From NCBI GenBank assembly GCA_965277715.1, contig OZ255836.1, positions 1,024,001-1,088,000 of the forward strand: a stretch of 64,000 nucleotides of DNA, written 5' to 3'. The DNA comes from Gammaproteobacteria bacterium. Lineage in GTDB: Bacteria; Pseudomonadota; Gammaproteobacteria; JBCCGL01. Positions 1 to 64,000 of this stretch are shown here, piece after piece. The translations under genes and the position numbers were made by a program. The notes below the pieces were generated by a model. The model ran no database searches. It was not told the origin of the DNA and saw only the letters and a program-made list of their open reading frames with translations. Position 1 is the stretch's first letter. The number at the start of each line of letters is the position of its first letter.

Positions 1-474
1 GGTGGTCACCGCGCTTTCCGTGGCCATACGGGTATGCCCCAGCGCGTGTGTACCGCACATCGACTCAACCCCATAGCGGTCAATCACACTGGCGGGCAGG
101 CCTTTTTCCTTGAAAATTTCAATCGCACGGCCAGCGCTGTTGATATGCAGTTCTGGGTGGTGGGTATTCAACCAGTCACTGACCTCAGCGACTGGTTTTG
201 GCAACGTCGCCACGGCGTGGTTGACCAACACAGCTATCGAAACCTCGCCAAACGCGGCTTTTAAAGCACCTTCCACTGTCTGCCAGTCATAGTGATCGTC
301 GGGTGCAAGCAGGGTTATTTTGCACCCATTGAGCGAAGCTTCATCGCGGTACACCGCAATGCCTGCGCTATCTGGGCCGCGCTCTGTCATTTCGACTAAC
401 ATGGGGGCCATCAATGCGCCCAAGCGGCTTTCCAGCGCAGGGTTTTTAATAAACAGGCCAACAATACCGCACAT
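1..474 (-). CDS. glxB: Class II glutamine amidotransferase, N-methylglutamate synthase subunit (GlxB/MgsA-like); 3' part runs off the window
   Basis: Not in the ORF track. Translated by hand from the ATG at 474: MCGIVGLFIKNPALESRLG...ERGPDSAGIAVY...GHTRMATES. N-terminal Cys nucleophile, GGAG upstream, divergent from the gmaS-like gene. Confidence 0.85.
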   Translation of the reverse strand, partial: MCGIVGLFIKNPALESRLGALMAPMLVEMTERGPDSAGIAVYRDEASLNGCKITLLAPDDHYDWQTVEGALKAAFGEVSIAVLVNHAVATLPKPVAEVSDWLNTHHPELHINSAGRAIEIFKEKGLPASVIDRYGVESMCGTHALGHTRMATESAVTT

Positions 475-614
475 CAGATACTCCGCTTGTAATGGTAATG
501 AAACAGGGCGTGGACACTAAACGCGCCCTGGATATTTGTCAATTTGGTATTTGTCACAATACACCTAACATTACCCATTACAACAGAGAGTTACCTGATA
601 TTGAGCATATCTTG

Positions 615-647
615 AAAGCCCCTCTCCCGAGCTGGGAGAGGGGCTTT
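615..647. repeat. REP-like palindrome AAAGCCCCTCTCCC-N5-GGGAGAGGGGCTTT
   Basis: Perfect 14-bp inverted repeat in the glxB-gmaS intergenic region. Confidence 0.6.
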
Positions 648-764
648 TGTGCCACCCTCTATTGGAGGATGTCACTGCCGTTCTCCCCCTCAATTGTCAA
701 TACCTGAAAACAACGCTACAGTGCGGCCTTATTTTATCGCTGACAATGCAGGCTGAACGAACGA

Positions 765-2108
765 ATGAATAACAATGACTTACAAAAAGATTTGATAGCG
801 CAAGAAGTAAAGTATGCACTGGCTTCATACGTCGATATTCACGGTGTATCCAAATCCAAAACGGTGCCTATCGACCATCTAAATCGTATGATGGGTGGTT
901 CGGAGTTGTGCACAGGCGCCGCACTTGATGGGGTTCCGCAAGCGGTCAGCGACGAAGAGATTTCCCCGCACCCAGACCCTGACAGTGTCGTTGTATGCCC
1001 CTGGCAACCGGATGTCGCTTGGTTTGCCAGCGACCTTTATCTGCACGGCAAGCCGTTTGAGGCCTGTTCAAGAAACATTTTCAAGCGCACCTTGGCCAAG
1101 GCCGATGCAATGGGTTACCGCTTTAACTTTGGGATTGAACCCGAGTTATATCTGTTGCAGGCAGACGGTAGAGGTGGCTATGAGCCGATAGGCACACGCG
1201 ACGTGCTGGCCAAACCCGCTTACGATGTGCGCAGCACGCTCGATAACCTGGATATTCTGGATAAGATTGTCAGCGCACTGAACAGCGTGGGTTACGATGT
1301 CTACTCCTACGACCACGAAGACGGCAACGGCCAATACGAAATCGATTTTATGTACATGGACGGGTTAAAAATGGCCGACCGATTCGTGTTCTTTCGTTTA
1401 TTGGTGCAGGAGATTGCCCATCAAAATGGCCTCTTGGCTTCGTTTATGCCCAAGCCATTCGGTGATCGGGCCGGTAGTGGCGCTCACTACAACATGTCAC
1501 TGGCGGATAAACACACGGGTAATAATCTGTTTGACGCCGAGGATGACGCCCGTGGCTGCGATCTCTCACAATTGGGTTACTATTTTATTGGCGGTATTCT
1601 CAAGCACCTGCCCGCCCTGTGTGCCGTGGTATCGCCGACGGTCAATAGTTATAAACGCCTGATTAAGGAGGGCAGTATGTCCGGGTTTACTTGGGCGCCG
1701 GTATTTGCCTGTTTTGGCAATAATAATCGCACCAATGCAGTGCGTGTACCGTTGGGGGGTGGGCGTGTTGAGTTGCGCGCTGCCGATATTGCCAACAACC
1801 CGTATTTGGGTGGGGCGATGGTATTGGCGGCCGGGCTGGAGGGCATCGAACAAAAAATCGATCCCGGTGCGCCGCATACAGACAACATGTATCTCAAGAG
1901 CCAGCAGGAGTTGGCCGCGCTGGGTATTGAGCGATTGCCCCGCACGCTGGCAGATGCGGTTGATGCATTTGAAAATGACCCACTATCACGGCAGGTGATG
2001 GGTGATTTGATGGCGCAGACGTTTATCGATTTTAAGCGCAATGAGTGGGAGGAGTATATGAACCATGTCTCTGATTGGGAGCGCAGCCGCTACCTGAAGT
2101 TCTACTAG
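765..2108 (+). CDS. gmaS: Type III glutamate-ammonia ligase / gamma-glutamylmethylamide synthetase (GlnT/GmaS)
   Basis: Glutamine synthetase motifs GIEPE, DHEDGNGQYE, FMPKPF, GSGAH, NNRT, ELRAAD; neighbours are glxB and amt. Confidence 0.8.
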   Translation: MNNNDLQKDLIAQEVKYALASYVDIHGVSKSKTVPIDHLNRMMGGSELCTGAALDGVPQAVSDEEISPHPDPDSVVVCPWQPDVAWFASDLYLHGKPFEACSRNIFKRTLAKADAMGYRFNFGIEPELYLLQADGRGGYEPIGTRDVLAKPAYDVRSTLDNLDILDKIVSALNSVGYDVYSYDHEDGNGQYEIDFMYMDGLKMADRFVFFRLLVQEIAHQNGLLASFMPKPFGDRAGSGAHYNMSLADKHTGNNLFDAEDDARGCDLSQLGYYFIGGILKHLPALCAVVSPTVNSYKRLIKEGSMSGFTWAPVFACFGNNNRTNAVRVPLGGGRVELRAADIANNPYLGGAMVLAAGLEGIEQKIDPGAPHTDNMYLKSQQELAALGIERLPRTLADAVDAFENDPLSRQVMGDLMAQTFIDFKRNEWEEYMNHVSDWERSRYLKFY

Positions 2109-2257
2109 ACCCCTTAATGCATCGATTTACCTTAATAGTGGAAATTGTTTTGTGTGCGTTGCTTAGCTCATTTTTATCAGTTTTTGTATTTATGGGGTTG
2201 TGCCTCTGGCGTATTGCCCGCTCACCAGCACACTCTATTTCTCTTTTATTAATCCAT

Positions 2258-2297
2258 AAAAAAAACCGCAACCACCAAAGGTAGCTGCGGCTTTTTT
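2258..2297 (-). terminator. Intrinsic terminator of the amt/small-ORF operon
   Basis: On the minus strand, GCCGCAGCTACC-TTT-GGTGGTTGCGGT followed by a T run. Confidence 0.7.
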
Positions 2298-2314
2298 ACG
2301 GTCAATGCCGGGTA

Positions 2315-2482
2315 CTAACCGTGTTCTTTTTCAGCCTCGTTCTCGGCTTTATAAGAAACGACCAGCGGTACGATGCACAGTGCACACATCACCCAGAACC
2401 ACAAGTTAGCACCACCACTACCGGCCCAGGTAAAAATGGCTTCTGCACCTTCCCAGCTTTCTATTGGGCTTGAATTAAACAT
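2315..2482 (-). CDS. Small (55 aa) single-TM membrane protein downstream of amt
   Basis: Translated by hand: MFNSSPIESWEGAEAIFTWAGSGGANLWFWVMCALCIVPLVVSYKAENEAEKEHG. GGAG RBS 8 nt before the ATG, 14 nt after the amt stop, followed by a terminator. Confidence 0.75.
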   Translation of the reverse strand: MFNSSPIESWEGAEAIFTWAGSGGANLWFWVMCALCIVPLVVSYKAENEAEKEHG

Positions 2483-2496
2483 AGTATTTTCTCCGG

Positions 2497-3801
2497 TTAA
2501 CTTTTAATTTCTTCAGGATAAGCAATGTTTTCAACATCGGAGTCCATACCTACCTGTTGAACGCCATCGCTTGCACGCAAAATACCCATTTTCTTCATCA
2601 CGAGGGAAATGACGTATCCTGGGATAAAGCCCAGTAACAGCATGACGATCATGCCCGCAAATTGGCCAAAGAAGCTGATTGCAGGCGTAGTCGATGGGTC
2701 GTGACTGGGGTATCCACCCATAAACAAACCACACGCGAGCAGTCCCCAAATACCGCAAAAACCGTGTACGGAAACAGCGCCCACTGCATCATCGATGCCG
2801 AAACGTTCCAGCAAACGCGCACCCATTGGGCCAATGCAACCACCGACGAAAGCGACACAGAAAGCCAGACCCGGATACCACAGATCAAGACCGGCAGCGG
2901 CGGAGATAACCCCACACAGTGCGCCAGACATCATCCAGAAAGGATCGCGGGTCATGGCGTAACAACCGATGATACCGCCAGCGACAGCCATCAGGGTGTT
3001 AAAACAAAATGCCGACAGCGTAGTGGCACCACCGTAGATATTGGTCCACTCTGTTTCAGTGAAACTGACGGGTGTACCCGGAAAGATCAGGCAGGCACCG
3101 AGGAAACCAAAGAAACCCACAACAATCAGCATAAGACCGGTTGCCGTCATGGGCAGGCTGTGCCCCTTGATAACATTGGCAGAACCATCGGCATTAAATT
3201 TGCCGACGCGTGGCCCCAGGTTAATCAGTACGCCCAATGCAAAGAAACCGGAGATCATATGTACCACACCGGAGGCACCCACATCGTGATAGCCCCAGGT
3301 GGTGACCATCCAACCGGCGTAATGCCAACCCCAGGATGCAGACAGGTTCCAGACAACAGACCCCAGTATTACCGCCAGGATGATAAATGCCATCATGCGG
3401 ATGCGTTCAATCACAGCACCCGACATAATCGACGCTGTCGTACAGGCAAATAATGTAAACGCCCCCCAAAACACGCCCGTGGCGTGATCCGCGAGGTTTG
3501 GCCCCATCGATTCACCCCAGGGAACACCGCCTGCGCCCGCTTCCCAGTCCGGCACAAAGCCGTTGTACATAGCGAGATAGATCCACCAGCCAAACATATA
3601 GAAAGTGGGAATCATAAAGGCGAACGCCAGGATATTTTTAGTGCCGGACGCCAGGGTGTGTTTGACACGGGATGCGCCCATTTCATACATTAAAAAGCCA
3701 GCATGAATCAAAATCATGATCGCCGTCGCCCAATAGTAATAAATCTCAAGATTTATTACATTGGCCGCCGTAATGGCCGCTTGTAGCTCTTCTGGAGTCA
3801 T
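2497..3801 (-). CDS. Ammonium/methylammonium transporter (Amt family)
   Basis: About 11 TM segments; SGAVIER, GVVH and DDAVGAVSVHG twin-His motifs; GGGAGG RBS. Confidence 0.9.
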   Translation of the reverse strand: MTPEELQAAITAANVINLEIYYYWATAIMILIHAGFLMYEMGASRVKHTLASGTKNILAFAFMIPTFYMFGWWIYLAMYNGFVPDWEAGAGGVPWGESMGPNLADHATGVFWGAFTLFACTTASIMSGAVIERIRMMAFIILAVILGSVVWNLSASWGWHYAGWMVTTWGYHDVGASGVVHMISGFFALGVLINLGPRVGKFNADGSANVIKGHSLPMTATGLMLIVVGFFGFLGACLIFPGTPVSFTETEWTNIYGGATTLSAFCFNTLMAVAGGIIGCYAMTRDPFWMMSGALCGVISAAAGLDLWYPGLAFCVAFVGGCIGPMGARLLERFGIDDAVGAVSVHGFCGIWGLLACGLFMGGYPSHDPSTTPAISFFGQFAGMIVMLLLGFIPGYVISLVMKKMGILRASDGVQQVGMDSDVENIAYPEEIKS

Positions 3802-4184
3802 AGTCCTCCCCCTTAGTAATCGAAGATTATTAGAAAAATAAATTTATAGTGTCAGTAATCGTTCAACCAGTTTTTTGCTAACTTATGGCACTGTTTACAA
3901 ACGATACCTTATGTAATGCAGCCGGTTGGTTGCATTGGAAGCCGAGTTTACCTGTAAATGGCGCTCAATTGCGATAGGTTTTTTGGTTCTAATTGGTATT
4001 TTTTAGCATAATGTACACGATGGTTATCGCGCTTGTGTGGGCTTCATAATAGATAATGACAGTGAAAGTTATGAATTTGGATGACCAGGTTGATGGTATT
4101 TTACTTTGCATCAATACATTCACTATTGGTATAAATTGGTATAGTCACTGAAAATTGACTGTATTCAGATTTTAGAGGTTATGA

Positions 4185-5096
4185 ATGAACGCGAACAATA
4201 ATTACAATAATGCCACCGTCAACTGGCAGGGAAATAGTGTTTCAATTGATGCCCGTCAAATACCCTCATTTGACGCAGACCAGGCCGATATCGACACCTA
4301 TCGACACGACGGTGTCGTGCTGCTCCAGGGGGCATTTGTTGATTGGGTCGATGTATTGCGCAGAGGCCTGCAACGCAATCTGGATAACCCACAGCAGTTT
4401 GCCTTTCCCTGTGAAAGTAATCCACAGGGCGAGCCGGGGCGGTTTTTCGATAGTTATTGCAACTGGCAATTGATCCCCGAGTACCTCGACTTTATTTCAC
4501 ACACCTGCGCTGCATCAATGGCCGGACAATTTATGGGGGGCACGCGTGCGCAGTTCTTTCACGAACATACTTTTATAAAAACACCGGGAACCCAGCGGGC
4601 AACACCCTGGCACCAGGACTTACCCTACTACTGTGTTGACGGCACCCGGACTGCAAGTATTTATGTATCGATGGATTGCACTGATGCCGATGTCGCAGTG
4701 CAATTTGTCAGGGGCTCACACCGCTGGAACACGCTGTTTTACCCGCGTGTTTTTCTCGATGGCAGTGACTTTGAAGACAGCAGGGTAAACACAGATATGG
4801 AGCGTGCTCCAGATATTGACGCCAACCCCAAACACTACGATATCACCCAGTGGTCACTGGCGCCGGGAGATGCGATTATCTTTGATTTTCGCACATTGCA
4901 TGGCACGGGAAACGCTGAAGTCAAATCGCTGCGGCGCGCTTTTTCAACACGCTGGATAGGTGACGATGTGCGCTATTGCCAGCGTATTGGCACCACCTCA
5001 CCACCCTATAGTAATCACGGTATGCAACACGGTGATGTAATGCGTGAAGACTGGTTTCCTGTGCTTTGGCAGAATACGAACAGCGCGGGTGCATAG
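4185..5096 (+). CDS. Phytanoyl-CoA dioxygenase (PhyH) family Fe(II)/2OG oxygenase
   Basis: TPWHQD...GSH...PGD...TLHG facial-triad motifs. Confidence 0.85.
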   Translation: MNANNNYNNATVNWQGNSVSIDARQIPSFDADQADIDTYRHDGVVLLQGAFVDWVDVLRRGLQRNLDNPQQFAFPCESNPQGEPGRFFDSYCNWQLIPEYLDFISHTCAASMAGQFMGGTRAQFFHEHTFIKTPGTQRATPWHQDLPYYCVDGTRTASIYVSMDCTDADVAVQFVRGSHRWNTLFYPRVFLDGSDFEDSRVNTDMERAPDIDANPKHYDITQWSLAPGDAIIFDFRTLHGTGNAEVKSLRRAFSTRWIGDDVRYCQRIGTTSPPYSNHGMQHGDVMREDWFPVLWQNTNSAGA

Positions 5097-5170
5097 GTGA
5101 CAACAAAACTGACTGGTGCACAAACAGCCAATCTGATAATCTGCGCCGCTTGAAAAATGGTGGTATTGAT

Positions 5171-5617
5171 ATGTCTACAATTTCAATCTTCGTCGGTTCG
5201 GTTTACGGTACGGCCAAAGCAGTCGCCGACGATGTTAAGGACGGACTGGAAGGTGCTGGGCACAGCGTTAGCGTGATCGAGAATGCCAGGGCCGCCGATC
5301 TGCCTGCAGGCGATGGCGCCATACTGCTGGTGTGTACCTCAACCACCGGAGCTGGCGAATTGCCCGGCAATATCGAACCATTTTACCTTGAACTCAAAGG
5401 CGCCCCACAATCACTGGTACACCTTCGTTACGGCATTATTAATCTGGGCGACAGTTCATTTGGTGATACCTATTGCGGTGCTGGCAAGTTGATGGATGAA
5501 ATGCTTAGTGACCTCGGTGCCAGCGCGCTGGCGCCACCGTTGGAAATCGATGCCTGCGAGACATTGATGCCAGAGGAAGAGGCTGTGCCTTGGGCGGTTG
5601 AGTTGTTGGGGGGGTGA
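5171..5617 (+). CDS. Flavodoxin (MioC/YqcA-like)
   Basis: GSVYGTA, TSTTGAGE and LGDSSF FMN-binding motifs; the ATG at 5171 is preferred over the ORF-track start. Confidence 0.85.
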   Translation: MSTISIFVGSVYGTAKAVADDVKDGLEGAGHSVSVIENARAADLPAGDGAILLVCTSTTGAGELPGNIEPFYLELKGAPQSLVHLRYGIINLGDSSFGDTYCGAGKLMDEMLSDLGASALAPPLEIDACETLMPEEEAVPWAVELLGG

Positions 5618-5692
5618 AGCTGAAATGCTGGTAAAAGCGCTTTAGATTCAGTGCGTTAGGTGGTCGCAGTAGATTCAACTGCGGAATTTAGG
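5615..5692. mobile_element. Right half of the MITE whose full copy is at 43753-43873
   Basis: TGAAGCTGAAATGCTGGTAAAAGCGCTTTAGATTC...GATTCAACTGCGGAATTTAGG is near-identical to 43796-43873. Confidence 0.8.
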
Positions 5693-5693
5693 T

Positions 5694-6092
5694 TCAAGGA
5701 GCTAGAATTTCCCAGCCGCTGAATACTATGTCGGTGGCGTTGGTGATTAGGATGCGCTTATCTGCTGTTGCAATTTCCGGGTAGCGCTGTGAGCTGATTA
5801 TTCTGTCCAGGCGCCGGGGGCCAAAGGTGACCAGTGACCCCGGGGTTGGTTTTTTCTGCCAGCTATGGATACGGCTTTTGCCGGTAACTAAGGCGAATTC
5901 TGCGTAACGGTGTTTGTTTGCGTATGTTTGAATAATATTGTCGACTTTGTGCCAATCAGCCTGCATTGCAAATGAAGCGTCGATGCCGATAACAATGCGG
6001 CCCGGTTTTTCTCCCAGCCAATAGTGCCCACCCGCAAATGTAAGCCCCCACACCAGCGACTGAATGGCAAGCCATTTAATAAAAACCTGCAC
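5694..6092 (-). CDS. Small membrane-anchored vWA-like protein
   Basis: N-terminal TM, then IVIGIDASFAM (partial MIDAS); last gene of the telA operon. Confidence 0.6.
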   Translation of the reverse strand: MQVFIKWLAIQSLVWGLTFAGGHYWLGEKPGRIVIGIDASFAMQADWHKVDNIIQTYANKHRYAEFALVTGKSRIHSWQKKPTPGSLVTFGPRRLDRIISSQRYPEIATADKRILITNATDIVFSGWEILAP

Positions 6093-6096
6093 TGGA

Positions 6097-7866
6097 TTAC
6101 ATCTGGGCGTTTAACAGGTTGCCGATCTTATACGAGACATCGCCTTCGCCCGCGTTGATGCTGGATGCCTCCACCAGCCCGGAAAGTTCTTTTAGCCTGG
6201 GTAAGTCTGCCTCGTAACCAATAGTGTATATCGGTATGGAAAGCCCAGGGATAATCTTTACCAGATCGTCAAAACCATGCCCATCCTTACTTTTACCATC
6301 GGTGAGTATGAAAAGCATCATCCGGTTATCCGGTTTTTGCTGCCTCAGGGTAACCAATTTCATCAGCGAAACGGCAATACCGTCATACATCGCCGTCCCC
6401 CCCCTTGCCGACAAATCCTGAACTGCCGCAAAGAATGCCGCTTTCTGGATAAGGTCGAACTTTTTCGGTTCCAACAAAACCGTTGCACGATCATTAAAAC
6501 GGATTAAGCCAATTTCGTTTTCTGCGGAAATAAAATCACTGCCCGCCAACAAAGCCTTTTTTAACCCCTTGATACGGGAGCCAGCCATAGACCCTGATAC
6601 GTCGGCGAGAAAGATAGCGGTAATAGGCTGGTTGGCATTTTTGTGGGTTTTCCAGATTTTTTGCGCCTTCTGCAGAATGCGGCCATCGGGCAGTTGATAC
6701 GCCGAGGTATAGTCCTTATTGGCGTTGAAGTCATAACGGTCTGCACGTTTTCTATAGGTGGGTTTGTCGGCAAACAGCAAAAAAGCCTTGAGTATCTGCT
6801 GTTGGGTAACATCGAGGTCGCCCACCGAGTACAGCGGGTTATCATGCCGAAAGCCAAAGGGAATAAAAACGTAGTCATTCGCCATAGGGGGGGAGGTTTG
6901 TGCAAAGGTCTGGTATTCCATCACAAAGGCATCCAGTGTGCCGTTACCCGATACAGACTCACGCATCTGCAAGGTGGTCATCGCTACAAAGGGCACGCCC
7001 TGTTGAAAACGTTGCAGCGCACTGACCACTTCAGGTTTTAGCATTTGTTCATCGGTGGCGCCGCTGAAGGCATTCAGTATTGTCACCAGAAAATTCAGGC
7101 CCGTGCTGCTGGCGTAAGGGTTGGTATACCCCATCACCAGTTTGCCCTGCACCACGGCATCGATAAGGTTCTCAACACTCAGGGTGGTGTATTCCTGTTC
7201 AAGCCGTTCGGCGACACTTTTCTTCATCACAATACCGGCTGTATTACCCACCAGGCGCTCCCGCTCAGTGGTAATCTTCACCCCATGCGCACGCACCATT
7301 TCACCCCACAGGGCATTGCTGGGTGTAAAAAGCTGAGGGCGGTATTTACCCGAGGCAATAAATTGATAAGCTGTGCCCGAAGCGACCTTGCGCAAAGCCA
7401 CTTTCGCCGACCGACCATCACTCAGGCGGATATCTGCCGCATTAAAATCGGTCGCCAATTCGGTGAGCCAGCCATCCGGGCCATCGCCAGCTTTTTCGCT
7501 GGATGAAAAAATTTCTATCACCGCTTGTTGTTTACCCCAGATCTGTGGTCCCACACCAATAGGAAACTGGTCAATGGGCGGCAGTGAGTCCATCAGGTTA
7601 TTGGAGGTCAGTGAGACATTAGCGCGGCGCGTGACGATTTTGGTATTCCAGTTAATTTTCTCAACCAGTTTGTGCAGCATCTCTTCGGATTTTTCTCTGG
7701 ACATCGGCCCAGCATTACCCCCTACAAAGTCACAGGCGGTCAGTGCCCCCGTCAGTGCCAATACAAAGACACATGCCATCCATTTGAGAGGGCGTTGGGA
7801 GGTGTTTAGCCGCAACAACACTGTTTCCAAAATTCTCTTAGGTAAAGTAAAAACAGGGATCATCAT
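6097..7866 (-). CDS. Lipoprotein with extracellular solute-binding-like domain and C-terminal vWA domain
   Basis: Lipobox LTAC; TNPYASSTG; C-terminal DVSGSM, GGTAMYD and LTDG MIDAS motifs. Confidence 0.8.
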   Translation of the reverse strand: MMIPVFTLPKRILETVLLRLNTSQRPLKWMACVFVLALTGALTACDFVGGNAGPMSREKSEEMLHKLVEKINWNTKIVTRRANVSLTSNNLMDSLPPIDQFPIGVGPQIWGKQQAVIEIFSSSEKAGDGPDGWLTELATDFNAADIRLSDGRSAKVALRKVASGTAYQFIASGKYRPQLFTPSNALWGEMVRAHGVKITTERERLVGNTAGIVMKKSVAERLEQEYTTLSVENLIDAVVQGKLVMGYTNPYASSTGLNFLVTILNAFSGATDEQMLKPEVVSALQRFQQGVPFVAMTTLQMRESVSGNGTLDAFVMEYQTFAQTSPPMANDYVFIPFGFRHDNPLYSVGDLDVTQQQILKAFLLFADKPTYRKRADRYDFNANKDYTSAYQLPDGRILQKAQKIWKTHKNANQPITAIFLADVSGSMAGSRIKGLKKALLAGSDFISAENEIGLIRFNDRATVLLEPKKFDLIQKAAFFAAVQDLSARGGTAMYDGIAVSLMKLVTLRQQKPDNRMMLFILTDGKSKDGHGFDDLVKIIPGLSIPIYTIGYEADLPRLKELSGLVEASSINAGEGDVSYKIGNLLNAQM

Positions 7867-7875
7867 CGCTCCTCA

Positions 7876-8610
7876 TCAATGGGTTGCCGCTGAATACCGT
7901 GAAGCGCGGCTGGCCAGCGCCTCCAATGCATCAATGGCATTACGGTTTTCCAGTGGTGCCTCGGTATGGGCATTGGCCAGTGCTGTACTGACGTTGGTCA
8001 GTGAAGTCATCGCCTCTTCATTTTCCACCAATAACTGCTCTGCCTTAGCCAATTGTTCTGTGTGCAACGCATGGCGCTTTAATAAAGTGAGCCTTTCGGC
8101 ATCCGTTTCAGACATCTGCGCAAGCCGTACCTCCAGTGTCTCAATATCGATACTTTTGACACTCTCCAGCGCCGCACGCAAATTTTTCAGGTTTTGAATC
8201 CCCCCCTGATAAACAGTCTCAGCCGTCTGCTGGTAGCGGTGATAGGTGAACTCATCCGCCTGAAACCGGAGCTTGAGCACATCGATAAATGCCGTCAGTT
8301 TGGTGTTCAGTTGTGTGAGTTGTGCCTGGCCCTGTTCACTTCCCAGACGCATCAGGTCACGGCGCAATATATCCAGGTCATCCGTTTGGTATTGCGTCTT
8401 GCGGGCAGACAGGTAAGCGCGGAATCCATTATCGTACTTGAGCAATACACCCCAGGAAACAAATCCAAACAAAAAAACCGCGACGCCCAATAGGTAACTG
8501 AACAAACCAGCATCCGATTGAAACCAATAGCCTACCGCTACCGCAGCAAGGGTATTGCCAATCGCTACCCCCCAGCTCCAGGGGTAGCTAAAAATACGCG
8601 ACAAAATCAT
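7876..8610 (-). CDS. Hypothetical 2-TM plus coiled-coil protein in the telA operon
   Basis: Two N-terminal hydrophobic helices and a helical tail; tightly spaced between telA and the vWA gene. Confidence 0.7.
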   Translation of the reverse strand: MILSRIFSYPWSWGVAIGNTLAAVAVGYWFQSDAGLFSYLLGVAVFLFGFVSWGVLLKYDNGFRAYLSARKTQYQTDDLDILRRDLMRLGSEQGQAQLTQLNTKLTAFIDVLKLRFQADEFTYHRYQQTAETVYQGGIQNLKNLRAALESVKSIDIETLEVRLAQMSETDAERLTLLKRHALHTEQLAKAEQLLVENEEAMTSLTNVSTALANAHTEAPLENRNAIDALEALASRASRYSAATH

Positions 8611-8624
8611 CGGGCAGCGCCGGT

Positions 8625-9815
8625 TCAGGCTTGAGCCGACGGCTCACTGTGCAGATCCAGCAGCAACGCCTCACCCTGCTCACCGGCCTGCTCCATTTGG
8701 TTAATGGCATCTTCCATTTTGCCATTCAGTTCGTCCAGTTCGAGCACAGATTGCGCCATTTGTGGCAGTGCCTCCTGGCGAAAAGTACTAATATCATTGA
8801 GCGCCGCTTCGACATCGCTGAAAGCGCGTTTCAATGTATCCAGGTCAAGTTGTGAACTGGCCGCCTGTTTTTGTATTTCAGCGCCCTGTGTTTTTAACTT
8901 TTCGGCTGTTTGGGCAATCATATCGTTAGTCGTACTGGTGATCGCCTGCACGCCGGATAACACCCGTTTTTGATTGCTCAGCGCCAATGTGAGGCTGGCG
9001 GCTGTTTGCAAAGCGGTCACGGTCACATTTAGCGAGCGCTCAACACCGCGCATCAGTTCTTTGTTATTGCGAATAATCACCTCCGTCGTCAATACGCCCT
9101 GTTGATTAACCGCCAGTTGATTTTGCAAATCGAGGATGCGTTGGCGTAGGGTAAAGAGAATCTCCTCTTCGAGAAACTTACGGCGTTTATCGTCCAGTTG
9201 TGTATCGGTTTCCAGGCGCTGCACTAACCTGGCATCGACCTGCTGGCCAAACTGGATATAGTCCTGTAACTGAAACGTTAATTCGCGCATCTCCAGCTGA
9301 TCGTCGCTCAAGGTAATATTGTCGCGGCGCAATTGGTCCCTGCCCGCCTTTAAATCGTTAATAATATTTTGTACAACACTATCGACCGACTGGTATTTAA
9401 CGATCCAGCTTCTGAGTGTGCTGCCTACTCCAGGGAGCTTGCCCAGCAAACGCCGAAACCAGCTCATATCAAAATCGAACTGATTCGGGTTGATTTTGGC
9501 AATCGTGTCTTCGAGCTTTATCAGTGCAGTGGCCACCTCGCCACCGTCTTCTGCATCTTCCATCAATCTCGCCATAGGCTGTTTGAGCATCGCACTCTTA
9601 CGGGCGATAGAGGCTTGTAGTGACTGTGCGAGGCTACCCAGGGCACGGGTTTCCTGTTGCTGTTTACGAAGATCCCGTGGTTCGATATCCCACAACTGAT
9701 CGATCAGTTGGTCGGCCTGCTCATCGATACGTTGTTGCCGCTGCGGATTTTCAGTGGGTGCGGACTCAATGACCAGCGCGGTTTTTTGAACAGGTGTCAG
9801 CGGATTATTCTGCAT
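8625..9815 (-). CDS. Toxic anion resistance protein (TelA family)
   Basis: KYQSVDS, LRRDNITL, LRQRILDL, IIRNNKELMRGVER pattern typical of TelA/KlaA. Confidence 0.85.
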   Translation of the reverse strand: MQNNPLTPVQKTALVIESAPTENPQRQQRIDEQADQLIDQLWDIEPRDLRKQQQETRALGSLAQSLQASIARKSAMLKQPMARLMEDAEDGGEVATALIKLEDTIAKINPNQFDFDMSWFRRLLGKLPGVGSTLRSWIVKYQSVDSVVQNIINDLKAGRDQLRRDNITLSDDQLEMRELTFQLQDYIQFGQQVDARLVQRLETDTQLDDKRRKFLEEEILFTLRQRILDLQNQLAVNQQGVLTTEVIIRNNKELMRGVERSLNVTVTALQTAASLTLALSNQKRVLSGVQAITSTTNDMIAQTAEKLKTQGAEIQKQAASSQLDLDTLKRAFSDVEAALNDISTFRQEALPQMAQSVLELDELNGKMEDAINQMEQAGEQGEALLLDLHSEPSAQA

Positions 9816-10032
9816 ACTGGTGATTCCATAACGATATAGATATCAAAGTATTTTGCCTCAAATGTAAGCACAAGGGTAAAGAAAATTTGAAGAGAGGAAT
9901 TGGAGGGGTGAAGGGTGAAAAAACCGAACCGCACTGCCGTTACAGTAAAACTTACACCCGATCAAGGTCGAGTGTAGCGGTTTTGTGCAAGCCCTTAGTA
10001 GTAACCATCAGCAATAGGGAATGGCTTGTTTG

Positions 10033-10425
10033 CTATAAAAGCTTATCGATCAGTTTAGATAATGTGAGAAAAAACCCCATCATGCCAATCAGCAGTACCA
10101 TGTTGCGATTGAGTGCTTTTTGTATCGTCGCTTCAACTTCTGCACGCAGTAAGTCAAATTTTCCTTCAAGGGTTACAAACCTTGCCTCAAGTTTTGCAAA
10201 CTTTCCTTCAAGCCCTAGAAAATCCCCTTTTAGTACCTGCACACTTTCGGTGATTTGATCCATGCGCTGGTCGAGGTGGTTGATATGGTTGTATTGTGAC
10301 TTGAGTAGTAAGGTGTTGGTATCATCATTCGATAGGCCTTCACCGTTGATAAAGCGGGTTTCAATTTCGGCCAGTTTAGGGGCTATCATTTTGATTAACA
10401 TATCATCTACTTTGGTGCTATCCAT
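10033..10425 (-). CDS. Coiled-coil protein with C-terminal TM (DUF1640/CCDC90-like)
   Basis: Heptads LEGKFAK/LEARFVT/LEGKFDL, C-terminal hydrophobic anchor, AGGAG RBS. Confidence 0.65.
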   Translation of the reverse strand: MDSTKVDDMLIKMIAPKLAEIETRFINGEGLSNDDTNTLLLKSQYNHINHLDQRMDQITESVQVLKGDFLGLEGKFAKLEARFVTLEGKFDLLRAEVEATIQKALNRNMVLLIGMMGFFLTLSKLIDKLL

Positions 10426-10560
10426 AGGATTCTCCTGGGTTTAACCTAGAAAAGGACTTGTGCAAACTTTCGTGAGTCAACTACGTTTCCTAGGTTTAAT
10501 CAAGGCCGCAGCAAATAAGGCGCGACGAAAGCAGAGACCAACAGAAAAAACGATCAAAGC

Positions 10561-10594
10561 AAAAAATAAAGGGGTGAAACACTCACCCCTTTAT
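10561..10594 (-). terminator. Intrinsic terminator after msrP
   Basis: ATAAAGGGGTGA...TCACCCCTTTAT stem followed by a T run on the minus strand. Confidence 0.75.
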
Positions 10595-10637
10595 ACCCAC
10601 TGACTAGAGTACAGTTAACACCGATAACGGACTACTA

Positions 10638-11624
10638 TCAAAAGAATCTTTTCAAATCCATATCGTCATACAAATGCGCCACTTGCTCGGCGTATCCGTT
10701 AAACATCAGGGTATCGCGCTTTTTGGAAAACAGTGACGCCAGGCCATCCAGTGAGTCTTTGTCTAGCCTGCGCTCTTTTGCCTGGCTCCAGCGCGGGTGG
10801 CTGACCGTGGGGTTAACATTGGAGTAAAAACCGTATTCACGTGGCGATGCGCTGGTCCAGCTCGATGTTGGCATGGTTTCCTGGAAGGTGATTTTGACAA
10901 TCGACTTGATACTCTTAAAGCCGTATTTCCAGGGCACAACCAGGCGCAAAGGCGCGCCATTCTGATTCGGCATTTTCTCCCCATAAACCCCTGTGGCAAT
11001 CAAGGTCAAAGGGTTCATGGCTTCATCCATACGCAAACCTTCCACGTAGGGCCATTGCAGGATGGGCCGCTGTTGTGCCCGCAGGTTGTCCGGGTCGAAG
11101 ATCGTTTCAAATTTTACGTATTTTGCCTCGGCGCGTGGCTTAAAACGCTTTAACAAATCACCCAGTGGAAAACCATTCCAGGGAATAACCATCGACCAGG
11201 CTTCAACACAGCGCATACGGTAGATACGCTCTTCTATCGGGTGTGGTTTGAGAATGTCTTCGAGGGTAAATTTGCCAGGGGCATCGCAGGCACCGTTGAC
11301 TTCAACCGACCAGGGGTCGGTGACTAATTGATCCGCATTTTCTGCCGGGTCATTTTTGCCGGTGCCGAGTTCATAAAAATTGTTATAACTGGTGATTTGT
11401 TCGAGGGTACTGAGGGTGTCGCCGTCCTCCAGTTTGTAACCAGTCTCTACGACATTGGTTAATTTTTCCCCCGCCGACACGGCGGCGCTACCCAATAAGA
11501 GCGGTGGTGCAATTGTGGTGCCCAATGCCAGGGAGGCGGCTTTAATAATACGGCGGCGCTGGCGAAATACAGTTGGGTCAGTAATCTCAGACGAATTGAT
11601 ATCAGAGGAATGTTTAATTAGCAC
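10638..11624 (-). CDS. msrP: Protein-methionine-sulfoxide reductase catalytic subunit MsrP
   Basis: SSEIT, Tat RRR signal, YNNFYE, RMRCVEAWS, NGAPLRLVVPWKYGFKSIK, HPRWSQ. Confidence 0.95.
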   Translation of the reverse strand: MLIKHSSDINSSEITDPTVFRQRRRIIKAASLALGTTIAPPLLLGSAAVSAGEKLTNVVETGYKLEDGDTLSTLEQITSYNNFYELGTGKNDPAENADQLVTDPWSVEVNGACDAPGKFTLEDILKPHPIEERIYRMRCVEAWSMVIPWNGFPLGDLLKRFKPRAEAKYVKFETIFDPDNLRAQQRPILQWPYVEGLRMDEAMNPLTLIATGVYGEKMPNQNGAPLRLVVPWKYGFKSIKSIVKITFQETMPTSSWTSASPREYGFYSNVNPTVSHPRWSQAKERRLDKDSLDGLASLFSKKRDTLMFNGYAEQVAHLYDDMDLKRFF

Positions 11625-11737
11625 AGGTTGTCAGCTCCTGGTTATCCGCATTGCGGTATTATTGGATAGTGATTGATCGTGTGTAGAGTGTCGTTGCACT
11701 GTAAAGTTCCGCTTGGTATTTGACAAGCGGGATAAGC

Positions 11738-14700
11738 TCAAACCCATACCCGCGCATTACGAAACATGCGCATCCACGGCCCGTCTTCCGGCCTGTCTTC
11801 TGGCCTGTCTTCTGGCCTGCGGGGTGGGCGCCAGGTATTTAGCACGCTGCGAAATACGCGCTCGGGGTGTGGCATCATAATGGTGAAACGGCCATCGTCA
11901 TTGCACAGGCCAGTGATTCCGTCGGTGCTGCCATTGGGATTGGCGGGGTAATCGTGCGCCACAGCGCCGTGGTTATCGACAAAACGCAGCGCAATGTTGG
12001 CATTTACACGTGCATCCTGTGTATCAAAAACAGCCCTACCCTCACCGTGCGCAACGGCCACAGGAATACGTGACCCCGCCATACCGCGCAATAATATCGA
12101 GTGCGAGGCCTGCACTTCCACCACGCTGAAACGCGCTTCATACTGCGCGGACAAATTGCCTTTAAAGCGTGGCCAGTGGTCGGCACCAGGAATCAAACCA
12201 CCCAACTGCGAGAACATTTGGCAACCATTGCAGACACCTAACCCGAACACATCCTCACGGGCAAAGAAGCGTGAAAATTCATCATGTGCACGCGGGTTGT
12301 ACAAAATAGTACTGGCCCAACCGCTGCCACCACCGAGCACATCACCATAGGAAAAACCACCACAGGCAACCAACCCACGAAACGGATCGAGCGTTAATCG
12401 CCCGGCGATAATGTCACTCATATGCACATCGACAGGGCAAAACCCCGCCCGGTCAAATGCAGCGGCCATCTCAACCTGGCTGTTCACACCCTGCTCGCGC
12501 AATATGGCGATGCGCGGGCGCGCACCCTGATTAATCAGCGGCGCGGTGATGTCCTCGCCAGGGTCAAAATTAACGCAAGAAGTAAGCCCCGGGTCATTGT
12601 CTGTGCAAATCCGGGCAAACTCCTGATCCGCACAATCGGGGTTATCGCGCAAACGCTGCATACGGTAGCTGGTTTCCCACCAGCTTTTGCGCAACGCGCT
12701 GAGTGTATTTTGGTAGCGTGTTTCCCCGGCGTGCACAATTGACACCTGACGCTGCGGATTTAATGAAGCGATAACCGAGGTACAACCGTCCAGTTGATAG
12801 GCCTCCAGCAACGTTTGTACGGCCAGGCGGTCCCCGGTGCGAATTTGTACTACGGCGCCCAGCTCTTCGTTGAACAGAAAAGGCAACACCGTTGCAGACT
12901 CACTGGGCACGACAATATCGACACCTGTGTGGCCTGCAAATGCCATTTCACAGAGGCAGGTAAACACACCGCCGTCTGAGCGGTCGTGATAAGCCAATAG
13001 CAGGGAAGCGGCGTTAAGCGCCTGGATAGCGGCGAAGAATTGTCTGAGCATTTCGCTCGAATCGACATCCGGCGTCTCATTACCCACTTGCCGGTAAACC
13101 TGCGCCAGGGCCGAGCCACCTAAACGATTCCGGGCGTTACCTAAATCGATAAGCAGCAATTCGCTCTCCCCACAATCGCTGCGCAATTGCGGGGTCAACG
13201 TCTTGCGCACATCGGTAACAGGGGCAAAGGCGCTAACGACTAAGGACAGCGGTGAACTAATGCTGCACGGGCCGGATTCAGCCTGCCAGACAGTCTTCAT
13301 CGAAAGCGAATCCTTACCCACCGGAATAGCGATACCGAGCGCGGGACACAGCGATTCACCAACAGCCTGCACGGTGTCGTACAACGCGGCATCCTCTCCC
13401 GCGTGCCCAGCGGCGGCCATCCAGTTGGCGGAAAGCTTGATATCGCCAATCGCCGCAATAGCGCTTGCTGCTATATTAGTCAACGCCTCACCGATCGCCA
13501 TGCGACCAGAGGCAGCGGGGTCGATCAACGCCAGCGGGCTGCGCTCCCCCATCGCCATCGCCTCCCCCGTATACCCCCGGTAGTCAGCGGCAGTCACCGC
13601 CACATCGGCCACAGGCATCTGCCACGGGCCAACCAGTTGATCGCGGCAGGTTTGCCCACCCACTGAACGGTCGCCAATGGTAATCAAAAAGTTTTTACTG
13701 GCCACCGACGGCAGGTGCAGCACACGCTCAATGGCCTCGGCCAGGTCGATACCGTGCGTATCAAACGGCTTCTGGCTAAACAACTGCCGGGTAACATTGC
13801 GTTGCGTCTTCGGCGGTTTACCCAGCAACACATCCAGCGGCATATCCACCGGGTTATTATCAAACTGACGGTCGTGCACATGCAAATGTGGCGCCTCAGT
13901 GGCCACCCCCAGCAGTGCATAAGGACAACGCTCGCGTGCGCAGATAGCGATAAACTGATCCAGTGCAGACTGTTGAATTGCCAGCACATAACGCTCCTGC
14001 GACTCATTGCACCACAACGCCATCGGCGACATACCCGGTTCATCACTGGGTATTTCCCGCAGCTCAAACTGCGCGCCGCAGCCCGCATCGTTAACCAGCT
14101 CGGGCAGAGCGTTCGACAAACCGCCCGCCCCCACGTCGTGAATCGAGACGATGGGGGTAGCCCCACCCAGTGCATTACAGGCATCGATAACCTCCTGGCA
14201 GCGCCGCTGCATTTCTGCATTGCCACGCTGTACCGAGGCAAAATCGAGATCCTCACTGCTGCTGCCACTGGACACACTCGACGCCGCACCCCCACCCAGG
14301 CCAATCAACATCGCCGCCCCACCGAGCACAACGATAGGTGTGCCAGCGGTAAACAACTGTTTATCTACATGCATGGGGCGAATATTGCCCAGGCCGCCTG
14401 CAATCATAATGGGCTTATGGTAGCCACGTAGCTCGCGTCGGCCTGGAAACTCGACTTCACTTTCAAACGTGCGGAAATACCCCGTCAGGTTAGGCCGTCC
14501 AAATTCATTGTTAAACGACGCGGCACCAATGGGGCCATCTCGCATAATCTCCAGCGCTGAGGCGATGCGGCCCGGTTTGCCATAATCCGTCTCCCAAGGT
14601 TGTTCAAAGCCGGGGATGCGCAAATTTGACACCGAGAAACCGCATAACCCCGCCTTGGGTTTCGAGCCAGTGCCCGTGGCGCCCTCATCGCGAATCTCGC

Positions 14701-15640
14701 CGCCACTGCCCGTCGCCGCACCGGGAAAAGGTGATATAGCGGTGGGGTGGTTGTGCGTCTCCACTTTAATCTGAATATTAATGGCCTCACTGTGGCCTGC
14801 GTATTCACCCGTGAGTGGATTGGCAAAATAACGCTGCCCCACATTGCCGACAATCACCGCCGCGTTATCGCTGTAAGCCGATAACACGCCCTCTGGCGCA
14901 CATTGATGAGTGTGCTTAATCATCGAAAACAACGAGCCTGGTTTTTGCTCGCCATCAATCACCCAATCGGCATTGAAAATTTTGTGCCGGCAATGTTCAG
15001 AATTGGCCTGGGCAAACATCATCAACTCCATATCCGTGGGGTTGCGTTGCAAGGCTATAAAGTTTTCGACCAGGTAATCAATTTCATCTGCCGACAACGC
15101 CAGCCCTAATGATGCGTTTGCCTCCTCCAATGCACTGCGGCCATCGACCAGTACATCGATAACCGCCAACACCCCTGGGGCTTGCTTGCAGAACAAGGCC
15201 TCTGCTGCATCGGGTGAATGCAGGCATGACTCTGTCATCCGGTCATGCAGCAATGGCAATAATTGTGCGCGCTGTGTTTGGTCTAGCGCTGTGGTGGATT
15301 TGATTTGATAAAAAATGCCGCGCTCCACGCGCTTCACAACACCCAGCCCACAGTTATGCAAAATATCCGTTGCCTTGGAAGACCAGGGTGAAATAGTACC
15401 CAGCCTCGGCACCACATATAAATCAGTCGTATAAGCTGCGTTGCTGCTGATAAAGGGTTGATAATCTAGCAGGTGATTCAGCTTGGCTTTATCCGCCGCC
15501 TGATCGATGCTGGCGCAATCGAGCCAGTGAACATACTGGCTTTGCAGGCCCTCAACACCGGGAACCACCGCACGCAGCCGTTCCAGCAGTGCCGCACAAC
15601 GAAAATCAGAGAGCGCCTGCGAGCCTGGGAAAATGAGCAT
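11738..15640 (-). CDS. purL: Phosphoribosylformylglycinamidine synthase (large PurL)
   Basis: [37 protein letters not shown]; 1300 aa. Confidence 0.97.
11783..11818. repeat. Three copies of a 12-bp in-frame tandem repeat near the purL 3' end (RPED x3)
   Basis: GTCTTCCGGCCT GTCTTCTGGCCT GTCTTCTGGCCT. Confidence 0.85.
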
Positions 15641-15865
15641 AAACAGTCTTTACTGGCAGTTGTTAAGAAAGCCCGCAATCATAATCGAAAAGCGCGATAC
15701 CAACCAATTTATCCTCAAGCGGAAAGCGTAGAATCGTGTGCTGAACAACAAAAATTGCTGCTGGCAAAAACAAACGCTATGATCAAATACTAACCGGCGT
15801 ACTTCACAACAAACACAACACACACCCATCCCACTCACCACCCGATCCCACAGGAAATACCCCCT

Positions 15866-17065
15866 ATGGACTTTACCCTTTCCGCCAAAATAAACGACTT
15901 TAGGTTACGTATCCGTGCCTTTGTAGAGCACCACCTTATCCCACTCGAACAGGACCGGGATGCCTATGATGAAGGCGAGAATATCAACCAACACCACCTC
16001 AAGCGCTTGCGTGAAAAAGCCCGCCAGGAAGGCCTATGGAATCTGCAACTCAGCGAGCGATGGGGCGGGCAAAATATTGGCATCGTCGGCATGGCCGCCT
16101 GCTACGAAGAAATGAACCGCTCAATTTTTGGCCCCGTGGTGTTCAACAGCGCAGCCCCGGACGATGGCAATATGATGGTGCTGGAAAAGGTGGCCAGCGA
16201 TGCGCAAGCCGAGCGATGGCTGCGCCCCATCGCCGAGGGCGACGTGCGCTCGGCCTTTATAATGACAGAACCCGCCCCCGGTTCCGGTTCCGACCCCGCT
16301 GGGATGATGAAAACCACCGCCACACGCGAGGGGGATAACTGGGTAATCAACGGTCACAAATGGTTTATCACCGGCGCAGGCGTCGCCGCACACTTTATTT
16401 TAATTGCGCGCACCTCAAACGACCCGCGCAAAGGGCTAACGGCTTTTTTATTCCACAAAGACGACCCCGGCTGGGAGCTGGTGCGCCGTATCCCCATCAT
16501 GGGGCCAGAGGAACACGGCGGGCATTGCGAACTCACCTTCAACAACCTGATAATCCCAGATGAAAACCGCCTGATGGCCGTCGGTGACGGTTTAAAGCTA
16601 ACGCAAATCCGGCTTGGCACAGCGCGGCTCACCCATTGCATGCGCTGGCTGGGGTTAGCCCGGCGCACCCTGGAAATTGCCGGGCACTACGTAGAAAACC
16701 GGCGGGCATTTGGCGACACCCTGGCCAACCGGGAGAGCGTGCAGTGGCTACTGGGCGAATCGGCCATGGCGATCCACACCGGGCGACTACTCACCATGCA
16801 CGCCGCCTGGAAACTCGACCAGGGCGACTTCGCCCGCAAAGAGGTCTCTATGGCAAAAGTGGCGGTTGCCGACACGCTACACAAATCCGTCGATACCGCT
16901 ATTCAGCTTTGCGGTGCACACGGCTATTCAAAAGATACCGTGCTGGAATGGATATACCGTTACGCCCGCCAGGCACGCCTCGTCGATGGTGCCTCTGAAG
17001 TGCATAAAATGGTGTTATCGCGTTCCCTTATTAGAGAGGGCAATGATTTTTGGTCTTGGAATTAA
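15866..17065 (+). CDS. Acyl-CoA dehydrogenase family protein
   Basis: APDDGNM, MTEPAPGSGSD, INGHKWFITGA, RLVDGASEVH. Confidence 0.9.
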   Translation: MDFTLSAKINDFRLRIRAFVEHHLIPLEQDRDAYDEGENINQHHLKRLREKARQEGLWNLQLSERWGGQNIGIVGMAACYEEMNRSIFGPVVFNSAAPDDGNMMVLEKVASDAQAERWLRPIAEGDVRSAFIMTEPAPGSGSDPAGMMKTTATREGDNWVINGHKWFITGAGVAAHFILIARTSNDPRKGLTAFLFHKDDPGWELVRRIPIMGPEEHGGHCELTFNNLIIPDENRLMAVGDGLKLTQIRLGTARLTHCMRWLGLARRTLEIAGHYVENRRAFGDTLANRESVQWLLGESAMAIHTGRLLTMHAAWKLDQGDFARKEVSMAKVAVADTLHKSVDTAIQLCGAHGYSKDTVLEWIYRYARQARLVDGASEVHKMVLSRSLIREGNDFWSWN

Positions 17066-17120
17066 ACACATAATTCGCTGGCGCGCACCCAGTGCTTGCA
17101 CTAGAATTGCGCGTTCCGGT

Positions 17121-17492
17121 GGGGGCGACCTGGCTTCGACGAGGGTGGCAAAACCGGAGGTGCATGCCGAGGGGTAGATGACCTCGTAAATCCAGCTACA
17201 CACTTTATAGTTGCCAACGACGACAACTACGCACTGGCCGCTTAATCGAACCTAAACCTTCGTTTTAGGCGTACTACCCTGATTCTGTCTTGTCTGTCAT
17301 TCAGACCAGGGGCTACAGCGACAGAACCGCGATGACGGAGGCCTCTGCCTAATTCGTTAAACCTTTTGAGGATCGCCGATCCCTCCCCTGTTCGTCGGGG
17401 TTGGAAACGTTAAAGCTAAAGACGAAACTAAGCATGTAGTACCAATGGCGGAGTGCTTTCGGACGCGGGTTCGATTCCCGCCGCCTCCACCA
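17121..17492 (+). ncRNA. ssrA: tmRNA (transfer-messenger RNA)
   Basis: 5' GGGGGCGA pairs with 3' CGCCTCCACCA; T-arm GGGTTCGATTCCC; tag frame 17213-17245 reads ANDDNYALAA*; TAGAAT -10 box at 17102. Confidence 0.97.
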
Positions 17493-17505
17493 TTTTTATG
17501 GTGAC

Positions 17506-17552
17506 AACCCGTCTATCCAGAGTAACTCTCTGGGTAGACGGGGTTTCTTTTT
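17506..17552 (+). terminator. Hairpin terminator after ssrA
   Basis: CCCGTCTATCCAGAG...CTCTGGGTAGACGGG followed by a T-rich tail. Confidence 0.7.
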
Positions 17553-17753
17553 CCCCTTGTATTCAAAGCGTTTCGGGCGTTTTGACATCTTTCCGAAACC
17601 TCTCTCCAGCCACCTGATTCTCTCCATCCTTCCCACGTTCATTCTCTGTTTGGGCCGGTATTCTCTGTTTTCTTCGGACAGGGTCCGACACGCGTCCGGT
17701 TGCAGATATCCTTTCAGATTAAGCATTTAGCCGAATGACGGTGTTTTGCGGTT

Positions 17754-18446
17754 GTGTTAAGACCTCAAATGGTCATGGCATGGCTCAGGGCCGACGGTGA
17801 CTTCCGACTTTTCAAACGTCCCATCCGGGCGCACCGGCTGGTCAGGGAATCGACCTTTCACGAGCTGATGGCCGAGGCGGACAACCAGACCACCGTCCTC
17901 ATGGGCCACACCCGCTGGCGCACCCGGGGCAGCGAAGCAAACAGTCGCAACAACCACCCCATTCGTTCCGGCATCATCATCGGCACCCATAACGGCACCA
18001 TCTACAACGCTGATTACCTGTTCCGAAGGCTTGGCCTGCCTCGTTATGCCGAAGTGGACAGCGAGCTGCTTTTCAGGCTGGCTGACCGTTTCGCACCCGA
18101 CGGAACCATTGACAGTCGAGGCTTCCGCAAAGCCCTGCGTCTGTGTTGGGGCCAGATGAGCGCGGTGTTGGCCTCACGGCTCGATCCCCGGGCCATTACC
18201 GTCATCAAGGGGAACAAGCCGCTGTCGCTGCGTTACAGCCGCAAACACCGGGCGGTGCTCTACGCCTCGGAACCGGAATACATCGAAGCCGCTCTGGATG
18301 ACTTGCGTGGCTGGCGTAAGCTGGAAATTCCGCCGCTCACCATACTGACCTTCCGCCATGAAACCCTCAAGAAGTGGCAGAGCCATCCCTTCAAATTTGT
18401 CTGTCAGGAACGCAAAGGAACCTTACCCGAAGGAGTGAAAGCATGA
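17754..18446 (+). pseudogene. N-terminally truncated class II glutamine amidotransferase (prophage/ICE type)
   Basis: GHTRWRTRG, NNHP, HNGTI, VDSE and YASE motifs present, but the catalytic N-terminal MCG is missing. Confidence 0.75.
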
Positions 18447-18943
18447 AGAATTACGACAACCATCTCCGGCTTTTTGTTTACGGGACCCTCAAAAAGGGAT
18501 TCTGGAACTTTGATCGGTTCTGCACCCGGGCCGCCAGCATCGAACCTGCCACCACTTGGGGCAGGCTCTACCACCTGCCAGCGGGATTCCCTGCCTTGGA
18601 AGTCCCGGAGAGCAGCGTACTGGCCACCGGCACCGCCGATCCGCTGGCCGATACCCAGACACAGAACACCATCGAGCTACCTGAGAATGCCATGATCCGA
18701 CCGGAAGGCGACTGGGATCTGGTTCATGGAGAGCTGATGACCTTAGCCAACCCCGGCTTCGATCTGCCGCCCATCGACCGGCTGGAGGCATTCGATCCCA
18801 ATGGCTGCTGTGTTTATACGTGGGCTCTGGTGACGGTGGAGACCAACGACTTGATCCGGTCCGTTTGGCTGTACAATTACAAGCTCGGCCATAATGCTGA
18901 AAGGATTGCCTCGGGATACTGGTATCCATCAAAACAGAACTAA
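18443..18943 (+). CDS. Gamma-glutamylcyclotransferase (AIG2-like)
   Basis: LFVYGTLKKG...VHGE...IDRLE motif; GGAG RBS; ATGA overlap with the upstream gene. Confidence 0.85.
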   Translation: MKNYDNHLRLFVYGTLKKGFWNFDRFCTRAASIEPATTWGRLYHLPAGFPALEVPESSVLATGTADPLADTQTQNTIELPENAMIRPEGDWDLVHGELMTLANPGFDLPPIDRLEAFDPNGCCVYTWALVTVETNDLIRSVWLYNYKLGHNAERIASGYWYPSKQN

Positions 18944-19099
18944 ATCGGCTTAAATCGGCAAAAAACATTTAACTTCGGGCTTTCATTTCAGTATATTTAC
19001 AGGGTGAATTAAAGTGGGAGTGTTGTTTTTGCAGCATTCCTTAACTGCCTCTGTTGAGGTCATGGCAAAACGCAATAGCCCCCAAGAGGAGTATGAGAC

Positions 19100-19315
19100 A
19101 TGGCAGAAATAGATGATCGCTGGTTGTCAGTGGACGAAATATGCAAATACCTTGGGATCGGTAAGGATACCGTCTACAAATGGATCGATAAGCACGGCAT
19201 GCCCGCTCATCGCATGGGACGACTGTGGAAATTCAAAAAAGAACAGGTCGACGCATGGGTTGAGGCTGGTGGCGCCCAAACATCCTCTTCTAACGATAGT
19301 GAGGAACAGAAATAA
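19100..19315 (+). CDS. Excisionase-like helix-turn-helix protein (HTH_17)
   Basis: WLSVDEICKYLGIGKDTVYKWI...PAHRMGRLWKF; GAGGAG RBS; coupled to the MTase gene. Confidence 0.85.
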   Translation: MAEIDDRWLSVDEICKYLGIGKDTVYKWIDKHGMPAHRMGRLWKFKKEQVDAWVEAGGAQTSSSNDSEEQK

Positions 19316-20409
19316 TGGGTAGTAAGGGCACATATAAAGAACAGACTGCTTCACGGTACACGATAGGCGCAGTGGATTTGTTTTGTGGTGCCGGTGGATT
19401 GACTCGTGGACTCGAAAAATCAGGTATTGCCGTCAACCTTGGAATAGATATAGATCCGGCTTGTGAATATCCTTATGCTGCCAACAACAAAGCCGACTTT
19501 TTACTGAAATCCGTCGATGATGTCGATGCCTCCGAACTGCTGGCCGCATACAATGGTGCCGACCTAAAGCTCCTCGCCGGTTGTGCTCCTTGTCAGACAT
19601 TTTCTTCGTACAATCAAAAGGCGGATTCATCGGACAAACGATGGTGGCTGCTCCTGCAGTTTTCACGTCTGATCAAAGAGACCGAACCGGAACTCGTGAC
19701 CATGGAAAACGTTCCTGGATTGATGGATCAGGATGTCTTCAGGGAATTTGTCGACGATTTGGAAGAAAGAAACTATCACGTCGATTACAAGGTCGTGAAT
19801 TGTGCTGAATACGGCTTGCCTCAACAGCGAAACCGCTTGGTACTGCTCGCTTCGCAATTGGGGCCGATCAAGTTGCTCAGCCCGAAAGAATTCAAGAGAA
19901 AAGCCAAAACCGTCAAGGAAGCCATCGGTAAGCTGCCTGCGATCGAAGCGGGAGCGATCGACCCAAAAGATCCACTACACCAAAGCTCCAGCCTTTCCGA
20001 AACCAACTATCAGCGCATACTCGTTTCCAAGCCGGGCGGAACATGGCGTGACTGGCCCGAGGATCTCGTGGCCGACTGTCACAAGAAGAAGAGCGGGAAA
20101 ACCTATCCAAGCGTGTATGGCCGGATGAGCTGGGACGAACCTGCACCGACCATAACCACGCAGTTTTTCGGTTTCGGCAACGGCCGGTTTGGACACGCCG
20201 AACAAAACAGGGCGATCTCTCTACGTGAAGGCGCGATCCTCCAGGGTTTCACCAAAAAATACAAATTCACGGCACCCGGTGAACCTATCAGAAAAAAGGT
20301 GCTCGGTCGTCTTATCGGAAATGCGGTCCCCGTAAAGCTCGGGGAGCTCATTGGTAAAAGCATTTTGAATCATGTGACGGAGTACAACGCTTCCGTCTGC
20401 GAAGTATAG
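19315..20409 (+). CDS. DNA (cytosine-5) methyltransferase (Dcm/DrmMII-like)
   Basis: DLFCGAGG, GCAPCQ (PC), ENV, QQRNR, LIGNAVP motifs. Confidence 0.93.
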   Translation: MGSKGTYKEQTASRYTIGAVDLFCGAGGLTRGLEKSGIAVNLGIDIDPACEYPYAANNKADFLLKSVDDVDASELLAAYNGADLKLLAGCAPCQTFSSYNQKADSSDKRWWLLLQFSRLIKETEPELVTMENVPGLMDQDVFREFVDDLEERNYHVDYKVVNCAEYGLPQQRNRLVLLASQLGPIKLLSPKEFKRKAKTVKEAIGKLPAIEAGAIDPKDPLHQSSSLSETNYQRILVSKPGGTWRDWPEDLVADCHKKKSGKTYPSVYGRMSWDEPAPTITTQFFGFGNGRFGHAEQNRAISLREGAILQGFTKKYKFTAPGEPIRKKVLGRLIGNAVPVKLGELIGKSILNHVTEYNASVCEV

Positions 20410-20421
20410 ACGGAGAGCTCA

Positions 20422-23400
20422 ATGGAAAATACTACCGATCGTTCCAATCAATACATGTCCGTCGCTTCCATAACACCTGAGCCTGGGCAACTCGTAGAGG
20501 TTCGAAGACGCCAGTGGGTTGTCAGTGATGTTCAAGGACAATCTTTCAAAGCTAACGGGGAGCAACATGTCGTGACCCTGTCTTCCTTGGATGAGGACGC
20601 TCTTGGTGAAGAACTTCAGGTGGTCTGGCAGATAGAACCGGGAGCCCAGGCTCTCGAAAAGGCCGGAATGCCTCGTGTAACCGGCATCGATTCCGAGGAC
20701 AAATCGGACGCCTTTCTGGATGCCGTCCGTTGGGGTGCGGTGACAAATGCCGACAGATCGTTCCTTCAGGCTCCTTTCCGAAGCGGAATTACCATTGAAG
20801 ATTACCAACTCGACCCATTGGTACGTGCGATAGACATGGCCCGCGTCAATCTGCTGATTGCGGACGACGTCGGTTTGGGTAAAACCATTGAGGCGGGGCT
20901 GGTTGTACAGGAACTGCTTGTCCGTCATCGAGCGAGAACGGTTTTCATAGTCTGCCCGGCTTCACTGCAGGCCAAGTGGCAGGTCGAGATGTGGGAAAAA
21001 TTCGGATTGGAATTCCGAATTGTCGATACAGATTACATCAAGCGCTTGCGGCGCGAACGCGGCATACACGCCAATCCATGGGCCTCGTTCCCTCGACTCA
21101 TCACTTCCATGGACTGGATGAAAAGCGGTGAAGGTTTACGGCTTGTCAAGGATTGCCTGCCGCCGACCATTACCTATCCAAGAAAGTTCGACATTCTGAT
21201 CATCGATGAAGCACACAATGTCGCACCGTCGACTGCCTCCAAATACGCTCTGGAAAGCCAGAGAACCCGTTTGATCAGAACCATCGCGCCACATTTCGAA
21301 CACCGGCTGTTTCTGAGTGCCACGCCGCACAACGGGTATCAGGAGTCCTTCACTTCGTTGCTGGAATTGCTGGATGACCAGCGATTCGCCCGATCCGTCA
21401 TGCCGGACGAGAAACAGCTGCAGCGCGTGATGGTCAGACGACTCAAGACGGATCTGGTCGATGCTGAAGGGAATCCCTTGTATCCGAAAAGAAGACTGAT
21501 GCCTCTCGAGGTCGATTACTCGGATGAAGAACGCGAGATACATGATCTCCTGAAACAATTTACGGCTGCACGTGCAAAGAGCGTCAAGGGCAGTTCTTTC
21601 GAATACGGTTCAGACTTCGTCCACAAACTTTTGAAAAAGAGGCTTTTCTCTTCCCCAATGGCTTTTGCAGGAACGCTGGCCAAGCACCGGGAAAGCTTGG
21701 AACGTCCAAGGCCGAAACAAAAAGCCGGGGCCATGGACGACAAGATCCTCAAAAAGGCCATCCTGAAAGCGGAAGAGGATTTTGCCAACGACCAGCTCTA
21801 CGAAGATGCCCAGTACGAAACGGTGGAAGCTGCCGGAGAATTGTCGGTCCCTCTCGATCAGGATCAGCGACAGATGCTCGACAGGCTGACCGCGTGGGCC
21901 GAAAAGTCGAAGAATCAGGTGGATGCCAAAGCGACGGCCATCGTCGATTGGCTCGAAGCGCATTTGAAAACCGATGGCGAATGGAACGGAAAACGGGTGA
22001 TTCTCTTCACCGAGTTCCGGGCCACGCATGTATGGATGGAACAGATCCTGACTACCTACGGCTTCGGCGGCGAGCGCATGATGTTGATACATGGTGGTGT
22101 TGACCAGAAGGATCGAGAAAAGATCAAGGCGGCATTTCAGGCCCATCCTGATATCTCACCCGTCAGAATCCTGTTGGCTACCGATGCGGCCTCCGAAGGT
22201 ATCGACCTGCAAAACCACTGTAACTACACGATCCATATCGAGATTCCGTGGAATCCAAACGTCATGGAACAGAGGAACGGCCGTATCGACCGACACGGGC
22301 AAAAGGAGTCCGAAGTCTTTATCTGGCATCCTGTGGGAAAAGGGTTCGAGTCGAACGAATCCATCCACTCGAAAAAGGTCGGCCAGATAGAAGGCGACCA
22401 CGAATACCTGATGAGAGCGGTGCTCAAGATCGACACCATTCGAGAAGATCTCGGAAGTGTTGGACCGGTCATCGCCCAGCAAATAGAGGAAGCCATGCTC
22501 GGCAAAAGGACGGTTCTCGATACCGCCGCTGCCGAAGGAAAAGCCGCGAAGGCGAGAAAATATGTATCCGCCGAGCGTCGCCTTCAGGAAAAGATAGACA
22601 AGCTGCACGAAAGGCTCATGGAGGCCAAGACCGACTTCCACCTTTCGGCCGACCATATACACAGAGCTGTATCCATCGCACTCGAGCTCGCCGAAAAGCC
22701 TTCTTTGAAGCCAGTCTCTTTGCCGGGGGCACCCGAAGGCACCGTGTTCGAGGTGCCTATTCTTCCCGGCTCGTGGGGCCGTGCAACCGCCGGACTCGAA
22801 CATCCCCATACCGGGGAAAGAAGACCGATCACTTTCGATCACGAGGCGGCGAAAGGTCGTGACGACGTCGTCTTGGCTCACTTGAATCATCGACTCGTCC
22901 AGATGTGCTTGCGGCTTTTGCGGGAAGAGCTCTGGAAGCTGGATGACGTGAAAAAGTTGCACCGTGTAAGTGTCAAGACCGTTCCGGACAGTGAACTTTC
23001 GACACCCGCCGTGCTCGTCTGGTCCCGTCTGGTCATCACCGGGGGCGACCATCACCGCCTTCACGAAGAGATAACGATCTCCGGCGGCGAGCTCAAACAC
23101 ACCGGATTTTCGAGAATACCGCAGCAAGGCCGATTGCAGGAGTTGCTGACCAAGGCAGCTATCTTCGATCCGAAAGGCGGTCTTCTGGACATTCTGACCG
23201 AGCGGTTCGAAAAACAGGAGAGCTCCATTCGATCCGCCATGGAAGTCCGTTCTAAAGACAGACTTCGTTTCCTCGAAAACACGCTGGCACGTCGGAAGGA
23301 TGGCGAGATAACCGATTTGACGAACGTCCTCGATGAACTCGAGAAAACGATAAAGAGTGAACTGAAAGATGATGCCCTCCCAAAACAGATGGTTATTCCC

Positions 23401-23583
23401 GGATTCGAACCCGAGGAACGCAACCAGATTCGCAAGGACATCGAAGCCCTGAAAATGCGACTGGCCAGAATTCCCGAAGAACGGGATATGGAAAAAGCGG
23501 CGATAGAAAAACGTTACGCAGGATTGACCGATAGAACCTTCCCGGTGGCCGTGGTCTTTATCGTACCTGAGTCACAAATGTGA
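20422..23583 (+). CDS. drmD: DISARM SNF2-like helicase DrmD
   Basis: PEPGQLVEVRRRQWVV start, IADDVGLGKT, DEAH, SATPHNG, TDAASEGIDLQ, QRNGRIDRHGQ; operon context. Confidence 0.9.
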   Translation: MENTTDRSNQYMSVASITPEPGQLVEVRRRQWVVSDVQGQSFKANGEQHVVTLSSLDEDALGEELQVVWQIEPGAQALEKAGMPRVTGIDSEDKSDAFLDAVRWGAVTNADRSFLQAPFRSGITIEDYQLDPLVRAIDMARVNLLIADDVGLGKTIEAGLVVQELLVRHRARTVFIVCPASLQAKWQVEMWEKFGLEFRIVDTDYIKRLRRERGIHANPWASFPRLITSMDWMKSGEGLRLVKDCLPPTITYPRKFDILIIDEAHNVAPSTASKYALESQRTRLIRTIAPHFEHRLFLSATPHNGYQESFTSLLELLDDQRFARSVMPDEKQLQRVMVRRLKTDLVDAEGNPLYPKRRLMPLEVDYSDEEREIHDLLKQFTAARAKSVKGSSFEYGSDFVHKLLKKRLFSSPMAFAGTLAKHRESLERPRPKQKAGAMDDKILKKAILKAEEDFANDQLYEDAQYETVEAAGELSVPLDQDQRQMLDRLTAWAEKSKNQVDAKATAIVDWLEAHLKTDGEWNGKRVILFTEFRATHVWMEQILTTYGFGGERMMLIHGGVDQKDREKIKAAFQAHPDISPVRILLATDAASEGIDLQNHCNYTIHIEIPWNPNVMEQRNGRIDRHGQKESEVFIWHPVGKGFESNESIHSKKVGQIEGDHEYLMRAVLKIDTIREDLGSVGPVIAQQIEEAMLGKRTVLDTAAAEGKAAKARKYVSAERRLQEKIDKLHERLMEAKTDFHLSADHIHRAVSIALELAEKPSLKPVSLPGAPEGTVFEVPILPGSWGRATAGLEHPHTGERRPITFDHEAAKGRDDVVLAHLNHRLVQMCLRLLREELWKLDDVKKLHRVSVKTVPDSELSTPAVLVWSRLVITGGDHHRLHEEITISGGELKHTGFSRIPQQGRLQELLTKAAIFDPKGGLLDILTERFEKQESSIRSAMEVRSKDRLRFLENTLARRKDGEITDLTNVLDELEKTIKSELKDDALPKQMVIPGFEPEERNQIRKDIEALKMRLARIPEERDMEKAAIEKRYAGLTDRTFPVAVVFIVPESQM

Positions 23584-26500
23584 GGCTGCTGAAAATGAAG
23601 ACTATGTCACAACATACCGAGTGGCTCTCAATGATCGAAGTGTCCGGCCCTTTTCTGGCCGTATCCGTACTGGAGAAGATTTTTCCACAGGGACTTGAGT
23701 CACTGGAAACATACAGAAAGAAACGCATCCGTTCAGCATACGAGGAATGGCGTGATGCCGTCGAGGACGACGATCCCCAGCTTTCCGAGCTGCACCGGGC
23801 TTGGATCGGGCTGGTGCTCGAAGAACTGCTGGAATACGAGGATTCGGTACTCGAAGCCGCATCCGATGAATTTACCTACAAGTCTCCGGATGGAGATGGC
23901 CAGCTTGAGCCCGACTTTGTCTTGAGGGGCGACGGCGGCAGTGCCCCGATGTTGTTCGTATCGATCATGCCCGAGGGCACGGATCTGGAAAAGGTGAAGG
24001 TCGGAGACGGCTGGCCGGTTCCAGTTTTCGAACGAATGACCCTGCTGTGCCGGGACAAGGGAGTCCGGCTCGGACTCGTTACCAATGGCGAACGCTGGAT
24101 GCTGGTGAACGCCCCGGTGGGCAGCACCTCTTCCCATGTATCTTGGTACGCCCGTCTCTGGTTTCAGGAGCCGGTGACCTTGAAAGCGTTTCAGTCCTTA
24201 TTGGGCGTGCGGCGCTGGTTCGGCCCTGAAGAGGAGATCCTTCCTGTCATATTGGAAGATTCTCTCCAGCACCACGAAGAAGTGACGGATACCCTCGGCG
24301 AACAGGTCAAGCGTGCCGTCGAGGTGCTGGTGCAATGTCTGGACAAGGCCGATCAGGACAGAAACCGGGAGCTTTTGCATGACGTTCCTCCAGCCGAACT
24401 CTACGAAGCGGGATTGACGGTGATGATGCGACTGGTGTTCGTTCTTTGTGCCGAGGAACGTGGACTCATGCTTCTTGGGGATCAGGTCTACGATCAATTT
24501 TATGCAATTGTCACACTGAGAGATCAGCTTGACGAAGAACGCGTTCAGCATGGTGATGAAATTCTGGAAAGACGGCACGATGCCTGGACCCGGCTGCTTG
24601 CCGTGTTCAGGGCTGTCTATGGCGGCATAGAGCATGAATCTCTGCGGATGCCCGCACTGGGTGGATCGCTTTTCGACCCGGACCGTTTTCCGTTTCTGGA
24701 AGGCCGTGACAAAGGAACACACTGGCAGGAAACACCTGCACAACCTCTTCCGATAGATAACCGAACCGTATTGCTGCTGCTCGAAGCGTTGCAGGTATTG
24801 GAACAACGCGGCGGAGCGCTGCTGCTTTCCTACAAGGCACTGGATGTCGAGCAGATCGGCCATGTTTACGAAGGTCTGTTGGAACATACCGTTCGCAGGC
24901 TGAAAAAAGACACGCTCGGACTGATCGGCTCCCAGAAAGCCAAGAACCCGAACATCGCGTTGGCCGAACTCGAATCGGCTCGGCTGGATGGTGAAGACGC
25001 GCTGATATCCATCGTGGAGACAACCACATCCAGAAGCAAGAGCGCCATAACCAATGCGCTTGCCAAGGAAGTGGACGATGCCACCTTCGGCAGGATCGTC
25101 ACGGTCTGCGGTGGTGACATGGAACTGGCGGCTCGTCTGAAACCCTTCGCCCATCTGCTTCGAAGCGATGCATGGGGAGACTTCATCGTTTATCGTGCCC
25201 ATTCCTTTGCCGTCACCCTCGGTGCCGACAGGCGGGAAACCGGCACGCACTACACACCTAAATCCCTGACGGAAAGCATCGTCGAAACCACCCTCGAACC
25301 GGTGGCCTATGTCGGCCCGGCAGAAGGTAAGCCGCGTGAAGAGTGGCAGCTGAAGTCCTCACCCGAACTGCTGGAATTGAAAATCTGTGACCCTGCCATG
25401 GGCTCCGGAGCCTTTCTCGTTCAGGTCTGCCGCTGGCTGTCCGAACGTTTGGTCGAAGCGTGGGGCAAGGATGCGGGTCAGGGAAAATTCATCACCGTGG
25501 ATGGTGTCGTTCTGAAGTCGACAGGCAGCGCCGAACCGATGCCCGACTCGCTGGACGAACGCTTGTTGATCGCCCGGCGTCTGGTGGCGGAAAAATGTTT
25601 GTATGGTGTCGACCTCAATCCATTGGCCGTGGAACTGGCAAAGCTCTCTATTTGGCTGATCACGCTGGCCAAGGGCAGACCCTTCGGCTTTCTCGACCAC
25701 AACCTGCGCTCCGGCGACAGCCTGCTCGGACTGCACAAGCTGGAACAGTTGACCAAGTTTTCACTACACCCGGAAAAGAAGAAGACCATATCCATGTTCG
25801 CTTCCAATATCGAAGCGGCGGTCACTGATGCACTCACGCTCCGCAAACAGCTCCGTGAGACCCCGATTCGGGATATCCGGGACGTTCAATACATGGAGCG
25901 GCTGGACCAAGAGGCCCGGCAGAAGCTTGAACATATCGAACACATTGCCGATGCCATGATCGGTGAAGCCTTGGCTACCGGTGGCAATCAGCGAGCGCTA
26001 GATACCGCCATGGACAACCTGTCCACATGGGCGGCCGCCTATATCGAAGGCGACAACGAGACCGGACGAAAGATCATTGCCGAGGCGAGAAATTCACTGT
26101 CCATTGATCTTCCGGCAGGTAAACCGCCAAGGAAACCTTTTCATTGGGCCTTGGAATTTCCCGAGGTATTCGGACAAGGTGGATTTGATGGGATTGTCGG
26201 GAATCCACCATTTATGGGAGGGCAAAAAATAACTGGTGCGTTAGGCACTTGCTATCGGGATTATCTGGTTGAGCAAATAGCCGAAGGTAGGTGCGGCTCA
26301 GCGGATTTTGTTGCCTATTTTTTCATTCGGGCCAACATCATTCTCGTGCCCAATGGCACCTTTGGCTTGATCGCGGTCAACACTATAGGAGAGGGAAACA
26401 CTCGAAAGGTTGGGCTTGATTCAATTCTCGCTTCTGGATCATCAATTTACAATGCAACTCCGAATGTCGTTTGGCCGGGGAAAGCGAATGTCGTTACCAG

Positions 26501-27761
26501 TAGTGTGCATGTTACAAAATGCGAATGGAATGGCGCTAAATATATCAATCAGAATGAAGTCGAAACAATAAGCTCAGCATTGACCCAAAGAGAATATTGG
26601 CACCCCGTTAAACCGCTTCGAAATCAAGGTTTAGTTTTTCAAGGTGCCATTATCTTAGGAGATGGTTTCCTCGTTCATGGGGATACATTTGCAGAATGGG
26701 AAACAGAACATGATCCATCTTGCAAAGTAGTTTTTGACTACCTAATTGGCAAAGAGATCAACCAATCCCCAACCCATCAACCTGATAGAAAGGTTATAAA
26801 TTTCTTTGATTGGTCAGAGAAGAAAGCTCATGCATTCAGCTCGGCTTTCCAATGGATAGAGAAAAACGTTAGACCTGAACGCCAGAGGTTGAATGAAAAA
26901 GGCCAATTTGCTTTGCTAAAACCTTTGCCTCAAAGATGGTGGCAATACGGGAGAAAACGTCCTACATTATTCCATGCAATTGGTCGTGGCCACAGCTTTG
27001 AAAAGCACCCTGCAGGCTGGGATGATCATCAAGAACCATTAGAACGTGTCATCGTCTTTGCAAGAGCCGCCACAAAATATCCATGCTTCACGTTTGTTCC
27101 TAACACCTATATATACGCTGACTCCACTTGTGTAATAGCAAGCCAGAGCTTTTCGTTGTTTACAGTCCTTTCGTCGGATATCCACACAGTTTGGGCTTGG
27201 GAGTACTGCTCAAAAATGAAGCAGGATATGCGTTATACACATGGCGATATTTTTGAAACGTTCCCTTTTCCAATGGGAGTACTTGATGCTGGCAATGAAA
27301 CCTTATCTGAGCTTGGAGAACAGTTTTTCAATTTACGTTCACAATACATGCAAGCCAACGACAAAGGCATGACTAAATTTTACAATGATTTTCATGACCC
27401 TGAAAATGTAACAGATGAGATAAAAGAACTTCGAGATATACAAGTTAGAATAAACGAAGCTGTTCTTAGTGTGTATGGAATGGATGCGCTCAATCTATGC
27501 CAAGGATTTCATGAAGTAGCATACTTGCCGGAAGGAAAAAATACCCGTTTCACTGTGAGCGAAGAAGCTCGTGAGAATCTTTTACACAGTTTAGCGAAGG
27601 TGAATAAGGAACTCTACGAGGAAGAGGTCGCTCAAGGGCTGCATGACAAAAAGAAAAAGAAGACCTCGACTCCCCGCAAAAAGAAAACATCCCCGGCCAA
27701 AGACGGTAGCAATTTGGATCTGTTCAATTTCATGAACGTCTTCGCGAAGGGGGCGAAATGA
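23580..27761 (+). CDS. drmMI: DISARM adenine methyltransferase DrmMI (type IIG-like); start may be the ATG at 23595
   Basis: EWLSMIEVSGPFL start, LVTNGERW, GTHYTP, DPAMGSGAF, GNPPF; lies between drmD and drmA. Confidence 0.87.
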   Translation: MRLLKMKTMSQHTEWLSMIEVSGPFLAVSVLEKIFPQGLESLETYRKKRIRSAYEEWRDAVEDDDPQLSELHRAWIGLVLEELLEYEDSVLEAASDEFTYKSPDGDGQLEPDFVLRGDGGSAPMLFVSIMPEGTDLEKVKVGDGWPVPVFERMTLLCRDKGVRLGLVTNGERWMLVNAPVGSTSSHVSWYARLWFQEPVTLKAFQSLLGVRRWFGPEEEILPVILEDSLQHHEEVTDTLGEQVKRAVEVLVQCLDKADQDRNRELLHDVPPAELYEAGLTVMMRLVFVLCAEERGLMLLGDQVYDQFYAIVTLRDQLDEERVQHGDEILERRHDAWTRLLAVFRAVYGGIEHESLRMPALGGSLFDPDRFPFLEGRDKGTHWQETPAQPLPIDNRTVLLLLEALQVLEQRGGALLLSYKALDVEQIGHVYEGLLEHTVRRLKKDTLGLIGSQKAKNPNIALAELESARLDGEDALISIVETTTSRSKSAITNALAKEVDDATFGRIVTVCGGDMELAARLKPFAHLLRSDAWGDFIVYRAHSFAVTLGADRRETGTHYTPKSLTESIVETTLEPVAYVGPAEGKPREEWQLKSSPELLELKICDPAMGSGAFLVQVCRWLSERLVEAWGKDAGQGKFITVDGVVLKSTGSAEPMPDSLDERLLIARRLVAEKCLYGVDLNPLAVELAKLSIWLITLAKGRPFGFLDHNLRSGDSLLGLHKLEQLTKFSLHPEKKKTISMFASNIEAAVTDALTLRKQLRETPIRDIRDVQYMERLDQEARQKLEHIEHIADAMIGEALATGGNQRALDTAMDNLSTWAAAYIEGDNETGRKIIAEARNSLSIDLPAGKPPRKPFHWALEFPEVFGQGGFDGIVGNPPFMGGQKITGALGTCYRDYLVEQIAEGRCGSADFVAYFFIRANIILVPNGTFGLIAVNTIGEGNTRKVGLDSILASGSSIYNATPNVVWPGKANVVTSSVHVTKCEWNGAKYINQNEVETISSALTQREYWHPVKPLRNQGLVFQGAIILGDGFLVHGDTFAEWETEHDPSCKVVFDYLIGKEINQSPTHQPDRKVINFFDWSEKKAHAFSSAFQWIEKNVRPERQRLNEKGQFALLKPLPQRWWQYGRKRPTLFHAIGRGHSFEKHPAGWDDHQEPLERVIVFARAATKYPCFTFVPNTYIYADSTCVIASQSFSLFTVLSSDIHTVWAWEYCSKMKQDMRYTHGDIFETFPFPMGVLDAGNETLSELGEQFFNLRSQYMQANDKGMTKFYNDFHDPENVTDEIKELRDIQVRINEAVLSVYGMDALNLCQGFHEVAYLPEGKNTRFTVSEEARENLLHSLAKVNKELYEEEVAQGLHDKKKKKTSTPRKKKTSPAKDGSNLDLFNFMNVFAKGAK

Positions 27762-27776
27762 TATGGAGGCTCGTAA

Positions 27777-30700
27777 ATGACTGACAACGACAATGTGAAT
27801 CCCGAACAAACCCCGCCGGTGACTTCGGGAAGATATAACAACGCATGGCTGGTGAGGTTCGGTGAGGCAGCCCGCTTGGATGGCTATGTCCTTACCATCG
27901 ACCTCGGCTCTTCCAGCTTGCGCGGTATCCAGACGGAAGACGCCATGCTGGTCACCGAAAAGCGTGACGGTCAGTACACCGTGATCGGTGTAGGTCGGGT
28001 ATTCAGGAAGCGCTACTCGCTGGAAGATACTTCATTCTATTTCGATGGTTATCTACCGGCAACACCGAACGCCACACTGGACGAACTGACCATTCCCGTA
28101 CCGGAAAACAAGGCACCGATCAACAGACTGGATTGGGCGCTGTTCGAGAAGGCCCTGAAAACGACCACTGGTGTTAGCTGGGCGGTATTCCCCGTGGTTT
28201 CGGGAGATTCATCCAGCGAACAGGCATACGTTCGGGAGTTGATGCAAGCGGCCATGATCGACGACCTTCTGGGACCCGCCGACGGCCCAGTCGAGGAGAT
28301 CATCGGTATGAGCGTTCGTGATCGCTATCTGGTCGGTAAGCTGGCTCCGCAAAATGCGGTCATTACCGAAGAGGACGAATTGCCCGGAGCCGGAGCCGAA
28401 GACGAGCAGGAAGGCACACGAGAGGTGGATGCCTCGACCAACCAGTCGCTTGTACCCTCGTCCTTGGGCTTCACGTTTTGCGTGGATTCCACGGTGGACA
28501 AGGTGGAACTTATCGCCAACTGGGGGCGCTACGAAAGGACGGAGAGCGAGCGGATCAACGAGGCCAACGACAAGCCTTTACGCTGCTGGAAGCGTATCCC
28601 GTCCGGCGGTTCTGTCATCATTCCTATGAACAAACGGAAAATCGAACCGCTCGTCATCGACAACCAGTGCCCGGAGGTTCTGGTGCAGGGCTCCATCAGC
28701 CCGCCTCTGGATAACGGAGATCGGCTGGTGACGCTGTTTTTCATCAACAACCAGTCCATGCCGGAACAGAATCAGGATCAGGCATGGGTTTTCCAACCGG
28801 AACTGATCGTCCGGGACCCGGAAAAACGCTCCATCTTCAGACGGCGACCGGTACTGGATTCCGATGGCGGTGATGCCGAGCGTGAAGCGTTGGAAATGAT
28901 TTACAGAAAACAGGTCGAGTTCGCGGTCGGTCACGGGGTATCCGTCCATGCGACCACGGCCGAAAACGATACGGAACACGCCGTCGAGATCAGAACTGCC
29001 ATTTTACCGGAATACGAAGTGCCGGTCACCGAAACGCCGGGGCTTGCAGAAGAAGACCGTCCGGGCATGAAGCGCATGATTGCCGAAGGGTTTCTCGACA
29101 TGGAAAACCTCGCGCAATTGGACAAAGAAGCCCTCGTCGCAGGATTGAAGATATTGACCGAGGATTACGCCCTCTGGATAACCGAACAACGGGAACGTAT
29201 CGGCAAGGATGTTCTCGGATACGACGGTGCCGCATCGGCGGCCATGGATCGTTGCGCACAGATCCTCTATCGTCTGGAAGAAGGTATAGGTTCTTTGGAA
29301 ACGAACGAGCACGCTCTCGAGGCTTTCCGTTTTGCCAACCGTGCCATGGCGTTGCAACGTATCCGCAGTATATACGCATTGAGCAAGAGGCGTGGTGACG
29401 ATCCTGACATCGATGACTTGAACGTTCGAAAGAACCGCTCGTGGAGACCGTTCCAGCTGGCCTTCATGCTACTGTCGTTGCCAGCCTTGGCCGATCCGGA
29501 GCACAAGGACAGAACCGAGCCGCTCGAAGCCTATGCCGACCTTCTCTGGTTTCCCACCGGTGGTGGTAAGACCGAGGCGTATCTGGGCGTGGCAGCCTTC
29601 ACCATGGCTATAAGAAGGTTGCAGGGTGATCTGGGCGGTCTGGATGGTACGTGCGGCCTCGCCGTGATCATGAGATACACCCTCCGCCTGTTGACCCTTC
29701 AGCAGTTTCAGCGTGCGACTACCCTGATCTGTGCCTTGGAATCGATGCGTCGTGAAGATCCCAAGAAATGGGGAAAGACTCCTTTCACCATCGGCCTCTG
29801 GGTCGGTAACCGGGTCACTCCCGGAAGCACAGAGGAAGCACATACGGCCATTCAGAGTTTCAGGAATGGGAAGCGTCACGGCAGCAATTCTCCGGCCCAG
29901 TTGACCACGTGTCCGTGGTGTGGTGCCGAGATTGCCGAAGGCCGGGACATCGAAGTGAAAAAGGATATCGGACGGACCTTCATCTATTGCGGCGACAAGT
30001 TCGGACGCTGTGATTTCGGCAGAAGCAAGTCCAAGGATATGGGAATCCCCGTTCTGGTGGTGGACGAAGAAATTTACAGACAACCTCCGACCATGTTGAT
30101 CGCCACGGTGGACAAGTTCGCCATGATGGCGTGGCGCGGACAGGTGCGAACGCTCTTTGGCCGGGCCACTCAGGAATGCGGCCGACATGGTCTACTCTGG
30201 CCCAATGCGGATTGTACCGGTAATCACAACGCCAAGGGCAGTCTTCCCAAGGTCACGGTGAAAGACATCACGCCGATTCGACCACCGGATCTAATCATTC
30301 AGGACGAGTTCCATCTCATCAGCGGCCCGCTGGGAACGATGGTCGGGCTTTACGAGACAGCCGTGGATGAACTCTCCACTTGGCAGGTCGGTGGTAAGTC
30401 GATCCGGCCCAAGGTCATCGCCTCGACGGCCACCGTGCGCAAGGCCGTCGAGCAGGTCAACAACGTGTTTTTGAGACAGGTGGCGGTCTTTCCACCCCAC
30501 GGGCTGGATGTGGAGGACAACTTCTTCTCGGTCCAGCGCCCTATCGAGGAAAGACCGGGCCGTCGATACATGGGGATCTGTTCCCCGGGAAGCTCGCGTC
30601 CGGCGGTATTGATTCGTGTCTACGTGGCTATGTTGACAGCCGCGCAGTCACTTTTCGAACGGTTCGGTCAGGTCGCAGACCCGTACATGACAGTTGTCGG

Positions 30701-31685
30701 CTATTTCAATTCACTGCGGGAACTCGGGGGCATGAGACGCCTTGCCGAGGATGACGTCCAGACCCGTGCCTACAGGGTGCAGATGAGCGATGTCAGCCGA
30801 CCGGGGCTGGAGCAGCGGTCGGTCAGGAACGTGGACGAGTTGACCTCCCGTGTGTCGAGCAAGGATATCCCTAAAAAACTGGATCAGCTGGAAGTGAAGT
30901 TCAACGCCACTCTGGAAAACGGTAAATACGTCACCAAGTGGGAAAAAGGTGAAACCCGTGCCATCGATATTGTTCTGGCCACCAACATGCTTTCGGTGGG
31001 TGTGGACGTGAATCGTCTGGGAATCATGGCCGTGAACGGTCAGCCGAAAAATACGGCGGAATACATTCAGGCAACGAGCCGTGTCGGGCGTCAGTTCCCG
31101 GGACTCGTTTGCACAGTGTTGACATGGTCCAGACCGCGTGACCTCTCGCACTACGAAACGTTCGAGCATTATCATGCCACCTTCTACAAGCACGTCGAGG
31201 CTCAATCGGTCACACCTTTCGCTCCGAGAGCGCTCGACCGTGGATTGACGGGTACGCTGGTCAGCCTAATGCGGCTGGGGCACGCCCCGTTAAACCCGAA
31301 CCTCGGGGCCATGGCACTCGACAACGTGGCTTCTCCCGAATTGAAAAGCGCCAAGGGGAGCCTCACCAACAGAGCCTGGAAAGCGACCAGCAAGAAGGTC
31401 ATCAAGGACAACGCCGAAGTGATGATTTCCGATCGCTCGGATCGTTGGGTGAAGGAAGCCGGGAAAGCCGGAAGGCGTTTGGGCTATGAAACCGAAAGAC
31501 GGCAAGGTGACGTGGCGGCACTGTTGAAAAAACCGGGCGTGGCCGCGTGGGACGAATTCACCGTGCCCATGTCGATGCGTGAAGTGGAACCAGGTGTGAA
31601 ACTGATTATGGATATTGCGACTCTGCCGGAGCCTCCGGCTTGGCGAATGAGAAGGACGGATGATAATGACGGAGGTGAAGCATGA
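27777..31685 (+). CDS. drmA: DISARM helicase DrmA with an extra N-terminal domain
   Basis: DLLGPADG, WRPFQLAF, FPTGGGKTEAY, RYTLRLLTLQQFQR, QDEFHL, QATSRVGR, SMREVE. Confidence 0.92.
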   Translation: MTDNDNVNPEQTPPVTSGRYNNAWLVRFGEAARLDGYVLTIDLGSSSLRGIQTEDAMLVTEKRDGQYTVIGVGRVFRKRYSLEDTSFYFDGYLPATPNATLDELTIPVPENKAPINRLDWALFEKALKTTTGVSWAVFPVVSGDSSSEQAYVRELMQAAMIDDLLGPADGPVEEIIGMSVRDRYLVGKLAPQNAVITEEDELPGAGAEDEQEGTREVDASTNQSLVPSSLGFTFCVDSTVDKVELIANWGRYERTESERINEANDKPLRCWKRIPSGGSVIIPMNKRKIEPLVIDNQCPEVLVQGSISPPLDNGDRLVTLFFINNQSMPEQNQDQAWVFQPELIVRDPEKRSIFRRRPVLDSDGGDAEREALEMIYRKQVEFAVGHGVSVHATTAENDTEHAVEIRTAILPEYEVPVTETPGLAEEDRPGMKRMIAEGFLDMENLAQLDKEALVAGLKILTEDYALWITEQRERIGKDVLGYDGAASAAMDRCAQILYRLEEGIGSLETNEHALEAFRFANRAMALQRIRSIYALSKRRGDDPDIDDLNVRKNRSWRPFQLAFMLLSLPALADPEHKDRTEPLEAYADLLWFPTGGGKTEAYLGVAAFTMAIRRLQGDLGGLDGTCGLAVIMRYTLRLLTLQQFQRATTLICALESMRREDPKKWGKTPFTIGLWVGNRVTPGSTEEAHTAIQSFRNGKRHGSNSPAQLTTCPWCGAEIAEGRDIEVKKDIGRTFIYCGDKFGRCDFGRSKSKDMGIPVLVVDEEIYRQPPTMLIATVDKFAMMAWRGQVRTLFGRATQECGRHGLLWPNADCTGNHNAKGSLPKVTVKDITPIRPPDLIIQDEFHLISGPLGTMVGLYETAVDELSTWQVGGKSIRPKVIASTATVRKAVEQVNNVFLRQVAVFPPHGLDVEDNFFSVQRPIEERPGRRYMGICSPGSSRPAVLIRVYVAMLTAAQSLFERFGQVADPYMTVVGYFNSLRELGGMRRLAEDDVQTRAYRVQMSDVSRPGLEQRSVRNVDELTSRVSSKDIPKKLDQLEVKFNATLENGKYVTKWEKGETRAIDIVLATNMLSVGVDVNRLGIMAVNGQPKNTAEYIQATSRVGRQFPGLVCTVLTWSRPRDLSHYETFEHYHATFYKHVEAQSVTPFAPRALDRGLTGTLVSLMRLGHAPLNPNLGAMALDNVASPELKSAKGSLTNRAWKATSKKVIKDNAEVMISDRSDRWVKEAGKAGRRLGYETERRQGDVAALLKKPGVAAWDEFTVPMSMREVEPGVKLIMDIATLPEPPAWRMRRTDDNDGGEA

Positions 31686-33568
31686 GTACTCATCCAGTTG
31701 GTGAAGTGAGGCCAAGCCAGCTGTTGTGGACCTATGGACCGGGTGCGTTGATCGACTTACCCAACCTGTCCGTGATCACTATGGGGTTGGATAGATGGGA
31801 TATCGACCGGTGTCCTCCCGTAGAGGAAGCCCGATTGCTGGCTGCCGTGCGTCGGGTGCTTGGTCCGCAGGTAACTCATCTGCGAATTCCACCATTCTTG
31901 AATGATGAAGGCGCGAGCCCGTTTTCCGCCGAAGGTAAGGTCGGCGTTCCGGTCAGACCGTTTCCACGTTGGCTTCGTTGTGTGAAGTGCGGCCTTCTGG
32001 CTGAATACGACTCCGGGCTGTTCAACATCAAGCCCAATCCGTACAGGCCTGAACTGACCCACTTCGTCCATACGAATTGCATCAAGGGTGCAAATGCCGA
32101 TGCCGTGCCAGCACGTTTTTTGCTGGCTTGCCGTAACGGTCATTTGGACGACTTCCCTTGGCACTGGTTCGTGCATGGCGGTCAGTCCGATTGCAGAGGA
32201 ACGCTCCGTTTCTTCGAGTCAGGGGCTTCGCTGCAGACCGAAAATCTCTGGGTCAAATGCGACGCTTGTGGTGCATCAAAACAGCTGGCGAAAGCCTTTG
32301 GTAAAAGCGGTCAGGAAAACCTCCCGGCTTGCCGGGGCCGCCATCCTCATCTCGACAAATTCGATGCGGATTGCAACGAGCAGCCTCGGGCGGTGCTTTT
32401 GGGTGCCACGAACAGCTGGTTTCCGATCACGCTTTCCGTGTTGGCCATCCCCCTAGAGAAAAACCAACTGTCCCAGTTAATTCTCGATGGATGGGACCAC
32501 TTTTACGAAGCTGAGTCTGTCGAGCAAATCAAGTGGATTGTAAAAACTCTATCCAAGACAAACAGTCTTCCCGGAATCGACAAATATGAGGCGGATGAAA
32601 TCTGGCTTGCGGTACAGGATCGAAAAGATGGAAACGCTGCCGAACTCGTTTCCGAAGGTGACATCAAGGGGCCAGAATGGGATGTATTGATATCCCCGAA
32701 TCCGCCGACGGACTGGCCGCACTTTTTGAGCAGCAAGGTTGCGAGACCGGAAACCTACAAGGATGTTCTGGAGTCGGTTCTCCTGCTCGAGCGCTTGAGA
32801 GAAGTGAACGCTTTGATTGGATATACCCGTGTGGAAGCTCCCGAGGAATCGGCTGACGAAGACGAGCGACCACCAATGGCCGACCTTTGTAAAGGGAGAC
32901 CCATCTGGATTCCTGCCGGTGAGGTCCATGGTGAAGGGATTTTTATCCGTTTCAACGAAAAGACCACTTCCGATTGGGAAAAGCTGGAAGCCGTCAAACG
33001 CAGGGACCAAAAAATCGAACAAGGTCACCGTGGGTGGAGAAACGCCCGTGGCCTCGACTCGGAAGTCGGCTATCCCGGAATCAGATATACCATGCTGCAC
33101 TCATTCGCCCACCTGTTGATCAGGGAGCTGGCACTGGAATGTGGTTACAACGCGGCAAGTATCCGGGAACGGATCTATGTCGGTACTGGTGAGTCACCTA
33201 TGGCTGGTGTTCTCATCTATACCGCCGCTGCAGATTCCGATGGAACGCTCGGTGGTCTGGTCGAACTTGGAAAACCCGAGAACCTCGGCCGTCTGATCGA
33301 ACAGGCGCTGAACAGGTCCATGGTATGTTCATCCGATCCTCTCTGCTCTGAACACAATCCAAGCGAAGACCGGTCACTCCATGCAGCCTCATGTCACGCC
33401 TGTACATTCGTTGCCGAAACATCCTGTGAAAGAGGCAACCGCTATCTGGACAGGGCATTGCTGGTGGAGACGTTCGAATGCAAGGATGCCGCATTTTTCA
33501 AAAAAGTGACCAAGGACTACTATTGCGTCGCTGAGGAACAAGCTCCATACGGATCGGCGGAGAAGTGA
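31682..33568 (+). CDS. drmB: DISARM DUF1998 protein DrmB
   Basis: VGEVRPSQLL..YGPG, GHLDDFPW, HSFAHLLI, GTLGGL, CSSDPLC..ASCHAC..ETSC. Confidence 0.92.
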   Translation: MSTHPVGEVRPSQLLWTYGPGALIDLPNLSVITMGLDRWDIDRCPPVEEARLLAAVRRVLGPQVTHLRIPPFLNDEGASPFSAEGKVGVPVRPFPRWLRCVKCGLLAEYDSGLFNIKPNPYRPELTHFVHTNCIKGANADAVPARFLLACRNGHLDDFPWHWFVHGGQSDCRGTLRFFESGASLQTENLWVKCDACGASKQLAKAFGKSGQENLPACRGRHPHLDKFDADCNEQPRAVLLGATNSWFPITLSVLAIPLEKNQLSQLILDGWDHFYEAESVEQIKWIVKTLSKTNSLPGIDKYEADEIWLAVQDRKDGNAAELVSEGDIKGPEWDVLISPNPPTDWPHFLSSKVARPETYKDVLESVLLLERLREVNALIGYTRVEAPEESADEDERPPMADLCKGRPIWIPAGEVHGEGIFIRFNEKTTSDWEKLEAVKRRDQKIEQGHRGWRNARGLDSEVGYPGIRYTMLHSFAHLLIRELALECGYNAASIRERIYVGTGESPMAGVLIYTAAADSDGTLGGLVELGKPENLGRLIEQALNRSMVCSSDPLCSEHNPSEDRSLHAASCHACTFVAETSCERGNRYLDRALLVETFECKDAAFFKKVTKDYYCVAEEQAPYGSAEK

Positions 33569-34341
33569 TGAATACCGATATCTGGCAAGTCATAGCTGAC
33601 ATCGGGATTGAACTTCATCCCGATCGGGTAAACGCTATAGCGGACAAGATAGCCGGTCTGTCTTCGGTGGACGAGTTTTGCAAGGCGAGTTCGGGATTCG
33701 GCCCGGCTGCCAACAAACCGATGATGAACGCACTGGAAAAGGCATGGAAGAAAGATCCCGGGGTTTCACCTCTAGAACTTGCTGCCGCTTTGCGTGGCGC
33801 ATCCGGAACGGCCTCGATCATGGAAAATCGGGAAGCGGTCGAAATGGTCTGGACAGGTCCCTTCACGGGGCTGGTCGCCTCCAGGCATACGGAACAGGTT
33901 TTACTCGAGGTGATAGGTTCCGCGAGATGGCGGCTCTTCATTATCAGCTTCGTCGCCTACAACATCGACTCGGTCAAGAAGGCACTGCAGGATGCTGTAG
34001 GTAGGAATGTCAAGATTGACATCTTACTGGAGTCGTCGAAGGCCCATGGTGGGAAGATCGATATCGACTTGATAGACGCTTTTAAAAAAGCGATACCTTC
34101 GGCCAACGTCTATGCGTGGAATTCAGAATCGAAATCCTCTGATCGCTGGAACGGAGCCGTCCATGCCAAATGCGCCGTTGCCGACGGCGCCCTCGCTTTC
34201 ATCACCAGCGCCAACCTCACCAGAGCGGCCATGGAAAACAACATGGAACTGGGAGTGCTGGTCCGTGGAGGCAATCTGCCGGAAAAACTCGAAAGGCATC
34301 TGGAAGCCTTGGTGACGACGGGAGTAATAGGGAAAATCTGA
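33565..34341 (+). CDS. drmC: DISARM phospholipase D-like nuclease DrmC
   Basis: VWTGP, HAKCAVAD (HKD motif), TSANLT..N.ELG. Confidence 0.9.
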   Translation: MMNTDIWQVIADIGIELHPDRVNAIADKIAGLSSVDEFCKASSGFGPAANKPMMNALEKAWKKDPGVSPLELAAALRGASGTASIMENREAVEMVWTGPFTGLVASRHTEQVLLEVIGSARWRLFIISFVAYNIDSVKKALQDAVGRNVKIDILLESSKAHGGKIDIDLIDAFKKAIPSANVYAWNSESKSSDRWNGAVHAKCAVADGALAFITSANLTRAAMENNMELGVLVRGGNLPEKLERHLEALVTTGVIGKI

Positions 34342-34769
34342 TGGATACAGTCGACACCAAAACCCGTTCCAAGATCATGAAAAGTGTCCCTCAGAAGGAC
34401 ACAAAGCCCGAAATGCGCCTCAGAAAAGCGCTGCATGGGATGGGGTTTCGGTATCGACTGCACGACAAAAGGTTACCCGGTTCTCCGGATCTGGTTTTTC
34501 CGAAATACAAGGCCGTCATCTTCGTGCATGGCTGTTTCTGGCACCGGCATGGCTGCAAGCAGACCACGACGCCTTCGACGCGTGAGGACTTCTGGAAGGC
34601 CAAATTCGAAGCCAGTGTCGAACGCGACAAAAAGAATGTCAGTGACCTCGAAACGGCTGGTTGGCGCGTGATGACCGTGTGGGAATGCGAACTGAAGAAA
34701 GCGGCTGAGAATGACCTTTTTGAAAAGATACGGGAGCTTTTGCTCTATCGAATGAACGAGACAACCTGA
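34341..34769 (+). CDS. vsr: Very short patch repair endonuclease
   Basis: MDTVD..TRSKIM..DTKPE, LPGSPD, FVHGCFWH, VWECE; the ATG overlaps the drmC stop. Confidence 0.92.
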   Translation: MDTVDTKTRSKIMKSVPQKDTKPEMRLRKALHGMGFRYRLHDKRLPGSPDLVFPKYKAVIFVHGCFWHRHGCKQTTTPSTREDFWKAKFEASVERDKKNVSDLETAGWRVMTVWECELKKAAENDLFEKIRELLLYRMNETT

Positions 34770-34778
34770 AATAAAGGA

Positions 34779-37328
34779 TCAACCATGACTGTAGATCTGT
34801 GAAATATTGTTGAGCTCCGCGCCATCACCCGACTTATCACCCATTTCCTGTTGAATCGCCAGAGACTGTTCCAAGTAGGCCAGCGCTGTTTCGTAATCAC
34901 TTAAGTGAAGATATTGCTTGCCAATCTGCCCCAAGGCAGTTGCTCTAATCTGGCGATTACTGGTTTTTAACAACGGTTGCAACCATTCTTCCAACAGCAC
35001 GGTATAGCGACCTGCACGATTTAGCGGCCCCACTACCCAGCGCAACACCAACTGATGCGCTTGATCATCCTGTTGCGCCACCGTCAATGCTTGATGGGTA
35101 GCCAAGCGGTGCTGCCAACTTCGGTTTAACCCTTCTTCTAATTGCCAACGTAAAAAGTCTGCGGCGGCACATAACCATACCCCCTTCGGTGGTTCTACAG
35201 CGTTTTTCGGCAGCCAGCTAAGCACTAATGGCGAGAGCAGGTATTCGGTTTGCCCACTGTCTGGGTTGTGGTATTGCTCCAGCAGTGAAACAGCCAGTAG
35301 CTTGTTTGTTAGCAGCAAAGCTTTTTGTGGATGGTAATCACTCTCAAATATACGCATCAACACTTTGATGCCTTCTATTGGCACCGGTGTTTGGTAAGCT
35401 TGCAGTGCGTGCAATAACGTCACTTCATCGTCGCTACGCTGCGCGACGACTTGTGCCAATGCCATATTGGTTTGTATTTCTGCCTCCGCTTGTTGCAGGC
35501 GGTTAAGAAAATTGTGCTCCTCGGTTATATCCATGCCTTTGATTGCGCGGGCGAAAAATTCCAATGCGCGAAAGTTACCCCCCAGCGTTTCATAGGCCTG
35601 GCGCATCCGCTTCGGCTCTAAGCACAGTTGCTGGTGACGGGCAAAGGTCAGGTAGTCGCCGTATACCGGACGCCCCAGGGCATAGTGTTGTGCATCCGGC
35701 CAATCCGGCAATCGCCAACGCGAGGTTAACAACAGTTTTAACCCTGGCGATTCAGCGCCTTGGCTAAGGCGGTAAGCGCTGTTGATCCAAAGCATTAGCG
35801 CTTCGTTTTGAAGTCCATGAGGTGATTCAGGCTGCTGTATCGATTCCAGGTTATCAAACAGTAGAACCAGTTTGGACTGGTGCGCACTCACCAGTTTGTT
35901 CAAAAATACTTCAATAGCATCGGCATCGTTAAGCCCGGCGTCTGTGTCTTTTTCTCCTTCCGTCAGTTTTTGCAACGAAGTGGCCATGCTCCCAATGGTT
36001 TGCCGCCAATCGTGCCCCGGGCGCAGTGAAAAAGTAAATAGGGTGTAGCCGTCTTTGCGCAGGGTATCTAACAGCTTGCCCGCCAGTGCAGTTTTACCGG
36101 TGCCGCCTGCACCGCTAATTAAGAGGGCGCGAATATCGCCCCGCCGCAGGCCGTTTTGCCATCGGCGCAATTCTCGACGGCGACCGATAAAGCGTCCCGG
36201 AACCGTAATGCCCCCCAGCATATTGACCAAAGCAGGTCGTTTTCGGGGTTTCGGGGTGAATCGCCAGTCGATTAGCTCTCGTTGATAGGCGTGGCTAAGC
36301 AATTGTGGCAGGCACCATTGACCATAGGAAAACGCTAACCGCTCCGGGCTGAGGCTGTCTTTGTATACACTGTCTTTTAACGGTTGGGTGATCGCCGCTC
36401 GTGCTGTTTGTAATGAGATTGCCACCGATTGTTGATTACCAATGCTCGCCAATAACGCCTTGGCGAATTGAATGCCGATTTTGTCAAAAACCGACTCGCG
36501 CATCCCAATAACGTGGGGAATGCCCGCTTGGTAAAATGCTTGGCTAAGCCCGTTTTCCGGGTAGTCCGGGTGTTGTCGGGCGCTTAAACAAGCCGATAAC
36601 ACCAGTAATTCCACACGCGTATTTTGAAAACAGCGAACCATATCTTCCTCAAAAACCTCCTGGTCCTCACCCCATTCGCCTTCAAACAAGAAACTGCCTT
36701 GGGCGTTTTGCTGGTGTAATTCGTGACGAAATAAACCGTGGCCACTGAGGTAGACGATATGGGGTTGGAAATCTTGCAGGCTTTGACGAAAGTGATCAAG
36801 GCGGCCATCGTCGGGCATTTCCAGCTCGATCAGCCCGGCTTGTTCAGCGGCCATTAATGCTTCTTGTACATCGGCCTGCTCAGCTTCTACATCCAGCCGT
36901 TGGCCCTCCTCTAAACCATCTGGCAGAGATGTAAATAAGAGCACGCGCAAAGGGCCAATCGCGCTATCTGGCAAGCCGATTTCCAGCGCTGGATTGTGCC
37001 GGGATAAGGTAAAGCCAGGCTCTCGCCCAACAAAACCATATTTCGGGTGATACAGGGCTTCCCACGGTAGGGACAACACCGCCGGATCGGCGGACTGAAC
37101 AATAATCGGCAAGGCCTGCTGGCCGCAGCGTTGTTTGGCTTTGCTTAATGCCTCGTCTTGTTGTAGAGCGTTGGCCAGCGCACTACCGATGTGACGCAGC
37201 ACGTCGTCGTCCACCACTTGTCGTTTTTCGTAGGCTTCACTTAAGCGTTTGGCCAGTGTTGTGAGCTCGGGGTGTTGGGCCAACCAATCCGCAGTCGGGG
37301 CAATAATTAAAGGTGCAGGTGCTGGCAT
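34779..37328 (-). CDS. CHAT (caspase-like) protease - STAND NTPase - TPR protein, TPR tail probably truncated
   Basis: LPWE, YLSGHG and VLSAC His/Cys dyad; FIGR, GAGGTGKT, LLFDNLE, LTSR; ends within a second TPR. Confidence 0.85.
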   Translation of the reverse strand: MPAPAPLIIAPTADWLAQHPELTTLAKRLSEAYEKRQVVDDDVLRHIGSALANALQQDEALSKAKQRCGQQALPIIVQSADPAVLSLPWEALYHPKYGFVGREPGFTLSRHNPALEIGLPDSAIGPLRVLLFTSLPDGLEEGQRLDVEAEQADVQEALMAAEQAGLIELEMPDDGRLDHFRQSLQDFQPHIVYLSGHGLFRHELHQQNAQGSFLFEGEWGEDQEVFEEDMVRCFQNTRVELLVLSACLSARQHPDYPENGLSQAFYQAGIPHVIGMRESVFDKIGIQFAKALLASIGNQQSVAISLQTARAAITQPLKDSVYKDSLSPERLAFSYGQWCLPQLLSHAYQRELIDWRFTPKPRKRPALVNMLGGITVPGRFIGRRRELRRWQNGLRRGDIRALLISGAGGTGKTALAGKLLDTLRKDGYTLFTFSLRPGHDWRQTIGSMATSLQKLTEGEKDTDAGLNDADAIEVFLNKLVSAHQSKLVLLFDNLESIQQPESPHGLQNEALMLWINSAYRLSQGAESPGLKLLLTSRWRLPDWPDAQHYALGRPVYGDYLTFARHQQLCLEPKRMRQAYETLGGNFRALEFFARAIKGMDITEEHNFLNRLQQAEAEIQTNMALAQVVAQRSDDEVTLLHALQAYQTPVPIEGIKVLMRIFESDYHPQKALLLTNKLLAVSLLEQYHNPDSGQTEYLLSPLVLSWLPKNAVEPPKGVWLCAAADFLRWQLEEGLNRSWQHRLATHQALTVAQQDDQAHQLVLRWVVGPLNRAGRYTVLLEEWLQPLLKTSNRQIRATALGQIGKQYLHLSDYETALAYLEQSLAIQQEMGDKSGDGAELNNISQIYSHG

Positions 37329-37352
37329 AGTATTCGTCCTTATCGGCGTGGG

Positions 37353-37619
37353 TTATTCTTCGTTGGAACCGCTCAGTGCATCGGGTAGTGTCAGTTCGAT
37401 AGGTGCTGTGTTATCGACACCACCTATTTGCCCTCCTCTGTAGGCAGTCATTTTATTCATCGCATAAACGCTTAGATCCACATTAAACCGACAATCACAA
37501 TACGGGCATCTAACAGAAATGTTGGGATCATCGTCCGCGTCCAATAGGCTGGGATAACGAAATTTAAAATGATCTTTACACTGCTTACAATGTGTGGTTC
37601 GTAGAACGTAATGTTGCAT
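37353..37619 (-). CDS. Small Zn-ribbon protein
   Basis: CKQC...CPYC; AAGGA RBS; 12 nt and 24 nt from its neighbours. Confidence 0.75.
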   Translation of the reverse strand: MQHYVLRTTHCKQCKDHFKFRYPSLLDADDDPNISVRCPYCDCRFNVDLSVYAMNKMTAYRGGQIGGVDNTAPIELTLPDALSGSNEE

Positions 37620-37631
37620 GGATATATTCCT

Positions 37632-38099
37632 TTAAATAAAAATACTCAGCACCGCTAAAACGATGCCGAAGAAACTGCTGATACAAGCCCAAACCAGGTA
37701 TTTAAGCTTAGCGCTGGCGGAATCACTAAAGTAACGCTGAATCGCCAAGAGATCGTCAGGGTCGACTTCTCGCTTTTGCGGTAGCAAACAGGCTAAGGAG
37801 AGGCCAAGCGCGAGTAACCAGAGTACAAAGGAAACGCCGATTGAGGTTACATTGCCAATCGCTTGATCACCGCCACTCAGCAGTTTTAAAACCGCCGCGT
37901 AGACGCCCGGTACGGCGATATTCAGGGTAATCAGTTGTTTAGCCAAATCATCCATTCGGTTGGCTTGCGCAGCCACATCGCTGGCGAAGCATTCCAGTAG
38001 TTTTTCGTCTACTTTACTGAGTGGCATTCCCTCAGCTTGATAAACCGGTGGATCGTTATCCGCAGGGCTATCCTGATTGGCGGGGTTATCCTCGGTCAT
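37632..38099 (-). CDS. 3-TM membrane protein
   Basis: Three hydrophobic helices; AGGA RBS; first gene of the operon. Confidence 0.75.
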   Translation of the reverse strand: MTEDNPANQDSPADNDPPVYQAEGMPLSKVDEKLLECFASDVAAQANRMDDLAKQLITLNIAVPGVYAAVLKLLSGGDQAIGNVTSIGVSFVLWLLALGLSLACLLPQKREVDPDDLLAIQRYFSDSASAKLKYLVWACISSFFGIVLAVLSIFI

Positions 38100-38391
38100 T
38101 ATTCGTGTTCCTAGTGATTAATACCTTTATTAAAAAAGCAATGCCATTATTTGCTGGAACAGCATGTAAGAAATTTGTAAAGCTATCGGTTTGGCTATCT
38201 CGATTGGTTTTGTTGTATAAAACATCACCCTATTATGTTTTTAATTATAGAAAACGCCCATCAATAATCAATAACGGCCTTTTTCACCCCCGTAAAAAAG
38301 GAAGAGACGATCAAACCATGTATCCACTCGCTAAATTGATCGCCGCGCTTTCGCGCCTATTTGGTAGTAGCGATTGCCTTGAATGTGCTAT

Positions 38392-38453
38392 CTACATCGC
38401 CTCAACAGCCAACGCAATGCCCTGCCCACCGCCAATGCACATTGTGGCAATAC
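38392..38453 (-). repeat. Orphan duplicate of the thiolase 3' end, continuing at 40061-40070 beyond the IS
   Basis: CATCGCCTCAACAGCCAACGCAATGCCCTGCCC.CCGCCAATGCACATTGTGGCAAT matches 40827-40883. Confidence 0.9.
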
Positions 38454-38523
38454 CCCTGTGTGTCAACCTCACCTCAAGCCAATATGATTTAAGTTAACAT
38501 CTAAATCAGGGCAGCTATCGAGA

Positions 38524-38946
38524 GTGAGAACAATGCCAAAACCAATGTTAGATAAACCACAACCTGAGTCATGTGAGATCAAGCCTGATCGGACACTTGA
38601 GAAAAAGACTCGCCGCACTTTTACAGCAGCCTATAAGCTAAAGATGATCAATCAAGCTGATGCTTGCCAGCATGGACAGCTTGGCGCTTTGCTACGCCGT
38701 GAGAAGCTTTACTCCAATCAATTGTCTCAGTGGCGAAGAGAACTGGCCGAAGGCGGTTTGTCAGGGCTATCAAAAAGTGCGCCCGGCCCTGCACCGCAAA
38801 TGACGTCTGAGCAGCGCCGGATAGCGCAGCTTGAAAAACAAGTAAACCGTCTGGAAAAACAAATCGTCCTTAAGGATGACTGTCTGGAACTCCAAAAAAA
38901 AGCCTTGGCGATGCTCGACCGATTGAACAGCGGGATCGAGCAGTGA
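38524..38946 (+). CDS. IS3-family transposase OrfA
   Basis: RRTFTAAYKL..GALLRREKLYS..WR HTH. A -1 shift at the A8G run (38894-38902) reads openly into OrfB. Confidence 0.85.
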   Translation: MRTMPKPMLDKPQPESCEIKPDRTLEKKTRRTFTAAYKLKMINQADACQHGQLGALLRREKLYSNQLSQWRRELAEGGLSGLSKSAPGPAPQMTSEQRRIAQLEKQVNRLEKQIVLKDDCLELQKKALAMLDRLNSGIEQ

Positions 38947-40022
38947 ATACCGCGTTGACTGACCGCCCACCCTCAGTGTCCCAACGTCTGGCTTGTAAGG
39001 TATTGGCATTGTCACGGTCACACGTCCGGGCCAAGCAAAGCCGCCGCCATTTCTGTGGCCCTCCCAAACCAGCAGGAACCGTGCGAATCACTTGCCATCA
39101 GCCACGCCAACTGAGTGAAGAAGAATGCTCTGTGGTATTGAATACGCTCAATAGTGAAGCGTTCTATGATCAACCACCGGCGCAGGTTTACCATACCTTG
39201 CTGAGTCGCCGTATTTACCTCTGCTCCATCAGCACCATGCACCGCCTGCTGCGTCAGTCCGATCAGTCGGGGGAACGCCGAAAACAGCGTCCTGGGCAAA
39301 CCAACGCAGTGCCAAGGCTTTCGGCCAGTCAGCCTAATGAGGTCTGGACATGGGATATTACAAAATTGGCCACCGTTAAGCGCGGCGTTTATTTATCGCT
39401 CTATGTGGTGATGGATTTATTCAGTCGCTACATCGTGGCCTGGATGCTTTCCCATAAAGAAAACAGTGCACTGGCACAGCAGCTCATTCAGGAGGCCAGT
39501 ACACGTTACGCGATTAGACCCAACCAGCTGACGCTGCATCAGGATCGAGGGGCACCGATGACCGCACATTGCTACCTTGACTTACTGGGCGAGTTGGCGG
39601 TCACCGCTAGCCACAGCAGACCCCGCGTGAGTAATGACAATCCTCATAGTGAAAGCCAATTTCGAACACTGAAGTATCAGCCTGACTACCCGCGTCGCTT
39701 TGATAGCTATAGCCATGCCAATGGATGGTGCACTGAGTATATTGATTGGTATAACCATCAGCACTGTCACAGTGCGTTGGAGGGCTTCACACCTTGTCAG
39801 GTGTTTACTGGGCAGTACATACCACTCAGTGAGGTTCGTCAGCAGGCACTCAATGAAAAGTATGTCCAACATGCAGAGCGATTTGTCAATCAGCGGCCTG
39901 TTGTCAGGATGCCGCCTGCGAAGGTCTACATTAATCCCGTGCGCGATGAACTGGGTAATATAGATCACGATGCACCCGTCAACTTCCCAACACTAAATCG
40001 GGCTAAATATATGGTAACTTGA
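38943..40022 (+). CDS. IS3-family transposase OrfB (DDE/rve)
   Basis: WTWDIT, DLFSR, HQDRG, NDNPHSES, WYN..H.HS. Confidence 0.9.
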   Translation: MNTALTDRPPSVSQRLACKVLALSRSHVRAKQSRRHFCGPPKPAGTVRITCHQPRQLSEEECSVVLNTLNSEAFYDQPPAQVYHTLLSRRIYLCSISTMHRLLRQSDQSGERRKQRPGQTNAVPRLSASQPNEVWTWDITKLATVKRGVYLSLYVVMDLFSRYIVAWMLSHKENSALAQQLIQEASTRYAIRPNQLTLHQDRGAPMTAHCYLDLLGELAVTASHSRPRVSNDNPHSESQFRTLKYQPDYPRRFDSYSHANGWCTEYIDWYNHQHCHSALEGFTPCQVFTGQYIPLSEVRQQALNEKYVQHAERFVNQRPVVRMPPAKVYINPVRDELGNIDHDAPVNFPTLNRAKYMVT

Positions 40023-40107
40023 GTAACTGTGGCTTGAAACAGGTTGACACCTTCCGATACCATAATGCTTAGTTGAGCTATTGTAGCCTATCGGCTACAA
40101 TAACCCT

Positions 40108-40413
40108 ATGGAATATGAAGTCGCTTCCACAGCCATTTTTAAAAAATGGCTAAAAAGCCTAAGAGACCGGCAGGCCGTTAGGGCTATTGCAATGCGTATC
40201 ACACGTGCCGAAACAGGTAACATGGGTGATGTGAGCAGCGTGGGTGGTGGTGTCAGTGAAATGCGAATTTTTGTAGGCAAAGGGTATCGGCTGTATTTTA
40301 CGATTCGCAAGCAAAAATTGATCATATTGCTGAACGGCGGCGATAAATCCAGCCGACAACAAGACATTGATCACGCAAAAAAATTGGTGGCGCAACTATT
40401 AGAGGTTAGGTAA
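40108..40413 (+). CDS. RelE/ParE-superfamily toxin (addiction module killer type)
   Basis: FKKWLKSLRD, GNMGD..VGGGVSEMRI..GKGYRLYF, GGDKS..Q..DI. Confidence 0.88.
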   Translation: MEYEVASTAIFKKWLKSLRDRQAVRAIAMRITRAETGNMGDVSSVGGGVSEMRIFVGKGYRLYFTIRKQKLIILLNGGDKSSRQQDIDHAKKLVAQLLEVR

Positions 40414-40694
40414 TGGCAATTAAAACGACAGCGTTTAATCCGGTTGATTTTTTTGAATCACCAGAAGAGATATCAGATTATCTGAACGACGCTTACCAAG
40501 ATGCAGACCCTGCTGTGTTTGTGGTGGCGCTGGGACATGTTGTGCGCTACAAGGGGGTTGCAACACTAGCTGAAAAGACTGGTTTAAATCGTGAAAGTTT
40601 GTATAAGGTGTTCAGCGGCAAAGCTCAGCCCAAGTGGGATACGCTTCACCGTTTACTGCACGCACTAGACGTGCGGGTAACGCTGGCAGTGTAG
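40413..40694 (+). CDS. Addiction module antidote (HTH antitoxin)
   Basis: ALGHVVR..G..LAEKTGLNRESLYK..S..P; overlaps the toxin stop. Confidence 0.88.
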   Translation: MAIKTTAFNPVDFFESPEEISDYLNDAYQDADPAVFVVALGHVVRYKGVATLAEKTGLNRESLYKVFSGKAQPKWDTLHRLLHALDVRVTLAV

Positions 40695-40820
40695 CGGGTT
40701 CAATTCCGCGATTCTAAGAGCTTGTCGGATTCAGGGCTGCTCTACTGCGGAAAAGCCGCCACTGTCATTTCATGCGTGGCGCAATTGCGTAACAACTCAC
40801 AAAACGCCTGGAAAGGCGCC

Positions 40821-42014
40821 CTACTCCATCGCCTCAACAGCCAACGCAATGCCCTGCCCGCCGCCAATGCACATTGTGGCAATCCCATAACGCTTACCCG
40901 TGCGCCGCAGTTCGTGCAGCAGCTTCACGGTAATCACCGCCCCTGTCGCGCCTATCGGGTGCCCCAGAGCAACCGCACCACCGTTTGGATTGACTTTCTC
41001 AGCCGGTAAGCCCAAAGCTTTACTCACGGCACATGCCTGCGCGGCAAACGCTTCGTTGGATTCGACAATATCAATATCGGCAACGCTAAGCCCCGTGCGT
41101 TGCAGCAATAACTGCACAGCCGGTACCGGACCAATCCCCATTTCAGACGGTTCCACCCCGGCGTGCGCATAGCCAAGAATACGCGCCATAGGTTGACAAC
41201 CACGCTGTTCTGCCAGTGCACGATCCATCAACACCAACGCCGCAGCACCATCATTCAGGCCAGAGGCATTGCCCGCCGTCACAGTGCCGTTTTCTTTTTG
41301 AAAGGCCGGGCGCAACTTTACCAAGTCATCGATAGTCGCGTTTTCACGCACATGCTCGTCTTGTTTGAACACACTCACCTGGCCACGGCGTTTCAGCTCC
41401 ACCGGCATAATTTGTGTTTCAAACCAACCTTGCTGGATGGCATTAGCCGCCCGGCGGTGACTTTCCAGCGCAAACTCATCCTGCTGTTCCCGGCTAATAC
41501 CCCATTTTTTCGCCACATTTTCAGCGGTGATCCCCATATGCCCATGGCCAAAGGGGTCGTGCAGGGCCGCCATCATCATATCCACGGCAGTACTATCGCC
41601 GAGACGTTGGCCCCAACGCATAGCCGGTAACAAATGGCCTGCTCGGCTCATGTTCTCGGCGCCACCGGCAAGTGCCACTTTTGCATCACCGAGCATAATC
41701 GCCTGCGCAGCGGAGACAATCGCCTGAATACCGCTCCCACACAAACGATTAACCGTTAGCGCGGGCGTCTCTTTGGGAATGCCTGCATTGATTGCTGCAA
41801 CGCGTGAGATATACATATCACGCGCCTCGGTGTGGATCACATTACCCAATACCACATGGCCCACGGCTTCAGGCTCTACTTCTGCGCGTTTTAATGCCTC
41901 ACTACACACCAATTGTCCCAACTCACAAGGTGATTTGTCTTTCAGGCTACCACCAAAACCGCCCACCGCCGTGCGTACGCCATTGACAATTACCACTTCA
42001 TTAATGCTGGACAT
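40821..42014 (-). CDS. Acetyl-CoA C-acyltransferase (beta-ketothiolase, BktB-like)
   Basis: NRLCGSG, NEAFA, GHPIGATG, CIGGGQG. Confidence 0.93.
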   Translation of the reverse strand: MSSINEVVIVNGVRTAVGGFGGSLKDKSPCELGQLVCSEALKRAEVEPEAVGHVVLGNVIHTEARDMYISRVAAINAGIPKETPALTVNRLCGSGIQAIVSAAQAIMLGDAKVALAGGAENMSRAGHLLPAMRWGQRLGDSTAVDMMMAALHDPFGHGHMGITAENVAKKWGISREQQDEFALESHRRAANAIQQGWFETQIMPVELKRRGQVSVFKQDEHVRENATIDDLVKLRPAFQKENGTVTAGNASGLNDGAAALVLMDRALAEQRGCQPMARILGYAHAGVEPSEMGIGPVPAVQLLLQRTGLSVADIDIVESNEAFAAQACAVSKALGLPAEKVNPNGGAVALGHPIGATGAVITVKLLHELRRTGKRYGIATMCIGGGQGIALAVEAME

Positions 42015-42143
42015 AGAGTATTTTCCTGTGATCGAAAGAGGGAAGTAAGTTGAGTCAACAGAAGCATCATTAGCCTAGAAACAACTTAGCAGATAAATCT
42101 GCCGTAAATTATAATCATTATTTTTAGCAAATCGAAGGTCATT

Positions 42144-42905
42144 ATGCCGCTACTCAACTACACACGTGCCGGTGAAGGTTTCCCTCTGGTACTACAGCAC
42201 GGCTACTTTGGCGGTGCGTCGATGTGGGGCGAACAAATGGATTACTTCAAATTCCAATTTGATGTCATAGCGCCGAACCTGGCCGGGTTTGGCGACAGCG
42301 CTGCACTACAGGCACCCGATTCAATCCCCGACTGTGCCCAACAGGTATTTGACTTGCTCGACTCGCTGGGTATCGAACAATTCTTTCTACTGGGCCATTC
42401 GATGGGCGGCATGGTTGTACAACAGATGGCTGCCATGCAGTGTCAACGCATCAAAAAACTGATTTGTTACGGGACAGGCCCGGTCGGTGTACTGCCTGAT
42501 CGCTTTGAAACACTCGATGAATCACGCCGACGCCTACACACCGATGGGCTGGAAACCAGCGCCCGGAGAATCGCCGCAACCTGGTTTGTCGAAGGAGAAA
42601 ATGCACGTGGCTTTCCCGTTTGTGAAACAGTGGGTAAAAAAGCCACGATGCAGGCGGCGCTGGCCAGCCTGAGTGCCTGGGAAAAATGGAACGGCAGTGA
42701 CGCTTTAGCGACGATCAGCTGCCCAGCCCTGGTGTTATGGGGAGACCGTGACCGCTCTTATGGCTGGCAACAACCGCAGGCGCTTTGGCAGGGTATTCCC
42801 GATAGCTACCTGGCGGTAATGCCGGGGTGTGCGCATAACGCACATATGGAAAAACCAGCACTGTTTAATGCTATTGTTAAGGATTTTTTAAAACCAGCAG
42901 ACTAA
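42144..42905 (+). CDS. Alpha/beta fold hydrolase
   Basis: HG oxyanion motif, GHSMGG nucleophile elbow, GDRD, AHNAH. Confidence 0.88.
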   Translation: MPLLNYTRAGEGFPLVLQHGYFGGASMWGEQMDYFKFQFDVIAPNLAGFGDSAALQAPDSIPDCAQQVFDLLDSLGIEQFFLLGHSMGGMVVQQMAAMQCQRIKKLICYGTGPVGVLPDRFETLDESRRRLHTDGLETSARRIAATWFVEGENARGFPVCETVGKKATMQAALASLSAWEKWNGSDALATISCPALVLWGDRDRSYGWQQPQALWQGIPDSYLAVMPGCAHNAHMEKPALFNAIVKDFLKPAD

Positions 42906-43199
42906 GCAAATCTTTAGATCTAAATCATGTAGCGAGATCCACTTAAATAGCAAGCAAGTGATAAAACCTCATTTGCTAAATTATTAATTAGGCAAATATA
43001 GGCATGTCGTCACTTGAAACACAGAGTCTAGTACCTGGCGTTGAGAAATTATTCAGAGGTATACTTAACCCATCTTTGACACTCATTCTTAAAAATTTAA
43101 ATTACAACAATGAGTTAAATTTTTTTGTTCAGTCAATTAACATTTGTACCACCCTCCCAGGTTTGTTGATATTTCCAACCCATCACTCTCGCAACGGGC

Positions 43200-43670
43200 A
43201 GGCTCAATTCTTTCTACTGCCAAATGGCTCAGGAAGTGTTCAAGATATCCTGTTTCAAGCTGGTTAATGGATTTATCCAGATGCTGACTGAAAAAACGCT
43301 TGGCCCAATGTATATAAGACAGCTCCGTGCGAATGGCGTATTGCCGCGTGCGGATCAAAGTACGCATTGCATCGAGTGTTTCTCCATTAAGGGCATGCAC
43401 CGCAGTATTATGTATCGGCCTTGGTTTTTCCCTGGGTAATTTCCCAGGGTAATTTCCCTGGGTAGCTTCCCTGGAGACTCGGGCAATAGACAGATGATCA
43501 ACCGGCAGATCGCGCACAGTATTTTTCCAACTATCCCAGTTGAATAAACTGCTCCAATCGAGTTTGACGACATCCACCAGCATAATTTCTATTGCGTGTA
43601 ATAGCTGCGCATATTGCCAGTCCAGCATCCAACTCTGGCGGCCTGTTCCCCGTAAGTAGCCCGTTAGTTC
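43200..43670 (-). pseudogene. intI: Truncated integron integrase (N-terminal part only)
   Basis: ELTGYL..GRQ..LDWQYAQL extension and LDAMRTLIRTRQYAIRTELSYIHWAKRF...FLSHLAVER. Similarity stops there and no catalytic domain follows. Confidence 0.8.
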
Positions 43671-43752
43671 GCTTCATTGATCTTGCTTCGTGCTGTGGCT
43701 ACTGATTTTGTAGATATTCAAAAGACTAGACAGATTCTGTATAGTCCTTTAA

Positions 43753-43873
43753 CCTAAATTCCGCAGTTGAATCGTAGCGAGGGCGTCTAGGGTGCTGAAG
43801 CTGAAATGCTGGTAAAAGCGCTTTAGATTCTGTGCATCAGGTGCTCGCAGTAGATTCAACTGCGGAATTTAGG
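43753..43873. mobile_element. MITE (121 bp) with 21-bp perfect terminal inverted repeats, flanked by TTAA
   Basis: TTAA|CCTAAATTCCGCAGTTGAATC...GATTCAACTGCGGAATTTAGG|TTAA; partial second copy at 5615-5692. Confidence 0.85.
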
Positions 43874-43884
43874 TTAACGTCGTG

Positions 43885-43907
43885 TTCTGTATAGTCAACT
43901 GTTATAT
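43885..43907 (+). other. Putative attI core / cassette boundary (G|TTATAT)
   Basis: GTTATAT at 43901, upstream of the cassette ORF and divergent from intI; near-complement of the attC inverse core ACATAAC. Confidence 0.5.
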
Positions 43908-43955
43908 TTCAGTGTCTCCCATAACTTGTGAGAGTTTTTAAACTCAGGAGTAGTA

Positions 43956-44501
43956 ATGAAGAAAGTAAGTATAATTTTATGTTTTTTAATGTTGAGTGCA
44001 TGTTCATCTCTTAAAGTGGCAAAAGTCGATCCAAAAACAGGGTATTTCCCAAGTGAAACCAAAGCAACAGTTGTTGTAAACAAAGCAGTGGACTTAGACC
44101 AACGAAATTCATTAATTTTAGTCGCGAACTCCGATTTCGAAGAAAATCAAATTCGGAATATAAACTATTTTAAAGAAGTCATTACTTTTGAGGATCTCGA
44201 AGCAATAATTGTCAGAAATGATTTAGGTGATAAAGTACCATCTATTAAAGATCGTATTGGAATTAATAATGCAGCGAAGCACTATAAACCGTTCTTATGG
44301 TTTAGATTTGATACAAGAGGTTCAGGTAACGACGAGTATGCTCAGTTTATTCTTACCGATCCATTAACGTTAGAGGACTATTTTGTAACTGAAACTCACT
44401 TAGATCGCATTTGGTCAGGTGTAAATGACCAGAGCAACTGGTATCCGATGTATAATTCTTTTATTGATTACATTAAAGAGCATTCCAAATCGTATAAGTA
44501 A
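43956..44501 (+). CDS. AT-rich lipoprotein, integron cassette gene
   Basis: MKK signal plus LSAC lipobox, AGGAG RBS, immediately followed by attC. Confidence 0.8.
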   Translation: MKKVSIILCFLMLSACSSLKVAKVDPKTGYFPSETKATVVVNKAVDLDQRNSLILVANSDFEENQIRNINYFKEVITFEDLEAIIVRNDLGDKVPSIKDRIGINNAAKHYKPFLWFRFDTRGSGNDEYAQFILTDPLTLEDYFVTETHLDRIWSGVNDQSNWYPMYNSFIDYIKEHSKSYK

Positions 44502-44504
44502 AAA

Positions 44505-44558
44505 ACATAACAAATAAGGATAAGTTGTGCGCAGCCGCGCCTTATTCTATTGTTGAAC
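44505..44558 (+). other. attC recombination site
   Basis: ACATAAC-N5-AGGATAAG...CTTATTCT-ATT-GTTGAAC, starting 3 nt after the stop codon. Confidence 0.7.
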
Positions 44559-44953
44559 GAACCTGTTCAAACCGATGTTGACTTTCTTAATAAGGAAACA
44601 AATACCGTTTTTTTCAGTGGGACGACAACATGATGTATTGTTGTCGTTTTTACAAGGCGAACGTAGGCCTCGTCCGTTGTAGCGATTTAAAAAAATCGTG
44701 TTAACTCATACGATTCACTGCCCTGCAAAGTGTGCTGTAAAAGTAAATAAATGAACACTTCACCGCGCAGTATTCGGATAGTCAAGGCGATATTCGGGTC
44801 GAAAAAAAGGGGATTGGGTAATCCGCATGGAGTGATACCGGTAGAGCTGGAGGCTGCGTTTATATGAAAGCACTTCGGTGGATAAAATGCCTGACAACTT
44901 TTGCTTGCGAACTTAGTTATGATAACGATATTAGCTGATCAGAGCATAGCGAT

Positions 44954-45211
44954 ATGGCACAAGCACTACAGGCGAGCGTAAGCTTTGATGAGTATTTAGC
45001 CGGTGAGCGTGACGTTGATTCGCGTAGTGAATACACTGGTGGTGAAGTCTACGCAATGGCTGGGACCAGTGAACGACATAATACAATCGCTGGTGATTTT
45101 GTCGAGGTGTTATCTCAATCGACCCGGCGCACTGATTTGAAGGACATGCTTAATTATATTCAAACGAACATAAACCTGTTTAAACACATCACTCAGAAAG
45201 CCACCAGATAG
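44954..45211 (+). pseudogene. Uma2-family endonuclease remnant (internal deletion, truncated)
   Basis: EYLAGE..SEY.GGEVYAMAG.S..HN.I is joined directly to VEVLSQSTRRTD; the PD-containing core and C-terminus are missing. Confidence 0.75.
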
Positions 45212-45395
45212 ATCACACTTCATCCTATTAATCGCTGAAGAAAAGCTACTGACACAGCTACAACCAAACATATCAACGGTCACTTTCAACGGCATACCAC
45301 CCCGTTGCGGACCGCAGTATGCGGTCACTTTGCGGGGGCGGTTCGCTCGTTGCCTTCCCTATTGGCGGGTCAGTATATCGCTTGCGTCAACTTCA

Positions 45396-45821
45396 TTAGC
45401 TTAAAATTTCTTTCAGTTTATCTAAAATATTGCACCAACCACTTTCATGATTACCTCTACTCTCTTCGTCAATAAATTTGACATGAGTAAGTTCAACGTT
45501 GGTTTTATTTTCACCTAAAGCGTGAAAAACCAAGGTAACCGTGCTGCCATCTGTTGAAAATGGAGACACCCAGGTAAATACTAATTTATTTGGTCGGCTA
45601 ACTTCCAGATACTTACCCGTATGCGGTATTTTGTTTTCGCCGACTTGCATGATGATCGTAAAATTTCCGCCTTCACAAGCATCGGCTTCGATATGGGGTT
45701 GCGGCATACCTGGCATCGGTAGTATAAATTGCGACAGAAGTGCTGGGTTTAACCACGCATCAAATACTTTTTCGATAGGCGCATTAATCGTTTTTTTTAC
45801 ATTTACAGTTAAATCAGTCAT
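45396..45821 (-). CDS. SRPBCC/AHSA1 domain protein
   Basis: INAPIEKVFDAW, G.YLEV.RP.KLVFTW, H..GW. Confidence 0.88.
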   Translation of the reverse strand: MTDLTVNVKKTINAPIEKVFDAWLNPALLSQFILPMPGMPQPHIEADACEGGNFTIIMQVGENKIPHTGKYLEVSRPNKLVFTWVSPFSTDGSTVTLVFHALGENKTNVELTHVKFIDEESRGNHESGWCNILDKLKEILS

Positions 45822-46161
45822 TCTTTATATCTCTCTGATTCAAAACATCATCCAGTCTTTCTAAGCGTAATGCCCAAATCGATTTTAGTTCTCTGAACCA
45901 ATTACTAACCAAATTAACATGTTCCAGGTTTGCTTCAATCCAATGGGTTCTACCTTTTGTCTTTCTTGTTACCAGTTCCGCTTTTTCGAGAACCTTTATA
46001 TGCTTGGATATTGCGTTTAGTGACATATCATAATAATTGGCTAAGTCTGTTACACGGCTGGGGCCTTGTTGGCAGATCTGCGTTAAGAGAGAACGACGTG
46101 TTGTATCGCTCACAGCCTTTAACAATTCAGAAAGGAATACATCATTCGCATTTTCCACCAT
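45814..46161 (-). CDS. ArsR/SmtB family transcriptional regulator
   Basis: KAVSDTTRRSLL, AISKHIKVLEKAELV.R...GR. Confidence 0.88.
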   Translation of the reverse strand: MVENANDVFLSELLKAVSDTTRRSLLTQICQQGPSRVTDLANYYDMSLNAISKHIKVLEKAELVTRKTKGRTHWIEANLEHVNLVSNWFRELKSIWALRLERLDDVLNQRDIKND

Positions 46162-46192
46162 ATTGCTCAGTATAATTGTTACTCAATTATAG

Positions 46193-46208
46193 TCAACCAT
46201 TTGGTTGA
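46193..46208. promoter_or_regulatory. Palindromic operator, likely bound by the ArsR regulator
   Basis: TCAACCA-TT-TGGTTGA about 30 nt upstream of the arsR start. Confidence 0.65.
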
Positions 46209-46325
46209 ATGTTGTTATAAAAACTGTATTAAAAAAATTATGGGTAAGTACCAGATAGCAGTGTACGGTGCACCTCTCTATTTATTTGCCTGTAAATAGT
46301 TTTATAGAAATCATTTAGTTATCGA

Positions 46326-46982
46326 TTAAAACAAGCGGGATTCAGGTCTAGCCGGTTTAAAAGGTATCTGTGCAGCCCGTTTGGGCACTTGCCCGGCGGT
46401 CGGCCTGAAACCAACCACACCGCAAACCGATGCAGGCGAACGCAATGAACCACCGAGGTCACTGCCATCGACCATTGGCACCAGGTTTGCTGCCAATGCA
46501 GCAGCAGCGCCACCAGAGCTACCTGTTACCGTTTTTGTAGTATCCAGCGGGTTTTTGGTAATGCCAAAAACCGGGTTATCGGTTTGTGCGCCCGAGGCAA
46601 ATTCGGGCGTATTCGATTTGCCAATAACAATAGCCCCCACTCGCCGCGCTCGCTCGACGTGTAGTGCATCCTGTTGTGGGATATGATTTTCAAACAATAG
46701 CGAGCCAAAGGTCGTGCGCACCCCTGCAGTGGGCAAAGTATCTTTTACCGCATACGGCAGGCCATGAAGTACACCGAGTGGCGTATTAGCGGTCGATTGC
46801 CGGTCTGCGCGCCTGGCCTCATCAAACGCACGATCGAGGCATAATGTTACAAGTGCATTGCTATCCGCATTCGCTGCGTCGATGCGCTGCGCATGGGCAT
46901 CCAGCACTTCGACTGCACCAACATCACGGGTACGTAGCTTCGCCACCAGTTGAGAGGCGTTAAGTTGAACAAGCTCATTCAT
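46326..46982 (-). pseudogene. Amidase, C-terminally truncated
   Basis: Signature motifs (KD, GKSNTPEF, GSSGG, GSDLGGSLR) are present, but it is only 218 aa and ends where the AT-rich region starts. Confidence 0.8.
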
Positions 46983-47066
46983 CGACGGAGGAAATGAAGG
47001 ATAGACATCAAATAATTGGCAGCCAGCCCTACTCTCTTTAATGGGTGAAAGCCTTGATGTTAGTCA

Positions 47067-48272
47067 TTAGTCATCTTTAAGGTTTTTCAGGTGCGGATCA
47101 ATCGCATCACGCAAAGCATCACCGATCAGGTTATAGGCAAATACTGTGAGAAAAATAGCACCGCCGGGAAACAGGGCCATCCACCAATAAAATGTCGATG
47201 ACTGCACAGCCTGGCTAAGCATTTGCCCCCAGGAGGGATCATCGATAAGTCCCAACCCCAAAAAACTCAGCGTGGTCTCGGCCAGGATGGCGGAGGCGAC
47301 ACCAAAGCTGCACGCCACCAGTACCGGAGCAATACCGTTTGGCAGCATATGGCGGAATAAGATCGAATGCAACGGCAGACCGCAGACAATCGCCGCCTGT
47401 ACAAACTCCTGTTGGCGCAGGCGCAGAAACTCGGCACGCACGTAGCGCGCATACCCCGGCCAACTGGTGATGCCAATAATCACCATCATCAAATACAGAC
47501 TGCGACCAAAAAATGCGACAAAAGTAAGCAGTAAAAACAACGTGGGAATCGCCTCAAACATTTCAACCAAACGCATACCGAACATATCCAGTACACCGGA
47601 AAAATACCCCATCAAACCACCGATAAGAATACCCAATAACATAGCGATACCCGTGGCGACAAAGCCGATTCCCAGCGCAATGCGCGAGGCGTGAATCATC
47701 CGCGATAAACTGTCGGCACCGTTTTCATCGGTGCCCAGCCAATGTACGCGCTGGGCGTTTTGTAGAGGCGCTTGTAGACCGGTATCCCCGGCATCACGCA
47801 GGTAGTCTTTGGGGGAATACGGGATCGGCGCCTGTAGCACAAATTCATAGCGATCAGACTTAATTGCCTCCCGGTATTGCTGGTAAACAGTCAGTTGTGG
47901 TGGGTCGAGAAAAATACTCCCTATTACGGCACTGGATAATGTCACACCGACCAACCATAAACAGCGTGTACGCCAATGTGAAACACAAAAACAAACCGCC
48001 ACCAGGGTGATAAAGGCACTGAGCAAAGCCACGTCGGGCGTGGATAAGAAATGTAAGACCGGGCTGCTCCACTCACCGTTTTCACGCACCAGTAATGGGT
48101 GGCTGCTGGCCAGAAAGGGGGCGAACACAGCCACCACCACCAGGGATAAAATCCAGGCCAGGCCAAGCCTGGCTCCCCAGCGTGAAAACGATCGGCGCAC
48201 CACGCTATCCGCCCGACTATCGACTGGCCTGGCCGGTGTTTGTGGATGGTTTGAAATGGGAACGTCAGTCAT
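47067..48272 (-). CDS. Peptide ABC transporter permease (OppC/DppC)
   Basis: HWLGTD, ARYVRAE, RHMLPN, LSFLGLG, GDALRDA.DP. Confidence 0.9.
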   Translation of the reverse strand: MTDVPISNHPQTPARPVDSRADSVVRRSFSRWGARLGLAWILSLVVVAVFAPFLASSHPLLVRENGEWSSPVLHFLSTPDVALLSAFITLVAVCFCVSHWRTRCLWLVGVTLSSAVIGSIFLDPPQLTVYQQYREAIKSDRYEFVLQAPIPYSPKDYLRDAGDTGLQAPLQNAQRVHWLGTDENGADSLSRMIHASRIALGIGFVATGIAMLLGILIGGLMGYFSGVLDMFGMRLVEMFEAIPTLFLLLTFVAFFGRSLYLMMVIIGITSWPGYARYVRAEFLRLRQQEFVQAAIVCGLPLHSILFRHMLPNGIAPVLVACSFGVASAILAETTLSFLGLGLIDDPSWGQMLSQAVQSSTFYWWMALFPGGAIFLTVFAYNLIGDALRDAIDPHLKNLKDD

Positions 48273-49647
48273 AGCTGATGCGCGGGTCTGCCAGTGCATA
48301 GCAAATATCAGAGAGCAAATAACCCACCAGGGTGAGCACACCACTGACCAATGTGATTGATAGCACCAGTTCGCGATCCCGCCCCTGCACGGCTTCAATC
48401 GCCAGTTTACCCATGCCATCGATACTGAATATTGATTCGACAATAATCGAACCTGCCAACAATCCCGGTAGTAGGCTGGCCGAGACGGTAATCAAGGGCA
48501 GCAAGCTGTTGCGGAATACGTGGTGCCATAGCACAGTGTGCTCATCCACGCCTTTGGCCCGCGCTGTGCGCGTATAATCCGCCAACAGGTTTTCCAATAC
48601 CGCCGAGCGCATTAACCGTGAGAGGAAGGCAAAACCACCGTAACACAGGCAAAAAGTGGGCAGTATCAAATGCCATAAACGGTCGAATAAAAAACCGCGC
48701 ACAAAATCACCTGTGGCAATTTGCACAGCCAGTAAAACCCCAAAAAACATCCCTATTAGGGCAAAGCATGGCACCCGGATAGCCAACGATGAAGTCGTAG
48801 CCAATGTCGCGCCAATACCGACAAACAACAGTGTTAAGCCGCTGTGAAAGACCACACCAGGATACTGGTTGAGTGCCTGGCACATCATCCAGGCGGCCAG
48901 GGTAGACAAAATCACCATGACAGCAAGCCGCAAAGCGGTGTGTGACGATTTGCCCACTACCAACATTAACGCAAGCGAAACAAGTGTGCTGACAAACAGT
49001 TTTACAACATCGCCGCTGGCCTGCCAATGCGGTAAAAACGGCATATCCAAGGCGCTGCGTTCGCTCAGACCGGCTGTTGGAAACCAGTGCCAGTATTGCT
49101 CGCTGGCAAAAAAACCAATCAACAGTACACCGGCCAGTATGGTCGGCACTGACCAAAAGCCCAGCATCACGATATTTGAACCGACATCGAAGCGCCCACC
49201 GCGCTGGGTGGCAGCGCGCACGCCCACGGTAATCGCAATGATATAGATCAGTGGAATCGCCAGGGCATTGAGTAACAGGGTAATCGGCACGCGCTCGGCA
49301 ATTAAATCCCCCACCGGTCTGCCATAGCGAAAGCTGCGCCCCAGGTTGCTCCCTTTGACAAGTGAAAAACCATCGATTTCACCGTCGGTATTATGGGTAA
49401 AACCAATCGGTGAGACGTTGTTTAACCAACGCAGATATTGCAGCGGTGCGGGGGAGTCCAGGCCATAGCGTTTATTGTAATAATCCTCCAGGGCTTTTTT
49501 GGTTTGTGGTTCCAGGTTTTGCCCTTCCACCAGGCTTTGCGCGCTGATGCCGCCAGGTGACAACGCCATCACAGAAAAGACAATGATGGTGATACCGACC
49601 AGGGTCGGCAACATCAACAATAAACGACGGAGAATATACGTTGACAC
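48265..49647 (-). CDS. Peptide ABC transporter permease (OppB/DppB) with an internal hydrophobic insertion
   Basis: YILRRLL, YTRTARAKG, RNSLLP, ESIFS..GMG, DPRI. Confidence 0.9.
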   Translation of the reverse strand: MSTYILRRLLLMLPTLVGITIIVFSVMALSPGGISAQSLVEGQNLEPQTKKALEDYYNKRYGLDSPAPLQYLRWLNNVSPIGFTHNTDGEIDGFSLVKGSNLGRSFRYGRPVGDLIAERVPITLLLNALAIPLIYIIAITVGVRAATQRGGRFDVGSNIVMLGFWSVPTILAGVLLIGFFASEQYWHWFPTAGLSERSALDMPFLPHWQASGDVVKLFVSTLVSLALMLVVGKSSHTALRLAVMVILSTLAAWMMCQALNQYPGVVFHSGLTLLFVGIGATLATTSSLAIRVPCFALIGMFFGVLLAVQIATGDFVRGFLFDRLWHLILPTFCLCYGGFAFLSRLMRSAVLENLLADYTRTARAKGVDEHTVLWHHVFRNSLLPLITVSASLLPGLLAGSIIVESIFSIDGMGKLAIEAVQGRDRELVLSITLVSGVLTLVGYLLSDICYALADPRISYD

Positions 49648-49662
49648 AGAATACCCGCCAGA

Positions 49663-51546
49663 TCAGTCGTGGTATTTTTGTGCATTGGCGGGCACGTAGG
49701 TTTCGATGGGTGTGAAATCGATGTTCAGGCCCAATTTGGTCACTTCAAGGTTTTGCAGGCGTTTATCGACAAACAAGAGGGTTTTGCGCCGCATCAAAAA
49801 AGTATAGGGCTGCTCGCTGTGAATAATACCCTCCGCCTGCCGCCACAGGGCCATGCGGGCATCTTCATCGACACTGGCACGGGCGGCATCGATCAGTTGG
49901 TCGAGCGCCTCACTTTTAAAATGAACAAAATTATCGCCCCGGTCTTGAATCTGTGCACTGTGCAGCATTTGATAAATATCGGTCTCGACACCGCTGGTCC
50001 AGCCTAGCGTGATCGCATCAAAATCGCGCTTATCGATTAAATCAATCATCACCGACCATTCTGTGGCAACAGGCTGCATGACAATACCGGCCTGTGCATA
50101 GAGGTCTTTTAACAACAGCACAATACGCCGGGTATCTTCACTGCCCTGAAAGTAAACCAATTCAAATTCAAAGGCATTGCCAGTGGTATCTTCCAGCACA
50201 CCATCACCGTCACGGTCTTCATAACCCGCTTCACCGAGTAGCTTTAATGCCTTTTCAACACTATAGACGTGCGGTTTCAGGTTTTTATCGTGCTGTGCGC
50301 TGCGCGGGTTAAACGGGCTGATCGCCTGCTCGGCGTAGCCTTGCATAACCTCTTCGATAATCCGCTCGCGGTCGGTTAGCCAGGTCATCGCCTGGCGCAC
50401 ACGCCTGTCGGCAAAGTGGGTGATTGTGTCGCCACGTTTTTGGTTCCAGCCGATATAGCTATAACCGGCAACCGGGTTCATATACTCAAACTGTTGGCTG
50501 TGCCGGGTAAAATCGGGGTCTTCGCGTAGCGACTGGTATTCGCGGGGTCTGGCGAGGTACATATCGATATCACCGTTGCGAAAAGTGGTTAGGCGCGCAT
50601 TGTCATTCTCGATGATTTTCCACAAAATTCGCTCATAGGCAGGCTGTACCGGCCCCCAGTAACGCGGGTTTCGCTGTAACTCGACCAGGCCGATATCGGG
50701 TGTCCAGGCAGTGGGGTCGTTGAGGCGGTATGGCCCCGACCCCATTAGCAACCCTTTTGATTCGTTAAACGTGTGGGGTTGTTCGAGGTATTTTTGGTAA
50801 AAGTGCTGCGGCATAATCTGTAGGCCGCCCGCCAGCGCCATGCTATTAAAATAAGGCGCCCGAAACGTAAATACCACGGTGTATTGATCCGTCGCCACAA
50901 CCGATTCGAGCTTCTCTAAAACGGCCCGTTCACGCGGCGCATTGATCGATGGGTTCATAATAAAATCAAAACTAAACGCCACATCTTCAGCGTCGAGCGG
51001 TTCACCATCGGAAAATGTCACTCCTTCACGCAGTGTAAATGTAATCGTTAACCCATCGGCACTGACATCCCAGGATTTGGCGATATGCCCCTCCCAATCG
51101 AGTGTATCCGGGTTGCGACTGAGCAGTGACTCCAGAACAAAGCTCTGCACTTTTGAGGAATAGGCATCCGCAGACACCAGCGGGGTAATCGTTTTTAAGC
51201 CATTGCCGAAGGCTTTGACCAGCCAGCCACCCGGCGAGTAATCGCCCCTGCCCTGCGCCTGCCGTGCCCGTGCAAACGTCGGTTCTGTATCGTCGATAGA
51301 CGGTATCGTGGTATCTGCCTGCGTATTTGCAGCAGTGGGAACGCCATGCTTGAATTCATTGCGCAAGGTGCGCAAATCTTCGCGTAACGCGCTTAAATCA
51401 CCGGCCTGCTCGACCAGTGTGGTACGCATTCGCGAGAGCATTTCCCACTGCCGGTCGACCATATACATGGACAGCAGAATTAAAACGGCGATGCCGCCCA
51501 GCACGGCGTATAGGAAAAAATCTTTTCGGGAAAAGCGTTGACTCAT
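49663..51546 (-). CDS. Peptide ABC transporter substrate-binding protein (family 5)
   Basis: AKSWDVS.DG.TITF.LREGV.FSDG, GSGPY, D.RVRQA. Confidence 0.9.
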   Translation of the reverse strand: MSQRFSRKDFFLYAVLGGIAVLILLSMYMVDRQWEMLSRMRTTLVEQAGDLSALREDLRTLRNEFKHGVPTAANTQADTTIPSIDDTEPTFARARQAQGRGDYSPGGWLVKAFGNGLKTITPLVSADAYSSKVQSFVLESLLSRNPDTLDWEGHIAKSWDVSADGLTITFTLREGVTFSDGEPLDAEDVAFSFDFIMNPSINAPRERAVLEKLESVVATDQYTVVFTFRAPYFNSMALAGGLQIMPQHFYQKYLEQPHTFNESKGLLMGSGPYRLNDPTAWTPDIGLVELQRNPRYWGPVQPAYERILWKIIENDNARLTTFRNGDIDMYLARPREYQSLREDPDFTRHSQQFEYMNPVAGYSYIGWNQKRGDTITHFADRRVRQAMTWLTDRERIIEEVMQGYAEQAISPFNPRSAQHDKNLKPHVYSVEKALKLLGEAGYEDRDGDGVLEDTTGNAFEFELVYFQGSEDTRRIVLLLKDLYAQAGIVMQPVATEWSVMIDLIDKRDFDAITLGWTSGVETDIYQMLHSAQIQDRGDNFVHFKSEALDQLIDAARASVDEDARMALWRQAEGIIHSEQPYTFLMRRKTLLFVDKRLQNLEVTKLGLNIDFTPIETYVPANAQKYHD

Positions 51547-51675
51547 GCAAATATTCCGGGGTCGGTATTCACCTGGCAATCACTCTCTACAGGATGTGAA
51601 CAGTGAGTGAGTATGGTGACATAGGTCACAGTGGTTTAAACTACAAACACGATTAAAACATAAAAGCACAGGAGC

Positions 51676-52467
51676 ATGAACATGGGTTTTCTAAGCGGCA
51701 AACGCGCGTTAATTTCAGGGGTTGCCAGCAAGCGCTCTATCGCCTGGGGTATAGCACAATCCATGCACCGGGAAGGTGCCGAATTGGCTTTTACCTACCA
51801 GGGCGAGCGGCTGAAAGACCGCGTTGTTGCGCTCGCTGCCGACTGTGGCTCTGACGTGGTATTGCCCTGCAATGTAGAGAGCGACGATGAAATCGCCGCC
51901 ACCTTTTCGCAATTGGGCGAACGTTGGGACTCGCTGGATATATTAGTCCATTCCATTGCCTTTGCACCGGGCGATCAACTCGAAGGGGACTTTCTGGACA
52001 ATATCAACCGCGATGGTTTTCGCATCGCCCACGAAATAAGCTCCTACAGCTTCGCCGCTATGGCAAAACAGGCCCGGCCACTGATGGCAGGGCGGGACGC
52101 CTCACTCATCACCCTCACCTACCTCGGCGCAGTACAGGCACTGCCCAATTACAATGTAATGGGCCTGGCCAAAGCCAGCCTCGAAGCAAATACACGTTAC
52201 CTGGCCAGCTCGCTTGGCCCGCAAGGTATCCGCGTCAACGCTATCTCTGCGGGTCCGTTGAGAACTCTGGCGGCAGCGGGCATCGCCGATTTCAGAAAAC
52301 TGCTGGAATACGTGGAAAACACCGCCCCCCTGCGCCGCAATGTCACCATTGAACAAGTGGGGGATACCGCCGCCTTTCTGGGTTCAGATTTATCGGCGGG
52401 AATTACCGGGCAGGTAATTTATGTCGATAGTGGGTATAACACAGTGGGTATGCCTAATCCGAACTAA
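51676..52467 (+). CDS. fabI: Enoyl-ACP reductase
   Basis: [36 protein letters not shown]. Confidence 0.95.
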
Positions 52468-52592
52468 AGGTTTACCGATAGGGACGCACATAGTGCGTCT
52501 CTCTATAGAGAACCATTGCAATGCCCAACAAGCCTAAAATTGCAATGAGATTATTTTTTGTTGGACTGCCTACTCGTTTAATCACAATAGTT

Positions 52593-53531
52593 TTATCTAC
52601 CTGGTAAAAGCTCGTGTCTCCATGGGGGATTTGCACCCGCACGACAAACGGTAATTGTCGCCACTTGTGTAGCAAAATCTAACGCTTCTTCAATAGCATC
52701 AGAAGAAATGCCCAATAACCTGTCCTTTTGAAGTTCACCTAACGCTGAAAGCTTTGCCATCAAACCGGCGTTAAACGTATCGCCCGCCCCAATAGTATCG
52801 ATGACATCGACTGTTATAGCCGGTACTGATACCTGGTGCTTGTTTCCAAAATAGGCTCGCGAACCGCCCTCTCCGAGAGTCAGTATTACCACCTTCGGCC
52901 CGGCTGATCGCAGTGTATTAAGTTTTTCGTCAATCGATTGTGGTTCTGGATATATCCAGTTCAAATCTTCATCAGACACTTTTACTATATCGGATACGGC
53001 GATCATTCGATTCAGCCTATTTCTGTACAGCGCGACATCGCGGATGAAATTAGGCCTGATATTGGGGTCGAGCATAATGACCCTTGAATTCGAATTGCCC
53101 TCGGCTAGAGCGACATAAGCTTCAGCACAGGGTTCGCATGCCAAGCTTATTCCACCAAGATACAGTGCGGTTATATCCTCTGTGATTTTTTGAATGTCTT
53201 CTGGGTAGAGCATCCGGCCCGCTGAATTCTCATCAAAGAACATGTAAGCGGCCTGACCATCTGTAATCTGTACAAAAGCCAGTGTTGAGGGCCTATCGCT
53301 ATTAATCAGTAAACGTGTATCGACATTGCTTGCGACCAGAAAATCGGTCAGTTGCTGACCAAATAAATCATTGGATATACCGGACAACAGACCGACCTCC
53401 ACACCGAGACGACCCAATGCAATCGACGTATTGAAAATCGCCCCACCGGAATGAGGAACATACCCTGTATCACCGTTGTCAGTGGGCGTCGGAATCATGT
53501 CAATTAGCGCTTCACCACAACATAAAATCAT
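52593..53531 (-). CDS. PfkB family carbohydrate kinase (fructokinase-like)
   Basis: GEALID, DPNIRP, KVSDED, DTIGAGDTF. Confidence 0.9.
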   Translation of the reverse strand: MILCCGEALIDMIPTPTDNGDTGYVPHSGGAIFNTSIALGRLGVEVGLLSGISNDLFGQQLTDFLVASNVDTRLLINSDRPSTLAFVQITDGQAAYMFFDENSAGRMLYPEDIQKITEDITALYLGGISLACEPCAEAYVALAEGNSNSRVIMLDPNIRPNFIRDVALYRNRLNRMIAVSDIVKVSDEDLNWIYPEPQSIDEKLNTLRSAGPKVVILTLGEGGSRAYFGNKHQVSVPAITVDVIDTIGAGDTFNAGLMAKLSALGELQKDRLLGISSDAIEEALDFATQVATITVCRAGANPPWRHELLPGR

Positions 53532-53568
53532 TTTTTATTACCACTTTGTGCGATGACAATGAAACACC

Positions 53569-54627
53569 TTATTGGCCTTGCTCAACATCAATATCGATGC
53601 GCAACCCTGTTGACTTGTTAAAACGATGTACGTGCTCCGGTTGTACATCGAACGAAAGCGTATCGCCTATTTCAGCATTGGGCGGATGCGCCATTTTCAC
53701 AATAAAGTCTGTTCCGATTTGGCACGTCATATGAGCGAGCGCATATTCACCCAGTTGCTCCACTAGTTCGAGTTTACCGTCGACGATCGCCTCGTTCGGT
53801 TCACAATGGCGTAAATGCTCGGGGCGGATACCCACAAACTCATCCACTGAAATGGTTTTGGCAAGTCGGGAATGGGTATTTTTAGCCAAATCATCGACAC
53901 TGAAGAAATTCATTTTTGGACTGCCGATAAACTGTGCGACAAATGTATTGGCTGGCCGCTTGTACAACGCTATGGGGGTGCCGATCTGTTCGATGTTACC
54001 GCTTTTTAGCACAACGATTTTGTCGGCCAACGTCATCGCTTCGATTTGGTCGTGAGTGACGTAGATCATCGTCGCACCCAATAACTTGTGCAAACGCGCA
54101 ATCTCCAGGCGGGTTTGCACCCGAAGCGCCGCATCGAGATTTGACAGTGGTTCGTCAAACAGGAACACCTCGGGCTCACGCACGATAGCGCGGCCAATAG
54201 CGACCCGTTGGCGCTGCCCGCCGGACAATGCACGGGGCGTCCGCTCAAGCAGCTCGGTGATATGGAGAACCTCAGCGGCAGCACTTACGCGGCGTTGAAT
54301 TTCATCCGCAGGGGTCTTAGCTTGCTTCAAGCCAAACGCCATATTATTGAAAACAGTCATGTGTGGGTAGAGCGCATAGGTCTGAAAAACCATCGCCACA
54401 CCCCGCTTTGAAGGTGCCACCTCGTTCACGACTGTTTCACCGATAGAGACATTGCCTTCGGTAATGTCTTCAAGACCGGCGATCATACGAAGCAGCGTGG
54501 ATTTGCCACAGCCAGATGGACCGACAAATACAACGAATTCGCCGTCAGCGATATCCAGGTCAATACCGTGCACGACCTGCGTGCTGCCATAAGATTTAGA
54601 GACGTTTTTTATCGTTACACTGGCCAT
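53569..54627 (-). CDS. Polyol ABC transporter ATP-binding protein (SmoK/MtlK-like)
   Basis: GPSGCGKS, LSGGQRQR, DEPLSNLD. Confidence 0.92.
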   Translation of the reverse strand: MASVTIKNVSKSYGSTQVVHGIDLDIADGEFVVFVGPSGCGKSTLLRMIAGLEDITEGNVSIGETVVNEVAPSKRGVAMVFQTYALYPHMTVFNNMAFGLKQAKTPADEIQRRVSAAAEVLHITELLERTPRALSGGQRQRVAIGRAIVREPEVFLFDEPLSNLDAALRVQTRLEIARLHKLLGATMIYVTHDQIEAMTLADKIVVLKSGNIEQIGTPIALYKRPANTFVAQFIGSPKMNFFSVDDLAKNTHSRLAKTISVDEFVGIRPEHLRHCEPNEAIVDGKLELVEQLGEYALAHMTCQIGTDFIVKMAHPPNAEIGDTLSFDVQPEHVHRFNKSTGLRIDIDVEQGQ

Positions 54628-56033
54628 TTCTTTTCCATCTTTTTAATTGATGCGATGACGCTGGGTACGAAATCGGGGAATGTGCTCGGCATGCTTGCCC
54701 AGAGCTGCGGTAAACGTGCAAAAGCCTCTTCCTGCCCTGTGGCGAGCAAGGGAAGAAGCGATTCCCAGTTAGGTTCATGGTACGTCACAGGCATCACCCC
54801 ATTAGCAAATCGGCGTGCGTAGACGTACCAACTGGCGATGCAGTCGTATCCAAATTGCGGGACAATACCTTGGGTCAGGCAACTCTCCAGTGTTGGATGT
54901 ACAAATAAGGGTAATTTGGAAAAACCGTCCATGCAAATTCGCTCCAGTGAATCGGCTATGGCAGCGTTGCTGAAACGCGCCGCTACTTTATCGAGATAAG
55001 CGTATTTATCGAAAGGTAGATCGGTATTCAGGCCAGGTAAAACCTCTTGCTGTTCCCAACCATCAAAATGTGCACGCATCTGAGGGTCGCGCATTGCTTC
55101 GTCAAATGTTGTCTTGCCAGCCAGTGCTGCCAGGTAGGCAAGACCAGAGTGTCCTCCATTGAGGATGCGAATCTTGGCTTCTTCATACGGAGTAACATCT
55201 TCGACTACCTCCACCCCCGCTTTGCCGATATCCGGGAACCCCACGGCAAGCTTGTCTTCCAACACCCATTGTATAAAGGCCTCTCCATGAATAGGGCTAA
55301 GTACCCGCCCCGGAAAGCATTTATCAATTTCGTTTTCCAATTTCTCACTCGTGCTTGGTGTTATACGGTCAACCATTGAGCAGGGGAATACGGCTTTAGC
55401 GCGCACCCATTCAGCGAGATCGAAACGATTGCTCAATTCAAGATACGATAGAAAGTTTCGCTCCAGCATTTGACCGTTTGCGCGGATATTGTCGCAGCAA
55501 AGAATCGAAATAGGATGGTCAGTCTCTTTTGCACGAAGCTCAAGCCCACGAGCAAGATAAGCGTAAATCGATGAGTGCGCACCTTCGGTAATTTCACGGC
55601 TGATGATCGGGTCATCCAAGTTAAGCGATCCCTCGTCGTCGAGGTAGTAGCCGCTCTCGGTAACGGTGATGGTAACTGCATGAACGCTCGGACATGCAAG
55701 CAGCGCCTCCGCAGCCGCCTTATCGACAGACCAATCGGTGAATGACAAATGTGGGCGTACCAAACGAAAATGAGTATCACCTACAGGGCTAATGGCCTTC
55801 AATAAATAACCGTCGTCCGCTCGTGCGGTTTGCGCAAATGTTGCCGCCTCGGAACTGCGCAGGTTTACGGCGGCAATGCCCCAATTCAAGTCACCGGATA
55901 ATTCCATGTAATCATCGAAAAACACCGCTTGGTGAGCCCTGTGAAAGGCACCGTAGCCGACGTGAACCACGCCTATATTGCAGTTTGCACGATCATAAGT
56001 CGTACTAAACAGTGTTGTGCAATCTTGAGTCAT
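54615..56033 (-). CDS. Mannitol/D-arabitol dehydrogenase family protein
   Basis: HVGYGAFHRAHQ, TVTESGY, CDNI, MVDRITP, KIRILNGGH. Confidence 0.88.
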   Translation of the reverse strand: MTQDCTTLFSTTYDRANCNIGVVHVGYGAFHRAHQAVFFDDYMELSGDLNWGIAAVNLRSSEAATFAQTARADDGYLLKAISPVGDTHFRLVRPHLSFTDWSVDKAAAEALLACPSVHAVTITVTESGYYLDDEGSLNLDDPIISREITEGAHSSIYAYLARGLELRAKETDHPISILCCDNIRANGQMLERNFLSYLELSNRFDLAEWVRAKAVFPCSMVDRITPSTSEKLENEIDKCFPGRVLSPIHGEAFIQWVLEDKLAVGFPDIGKAGVEVVEDVTPYEEAKIRILNGGHSGLAYLAALAGKTTFDEAMRDPQMRAHFDGWEQQEVLPGLNTDLPFDKYAYLDKVAARFSNAAIADSLERICMDGFSKLPLFVHPTLESCLTQGIVPQFGYDCIASWYVYARRFANGVMPVTYHEPNWESLLPLLATGQEEAFARLPQLWASMPSTFPDFVPSVIASIKKMEKKWPV

Positions 56034-56929
56034 TGAGTATCAACTTCTTTTAGCATCAATTCTGACCGCGCCTGTTCCCGATAAGCTGTCGGCGTCATGT
56101 TCTTCATTCGCAGAAATTGACGATTAAAATTAGCGAGGTTTTTAAATCCAACCTCGTAGCAAATAGACGAAACCTGCTCGTCCGTGGAGTACAGCATTGA
56201 ACAGGCTTGCCCGATGCGCACCCGGTTTACAAATTCGATAAAGCGATTGCCAGTATGCTTCTGAAAATGCCGGGAAAATGCCGTGTGGCTCATTCCGGCA
56301 ATCTCCGCCGCTTTTTCCAGCGACATGTCCATACCAAAGTTCTTGGTGATGTAGTCGATAACATCGGCGATACGTGTCTGCTTGCTATTGCCTTCAGGTT
56401 GAGTCAATTTGACGACAGAGAGCATTTTTTTCTCAACATGCGCATTCACGTGAACGAGAAGTTTCAAGAAAGCGACAATCCGCTCCAGGCCCATCGCGTC
56501 ACGAATAGTTTGAAAGTGCTCTATTGCCACAGTGGGGCTGAACCTGACGAATTCGATACCCGACCGGGCAAGTTCAAACATCTGCTCCATTTCCCGGAAT
56601 TCAGGGAAGGCGTGCAATAAACTATCAATGCTGTCCTGATTGAACTGCACAACCATGTCGCGCAATGCCGCCTTGGAGGGAAAAACATTGTCAGTAATCC
56701 AATTATGTGGCAACTTTGGGCCAGTCAAAAACAGTGATCCCGGTTTGAAATCACCCACGTAGTCACCGACGAATACCTTACCTGTCGTCGCAGTAATCAA
56801 GTGCAGTTCATACTCTTCGTGACTGTGCCATCGGCACAGCTCACTCGGCCAACCGTGTTCCAGGTAGCGAATACTTTCCACTGCACGGTCGACATACTCT
56901 ATCTCTGCGACAATGGTAGACATGTGCAC
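56030..56929 (-). CDS. AraC family regulator (MtlR-like)
   Basis: WHSHEEYELH cupin domain; C-terminal GF.NLANFNRQF HTH. Confidence 0.88.
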   Translation of the reverse strand: MHMSTIVAEIEYVDRAVESIRYLEHGWPSELCRWHSHEEYELHLITATTGKVFVGDYVGDFKPGSLFLTGPKLPHNWITDNVFPSKAALRDMVVQFNQDSIDSLLHAFPEFREMEQMFELARSGIEFVRFSPTVAIEHFQTIRDAMGLERIVAFLKLLVHVNAHVEKKMLSVVKLTQPEGNSKQTRIADVIDYITKNFGMDMSLEKAAEIAGMSHTAFSRHFQKHTGNRFIEFVNRVRIGQACSMLYSTDEQVSSICYEVGFKNLANFNRQFLRMKNMTPTAYREQARSELMLKEVDTQ

Positions 56930-56977
56930 TACCTCAACACGTTGCCGCCATCGGCGCTGCTCGCCAGGGCCGCAATG

Positions 56978-57808
56978 TCACTTCACCGCTCCAAAGGTTA
57001 GTCCTTGAACCAGTTGTTTTTGGGTAAACCAACCGAACACGACAATGGGTGCGCAGGCCAATGTCGATACCGCCGATAGCTTGGCCCAAAACAACCCCTC
57101 CGGGCTCGAAAACGACGCAACGAGAGCAACGAGCGTGCCCGCATCCGATGAGGTCAGAGTGATCGACCAAAACGCTTCGTTCCAAAGAAGGACAATGGAC
57201 AAAAGCGCGGTTGAGGCAATCCCGCCCTTAGCCAACGGCATAACAACCTGTGTGATTTCATTGAAAGTCGAGGTGCCATCCATACGGCTAGCTTCGAGTA
57301 TTTCTTTGGGAATCTCGCGAAAATAGTTGAACAAAATCATCATGATAATCGGCAGGTTGATAAGTGCGAAAATCACAATAAGCGCTATCCGCGTATCCAA
57401 TAGTGCCAATTTTTGGCAGATTAGATAAATCGGCATCAACACACCAACCGCTGGCAGCATTTTGGTCGAAAGCATCCATAATAAGATGTCCTTGGTCCAA
57501 CGGCTTGGGTTGAAGGCCATGGCATAAGCGGCGGGGATCGCAATCAGTGATGCCAATAAGGTACCGCCGAAGCTAGTGATGACTGAGTTCAGCGCATAAC
57601 GGAAATAGTCTGTACGCTCTTCAATTAGCGCAAAATTTTCCAATGTTGGTTCAAAAATCAATGTCGGTGGAACCGCAATGGCTTCAAGTTCCGTCTTAAA
57701 GCTGGTCAGTACCATCCAGAAAATCGGGAAGAAAAAGAGAAGCGCGACCACCCAAGCACAAACGGCCGCGAGCCTGTTCAATATTATTTCTTGCTGCTTA
57801 TCGGTCAT
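56978..57808 (-). CDS. Polyol ABC transporter permease (SmoG/MtlG-like)
   Basis: LTSFKTE, MLSTKMLP, EAS.MDG, GLFWAKLSA, QLVQGLTFGAVK. Confidence 0.9.
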   Translation of the reverse strand: MTDKQQEIILNRLAAVCAWVVALLFFFPIFWMVLTSFKTELEAIAVPPTLIFEPTLENFALIEERTDYFRYALNSVITSFGGTLLASLIAIPAAYAMAFNPSRWTKDILLWMLSTKMLPAVGVLMPIYLICQKLALLDTRIALIVIFALINLPIIMMILFNYFREIPKEILEASRMDGTSTFNEITQVVMPLAKGGIASTALLSIVLLWNEAFWSITLTSSDAGTLVALVASFSSPEGLFWAKLSAVSTLACAPIVVFGWFTQKQLVQGLTFGAVK

Positions 57809-57809
57809 A

Positions 57810-58673
57810 TCACGACACCGTCAGGTTCTTGCCAATCAAACGAATAAGGAAAAACGCCACAATGTTAGCCAAAATAATCGCAAATACTCCGCCAGCGGAG
57901 GAGACCCCAATATCAAACCCCTGTAGGGCCTGGGCAAAAATGAGAAAGGTCAAGTTCGTTGAACTGGTTCCCGGCCCACCGCCGGTGGTGACGAAAATTT
58001 CAGCAAAAATCGACAAATGAAAAATCATTTGAATCAACAGCACAATCGCAATTGGCCGGGCCAGATGCGGTAGAGTCAAATGCCAGAATTGAGCCCAGAA
58101 GCCTGCACCATCCAAAAGGGCGGCTTCCTTTTGTTCGTGATCTTGACTTTGCAATGACGTCATGAAAATAAGGATTGCAAAAGGCGTCCATTGCCAGCTG
58201 ACGATAATGATAATCGACAACAACGGATATTGTGCCAACCAATCCACCGGGTCGGCACCAATAGCTTGTGCGACGACAGCAAAGAGGCCGTAAATGGGGT
58301 TCATCATCATGTTTTTCCATAGCAGCGCATTAACTGTAGGCATGATAAAAAAGGGAGAAATTAACATGACCCGGACAATGCCCCTGCCCAGAAACGGTCG
58401 ATTTATCAAAAGTGCAATGGCAAGGCCAAGGATAACGGAAATGGCCAAAACTGAACCCACCAGCAAAAGTGTGTTTAATACCGCTGGCCAGAAAGTCGGA
58501 TCGGTATAGAAAAAGTCATAATTGGACCAACCAACGAATCCAGACCGCTCGGGATAGAGGAGATGGTAGCGAATTGTTGAAAAATAGATGGTCATACTCA
58601 GTGGCACAAGCATCCATACCAGCAAAACAATAATGCTCGGCGCTTGCAACCATCTGACAAGTGTTCTATTCAT
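57810..58673 (-). CDS. Polyol ABC transporter permease (SmoF/MtlF-like)
   Basis: WMLVPL, WQWTPFA, EAALLDGA, TGGGPG. Confidence 0.9.
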   Translation of the reverse strand: MNRTLVRWLQAPSIIVLLVWMLVPLSMTIYFSTIRYHLLYPERSGFVGWSNYDFFYTDPTFWPAVLNTLLLVGSVLAISVILGLAIALLINRPFLGRGIVRVMLISPFFIMPTVNALLWKNMMMNPIYGLFAVVAQAIGADPVDWLAQYPLLSIIIIVSWQWTPFAILIFMTSLQSQDHEQKEAALLDGAGFWAQFWHLTLPHLARPIAIVLLIQMIFHLSIFAEIFVTTGGGPGTSSTNLTFLIFAQALQGFDIGVSSAGGVFAIILANIVAFFLIRLIGKNLTVS

Positions 58674-58781
58674 TCGTCTACTCCTGTCTAGGTCTCATGT
58701 ATTAACTTGCATACAAGTAAATTAAATACATAGGATCTAGCTTTGAACGTTGACATACAAGCTAGGAACAGTGAAAAGAAA

Positions 58782-58984
58782 CCGGGCGGCGCGAGTACAC
58801 CGTCTACTTTCTTATATTGGCGTGTTCAGTTAGCCCACAAGCGTGACAGAGCAAGGCGTTGGTTAGTAAAAACAACGTAGCTATGGTGCGCTTGTGGGTT
58901 AACCCCTCATGTAAAACTAATGGGTTGGGCGTTGCGCTGAACCCGCCAATATAAGGCAAACGGTGTACTAGGCACGTCACCCGT
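58782..58984. other. About 200-nt branched inverted-repeat structure between the SBP and permease genes
   Basis: Paired segments AGTACACCGT/ACGGTGTACT, CTTATATTGGCG/CGCCAATATAAG, GTTCAG/CTGAAC, CCCACAAGCG/CGCTTGTGGG. Confidence 0.7.
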
Positions 58985-59009
58985 ATTGAGGTATAAGCAC
59001 TATAGGTGC

Positions 59010-60317
59010 TTAGTAATACCCGCCTTTGCGCATTTCCCTATCAGCAGCCTTCTGTGAGTTAGCCAGCGCTTCTTCTACCGAGATTTCTCCCGCTAGTGCG
59101 GCAGTCATTTGCTGACCAACCGCAACGCCGATGGCTTGAAACTCAGGGATCGCTGCAAACTGTACACCAACATAGGGCGATGCATTCAGCGTTGAATCGT
59201 TTGGATTCGCCGACAGAATCGCTTTTAGCTCGGCTTGATCAAAGGTTGCAGCCGCCTGGAACTTCGGATTGTCATACGTTGATTGACGAGTGCCTGTGGG
59301 CACGCTACCCCAACCGTTCTTGGATGCGACTAATGCAATGTAGTCTTTCGAGGTTGCCCATTCGATAAACTTCTTGGCATCATCACCCTGCTTAGTACCG
59401 GCAGGGATTGCCAGCGACCAGGCCCACAACCAATTGGCTCCTTTTTTCGTTACCGAGTAAGGCGATTGAGCAAAAGCTATTTTGTCTGCAACGTTAGATT
59501 GTTTTGGATCAGTGACAAAGGAAGCGGCAATCGTCGCATCAATCCACATACCGCATTTGCCTTGGTTCATCAGCGCGAGGATTTCGTTGAATGAATTGTT
59601 GGCTGATCCAGGCGGGCCGTACTTTGTCAGCAGATCAACATAGAAATTGACCGCCTTATTCCAGGCTGGGCTATCGAGCGCTGGTGTCCAATCTTGATTA
59701 AACCACTGCGCACCGAAGGAGTTGGCCATTGTGGTAAGGAACGCCATATTATCGCCCCAACCCGGCTTGCCGCGTAGGCAAATGCCGTATACACCGTCAT
59801 TTTTATCCGTGATCGCAGCAGCGACATCGCGAATATGATCCCAGGTAGGGTTGTCTTCGATTTTCATGCCCGCCGCTTCGACAAGGTCTTTGCGGTACAT
59901 AATCATCGAGCTTTCGCCATAAAATGGTGCAGCGTAGAGTTTACCGTCGTAACTGAGACCGCCACGCATTGCCGGAAGAATATCATCGACATCATAGGCG
60001 GCACCAAATTCCAACGGCTCAAGCCAATTGCGTGAGCCCCAGATAGGCGCTTCGTACATACCAATAGTCATGACGTCAAACTGGCCACCTTTGGTCGAAA
60101 TATCGGTTGTAATACGTTGTCGCAATACGCCCTCTTCTAACGTCACCCATTTAAGCGTAATGCCTGGATGCGCTGCTTCAAATTCAGGGGTAAATTTTTG
60201 CATTTCGACCATGTGGCCATTATTTACCGTCGCGATGGTCAGTTCACCAGCAGAAGCTGATGTGGCACCAGCGGCGCACAATGCCAAGCTCAATGCAGTA
60301 CTTTTAAATAATTTCAT
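59010..60317 (-). CDS. Polyol ABC transporter substrate-binding protein (SmoE/MtlE-like)
   Basis: Signal peptide, TIATVNNG, PFYGESS, CLRGKPGWG.N, WLWAWSL; GGGAGG RBS before the ATG at 60317. Confidence 0.92.
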   Translation of the reverse strand: MKLFKSTALSLALCAAGATSASAGELTIATVNNGHMVEMQKFTPEFEAAHPGITLKWVTLEEGVLRQRITTDISTKGGQFDVMTIGMYEAPIWGSRNWLEPLEFGAAYDVDDILPAMRGGLSYDGKLYAAPFYGESSMIMYRKDLVEAAGMKIEDNPTWDHIRDVAAAITDKNDGVYGICLRGKPGWGDNMAFLTTMANSFGAQWFNQDWTPALDSPAWNKAVNFYVDLLTKYGPPGSANNSFNEILALMNQGKCGMWIDATIAASFVTDPKQSNVADKIAFAQSPYSVTKKGANWLWAWSLAIPAGTKQGDDAKKFIEWATSKDYIALVASKNGWGSVPTGTRQSTYDNPKFQAAATFDQAELKAILSANPNDSTLNASPYVGVQFAAIPEFQAIGVAVGQQMTAALAGEISVEEALANSQKAADREMRKGGYY

Positions 60318-60620
60318 ATTGTCCTCCCAAGGAATACGCACGTTGTTGTGCGGTGATGTATCTTGAAGCGCATAAGTATTTTTCGCCTAATACGAAAACA
60401 CCCAAAACCTATACTTTTATGACATTTTCTCTCTGAAAATGCATCTTTTTTTGTTATTTTTGTATCACTGGCAGCGCGCCCTTTCGCTTTATAGGTGTCG
60501 GTTTTAACTTCCCGGTTTACGGTTTAAATTTTGAGAAATGATTTTGATGTAAGGTAAGGTGATTCACCGCCGCATTCAGCAGTGGCCCGACAGGCTCCTG
60601 ACATGTATTAACTTGCAACG

Positions 60621-60653
60621 AATTGTTCCAGAAGGTTTTTTTCTGGAACAATT
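60621..60653. terminator. Hairpin downstream of deaD, possible terminator
   Basis: AATTGTTCCAGAA...TTCTGGAACAATT perfect stem. Confidence 0.45.
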
Positions 60654-60729
60654 ATTGGCTAATACATCAGACATCATGTATTTACTTGTATGCAAGTTAA
60701 CACATGGGTCTAGAATAACTGATACTACC

Positions 60730-62610
60730 TCAAGACTTGTGTGTTTTTATCTGAGTTGTTTTAGGCTTCTTCCCCGGTTTTTTTACTTTCTCCCGCTTCT
60801 TGGGTGCACCACTACCAGCCGCATCGCCCTTCGGCGGTTTACTCACCGCACCGCCTTTACCCGCCTGTAGGCTTATCTTCAACTGCCGACCACGCAACCA
60901 CACTTTCTTTAAAGTCTTACGCAACTCTTTTGGCATACCTTCAGGCAAATCGATGAGGCTATGCTCTTCGTAAATAAAAATTTTTCCCATATACCGAGAT
61001 TCAATATCCCCTTCATTGGCAATCGCACCGACAATATCCCCTTTGCTAACACCGTGGGCTTCACCGACTTCGAGGCGGTAGGTTTCCATTCCCATATCAT
61101 CCCGTTGAAATTTTTTGCCACCCTCTCGCTTTTCAGGCTTTTCTGGACGGGTTGGACGGTCGGGGCGGTCAGAGCGTTTAGCAAAACCTGATCGATCCAT
61201 TGATTCAAAACGTTCCCGTTCACGGCGGGCTTTTTGTACGGTTTCTTTTATATAAAAAGGCTTACCGCCTCCCTCCAGACTGGCGATCGCAGCGGCCAGC
61301 AATAGCGGGTCTGTTTCACCGCGTTGCAGGTATTTGTCGACAACACTACGGTATTCCGCTAGATCTTTTTGTAATTCGGTATCGATACGCGCAAACAGCT
61401 GCTCGATTTTGCGTTCGTTCAGGGCAGCTACCGAAGGGAATTTGAACGGTTCAATTTTTTGCCGGGTGGCGCGCTCAATCGCTTGCAACATGCGCCTTTC
61501 GCGACCATTTACAAATAAGATCGCATCGCCTTTGCGCCCTGCCCGGCCCGTGCGCCCGATGCGATGTACGTACGATTCGGTATCGTAGGGTACATCGTAG
61601 TTGATGACATGGCTGATGCGCTCTACATCCAGACCACGTGCCGCCACATCGGTGGCAACGAGAATATCAATTTTGCCGCTTTTTAAACGCGCCACCGTTT
61701 TTTCGCGTTGATTCTGGGCAATATCACCATTTAACGGTTCGGTGGCATAACCGCGTGCCTGTATGCGGTCGGCAACTTCCAGAGTGGCGTTTTTGGTGCG
61801 CACAAAAATCAATATGCCATCGAATTCTTCAACGTCGAGGATTCGAGTTAAGGTGTCGAGTTTTTCATTGTTATTGAGTTGTAAATAGCGCTGGTGAATT
61901 GTGGCAGCGGTGGTGGTTTTTAGTTTAATCGTGACTTCTGCAGGGTCTTGCAGGTATTTCTTACTGATATTTTTGATTTGTGTGGGCATGGTGGCCGAAA
62001 ATAACGCCGTTTGGCGTTGCGTCGGCATTTGTTCCAAAATCCATTCCACGTCATCGATAAAACCCATGCGCAGCATTTCATCCGCTTCATCCAACACCAG
62101 GGTTTTTACGTTATCCAGTATTAAAGTCTTGCGCCGCATATGATCCATCACCCGCCCCGGTGTACCGACGACGACATGTACACCCCGCTCTAACTGGCGA
62201 ATCTGGCCACGGTAATCGGCCCCACCATAAATGGGCAACACTTTAAAACCCGGCAAGTGCTTGGCGTAGCTTTGAAATGCTTCGGCGACCTGTATGGCCA
62301 GTTCACGCGTCGGTGCCAGGCATAAAACCTGTACGCCTTTGGCTTTATTGTCCATATTGGACAATATCGGTAATGCGAAAGCGGCGGTTTTACCTGTACC
62401 CGTTTGCGCTACACCCAGAATATCGCGCCCGGACAAAAGGTGCGGAATAGCCTGCGCCTGGATCGGTGAAGGGGTTTCATAACCAATTTCTGCAATCGTT
62501 TTTTGCAGTTCCGGGCGCAGCGGTAAATCTGGGAATTTAGTGACTGTGCTCGCTTGCGGCGGGGAGGGTTCTGTTTGCTGATTGGCGTTGGGGTTCACGT
62601 AGAGGGCCAA
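60730..62610 (-). CDS. deaD: ATP-dependent RNA helicase DeaD/CsdA
   Basis: AQTGTGKT, PTRELA, DEAD, SAT, HRIGRTGR, DbpA-type domain IVGAIANEG. Confidence 0.92.
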   Translation of the reverse strand: MALYVNPNANQQTEPSPPQASTVTKFPDLPLRPELQKTIAEIGYETPSPIQAQAIPHLLSGRDILGVAQTGTGKTAAFALPILSNMDNKAKGVQVLCLAPTRELAIQVAEAFQSYAKHLPGFKVLPIYGGADYRGQIRQLERGVHVVVGTPGRVMDHMRRKTLILDNVKTLVLDEADEMLRMGFIDDVEWILEQMPTQRQTALFSATMPTQIKNISKKYLQDPAEVTIKLKTTTAATIHQRYLQLNNNEKLDTLTRILDVEEFDGILIFVRTKNATLEVADRIQARGYATEPLNGDIAQNQREKTVARLKSGKIDILVATDVAARGLDVERISHVINYDVPYDTESYVHRIGRTGRAGRKGDAILFVNGRERRMLQAIERATRQKIEPFKFPSVAALNERKIEQLFARIDTELQKDLAEYRSVVDKYLQRGETDPLLLAAAIASLEGGGKPFYIKETVQKARRERERFESMDRSGFAKRSDRPDRPTRPEKPEKREGGKKFQRDDMGMETYRLEVGEAHGVSKGDIVGAIANEGDIESRYMGKIFIYEEHSLIDLPEGMPKELRKTLKKVWLRGRQLKISLQAGKGGAVSKPPKGDAAGSGAPKKREKVKKPGKKPKTTQIKTHKS

Positions 62611-62701
62611 TAAAAAGGGCGCGCAGTTTACACCCCCTACCTTTTAATTGATAGTTAGAAATATAAAACAAGCAAACCATATATACGCGTTATACATAAC
62701 A

Positions 62702-64000
62702 CTACAAAGCCCTAAAGCTCGCCTCCAACCCATCGGCAACAGCATCCACATCCGCCATTGATAAACACAATGGCGGTACAAACCGCAGCACACTCTTGTG
62801 TGGGCCAGATTTGCTTAAGATCAAACCGTTGTCACGGGCCAGCTCAAATACACGCGCAGTGGCACCCGGGTTTGGTGTGTGTGTACGTTGATCGGTGACC
62901 AGTTCGATAGCGAGCATTAAACCTTTGCCCCGCACATCACCGATAACCGGGTAGCGCTTTTTTAAATCGACCAGTCGCTCCAAGAGCGCGGCTCCCACTT
63001 GTTTGGCATTGATCTGAGTGTTTTCACGCTGCATCACTTGCAACACGGCGCGACCCGCCGCACAGGAAGTCGGGTTGGCGCCATAGGTGTGAAAACAAAA
63101 CTTACCATCCATCGACTCAGCCACTGCGCGTTTGGCCACAACCGCACCCAACGGGAAGCCATTGCCAATGCCTTTGGCCATCACCACGATATCGGGAATA
63201 ACATCGTGCTGTTCAAACGCCCAAAAGCTCTCACCAGTACGGCCAACGCCGCTTTGCACTTCATCAATAACACAGACACCACCGGCTGCGCGCACCTGCT
63301 CGAATGCCCCTTTGATGTACCCCTCCGGCATGGCGACGATGCCGCCATAGCCTTGCACTGGCTCGATAATCATGCCCGCCAGGTGGCCACTGGTGGCGGC
63401 GGTAATGGTGCGGTCGAGGTCGTCGAGATACCCCTGCACATTGTCGCCGTGTAACCCACGATAGGTGTTGGGATCAGAGGTGAAGGCGATACCACCCAAT
63501 TGCGGTACGTTATGCCGGAACGATTTGATCCCGGTTAGTGCCATCGCCCCAAAGGTGGCGCCGTGGTAGGCAGTTTGCAGGGCAATAAAGTCGATATTGC
63601 CGGTATAGGCGCGTGACATCAGCAGCGCCAGATCGACAGCCTCCGCCCCCGAGCTGGTAAAGTGTACAACCCACTCATGGCCTTTTGGCAAGGTTGCGAT
63701 CAGTTCTTCGGCATAGTGTGCAGGCACTGGATGGTAAAACATAGTCGTACAGTGTTGCAGAGTCTGTGCCTGCTGTGCGACAGCCGCCGATACCGTGGGG
63801 TTGGCATGGCCCACGGATACGCACACGTTCATACCCAGCAAATCAATAAACTTTCTCCCGTCCATATCCCACAAATACTGCCCTTCTCCCCGCGCAAAAA
63901 TTTGCGGTGTCTGATAGGGCACAAAAGCGCGTTGCGAAGCGGCATACCACGTGTCACGACGCCGGATAATCGCATCAGTATCCCAGTCGACAGGCAGCGC
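62702..64000 (-). CDS. Class III PLP aminotransferase (AGXT2-like); 5' end lies outside the window
   Basis: SGAEA, YHG, EPVQG, DEVQSG.GRTG, AKGIGNG; frame stays open to position 64000. Confidence 0.88.
   Translation of the reverse strand, partial: ALPVDWDTDAIIRRRDTWYAASQRAFVPYQTPQIFARGEGQYLWDMDGRKFIDLLGMNVCVSVGHANPTVSAAVAQQAQTLQHCTTMFYHPVPAHYAEELIATLPKGHEWVVHFTSSGAEAVDLALLMSRAYTGNIDFIALQTAYHGATFGAMALTGIKSFRHNVPQLGGIAFTSDPNTYRGLHGDNVQGYLDDLDRTITAATSGHLAGMIIEPVQGYGGIVAMPEGYIKGAFEQVRAAGGVCVIDEVQSGVGRTGESFWAFEQHDVIPDIVVMAKGIGNGFPLGAVVAKRAVAESMDGKFCFHTYGANPTSCAAGRAVLQVMQRENTQINAKQVGAALLERLVDLKKRYPVIGDVRGKGLMLAIELVTDQRTHTPNPGATARVFELARDNGLILSKSGPHKSVLRFVPPLCLSMADVDAVADGLEASFRAL

What the first reader, a model, noticed from the sequence alone, without database searches (positions are those of the whole stretch)
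34779..38099. Candidate NLR-like protease system: 3-TM protein + Zn-ribbon protein + CHAT-STAND-TPR
Seen: three co-oriented genes 12 and 24 nt apart, downstream of an AT-rich leader and tail-to-tail with DISARM. The large gene fuses a CHAT protease with an intact dyad (SGHG, SAC) to a STAND NTPase (FIGR, GAGGTGKT, FDNLE, TSR) and TPRs. Known: STAND-TPR proteins act as immune sensors (Avs, bacterial NLRs), and caspase-like proteases cleave co-encoded partners (bacterial gasdermins, Csx29/Csx30). Inference: sensor-triggered proteolysis of the small partner activates a membrane effector. I do not recognise this trio as a named system.
Basis: partly seen in the sequence, partly recalled or inferred. 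Interest (0 to 1): 0.8.

Follow-up and report, generated by a model that had tools for sequence, protein, structure and literature searches.

The report
Truncated three-gene CHAT-NLR protease cassette
This is a copy, with its sensor end cut off, of a widespread but unnamed three-gene bacterial cassette (small membrane protein, zinc-ribbon protein, caspase-like protease fused to an NLR-type switch) that probably works as a cell-suicide immune system.

Summary
Three co-oriented minus-strand genes, 12 and 24 nt apart, encode a 155-aa three-TM protein, an 88-aa four-Cys zinc-ribbon protein and an 849-aa CHAT–STAND NTPase–TPR protein with intact His/Cys, Walker A/B and TSR motifs. They lie tail-to-tail with Vsr and a complete DISARM.

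Of 58 homologous CHAT genes in metagenome contigs with enough upstream DNA, 45 have both small genes directly upstream and 5 more have them directly downstream. All 6 zinc-ribbon matches in five genomes abut a CHAT-STAND gene. The zinc-ribbon family has 744 representative clusters.

No PADLOC, Pfam or NCBIfam model names the trio, and five full-text searches aimed at it found no description.

The window copy is broken. It stops inside the first 40-aa TPR unit, 10 nt from vsr, and lacks at least 130 aa (homologue median 1170 aa). Near-identical strains carry the gene cut elsewhere, at about residue 611.

The mechanism is inferred only: an NLR-like sensor switches on the protease, which cleaves a partner and releases a membrane effector. 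The membrane protein's likeness to PycTM is weak.

Verdict: a new variant of a known kind, probably inactive in this genome.

The parts
37632..38099 (-). Gene 1: a 155-aa membrane protein with an acidic cytosolic N-terminal helix and three hydrophobic segments. It founds a family of roughly 135-170-aa proteins.
   Evidence: Translation; hydropathy. It has 27 homologues. In the 65-sequence alignment Q45, W94 and K131 are invariant. PADLOC PycTM scores E 0.015 for this protein, and 29 of 65 relatives hit the same model at E<=1, best 4.2e-5. There is no Pfam hit.
37353..37619 (-). Gene 2: an 88-aa C4 zinc-ribbon protein (C11, C14, C38, C41). It has a basic residue after the ribbon (R61) and a C-terminal LTLPDAL motif.
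   Evidence: Translation. The four Cys are invariant in 70 of 70 relatives. R or K at alignment column 81 occurs in 66 of 70, and Pro at column 107 in 64 of 69. Generic Zn_ribbon_8 hits occur in 18 of 70 relatives. The profile finds 744 representative clusters at E<=1e-3.
34779..37328 (-). Gene 3: an 849-aa CHAT protease - STAND NTPase - helical domain - first TPR unit, truncated at the 3' end.
   Evidence: Translation; Pfam. Homologues cover 100% of it and have a median length of 1170 aa. Its alignment to a 972-aa homologue ends at residue 846 of 849, with 132 aa of the homologue left over.
36264..37187 (-). CHAT (caspase-like) domain, residues 48-355, with H197 and C247.
   Evidence: Pfam PF12770 E 5.5e-32. 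SGHG and SAC are invariant in 22 homologues. His and Cys align with those of PDB chain 8tl0_A, a CHAT domain-containing protein.
35718..36194 (-). STAND-type P-loop NTPase core, residues 379-537: Walker A GGTGKT, Walker B DNLE and TSR.
   Evidence: AAA_16 E 4.2e-10, above its cut-off; NACHT 23.2 bits, below its cut-off of 26.7. Invariant residues are listed.
34791..34943 (-). The only remaining TPR unit, residues 796-846.
   Evidence: TPR_12 and TPR_1 hits are below their cut-offs. This unit matches every repeat of full-length homologues in tblastn.
34770..34790 (.). Truncation junction. Homology to full-length relatives ends at 34788-34791. The ORF stops three codons later (stop codon 34779-34781). 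The vsr stop is at 34769.
38244..38271 (-). Promoter-like site (TTGATT, 16 nt, TATAAT) about 145 nt upstream of gene 1, inside the A+T-rich leader.
   Evidence: The number of such sites in the region is no higher than in shuffles, so this is only a candidate.

Best explanation
The locus is a 3'-truncated copy of a conserved, self-contained three-gene cassette found in Thiothrix and other Gammaproteobacteria, Desulfobacteraceae, Chlorobi-type and Chloroflexi-type organisms.

Shown:
- The three genes travel together.
- The large protein has an intact caspase-like His/Cys dyad and STAND NTPase motifs.
- In relatives the large protein ends in an array of near-identical 40-aa TPR units plus a conserved cap.

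Inferred, by analogy with Avs/NLR proteins and with bacterial gasdermin systems:
- The TPR array binds a trigger, such as a phage or foreign protein.
- NTP-dependent oligomerisation then switches on the CHAT protease.
- The protease cleaves a cassette partner. The best candidate is the zinc-ribbon protein, at its conserved R/K after the ribbon or at its C-terminal [LY]x[LF]P[DE][VI][LI]PT motif. The alternative is the cytosolic N-terminus of the membrane protein.
- Cleavage frees the three-TM protein to damage the membrane and stop the infected cell.

In this window the sensor array and cap are missing. They are cut off 10 nt from the vsr gene that trails a DISARM island, so the copy is most likely a non-functional relic.

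Confidence in parts: conserved cassette and truncation about 0.9; conflict or immune role about 0.6; the specific protease-to-membrane-effector mechanism about 0.35.
For: Linkage:
- A genome scan with the TM family returned 8 loci. Seven have TM, then a roughly 90-aa 2xCxxC gene, then a CHAT-STAND gene; the eighth is a 38-aa fragment.
- A metagenome scan with the CHAT-STAND family returned 80 loci with 78 CHAT gene starts. Of the 72 with at least 330 nt upstream, 59 have the Zn gene directly upstream.
- Of the 58 with at least 900 nt upstream, 45 have both small genes upstream. Five more carry TM and Zn directly downstream.
- Six of 6 Zn-profile matches in five genomes lie immediately upstream of a CHAT-STAND match.
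- Median spacers are 18 nt (TM to Zn, n=47) and 31 nt (Zn to CHAT, n=54).
- Identity matrices of the three proteins correlate at r 0.79-0.80 over 38 loci (Mantel p 0.001).

Anatomy:
- The catalytic and NTPase motifs are invariant.
- The CHAT dyad aligns with a solved CHAT protein.
- About 29 loci have 120-nt tandem TPR units or multiples of that period, 71-94% identical at the DNA level.
- 29 of 65 TM proteins give weak hits to the PADLOC PycTM model (best 4.2e-5), and a few hit CBASS 2TM effector models.

Context:
- The window copy sits beside DISARM, Vsr, an IS3-type element and an addiction-module gene.
- Flanks in 10 other loci include 2 integrases, RelE, Fic and a SLATT_1 gene among 20 neighbours.

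Truncation. An independent cut at about residue 611 in near-identical strains is shown.
Against: - Nothing here tests proteolysis, binding, toxicity or phage protection.
- The PycTM likeness is weak. P0003 scores E 0.015, and none of 65 relatives hits Pfam PycTM (PF18967) at E<=0.01.
- hhalign against a SLATT_1 protein was negative (probability 0.2), and the TM family has no solved relative.
- Neighbours in other loci are mostly housekeeping or unknown. Ten of 20 have no Pfam hit, so a defence-island setting is not general.
- The cassette is rare. The TM family was found in 3 of 400 sampled Gammaproteobacteria and 4 of 401 sampled genomes of the other phylum. It was not found in the plasmid or phage collections.
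- One genome keeps the TM gene and a Zn remnant with no CHAT-STAND gene found.
- No fused forms link the Zn ribbon to either partner.
- The terminal acidic residues of the Zn protein may partly reflect the ribosome-binding site of the next gene. This is my reading.
Confidence: 0.5

Rival explanations
1. The membrane and zinc-ribbon proteins are not effectors. They form an anchor or sensor module that tethers or licenses the CHAT-STAND protein at the membrane, as Kaur et al. proposed for EACC1. The killing step is proteolysis of cellular or phage proteins by the CHAT domain itself.
For: - Kaur et al. 2020 (PMC7159879, section 33, passages read) describe a membrane-associated two-gene system. 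Its small TM protein sits 5' of a caspase-fused protein and is predicted to act as a membrane sensor.
- The TM protein is small, with no enzymatic or pore-forming family match.
- A more distant CHAT-STAND gene (30% identity, L014) has a Zn-ribbon gene upstream but no TM gene in the 1.2 kb available.
- L091 has the Zn gene only.
Against: - The TM family gives repeated weak hits to PycTM/2TM effector models, not to anchors.
- TM and Zn stay adjacent even when their position relative to the CHAT gene is permuted.
- Neither small protein matches an EACC1 model at E<=0.1.
- The TM protein has three hydrophobic segments, not one.
Confidence: 0.25
2. The cassette is not antiviral. It serves regulated cell death, kin discrimination or developmental signalling in filamentous or multicellular bacteria. 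The zinc-ribbon protein would be a cleavable regulator, comparable to Csx30 or an anti-sigma factor.
For: - Source names of homologues are dominated by filamentous or consortium-forming groups: Thiothrix, Thiofilum, Desulfobacteraceae, Anaerolineales and Chlorobium.
- Highly regular, near-identical TPR units resemble allorecognition NLRs, as noted for fungal NLRs in PMC10907252 (passage).
- Zinc ribbons often bind nucleic acid or polymerase; PDB hits include RNA polymerase subunit P and Elf1.
- Flanking genes are mostly not defence genes.
Against: - No sigma factor or transcription factor is conserved in the cassette.
- The window copy lies in a clear defence and mobile-element neighbourhood.
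- The domain logic matches proven antiphage STAND proteins (10.64898/2026.01.04.697583, passages).
Confidence: 0.15
3. The truncated window copy is still active. A sensor-less CHAT-STAND would be constitutive or re-wired, held in check by the two small proteins and working like a toxin-antitoxin module.
For: - All three ORFs are open, and the catalytic and NTPase motifs are intact.
- Among the differences from near-identical strains that one search listed, 3 of 3 in the TM gene and 6 of 9 changed codons in the CHAT gene are synonymous. This fits recent purifying selection.
Against: - Only the rows shown were counted; 16 further rows were not shown, and the numbers are tiny.
- 111 of 120 homologues are 900 aa or longer, so truncated forms are not the norm.
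- A second, different truncation in sister strains points to decay.
- By my recollection, loss of the sensor domain inactivates or deregulates STAND proteins; I read no paper on this here.
Confidence: 0.07

Closest known systems
Bacterial gasdermin systems (bGSDM plus a caspase-like protease, e.g. Runella bCasp with CHAT-like, NTPase and repeat domains)
   Same: A caspase-like CHAT protease fused to an NTPase and a repeat sensor is encoded next to a small membrane-active protein. There, proteolysis releases the membrane activity (PMC13475620, passages read).
   Different: No gasdermin is present; neither small protein matches any gasdermin family. The membrane partner is a 3-TM integral protein that ends in a TM helix, so it has no C-terminal inhibitory peptide. 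A third, zinc-ribbon gene is conserved. The repeats are TPR, not LRR.
EACC1-caspase two-gene membrane-associated conflict system (Kaur et al. 2020, eLife, System 4)
   Same: A small membrane protein gene is coupled to a gene with an N-terminal caspase-superfamily domain. That domain can be followed by STAND NTPases and superstructure-forming repeats. The system was reported as enriched in multicellular bacteria (PMC7159879, passages).
   Different: [quoted passage not shown] Here the TM protein has three hydrophobic segments. The protein directly upstream of the CHAT gene is a soluble zinc ribbon with no hydrophobic stretch (maximum 15-aa hydropathy 0.45). The paper's source data were not seen.
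Avs / antiviral STAND and bacterial NLR-related proteins
   Same: The tripartite logic is the same: an N-terminal effector, a central STAND NTPase and a C-terminal TPR-like sensor. Caspase-like N-terminal domains are noted in some bacterial STANDs (10.64898/2026.01.04.697583, passages).
   Different: There is no significant match to any Avs or bNACHT model in PADLOC; the best is PDC-S73 at E 0.023. Avs proteins are described as single-gene systems, whereas this one has two conserved accessory genes. The supplementary tables of that preprint, which list 589 STAND clades, could not be read.
Pycsar effector PycTM
   Same: There is a weak, repeated profile likeness over the TM1-TM2 hairpin. PycTM is the transmembrane effector of Pycsar (PMC13069673, passages).
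   Different: No cyclase gene and no cyclic-nucleotide-binding domain are present. E-values are marginal for the window protein, and Pfam's PycTM family is not hit.
Type III-E Craspase (Csx29 TPR-CHAT with Csx30/Csx31) and type III-B SAVED-CHAT
   Same: A CHAT protease is activated by a sensor and cleaves a small co-encoded protein (abstracts listed). The nearest solved CHAT by sequence is 8tl0_A.
   Different: There is no CRISPR effector, no SAVED domain and no cOA signalling. The domain order is CHAT-NTPase-TPR, and a STAND NTPase acts as the switch.

Membership tests
CHAT / caspase-like clan CD peptidase (Pfam PF12770) | Profile match above the curated cut-off | tested here: met
   111.8 bits against a cut-off of 24, residues 48-355.
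CHAT / caspase-like clan CD peptidase (Pfam PF12770) | Catalytic His and Cys present and conserved | tested here: met
   H197 (SGHG) and C247 (SAC) are invariant in 22 homologues. They align with GHG and AC of 8tl0_A.
STAND NTPase | Walker A, Walker B and a conserved Arg after the core (TSR), followed by helical domains and a repeat sensor | tested here: met
   GGxGKT 408-413, DNLE 492-495 and TSR 535-537 are invariant. AAA_16 scores above its cut-off. TPR arrays are present in homologues.
NACHT subfamily (Pfam PF05729) | Profile match above the curated cut-off | tested here: not met
   23.2 bits against a cut-off of 26.7. It is therefore called STAND / AAA_16-type here, not NACHT.
Avs / bNACHT / other named PADLOC systems | Significant match of any of the three proteins to a system model | tested here: not met
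   The best hits are TPR 4.1e-4, PDC-S73 0.023, PDC-M14A 0.0049 and PycTM 0.015. DefenseFinder was not available.
Bacterial gasdermin system | A gasdermin-fold gene next to the protease | tested here: not met
   There is no gasdermin family among the Pfam hits of P0002 or P0003 at E<=0.1.
EACC1-caspase system | A 5' gene encoding a single-TM EACC1 domain | tested here: not met
   The TM protein has three hydrophobic segments, and the zinc-ribbon protein has none. One search returned no EACC1 hit. That Pfam holds an EACC1 model is my recollection.
Pycsar | PycTM effector profile match | tested here: inconclusive
   P0003 scores E 0.015. 29 of 65 relatives match PDLC02364 at E<=1, best 4.2e-5. 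None of 65 hits the Pfam family at E<=0.01.
Pycsar | Adjacent pyrimidine cyclase | tested here: not met
   The genes flanking the trio are Vsr/DISARM on one side and an IS3-type transposase on the other. No conserved fourth gene appears in related loci.
Zinc ribbon | Two CxxC knuckles with conserved spacing | tested here: met
   The four Cys are invariant in 70 of 70. The spacing is 19 residues in 45 sequences, 23 in 12 and 24 in 5. Zn_ribbon_8 is hit by 18 of 70. Metal binding itself cannot be tested here.
DISARM (neighbour, not part of the finding) | DrmA, DrmB, DrmC plus DrmD/DrmMI or DrmMII | tested here: met
   All six proteins match their PADLOC models, with E from 0 to 4.9e-78.

The most novel reading that the evidence does not exclude
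The trio is a gasdermin-independent, protease-gated death switch. An NLR-like CHAT protease cleaves a zinc-ribbon 'safety pin', at its conserved basic residue or at the LPxxLPT tail. This releases a new family of three-TM, PycTM-like membrane-disrupting proteins. The sensor would be an array of near-identical 40-aa TPR units that diversifies by repeat recombination. That would amount to a third route to pyroptosis-like immunity in bacteria, alongside gasdermins and cyclic-nucleotide-gated TM effectors.
Probability: 0.25. Interest if true: 0.8.

Novelty: new variant of a known kind. Interest (0 to 1): 0.6.

Why it matters
STAND/NLR proteins with caspase-like heads are a known theme, and protease-activated membrane killers are known from gasdermin systems. 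This case adds two small protein families with no dedicated family model in Pfam, NCBIfam or PADLOC. One is a 3-TM protein. The other is a C4 zinc ribbon with a conserved C-terminal peptide motif. Both are almost always encoded with one large CHAT-STAND-TPR family across several phyla.

If the protease acts on these partners, the cassette offers a compact, testable model of how a bacterial NLR couples sensing to membrane damage without gasdermin or nucleotide signals. The zinc-ribbon protein would be a new kind of adaptor or substrate.

The near-identical tandem TPR units give a handle on how such sensors diversify.

For this particular genome the locus matters less. It is a decayed copy. It shows that the 3' repeat end of the gene is a breakpoint where other islands, here DISARM plus vsr, abut.

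Tried and rejected
- Word-based homologue search for the 88-aa protein found only itself. The family was recovered from neighbouring ORFs and profiles instead.
- No whole genome is held for the window.
- Atlas search of P0002 gave only unnamed small-protein clusters and generic zinc-finger leads.
- Pfam and NCBIfam scans of the family alignments gave only generic zinc-ribbon names and no TM family.
- hhalign of the TM family against the SLATT_1 protein of L005 was negative.
- PDB sequence search of the TM family gave nothing useful.
- Rfam found no credible RNA in 34500-38700 (one chance-level hit, E 0.59). The leader folds no better than shuffles, z 0.76.
- No flanking direct or inverted repeats mark the DISARM island ends.
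- Synteny with G288 is limited to the trio and purL lying within about 5-20 kb of each other. I treat this as weak.
- No match was found in plasmids, phages or viral contigs.
- No RNA holder was listed for the stretch.
- The sponge-metagenome contigs give no cover over DISARM at 90% likeness. This is not used as evidence.
- A treekit tree was killed by the sandbox. A FastTree tree replaced it. It shows that most permuted-order loci fall in one clade that also holds tandem CHAT-TM-Zn-CHAT arrangements.
- Fused forms of the Zn ribbon were considered and rejected. The long hits are multi-stretch Cys-rich proteins. P0232 is a Zn ribbon followed by hydrophobic sequence of unclear meaning.
- Literature: seven full-text searches in all; the five aimed at the trio found no description of it. 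The source data of PMC7159879 and the STAND-clade tables of 10.64898/2026.01.04.697583 may list it.

Full report
**What is there.** On the minus strand lie three ORFs: 38099..37632 (155 aa), 37619..37353 (88 aa) and 37328..34779 (849 aa). They are separated by 12 and 24 nt.

The large protein matches Pfam CHAT (E 5.5e-32, residues 48-355) and AAA_16 (E 4.2e-10, residues 379-498). NACHT and TPR families fall below their curated cut-offs. In an alignment of 22 homologues the His of SGHG, the Cys of SAC, GGxGKT, DNLE and TSR are invariant. The dyad aligns with that of the solved CHAT protein 8tl0_A.

The 155-aa protein has an acidic N-terminal region and three hydrophobic segments, at 56-75, 84-107 and 134-155. 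The 88-aa protein has two CxxC pairs and no hydrophobic stretch.

The leader upstream of gene 1 is A+T-rich. It holds one promoter-like site, 38271-38244, although such sites are no more frequent here than in shuffles. No Rfam family matches it and it has no unusual fold.

Downstream, tail-to-tail, lie Vsr (34341-34769) and a complete DISARM: DrmMII, DrmD, DrmMI, DrmA, DrmB and DrmC at 19315-34341.

**The window copy is cut short.**
- The 120 listed homologues cover 73-100% of the query (nearly all 96-100%). Their median length is 1170 aa, and 111 of 120 are 900 aa or longer.
- The shortest clearly complete relative examined has 972 aa. It aligns up to window residue 846 and then continues for 132 aa.
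- The family consensus continues with further 40-aa TPR units and a conserved C-terminal cap.
- tblastn with four full-length relatives finds no such remnant elsewhere in the 64 kb.
- Homology ends at 34788-34791, the ORF stops three codons later, and the vsr stop codon is 10 nt away.

Contigs of near-identical strains from two other studies were laid on the window. They cover 35495-38295 and then run on for 5.6 kb with unrelated sequence. This matches a 623-aa database protein that is 98% identical up to about residue 611. The same gene has therefore been broken at two different places in close relatives.

Among the differences that one search listed, 3 of 3 in the TM gene are synonymous. In the CHAT gene 6 of 9 changed codons are synonymous, with one codon deletion besides. 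A further 16 rows were not shown, so the truncations look recent but the numbers are small.

Those contigs also join 38295 directly to 40152. So the IS3-type element (about 38454-40056 by depth; transposase ORFs 38524-40022) and a 68-nt duplicate of the thiolase 3' end are an insertion specific to the window's genome.

- The TM protein has 27 homologues of 103-153 aa.
- A scan of one genome per species with their alignment returned 8 loci. Seven show TM, then a roughly 81-98-aa double-CxxC ORF, then a CHAT-STAND gene. The eighth holds only a 38-aa fragment.
- In 400 sampled Gammaproteobacteria the TM family occurs in 3 genomes, and all three carry the trio.
- In 401 sampled genomes of the phylum of G003 it occurs in 4. 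One carries the trio plus a divergent TM gene next to the 3' end of a TPR gene. One has TM and a Zn remnant followed by a VapC-like PIN gene (my reading of the ORF; not scanned), with no CHAT-STAND found using P0001. Two have divergent TM genes whose partners are unclear.
- In the reverse direction, a metagenome scan with the CHAT-STAND alignment gave 80 loci and 78 CHAT gene starts.
- Of the 72 starts with at least 330 nt upstream, 59 have the Zn gene directly upstream. Of the 58 with at least 900 nt upstream, 47 have the TM gene and 45 have both.
- Of the 13 exceptions, five have TM and Zn directly downstream: L025, the first gene of L026, L028, L029 and L065.
- Three have the genes with a wider gap, an inserted ORF or an inverted TM gene: L045, L062 and L033. 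L091 has only the Zn gene.
- L050, L069, L087 and L098 have neither small gene. L069 and L098 are preceded by another long ORF.
- The Zn profile finds 6 matches in five genomes, and all 6 lie immediately upstream of a CHAT-STAND match. One of these partners is only 30% identical to the window protein.
- Spacers are short: median 18 nt between TM and Zn, and 31 nt between Zn and CHAT.
- The pairwise-identity matrices of the three proteins correlate at r 0.79-0.80 over 38 loci (Mantel p 0.001). This shows co-inheritance, not binding.

**The three families.**

The zinc-ribbon family is large. It has 744 representative clusters at E<=1e-3 and 188 at E<=1e-10. Almost all are stand-alone proteins of 63-109 aa. 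The long hits are multi-stretch Cys-rich proteins, not fusions.

Across 70 members the four Cys are invariant. A basic residue follows the ribbon in 66 of 70. About 30 residues later comes a motif [LY]x[LF]P[DE][VI][LI]PT, with Pro in 64 of 69 and Thr in 53 of 69, followed by a tail of mostly 6-9 residues. Family libraries give only generic zinc-ribbon names.

The TM family (65 sequences) has Q45, W94 and K131 invariant. No Pfam family fits it, and it has no solved relative. Even so, 29 of 65 members give weak hits to one PADLOC PycTM model (best 4.2e-5), 6 hit a second PycTM model and 5 hit CBASS 2TM effector models. A profile comparison with a SLATT_1 protein was negative.

In about 29 loci the TPR region of the large gene is a tandem array of 120-nt units, or multiples of that period, 71-94% identical at the DNA level. 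The window gene stops at the end of the first unit.

**How it most likely works.**

Shown:
- The three genes form a conserved cassette.
- The protease and NTPase motifs are intact.
- A repeat sensor is present in relatives.
- The sensor is absent in the window copy.

Inferred:
- The TPR array recognises a trigger.
- The STAND module oligomerises and activates the CHAT protease.
- The protease cuts a cassette partner, and the three-TM protein then damages the membrane.

I favour the zinc-ribbon protein as substrate or adaptor for three reasons:
- It is the partner most strictly tied to the CHAT gene.
- It evolves fastest, with a mean identity of 33%, against 46% for TM and 51% for CHAT.
- It carries two conserved short linear features outside its fold.

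With the N-terminus in the cytoplasm, the TM protein's conserved N-terminal helix and its TM2-TM3 loop would both face the cytoplasm. This rests on the positive-inside reading, and it means the TM protein could also be cut or bound.

The rivals are set out with their evidence in the rival explanations:
- The small proteins act as anchor or sensor.
- The cassette has a non-antiviral role in cell death or kin recognition.
- The truncated copy retains a residual toxin-antitoxin-like activity.

**Comparison with known systems.**
- The nearest working analogue is the bacterial gasdermin system. Its protease can carry CHAT-like, NTPase and repeat domains (PMC13475620, passages). No gasdermin is present here.
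- The nearest described genomic theme is the EACC1-caspase two-gene system of Kaur et al. 2020 (PMC7159879, section 33 passages). Its defining single-TM EACC1 protein is not what is found here.
- Avs and NLR-related proteins share the effector-NTPase-TPR logic (10.64898/2026.01.04.697583, passages). No PADLOC model matches.
- Craspase and SAVED-CHAT share only the CHAT protease idea (abstracts).
- Pycsar shares at most a distant TM module (PMC13069673, passages).
- I therefore class the cassette as a new variant of a known kind. In the five searches aimed at it it is undescribed as a trio.

**Limits.** DefenseFinder was not available. The cassette was not found on plasmids, in phages or in viral contigs. 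Flanking genes in ten other loci are a mix of housekeeping, unknown and mobile or toxin-antitoxin genes. The defence reading thus rests mainly on domain logic and on this window's neighbourhood.

Noticed in passing
window 19315-34769: This is a complete DISARM carrying both methylases, DrmMII (C5) and DrmMI, with DrmD, DrmA, DrmB and DrmC, followed by a Vsr mismatch endonuclease. A small ORF at about 19100-19316 reads by eye like an excisionase/AlpA-type HTH protein. No flanking repeats were found.
   Followed up: partly
window 38296-40151: An IS3-type element (orfA 38524-38946, orfB rve 38943-40022) has multi-copy depth over 38454-40056. Together with short flanks it is skipped in contigs of near-identical strains, which join 38295 directly to 40152. 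It is therefore a recent insertion upstream of the cassette.
   Followed up: partly
window 38388-38455 and 40821-40887: A 68-nt stretch, 94% identical to the 3' end of the intact thiolase gene (40821-42014, minus strand), is duplicated next to the IS left end. It encodes the last roughly 20 residues of a thiolase.
   Followed up: partly
window 40095-40694 and 43137-43628: An addiction-module antidote gene (dnstrm_HI1420 family, 40413-40694) lies beside a small unexamined ORF. A 163-aa protein carries only the N-terminal SAM-like domain of a phage integrase. Both point to a mobile, rearranged neighbourhood.
   Followed up: no
L005 3111-3554: In a Desulfobacteraceae MAG a DUF4231/SLATT_1 two-TM effector gene sits directly upstream of the trio. 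It is not related to the cassette's own TM family by hhalign.
   Followed up: partly
L028 170-4971: One metagenomic variant of the large protein (1393 aa) starts with a ParA/MinD-like KGGVGR P-loop module ahead of the CHAT domain. It is preceded by a gene whose start reads like a TIR domain. Both readings are by eye and were not scanned.
   Followed up: no
L026 1427-8339: This is a tandem arrangement, CHAT-STAND-TPR, TM, Zn, then a second CHAT-STAND-TPR (1024 and 1026 aa). It may explain the loci where TM and Zn follow the large gene instead of preceding it.
   Followed up: partly
L108 2544-4001 (genome G722): An orphan TM gene plus a zinc-ribbon remnant is followed by a VapB/VapC-like pair where the CHAT-STAND gene would be. 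No CHAT-STAND match was found in that genome with P0001.
   Followed up: partly
L033 8063-10329: A 159-nt tandem repeat of 14.3 copies at 95% identity lies downstream of the cassette. Its nature is unknown.
   Followed up: no
L018 16861-18000 and window 11738-15640: purL lies a few kb downstream of the cassette in genome G288 and about 19 kb downstream in the window, in the same orientation. The genes in between are unrelated.
   Followed up: partly
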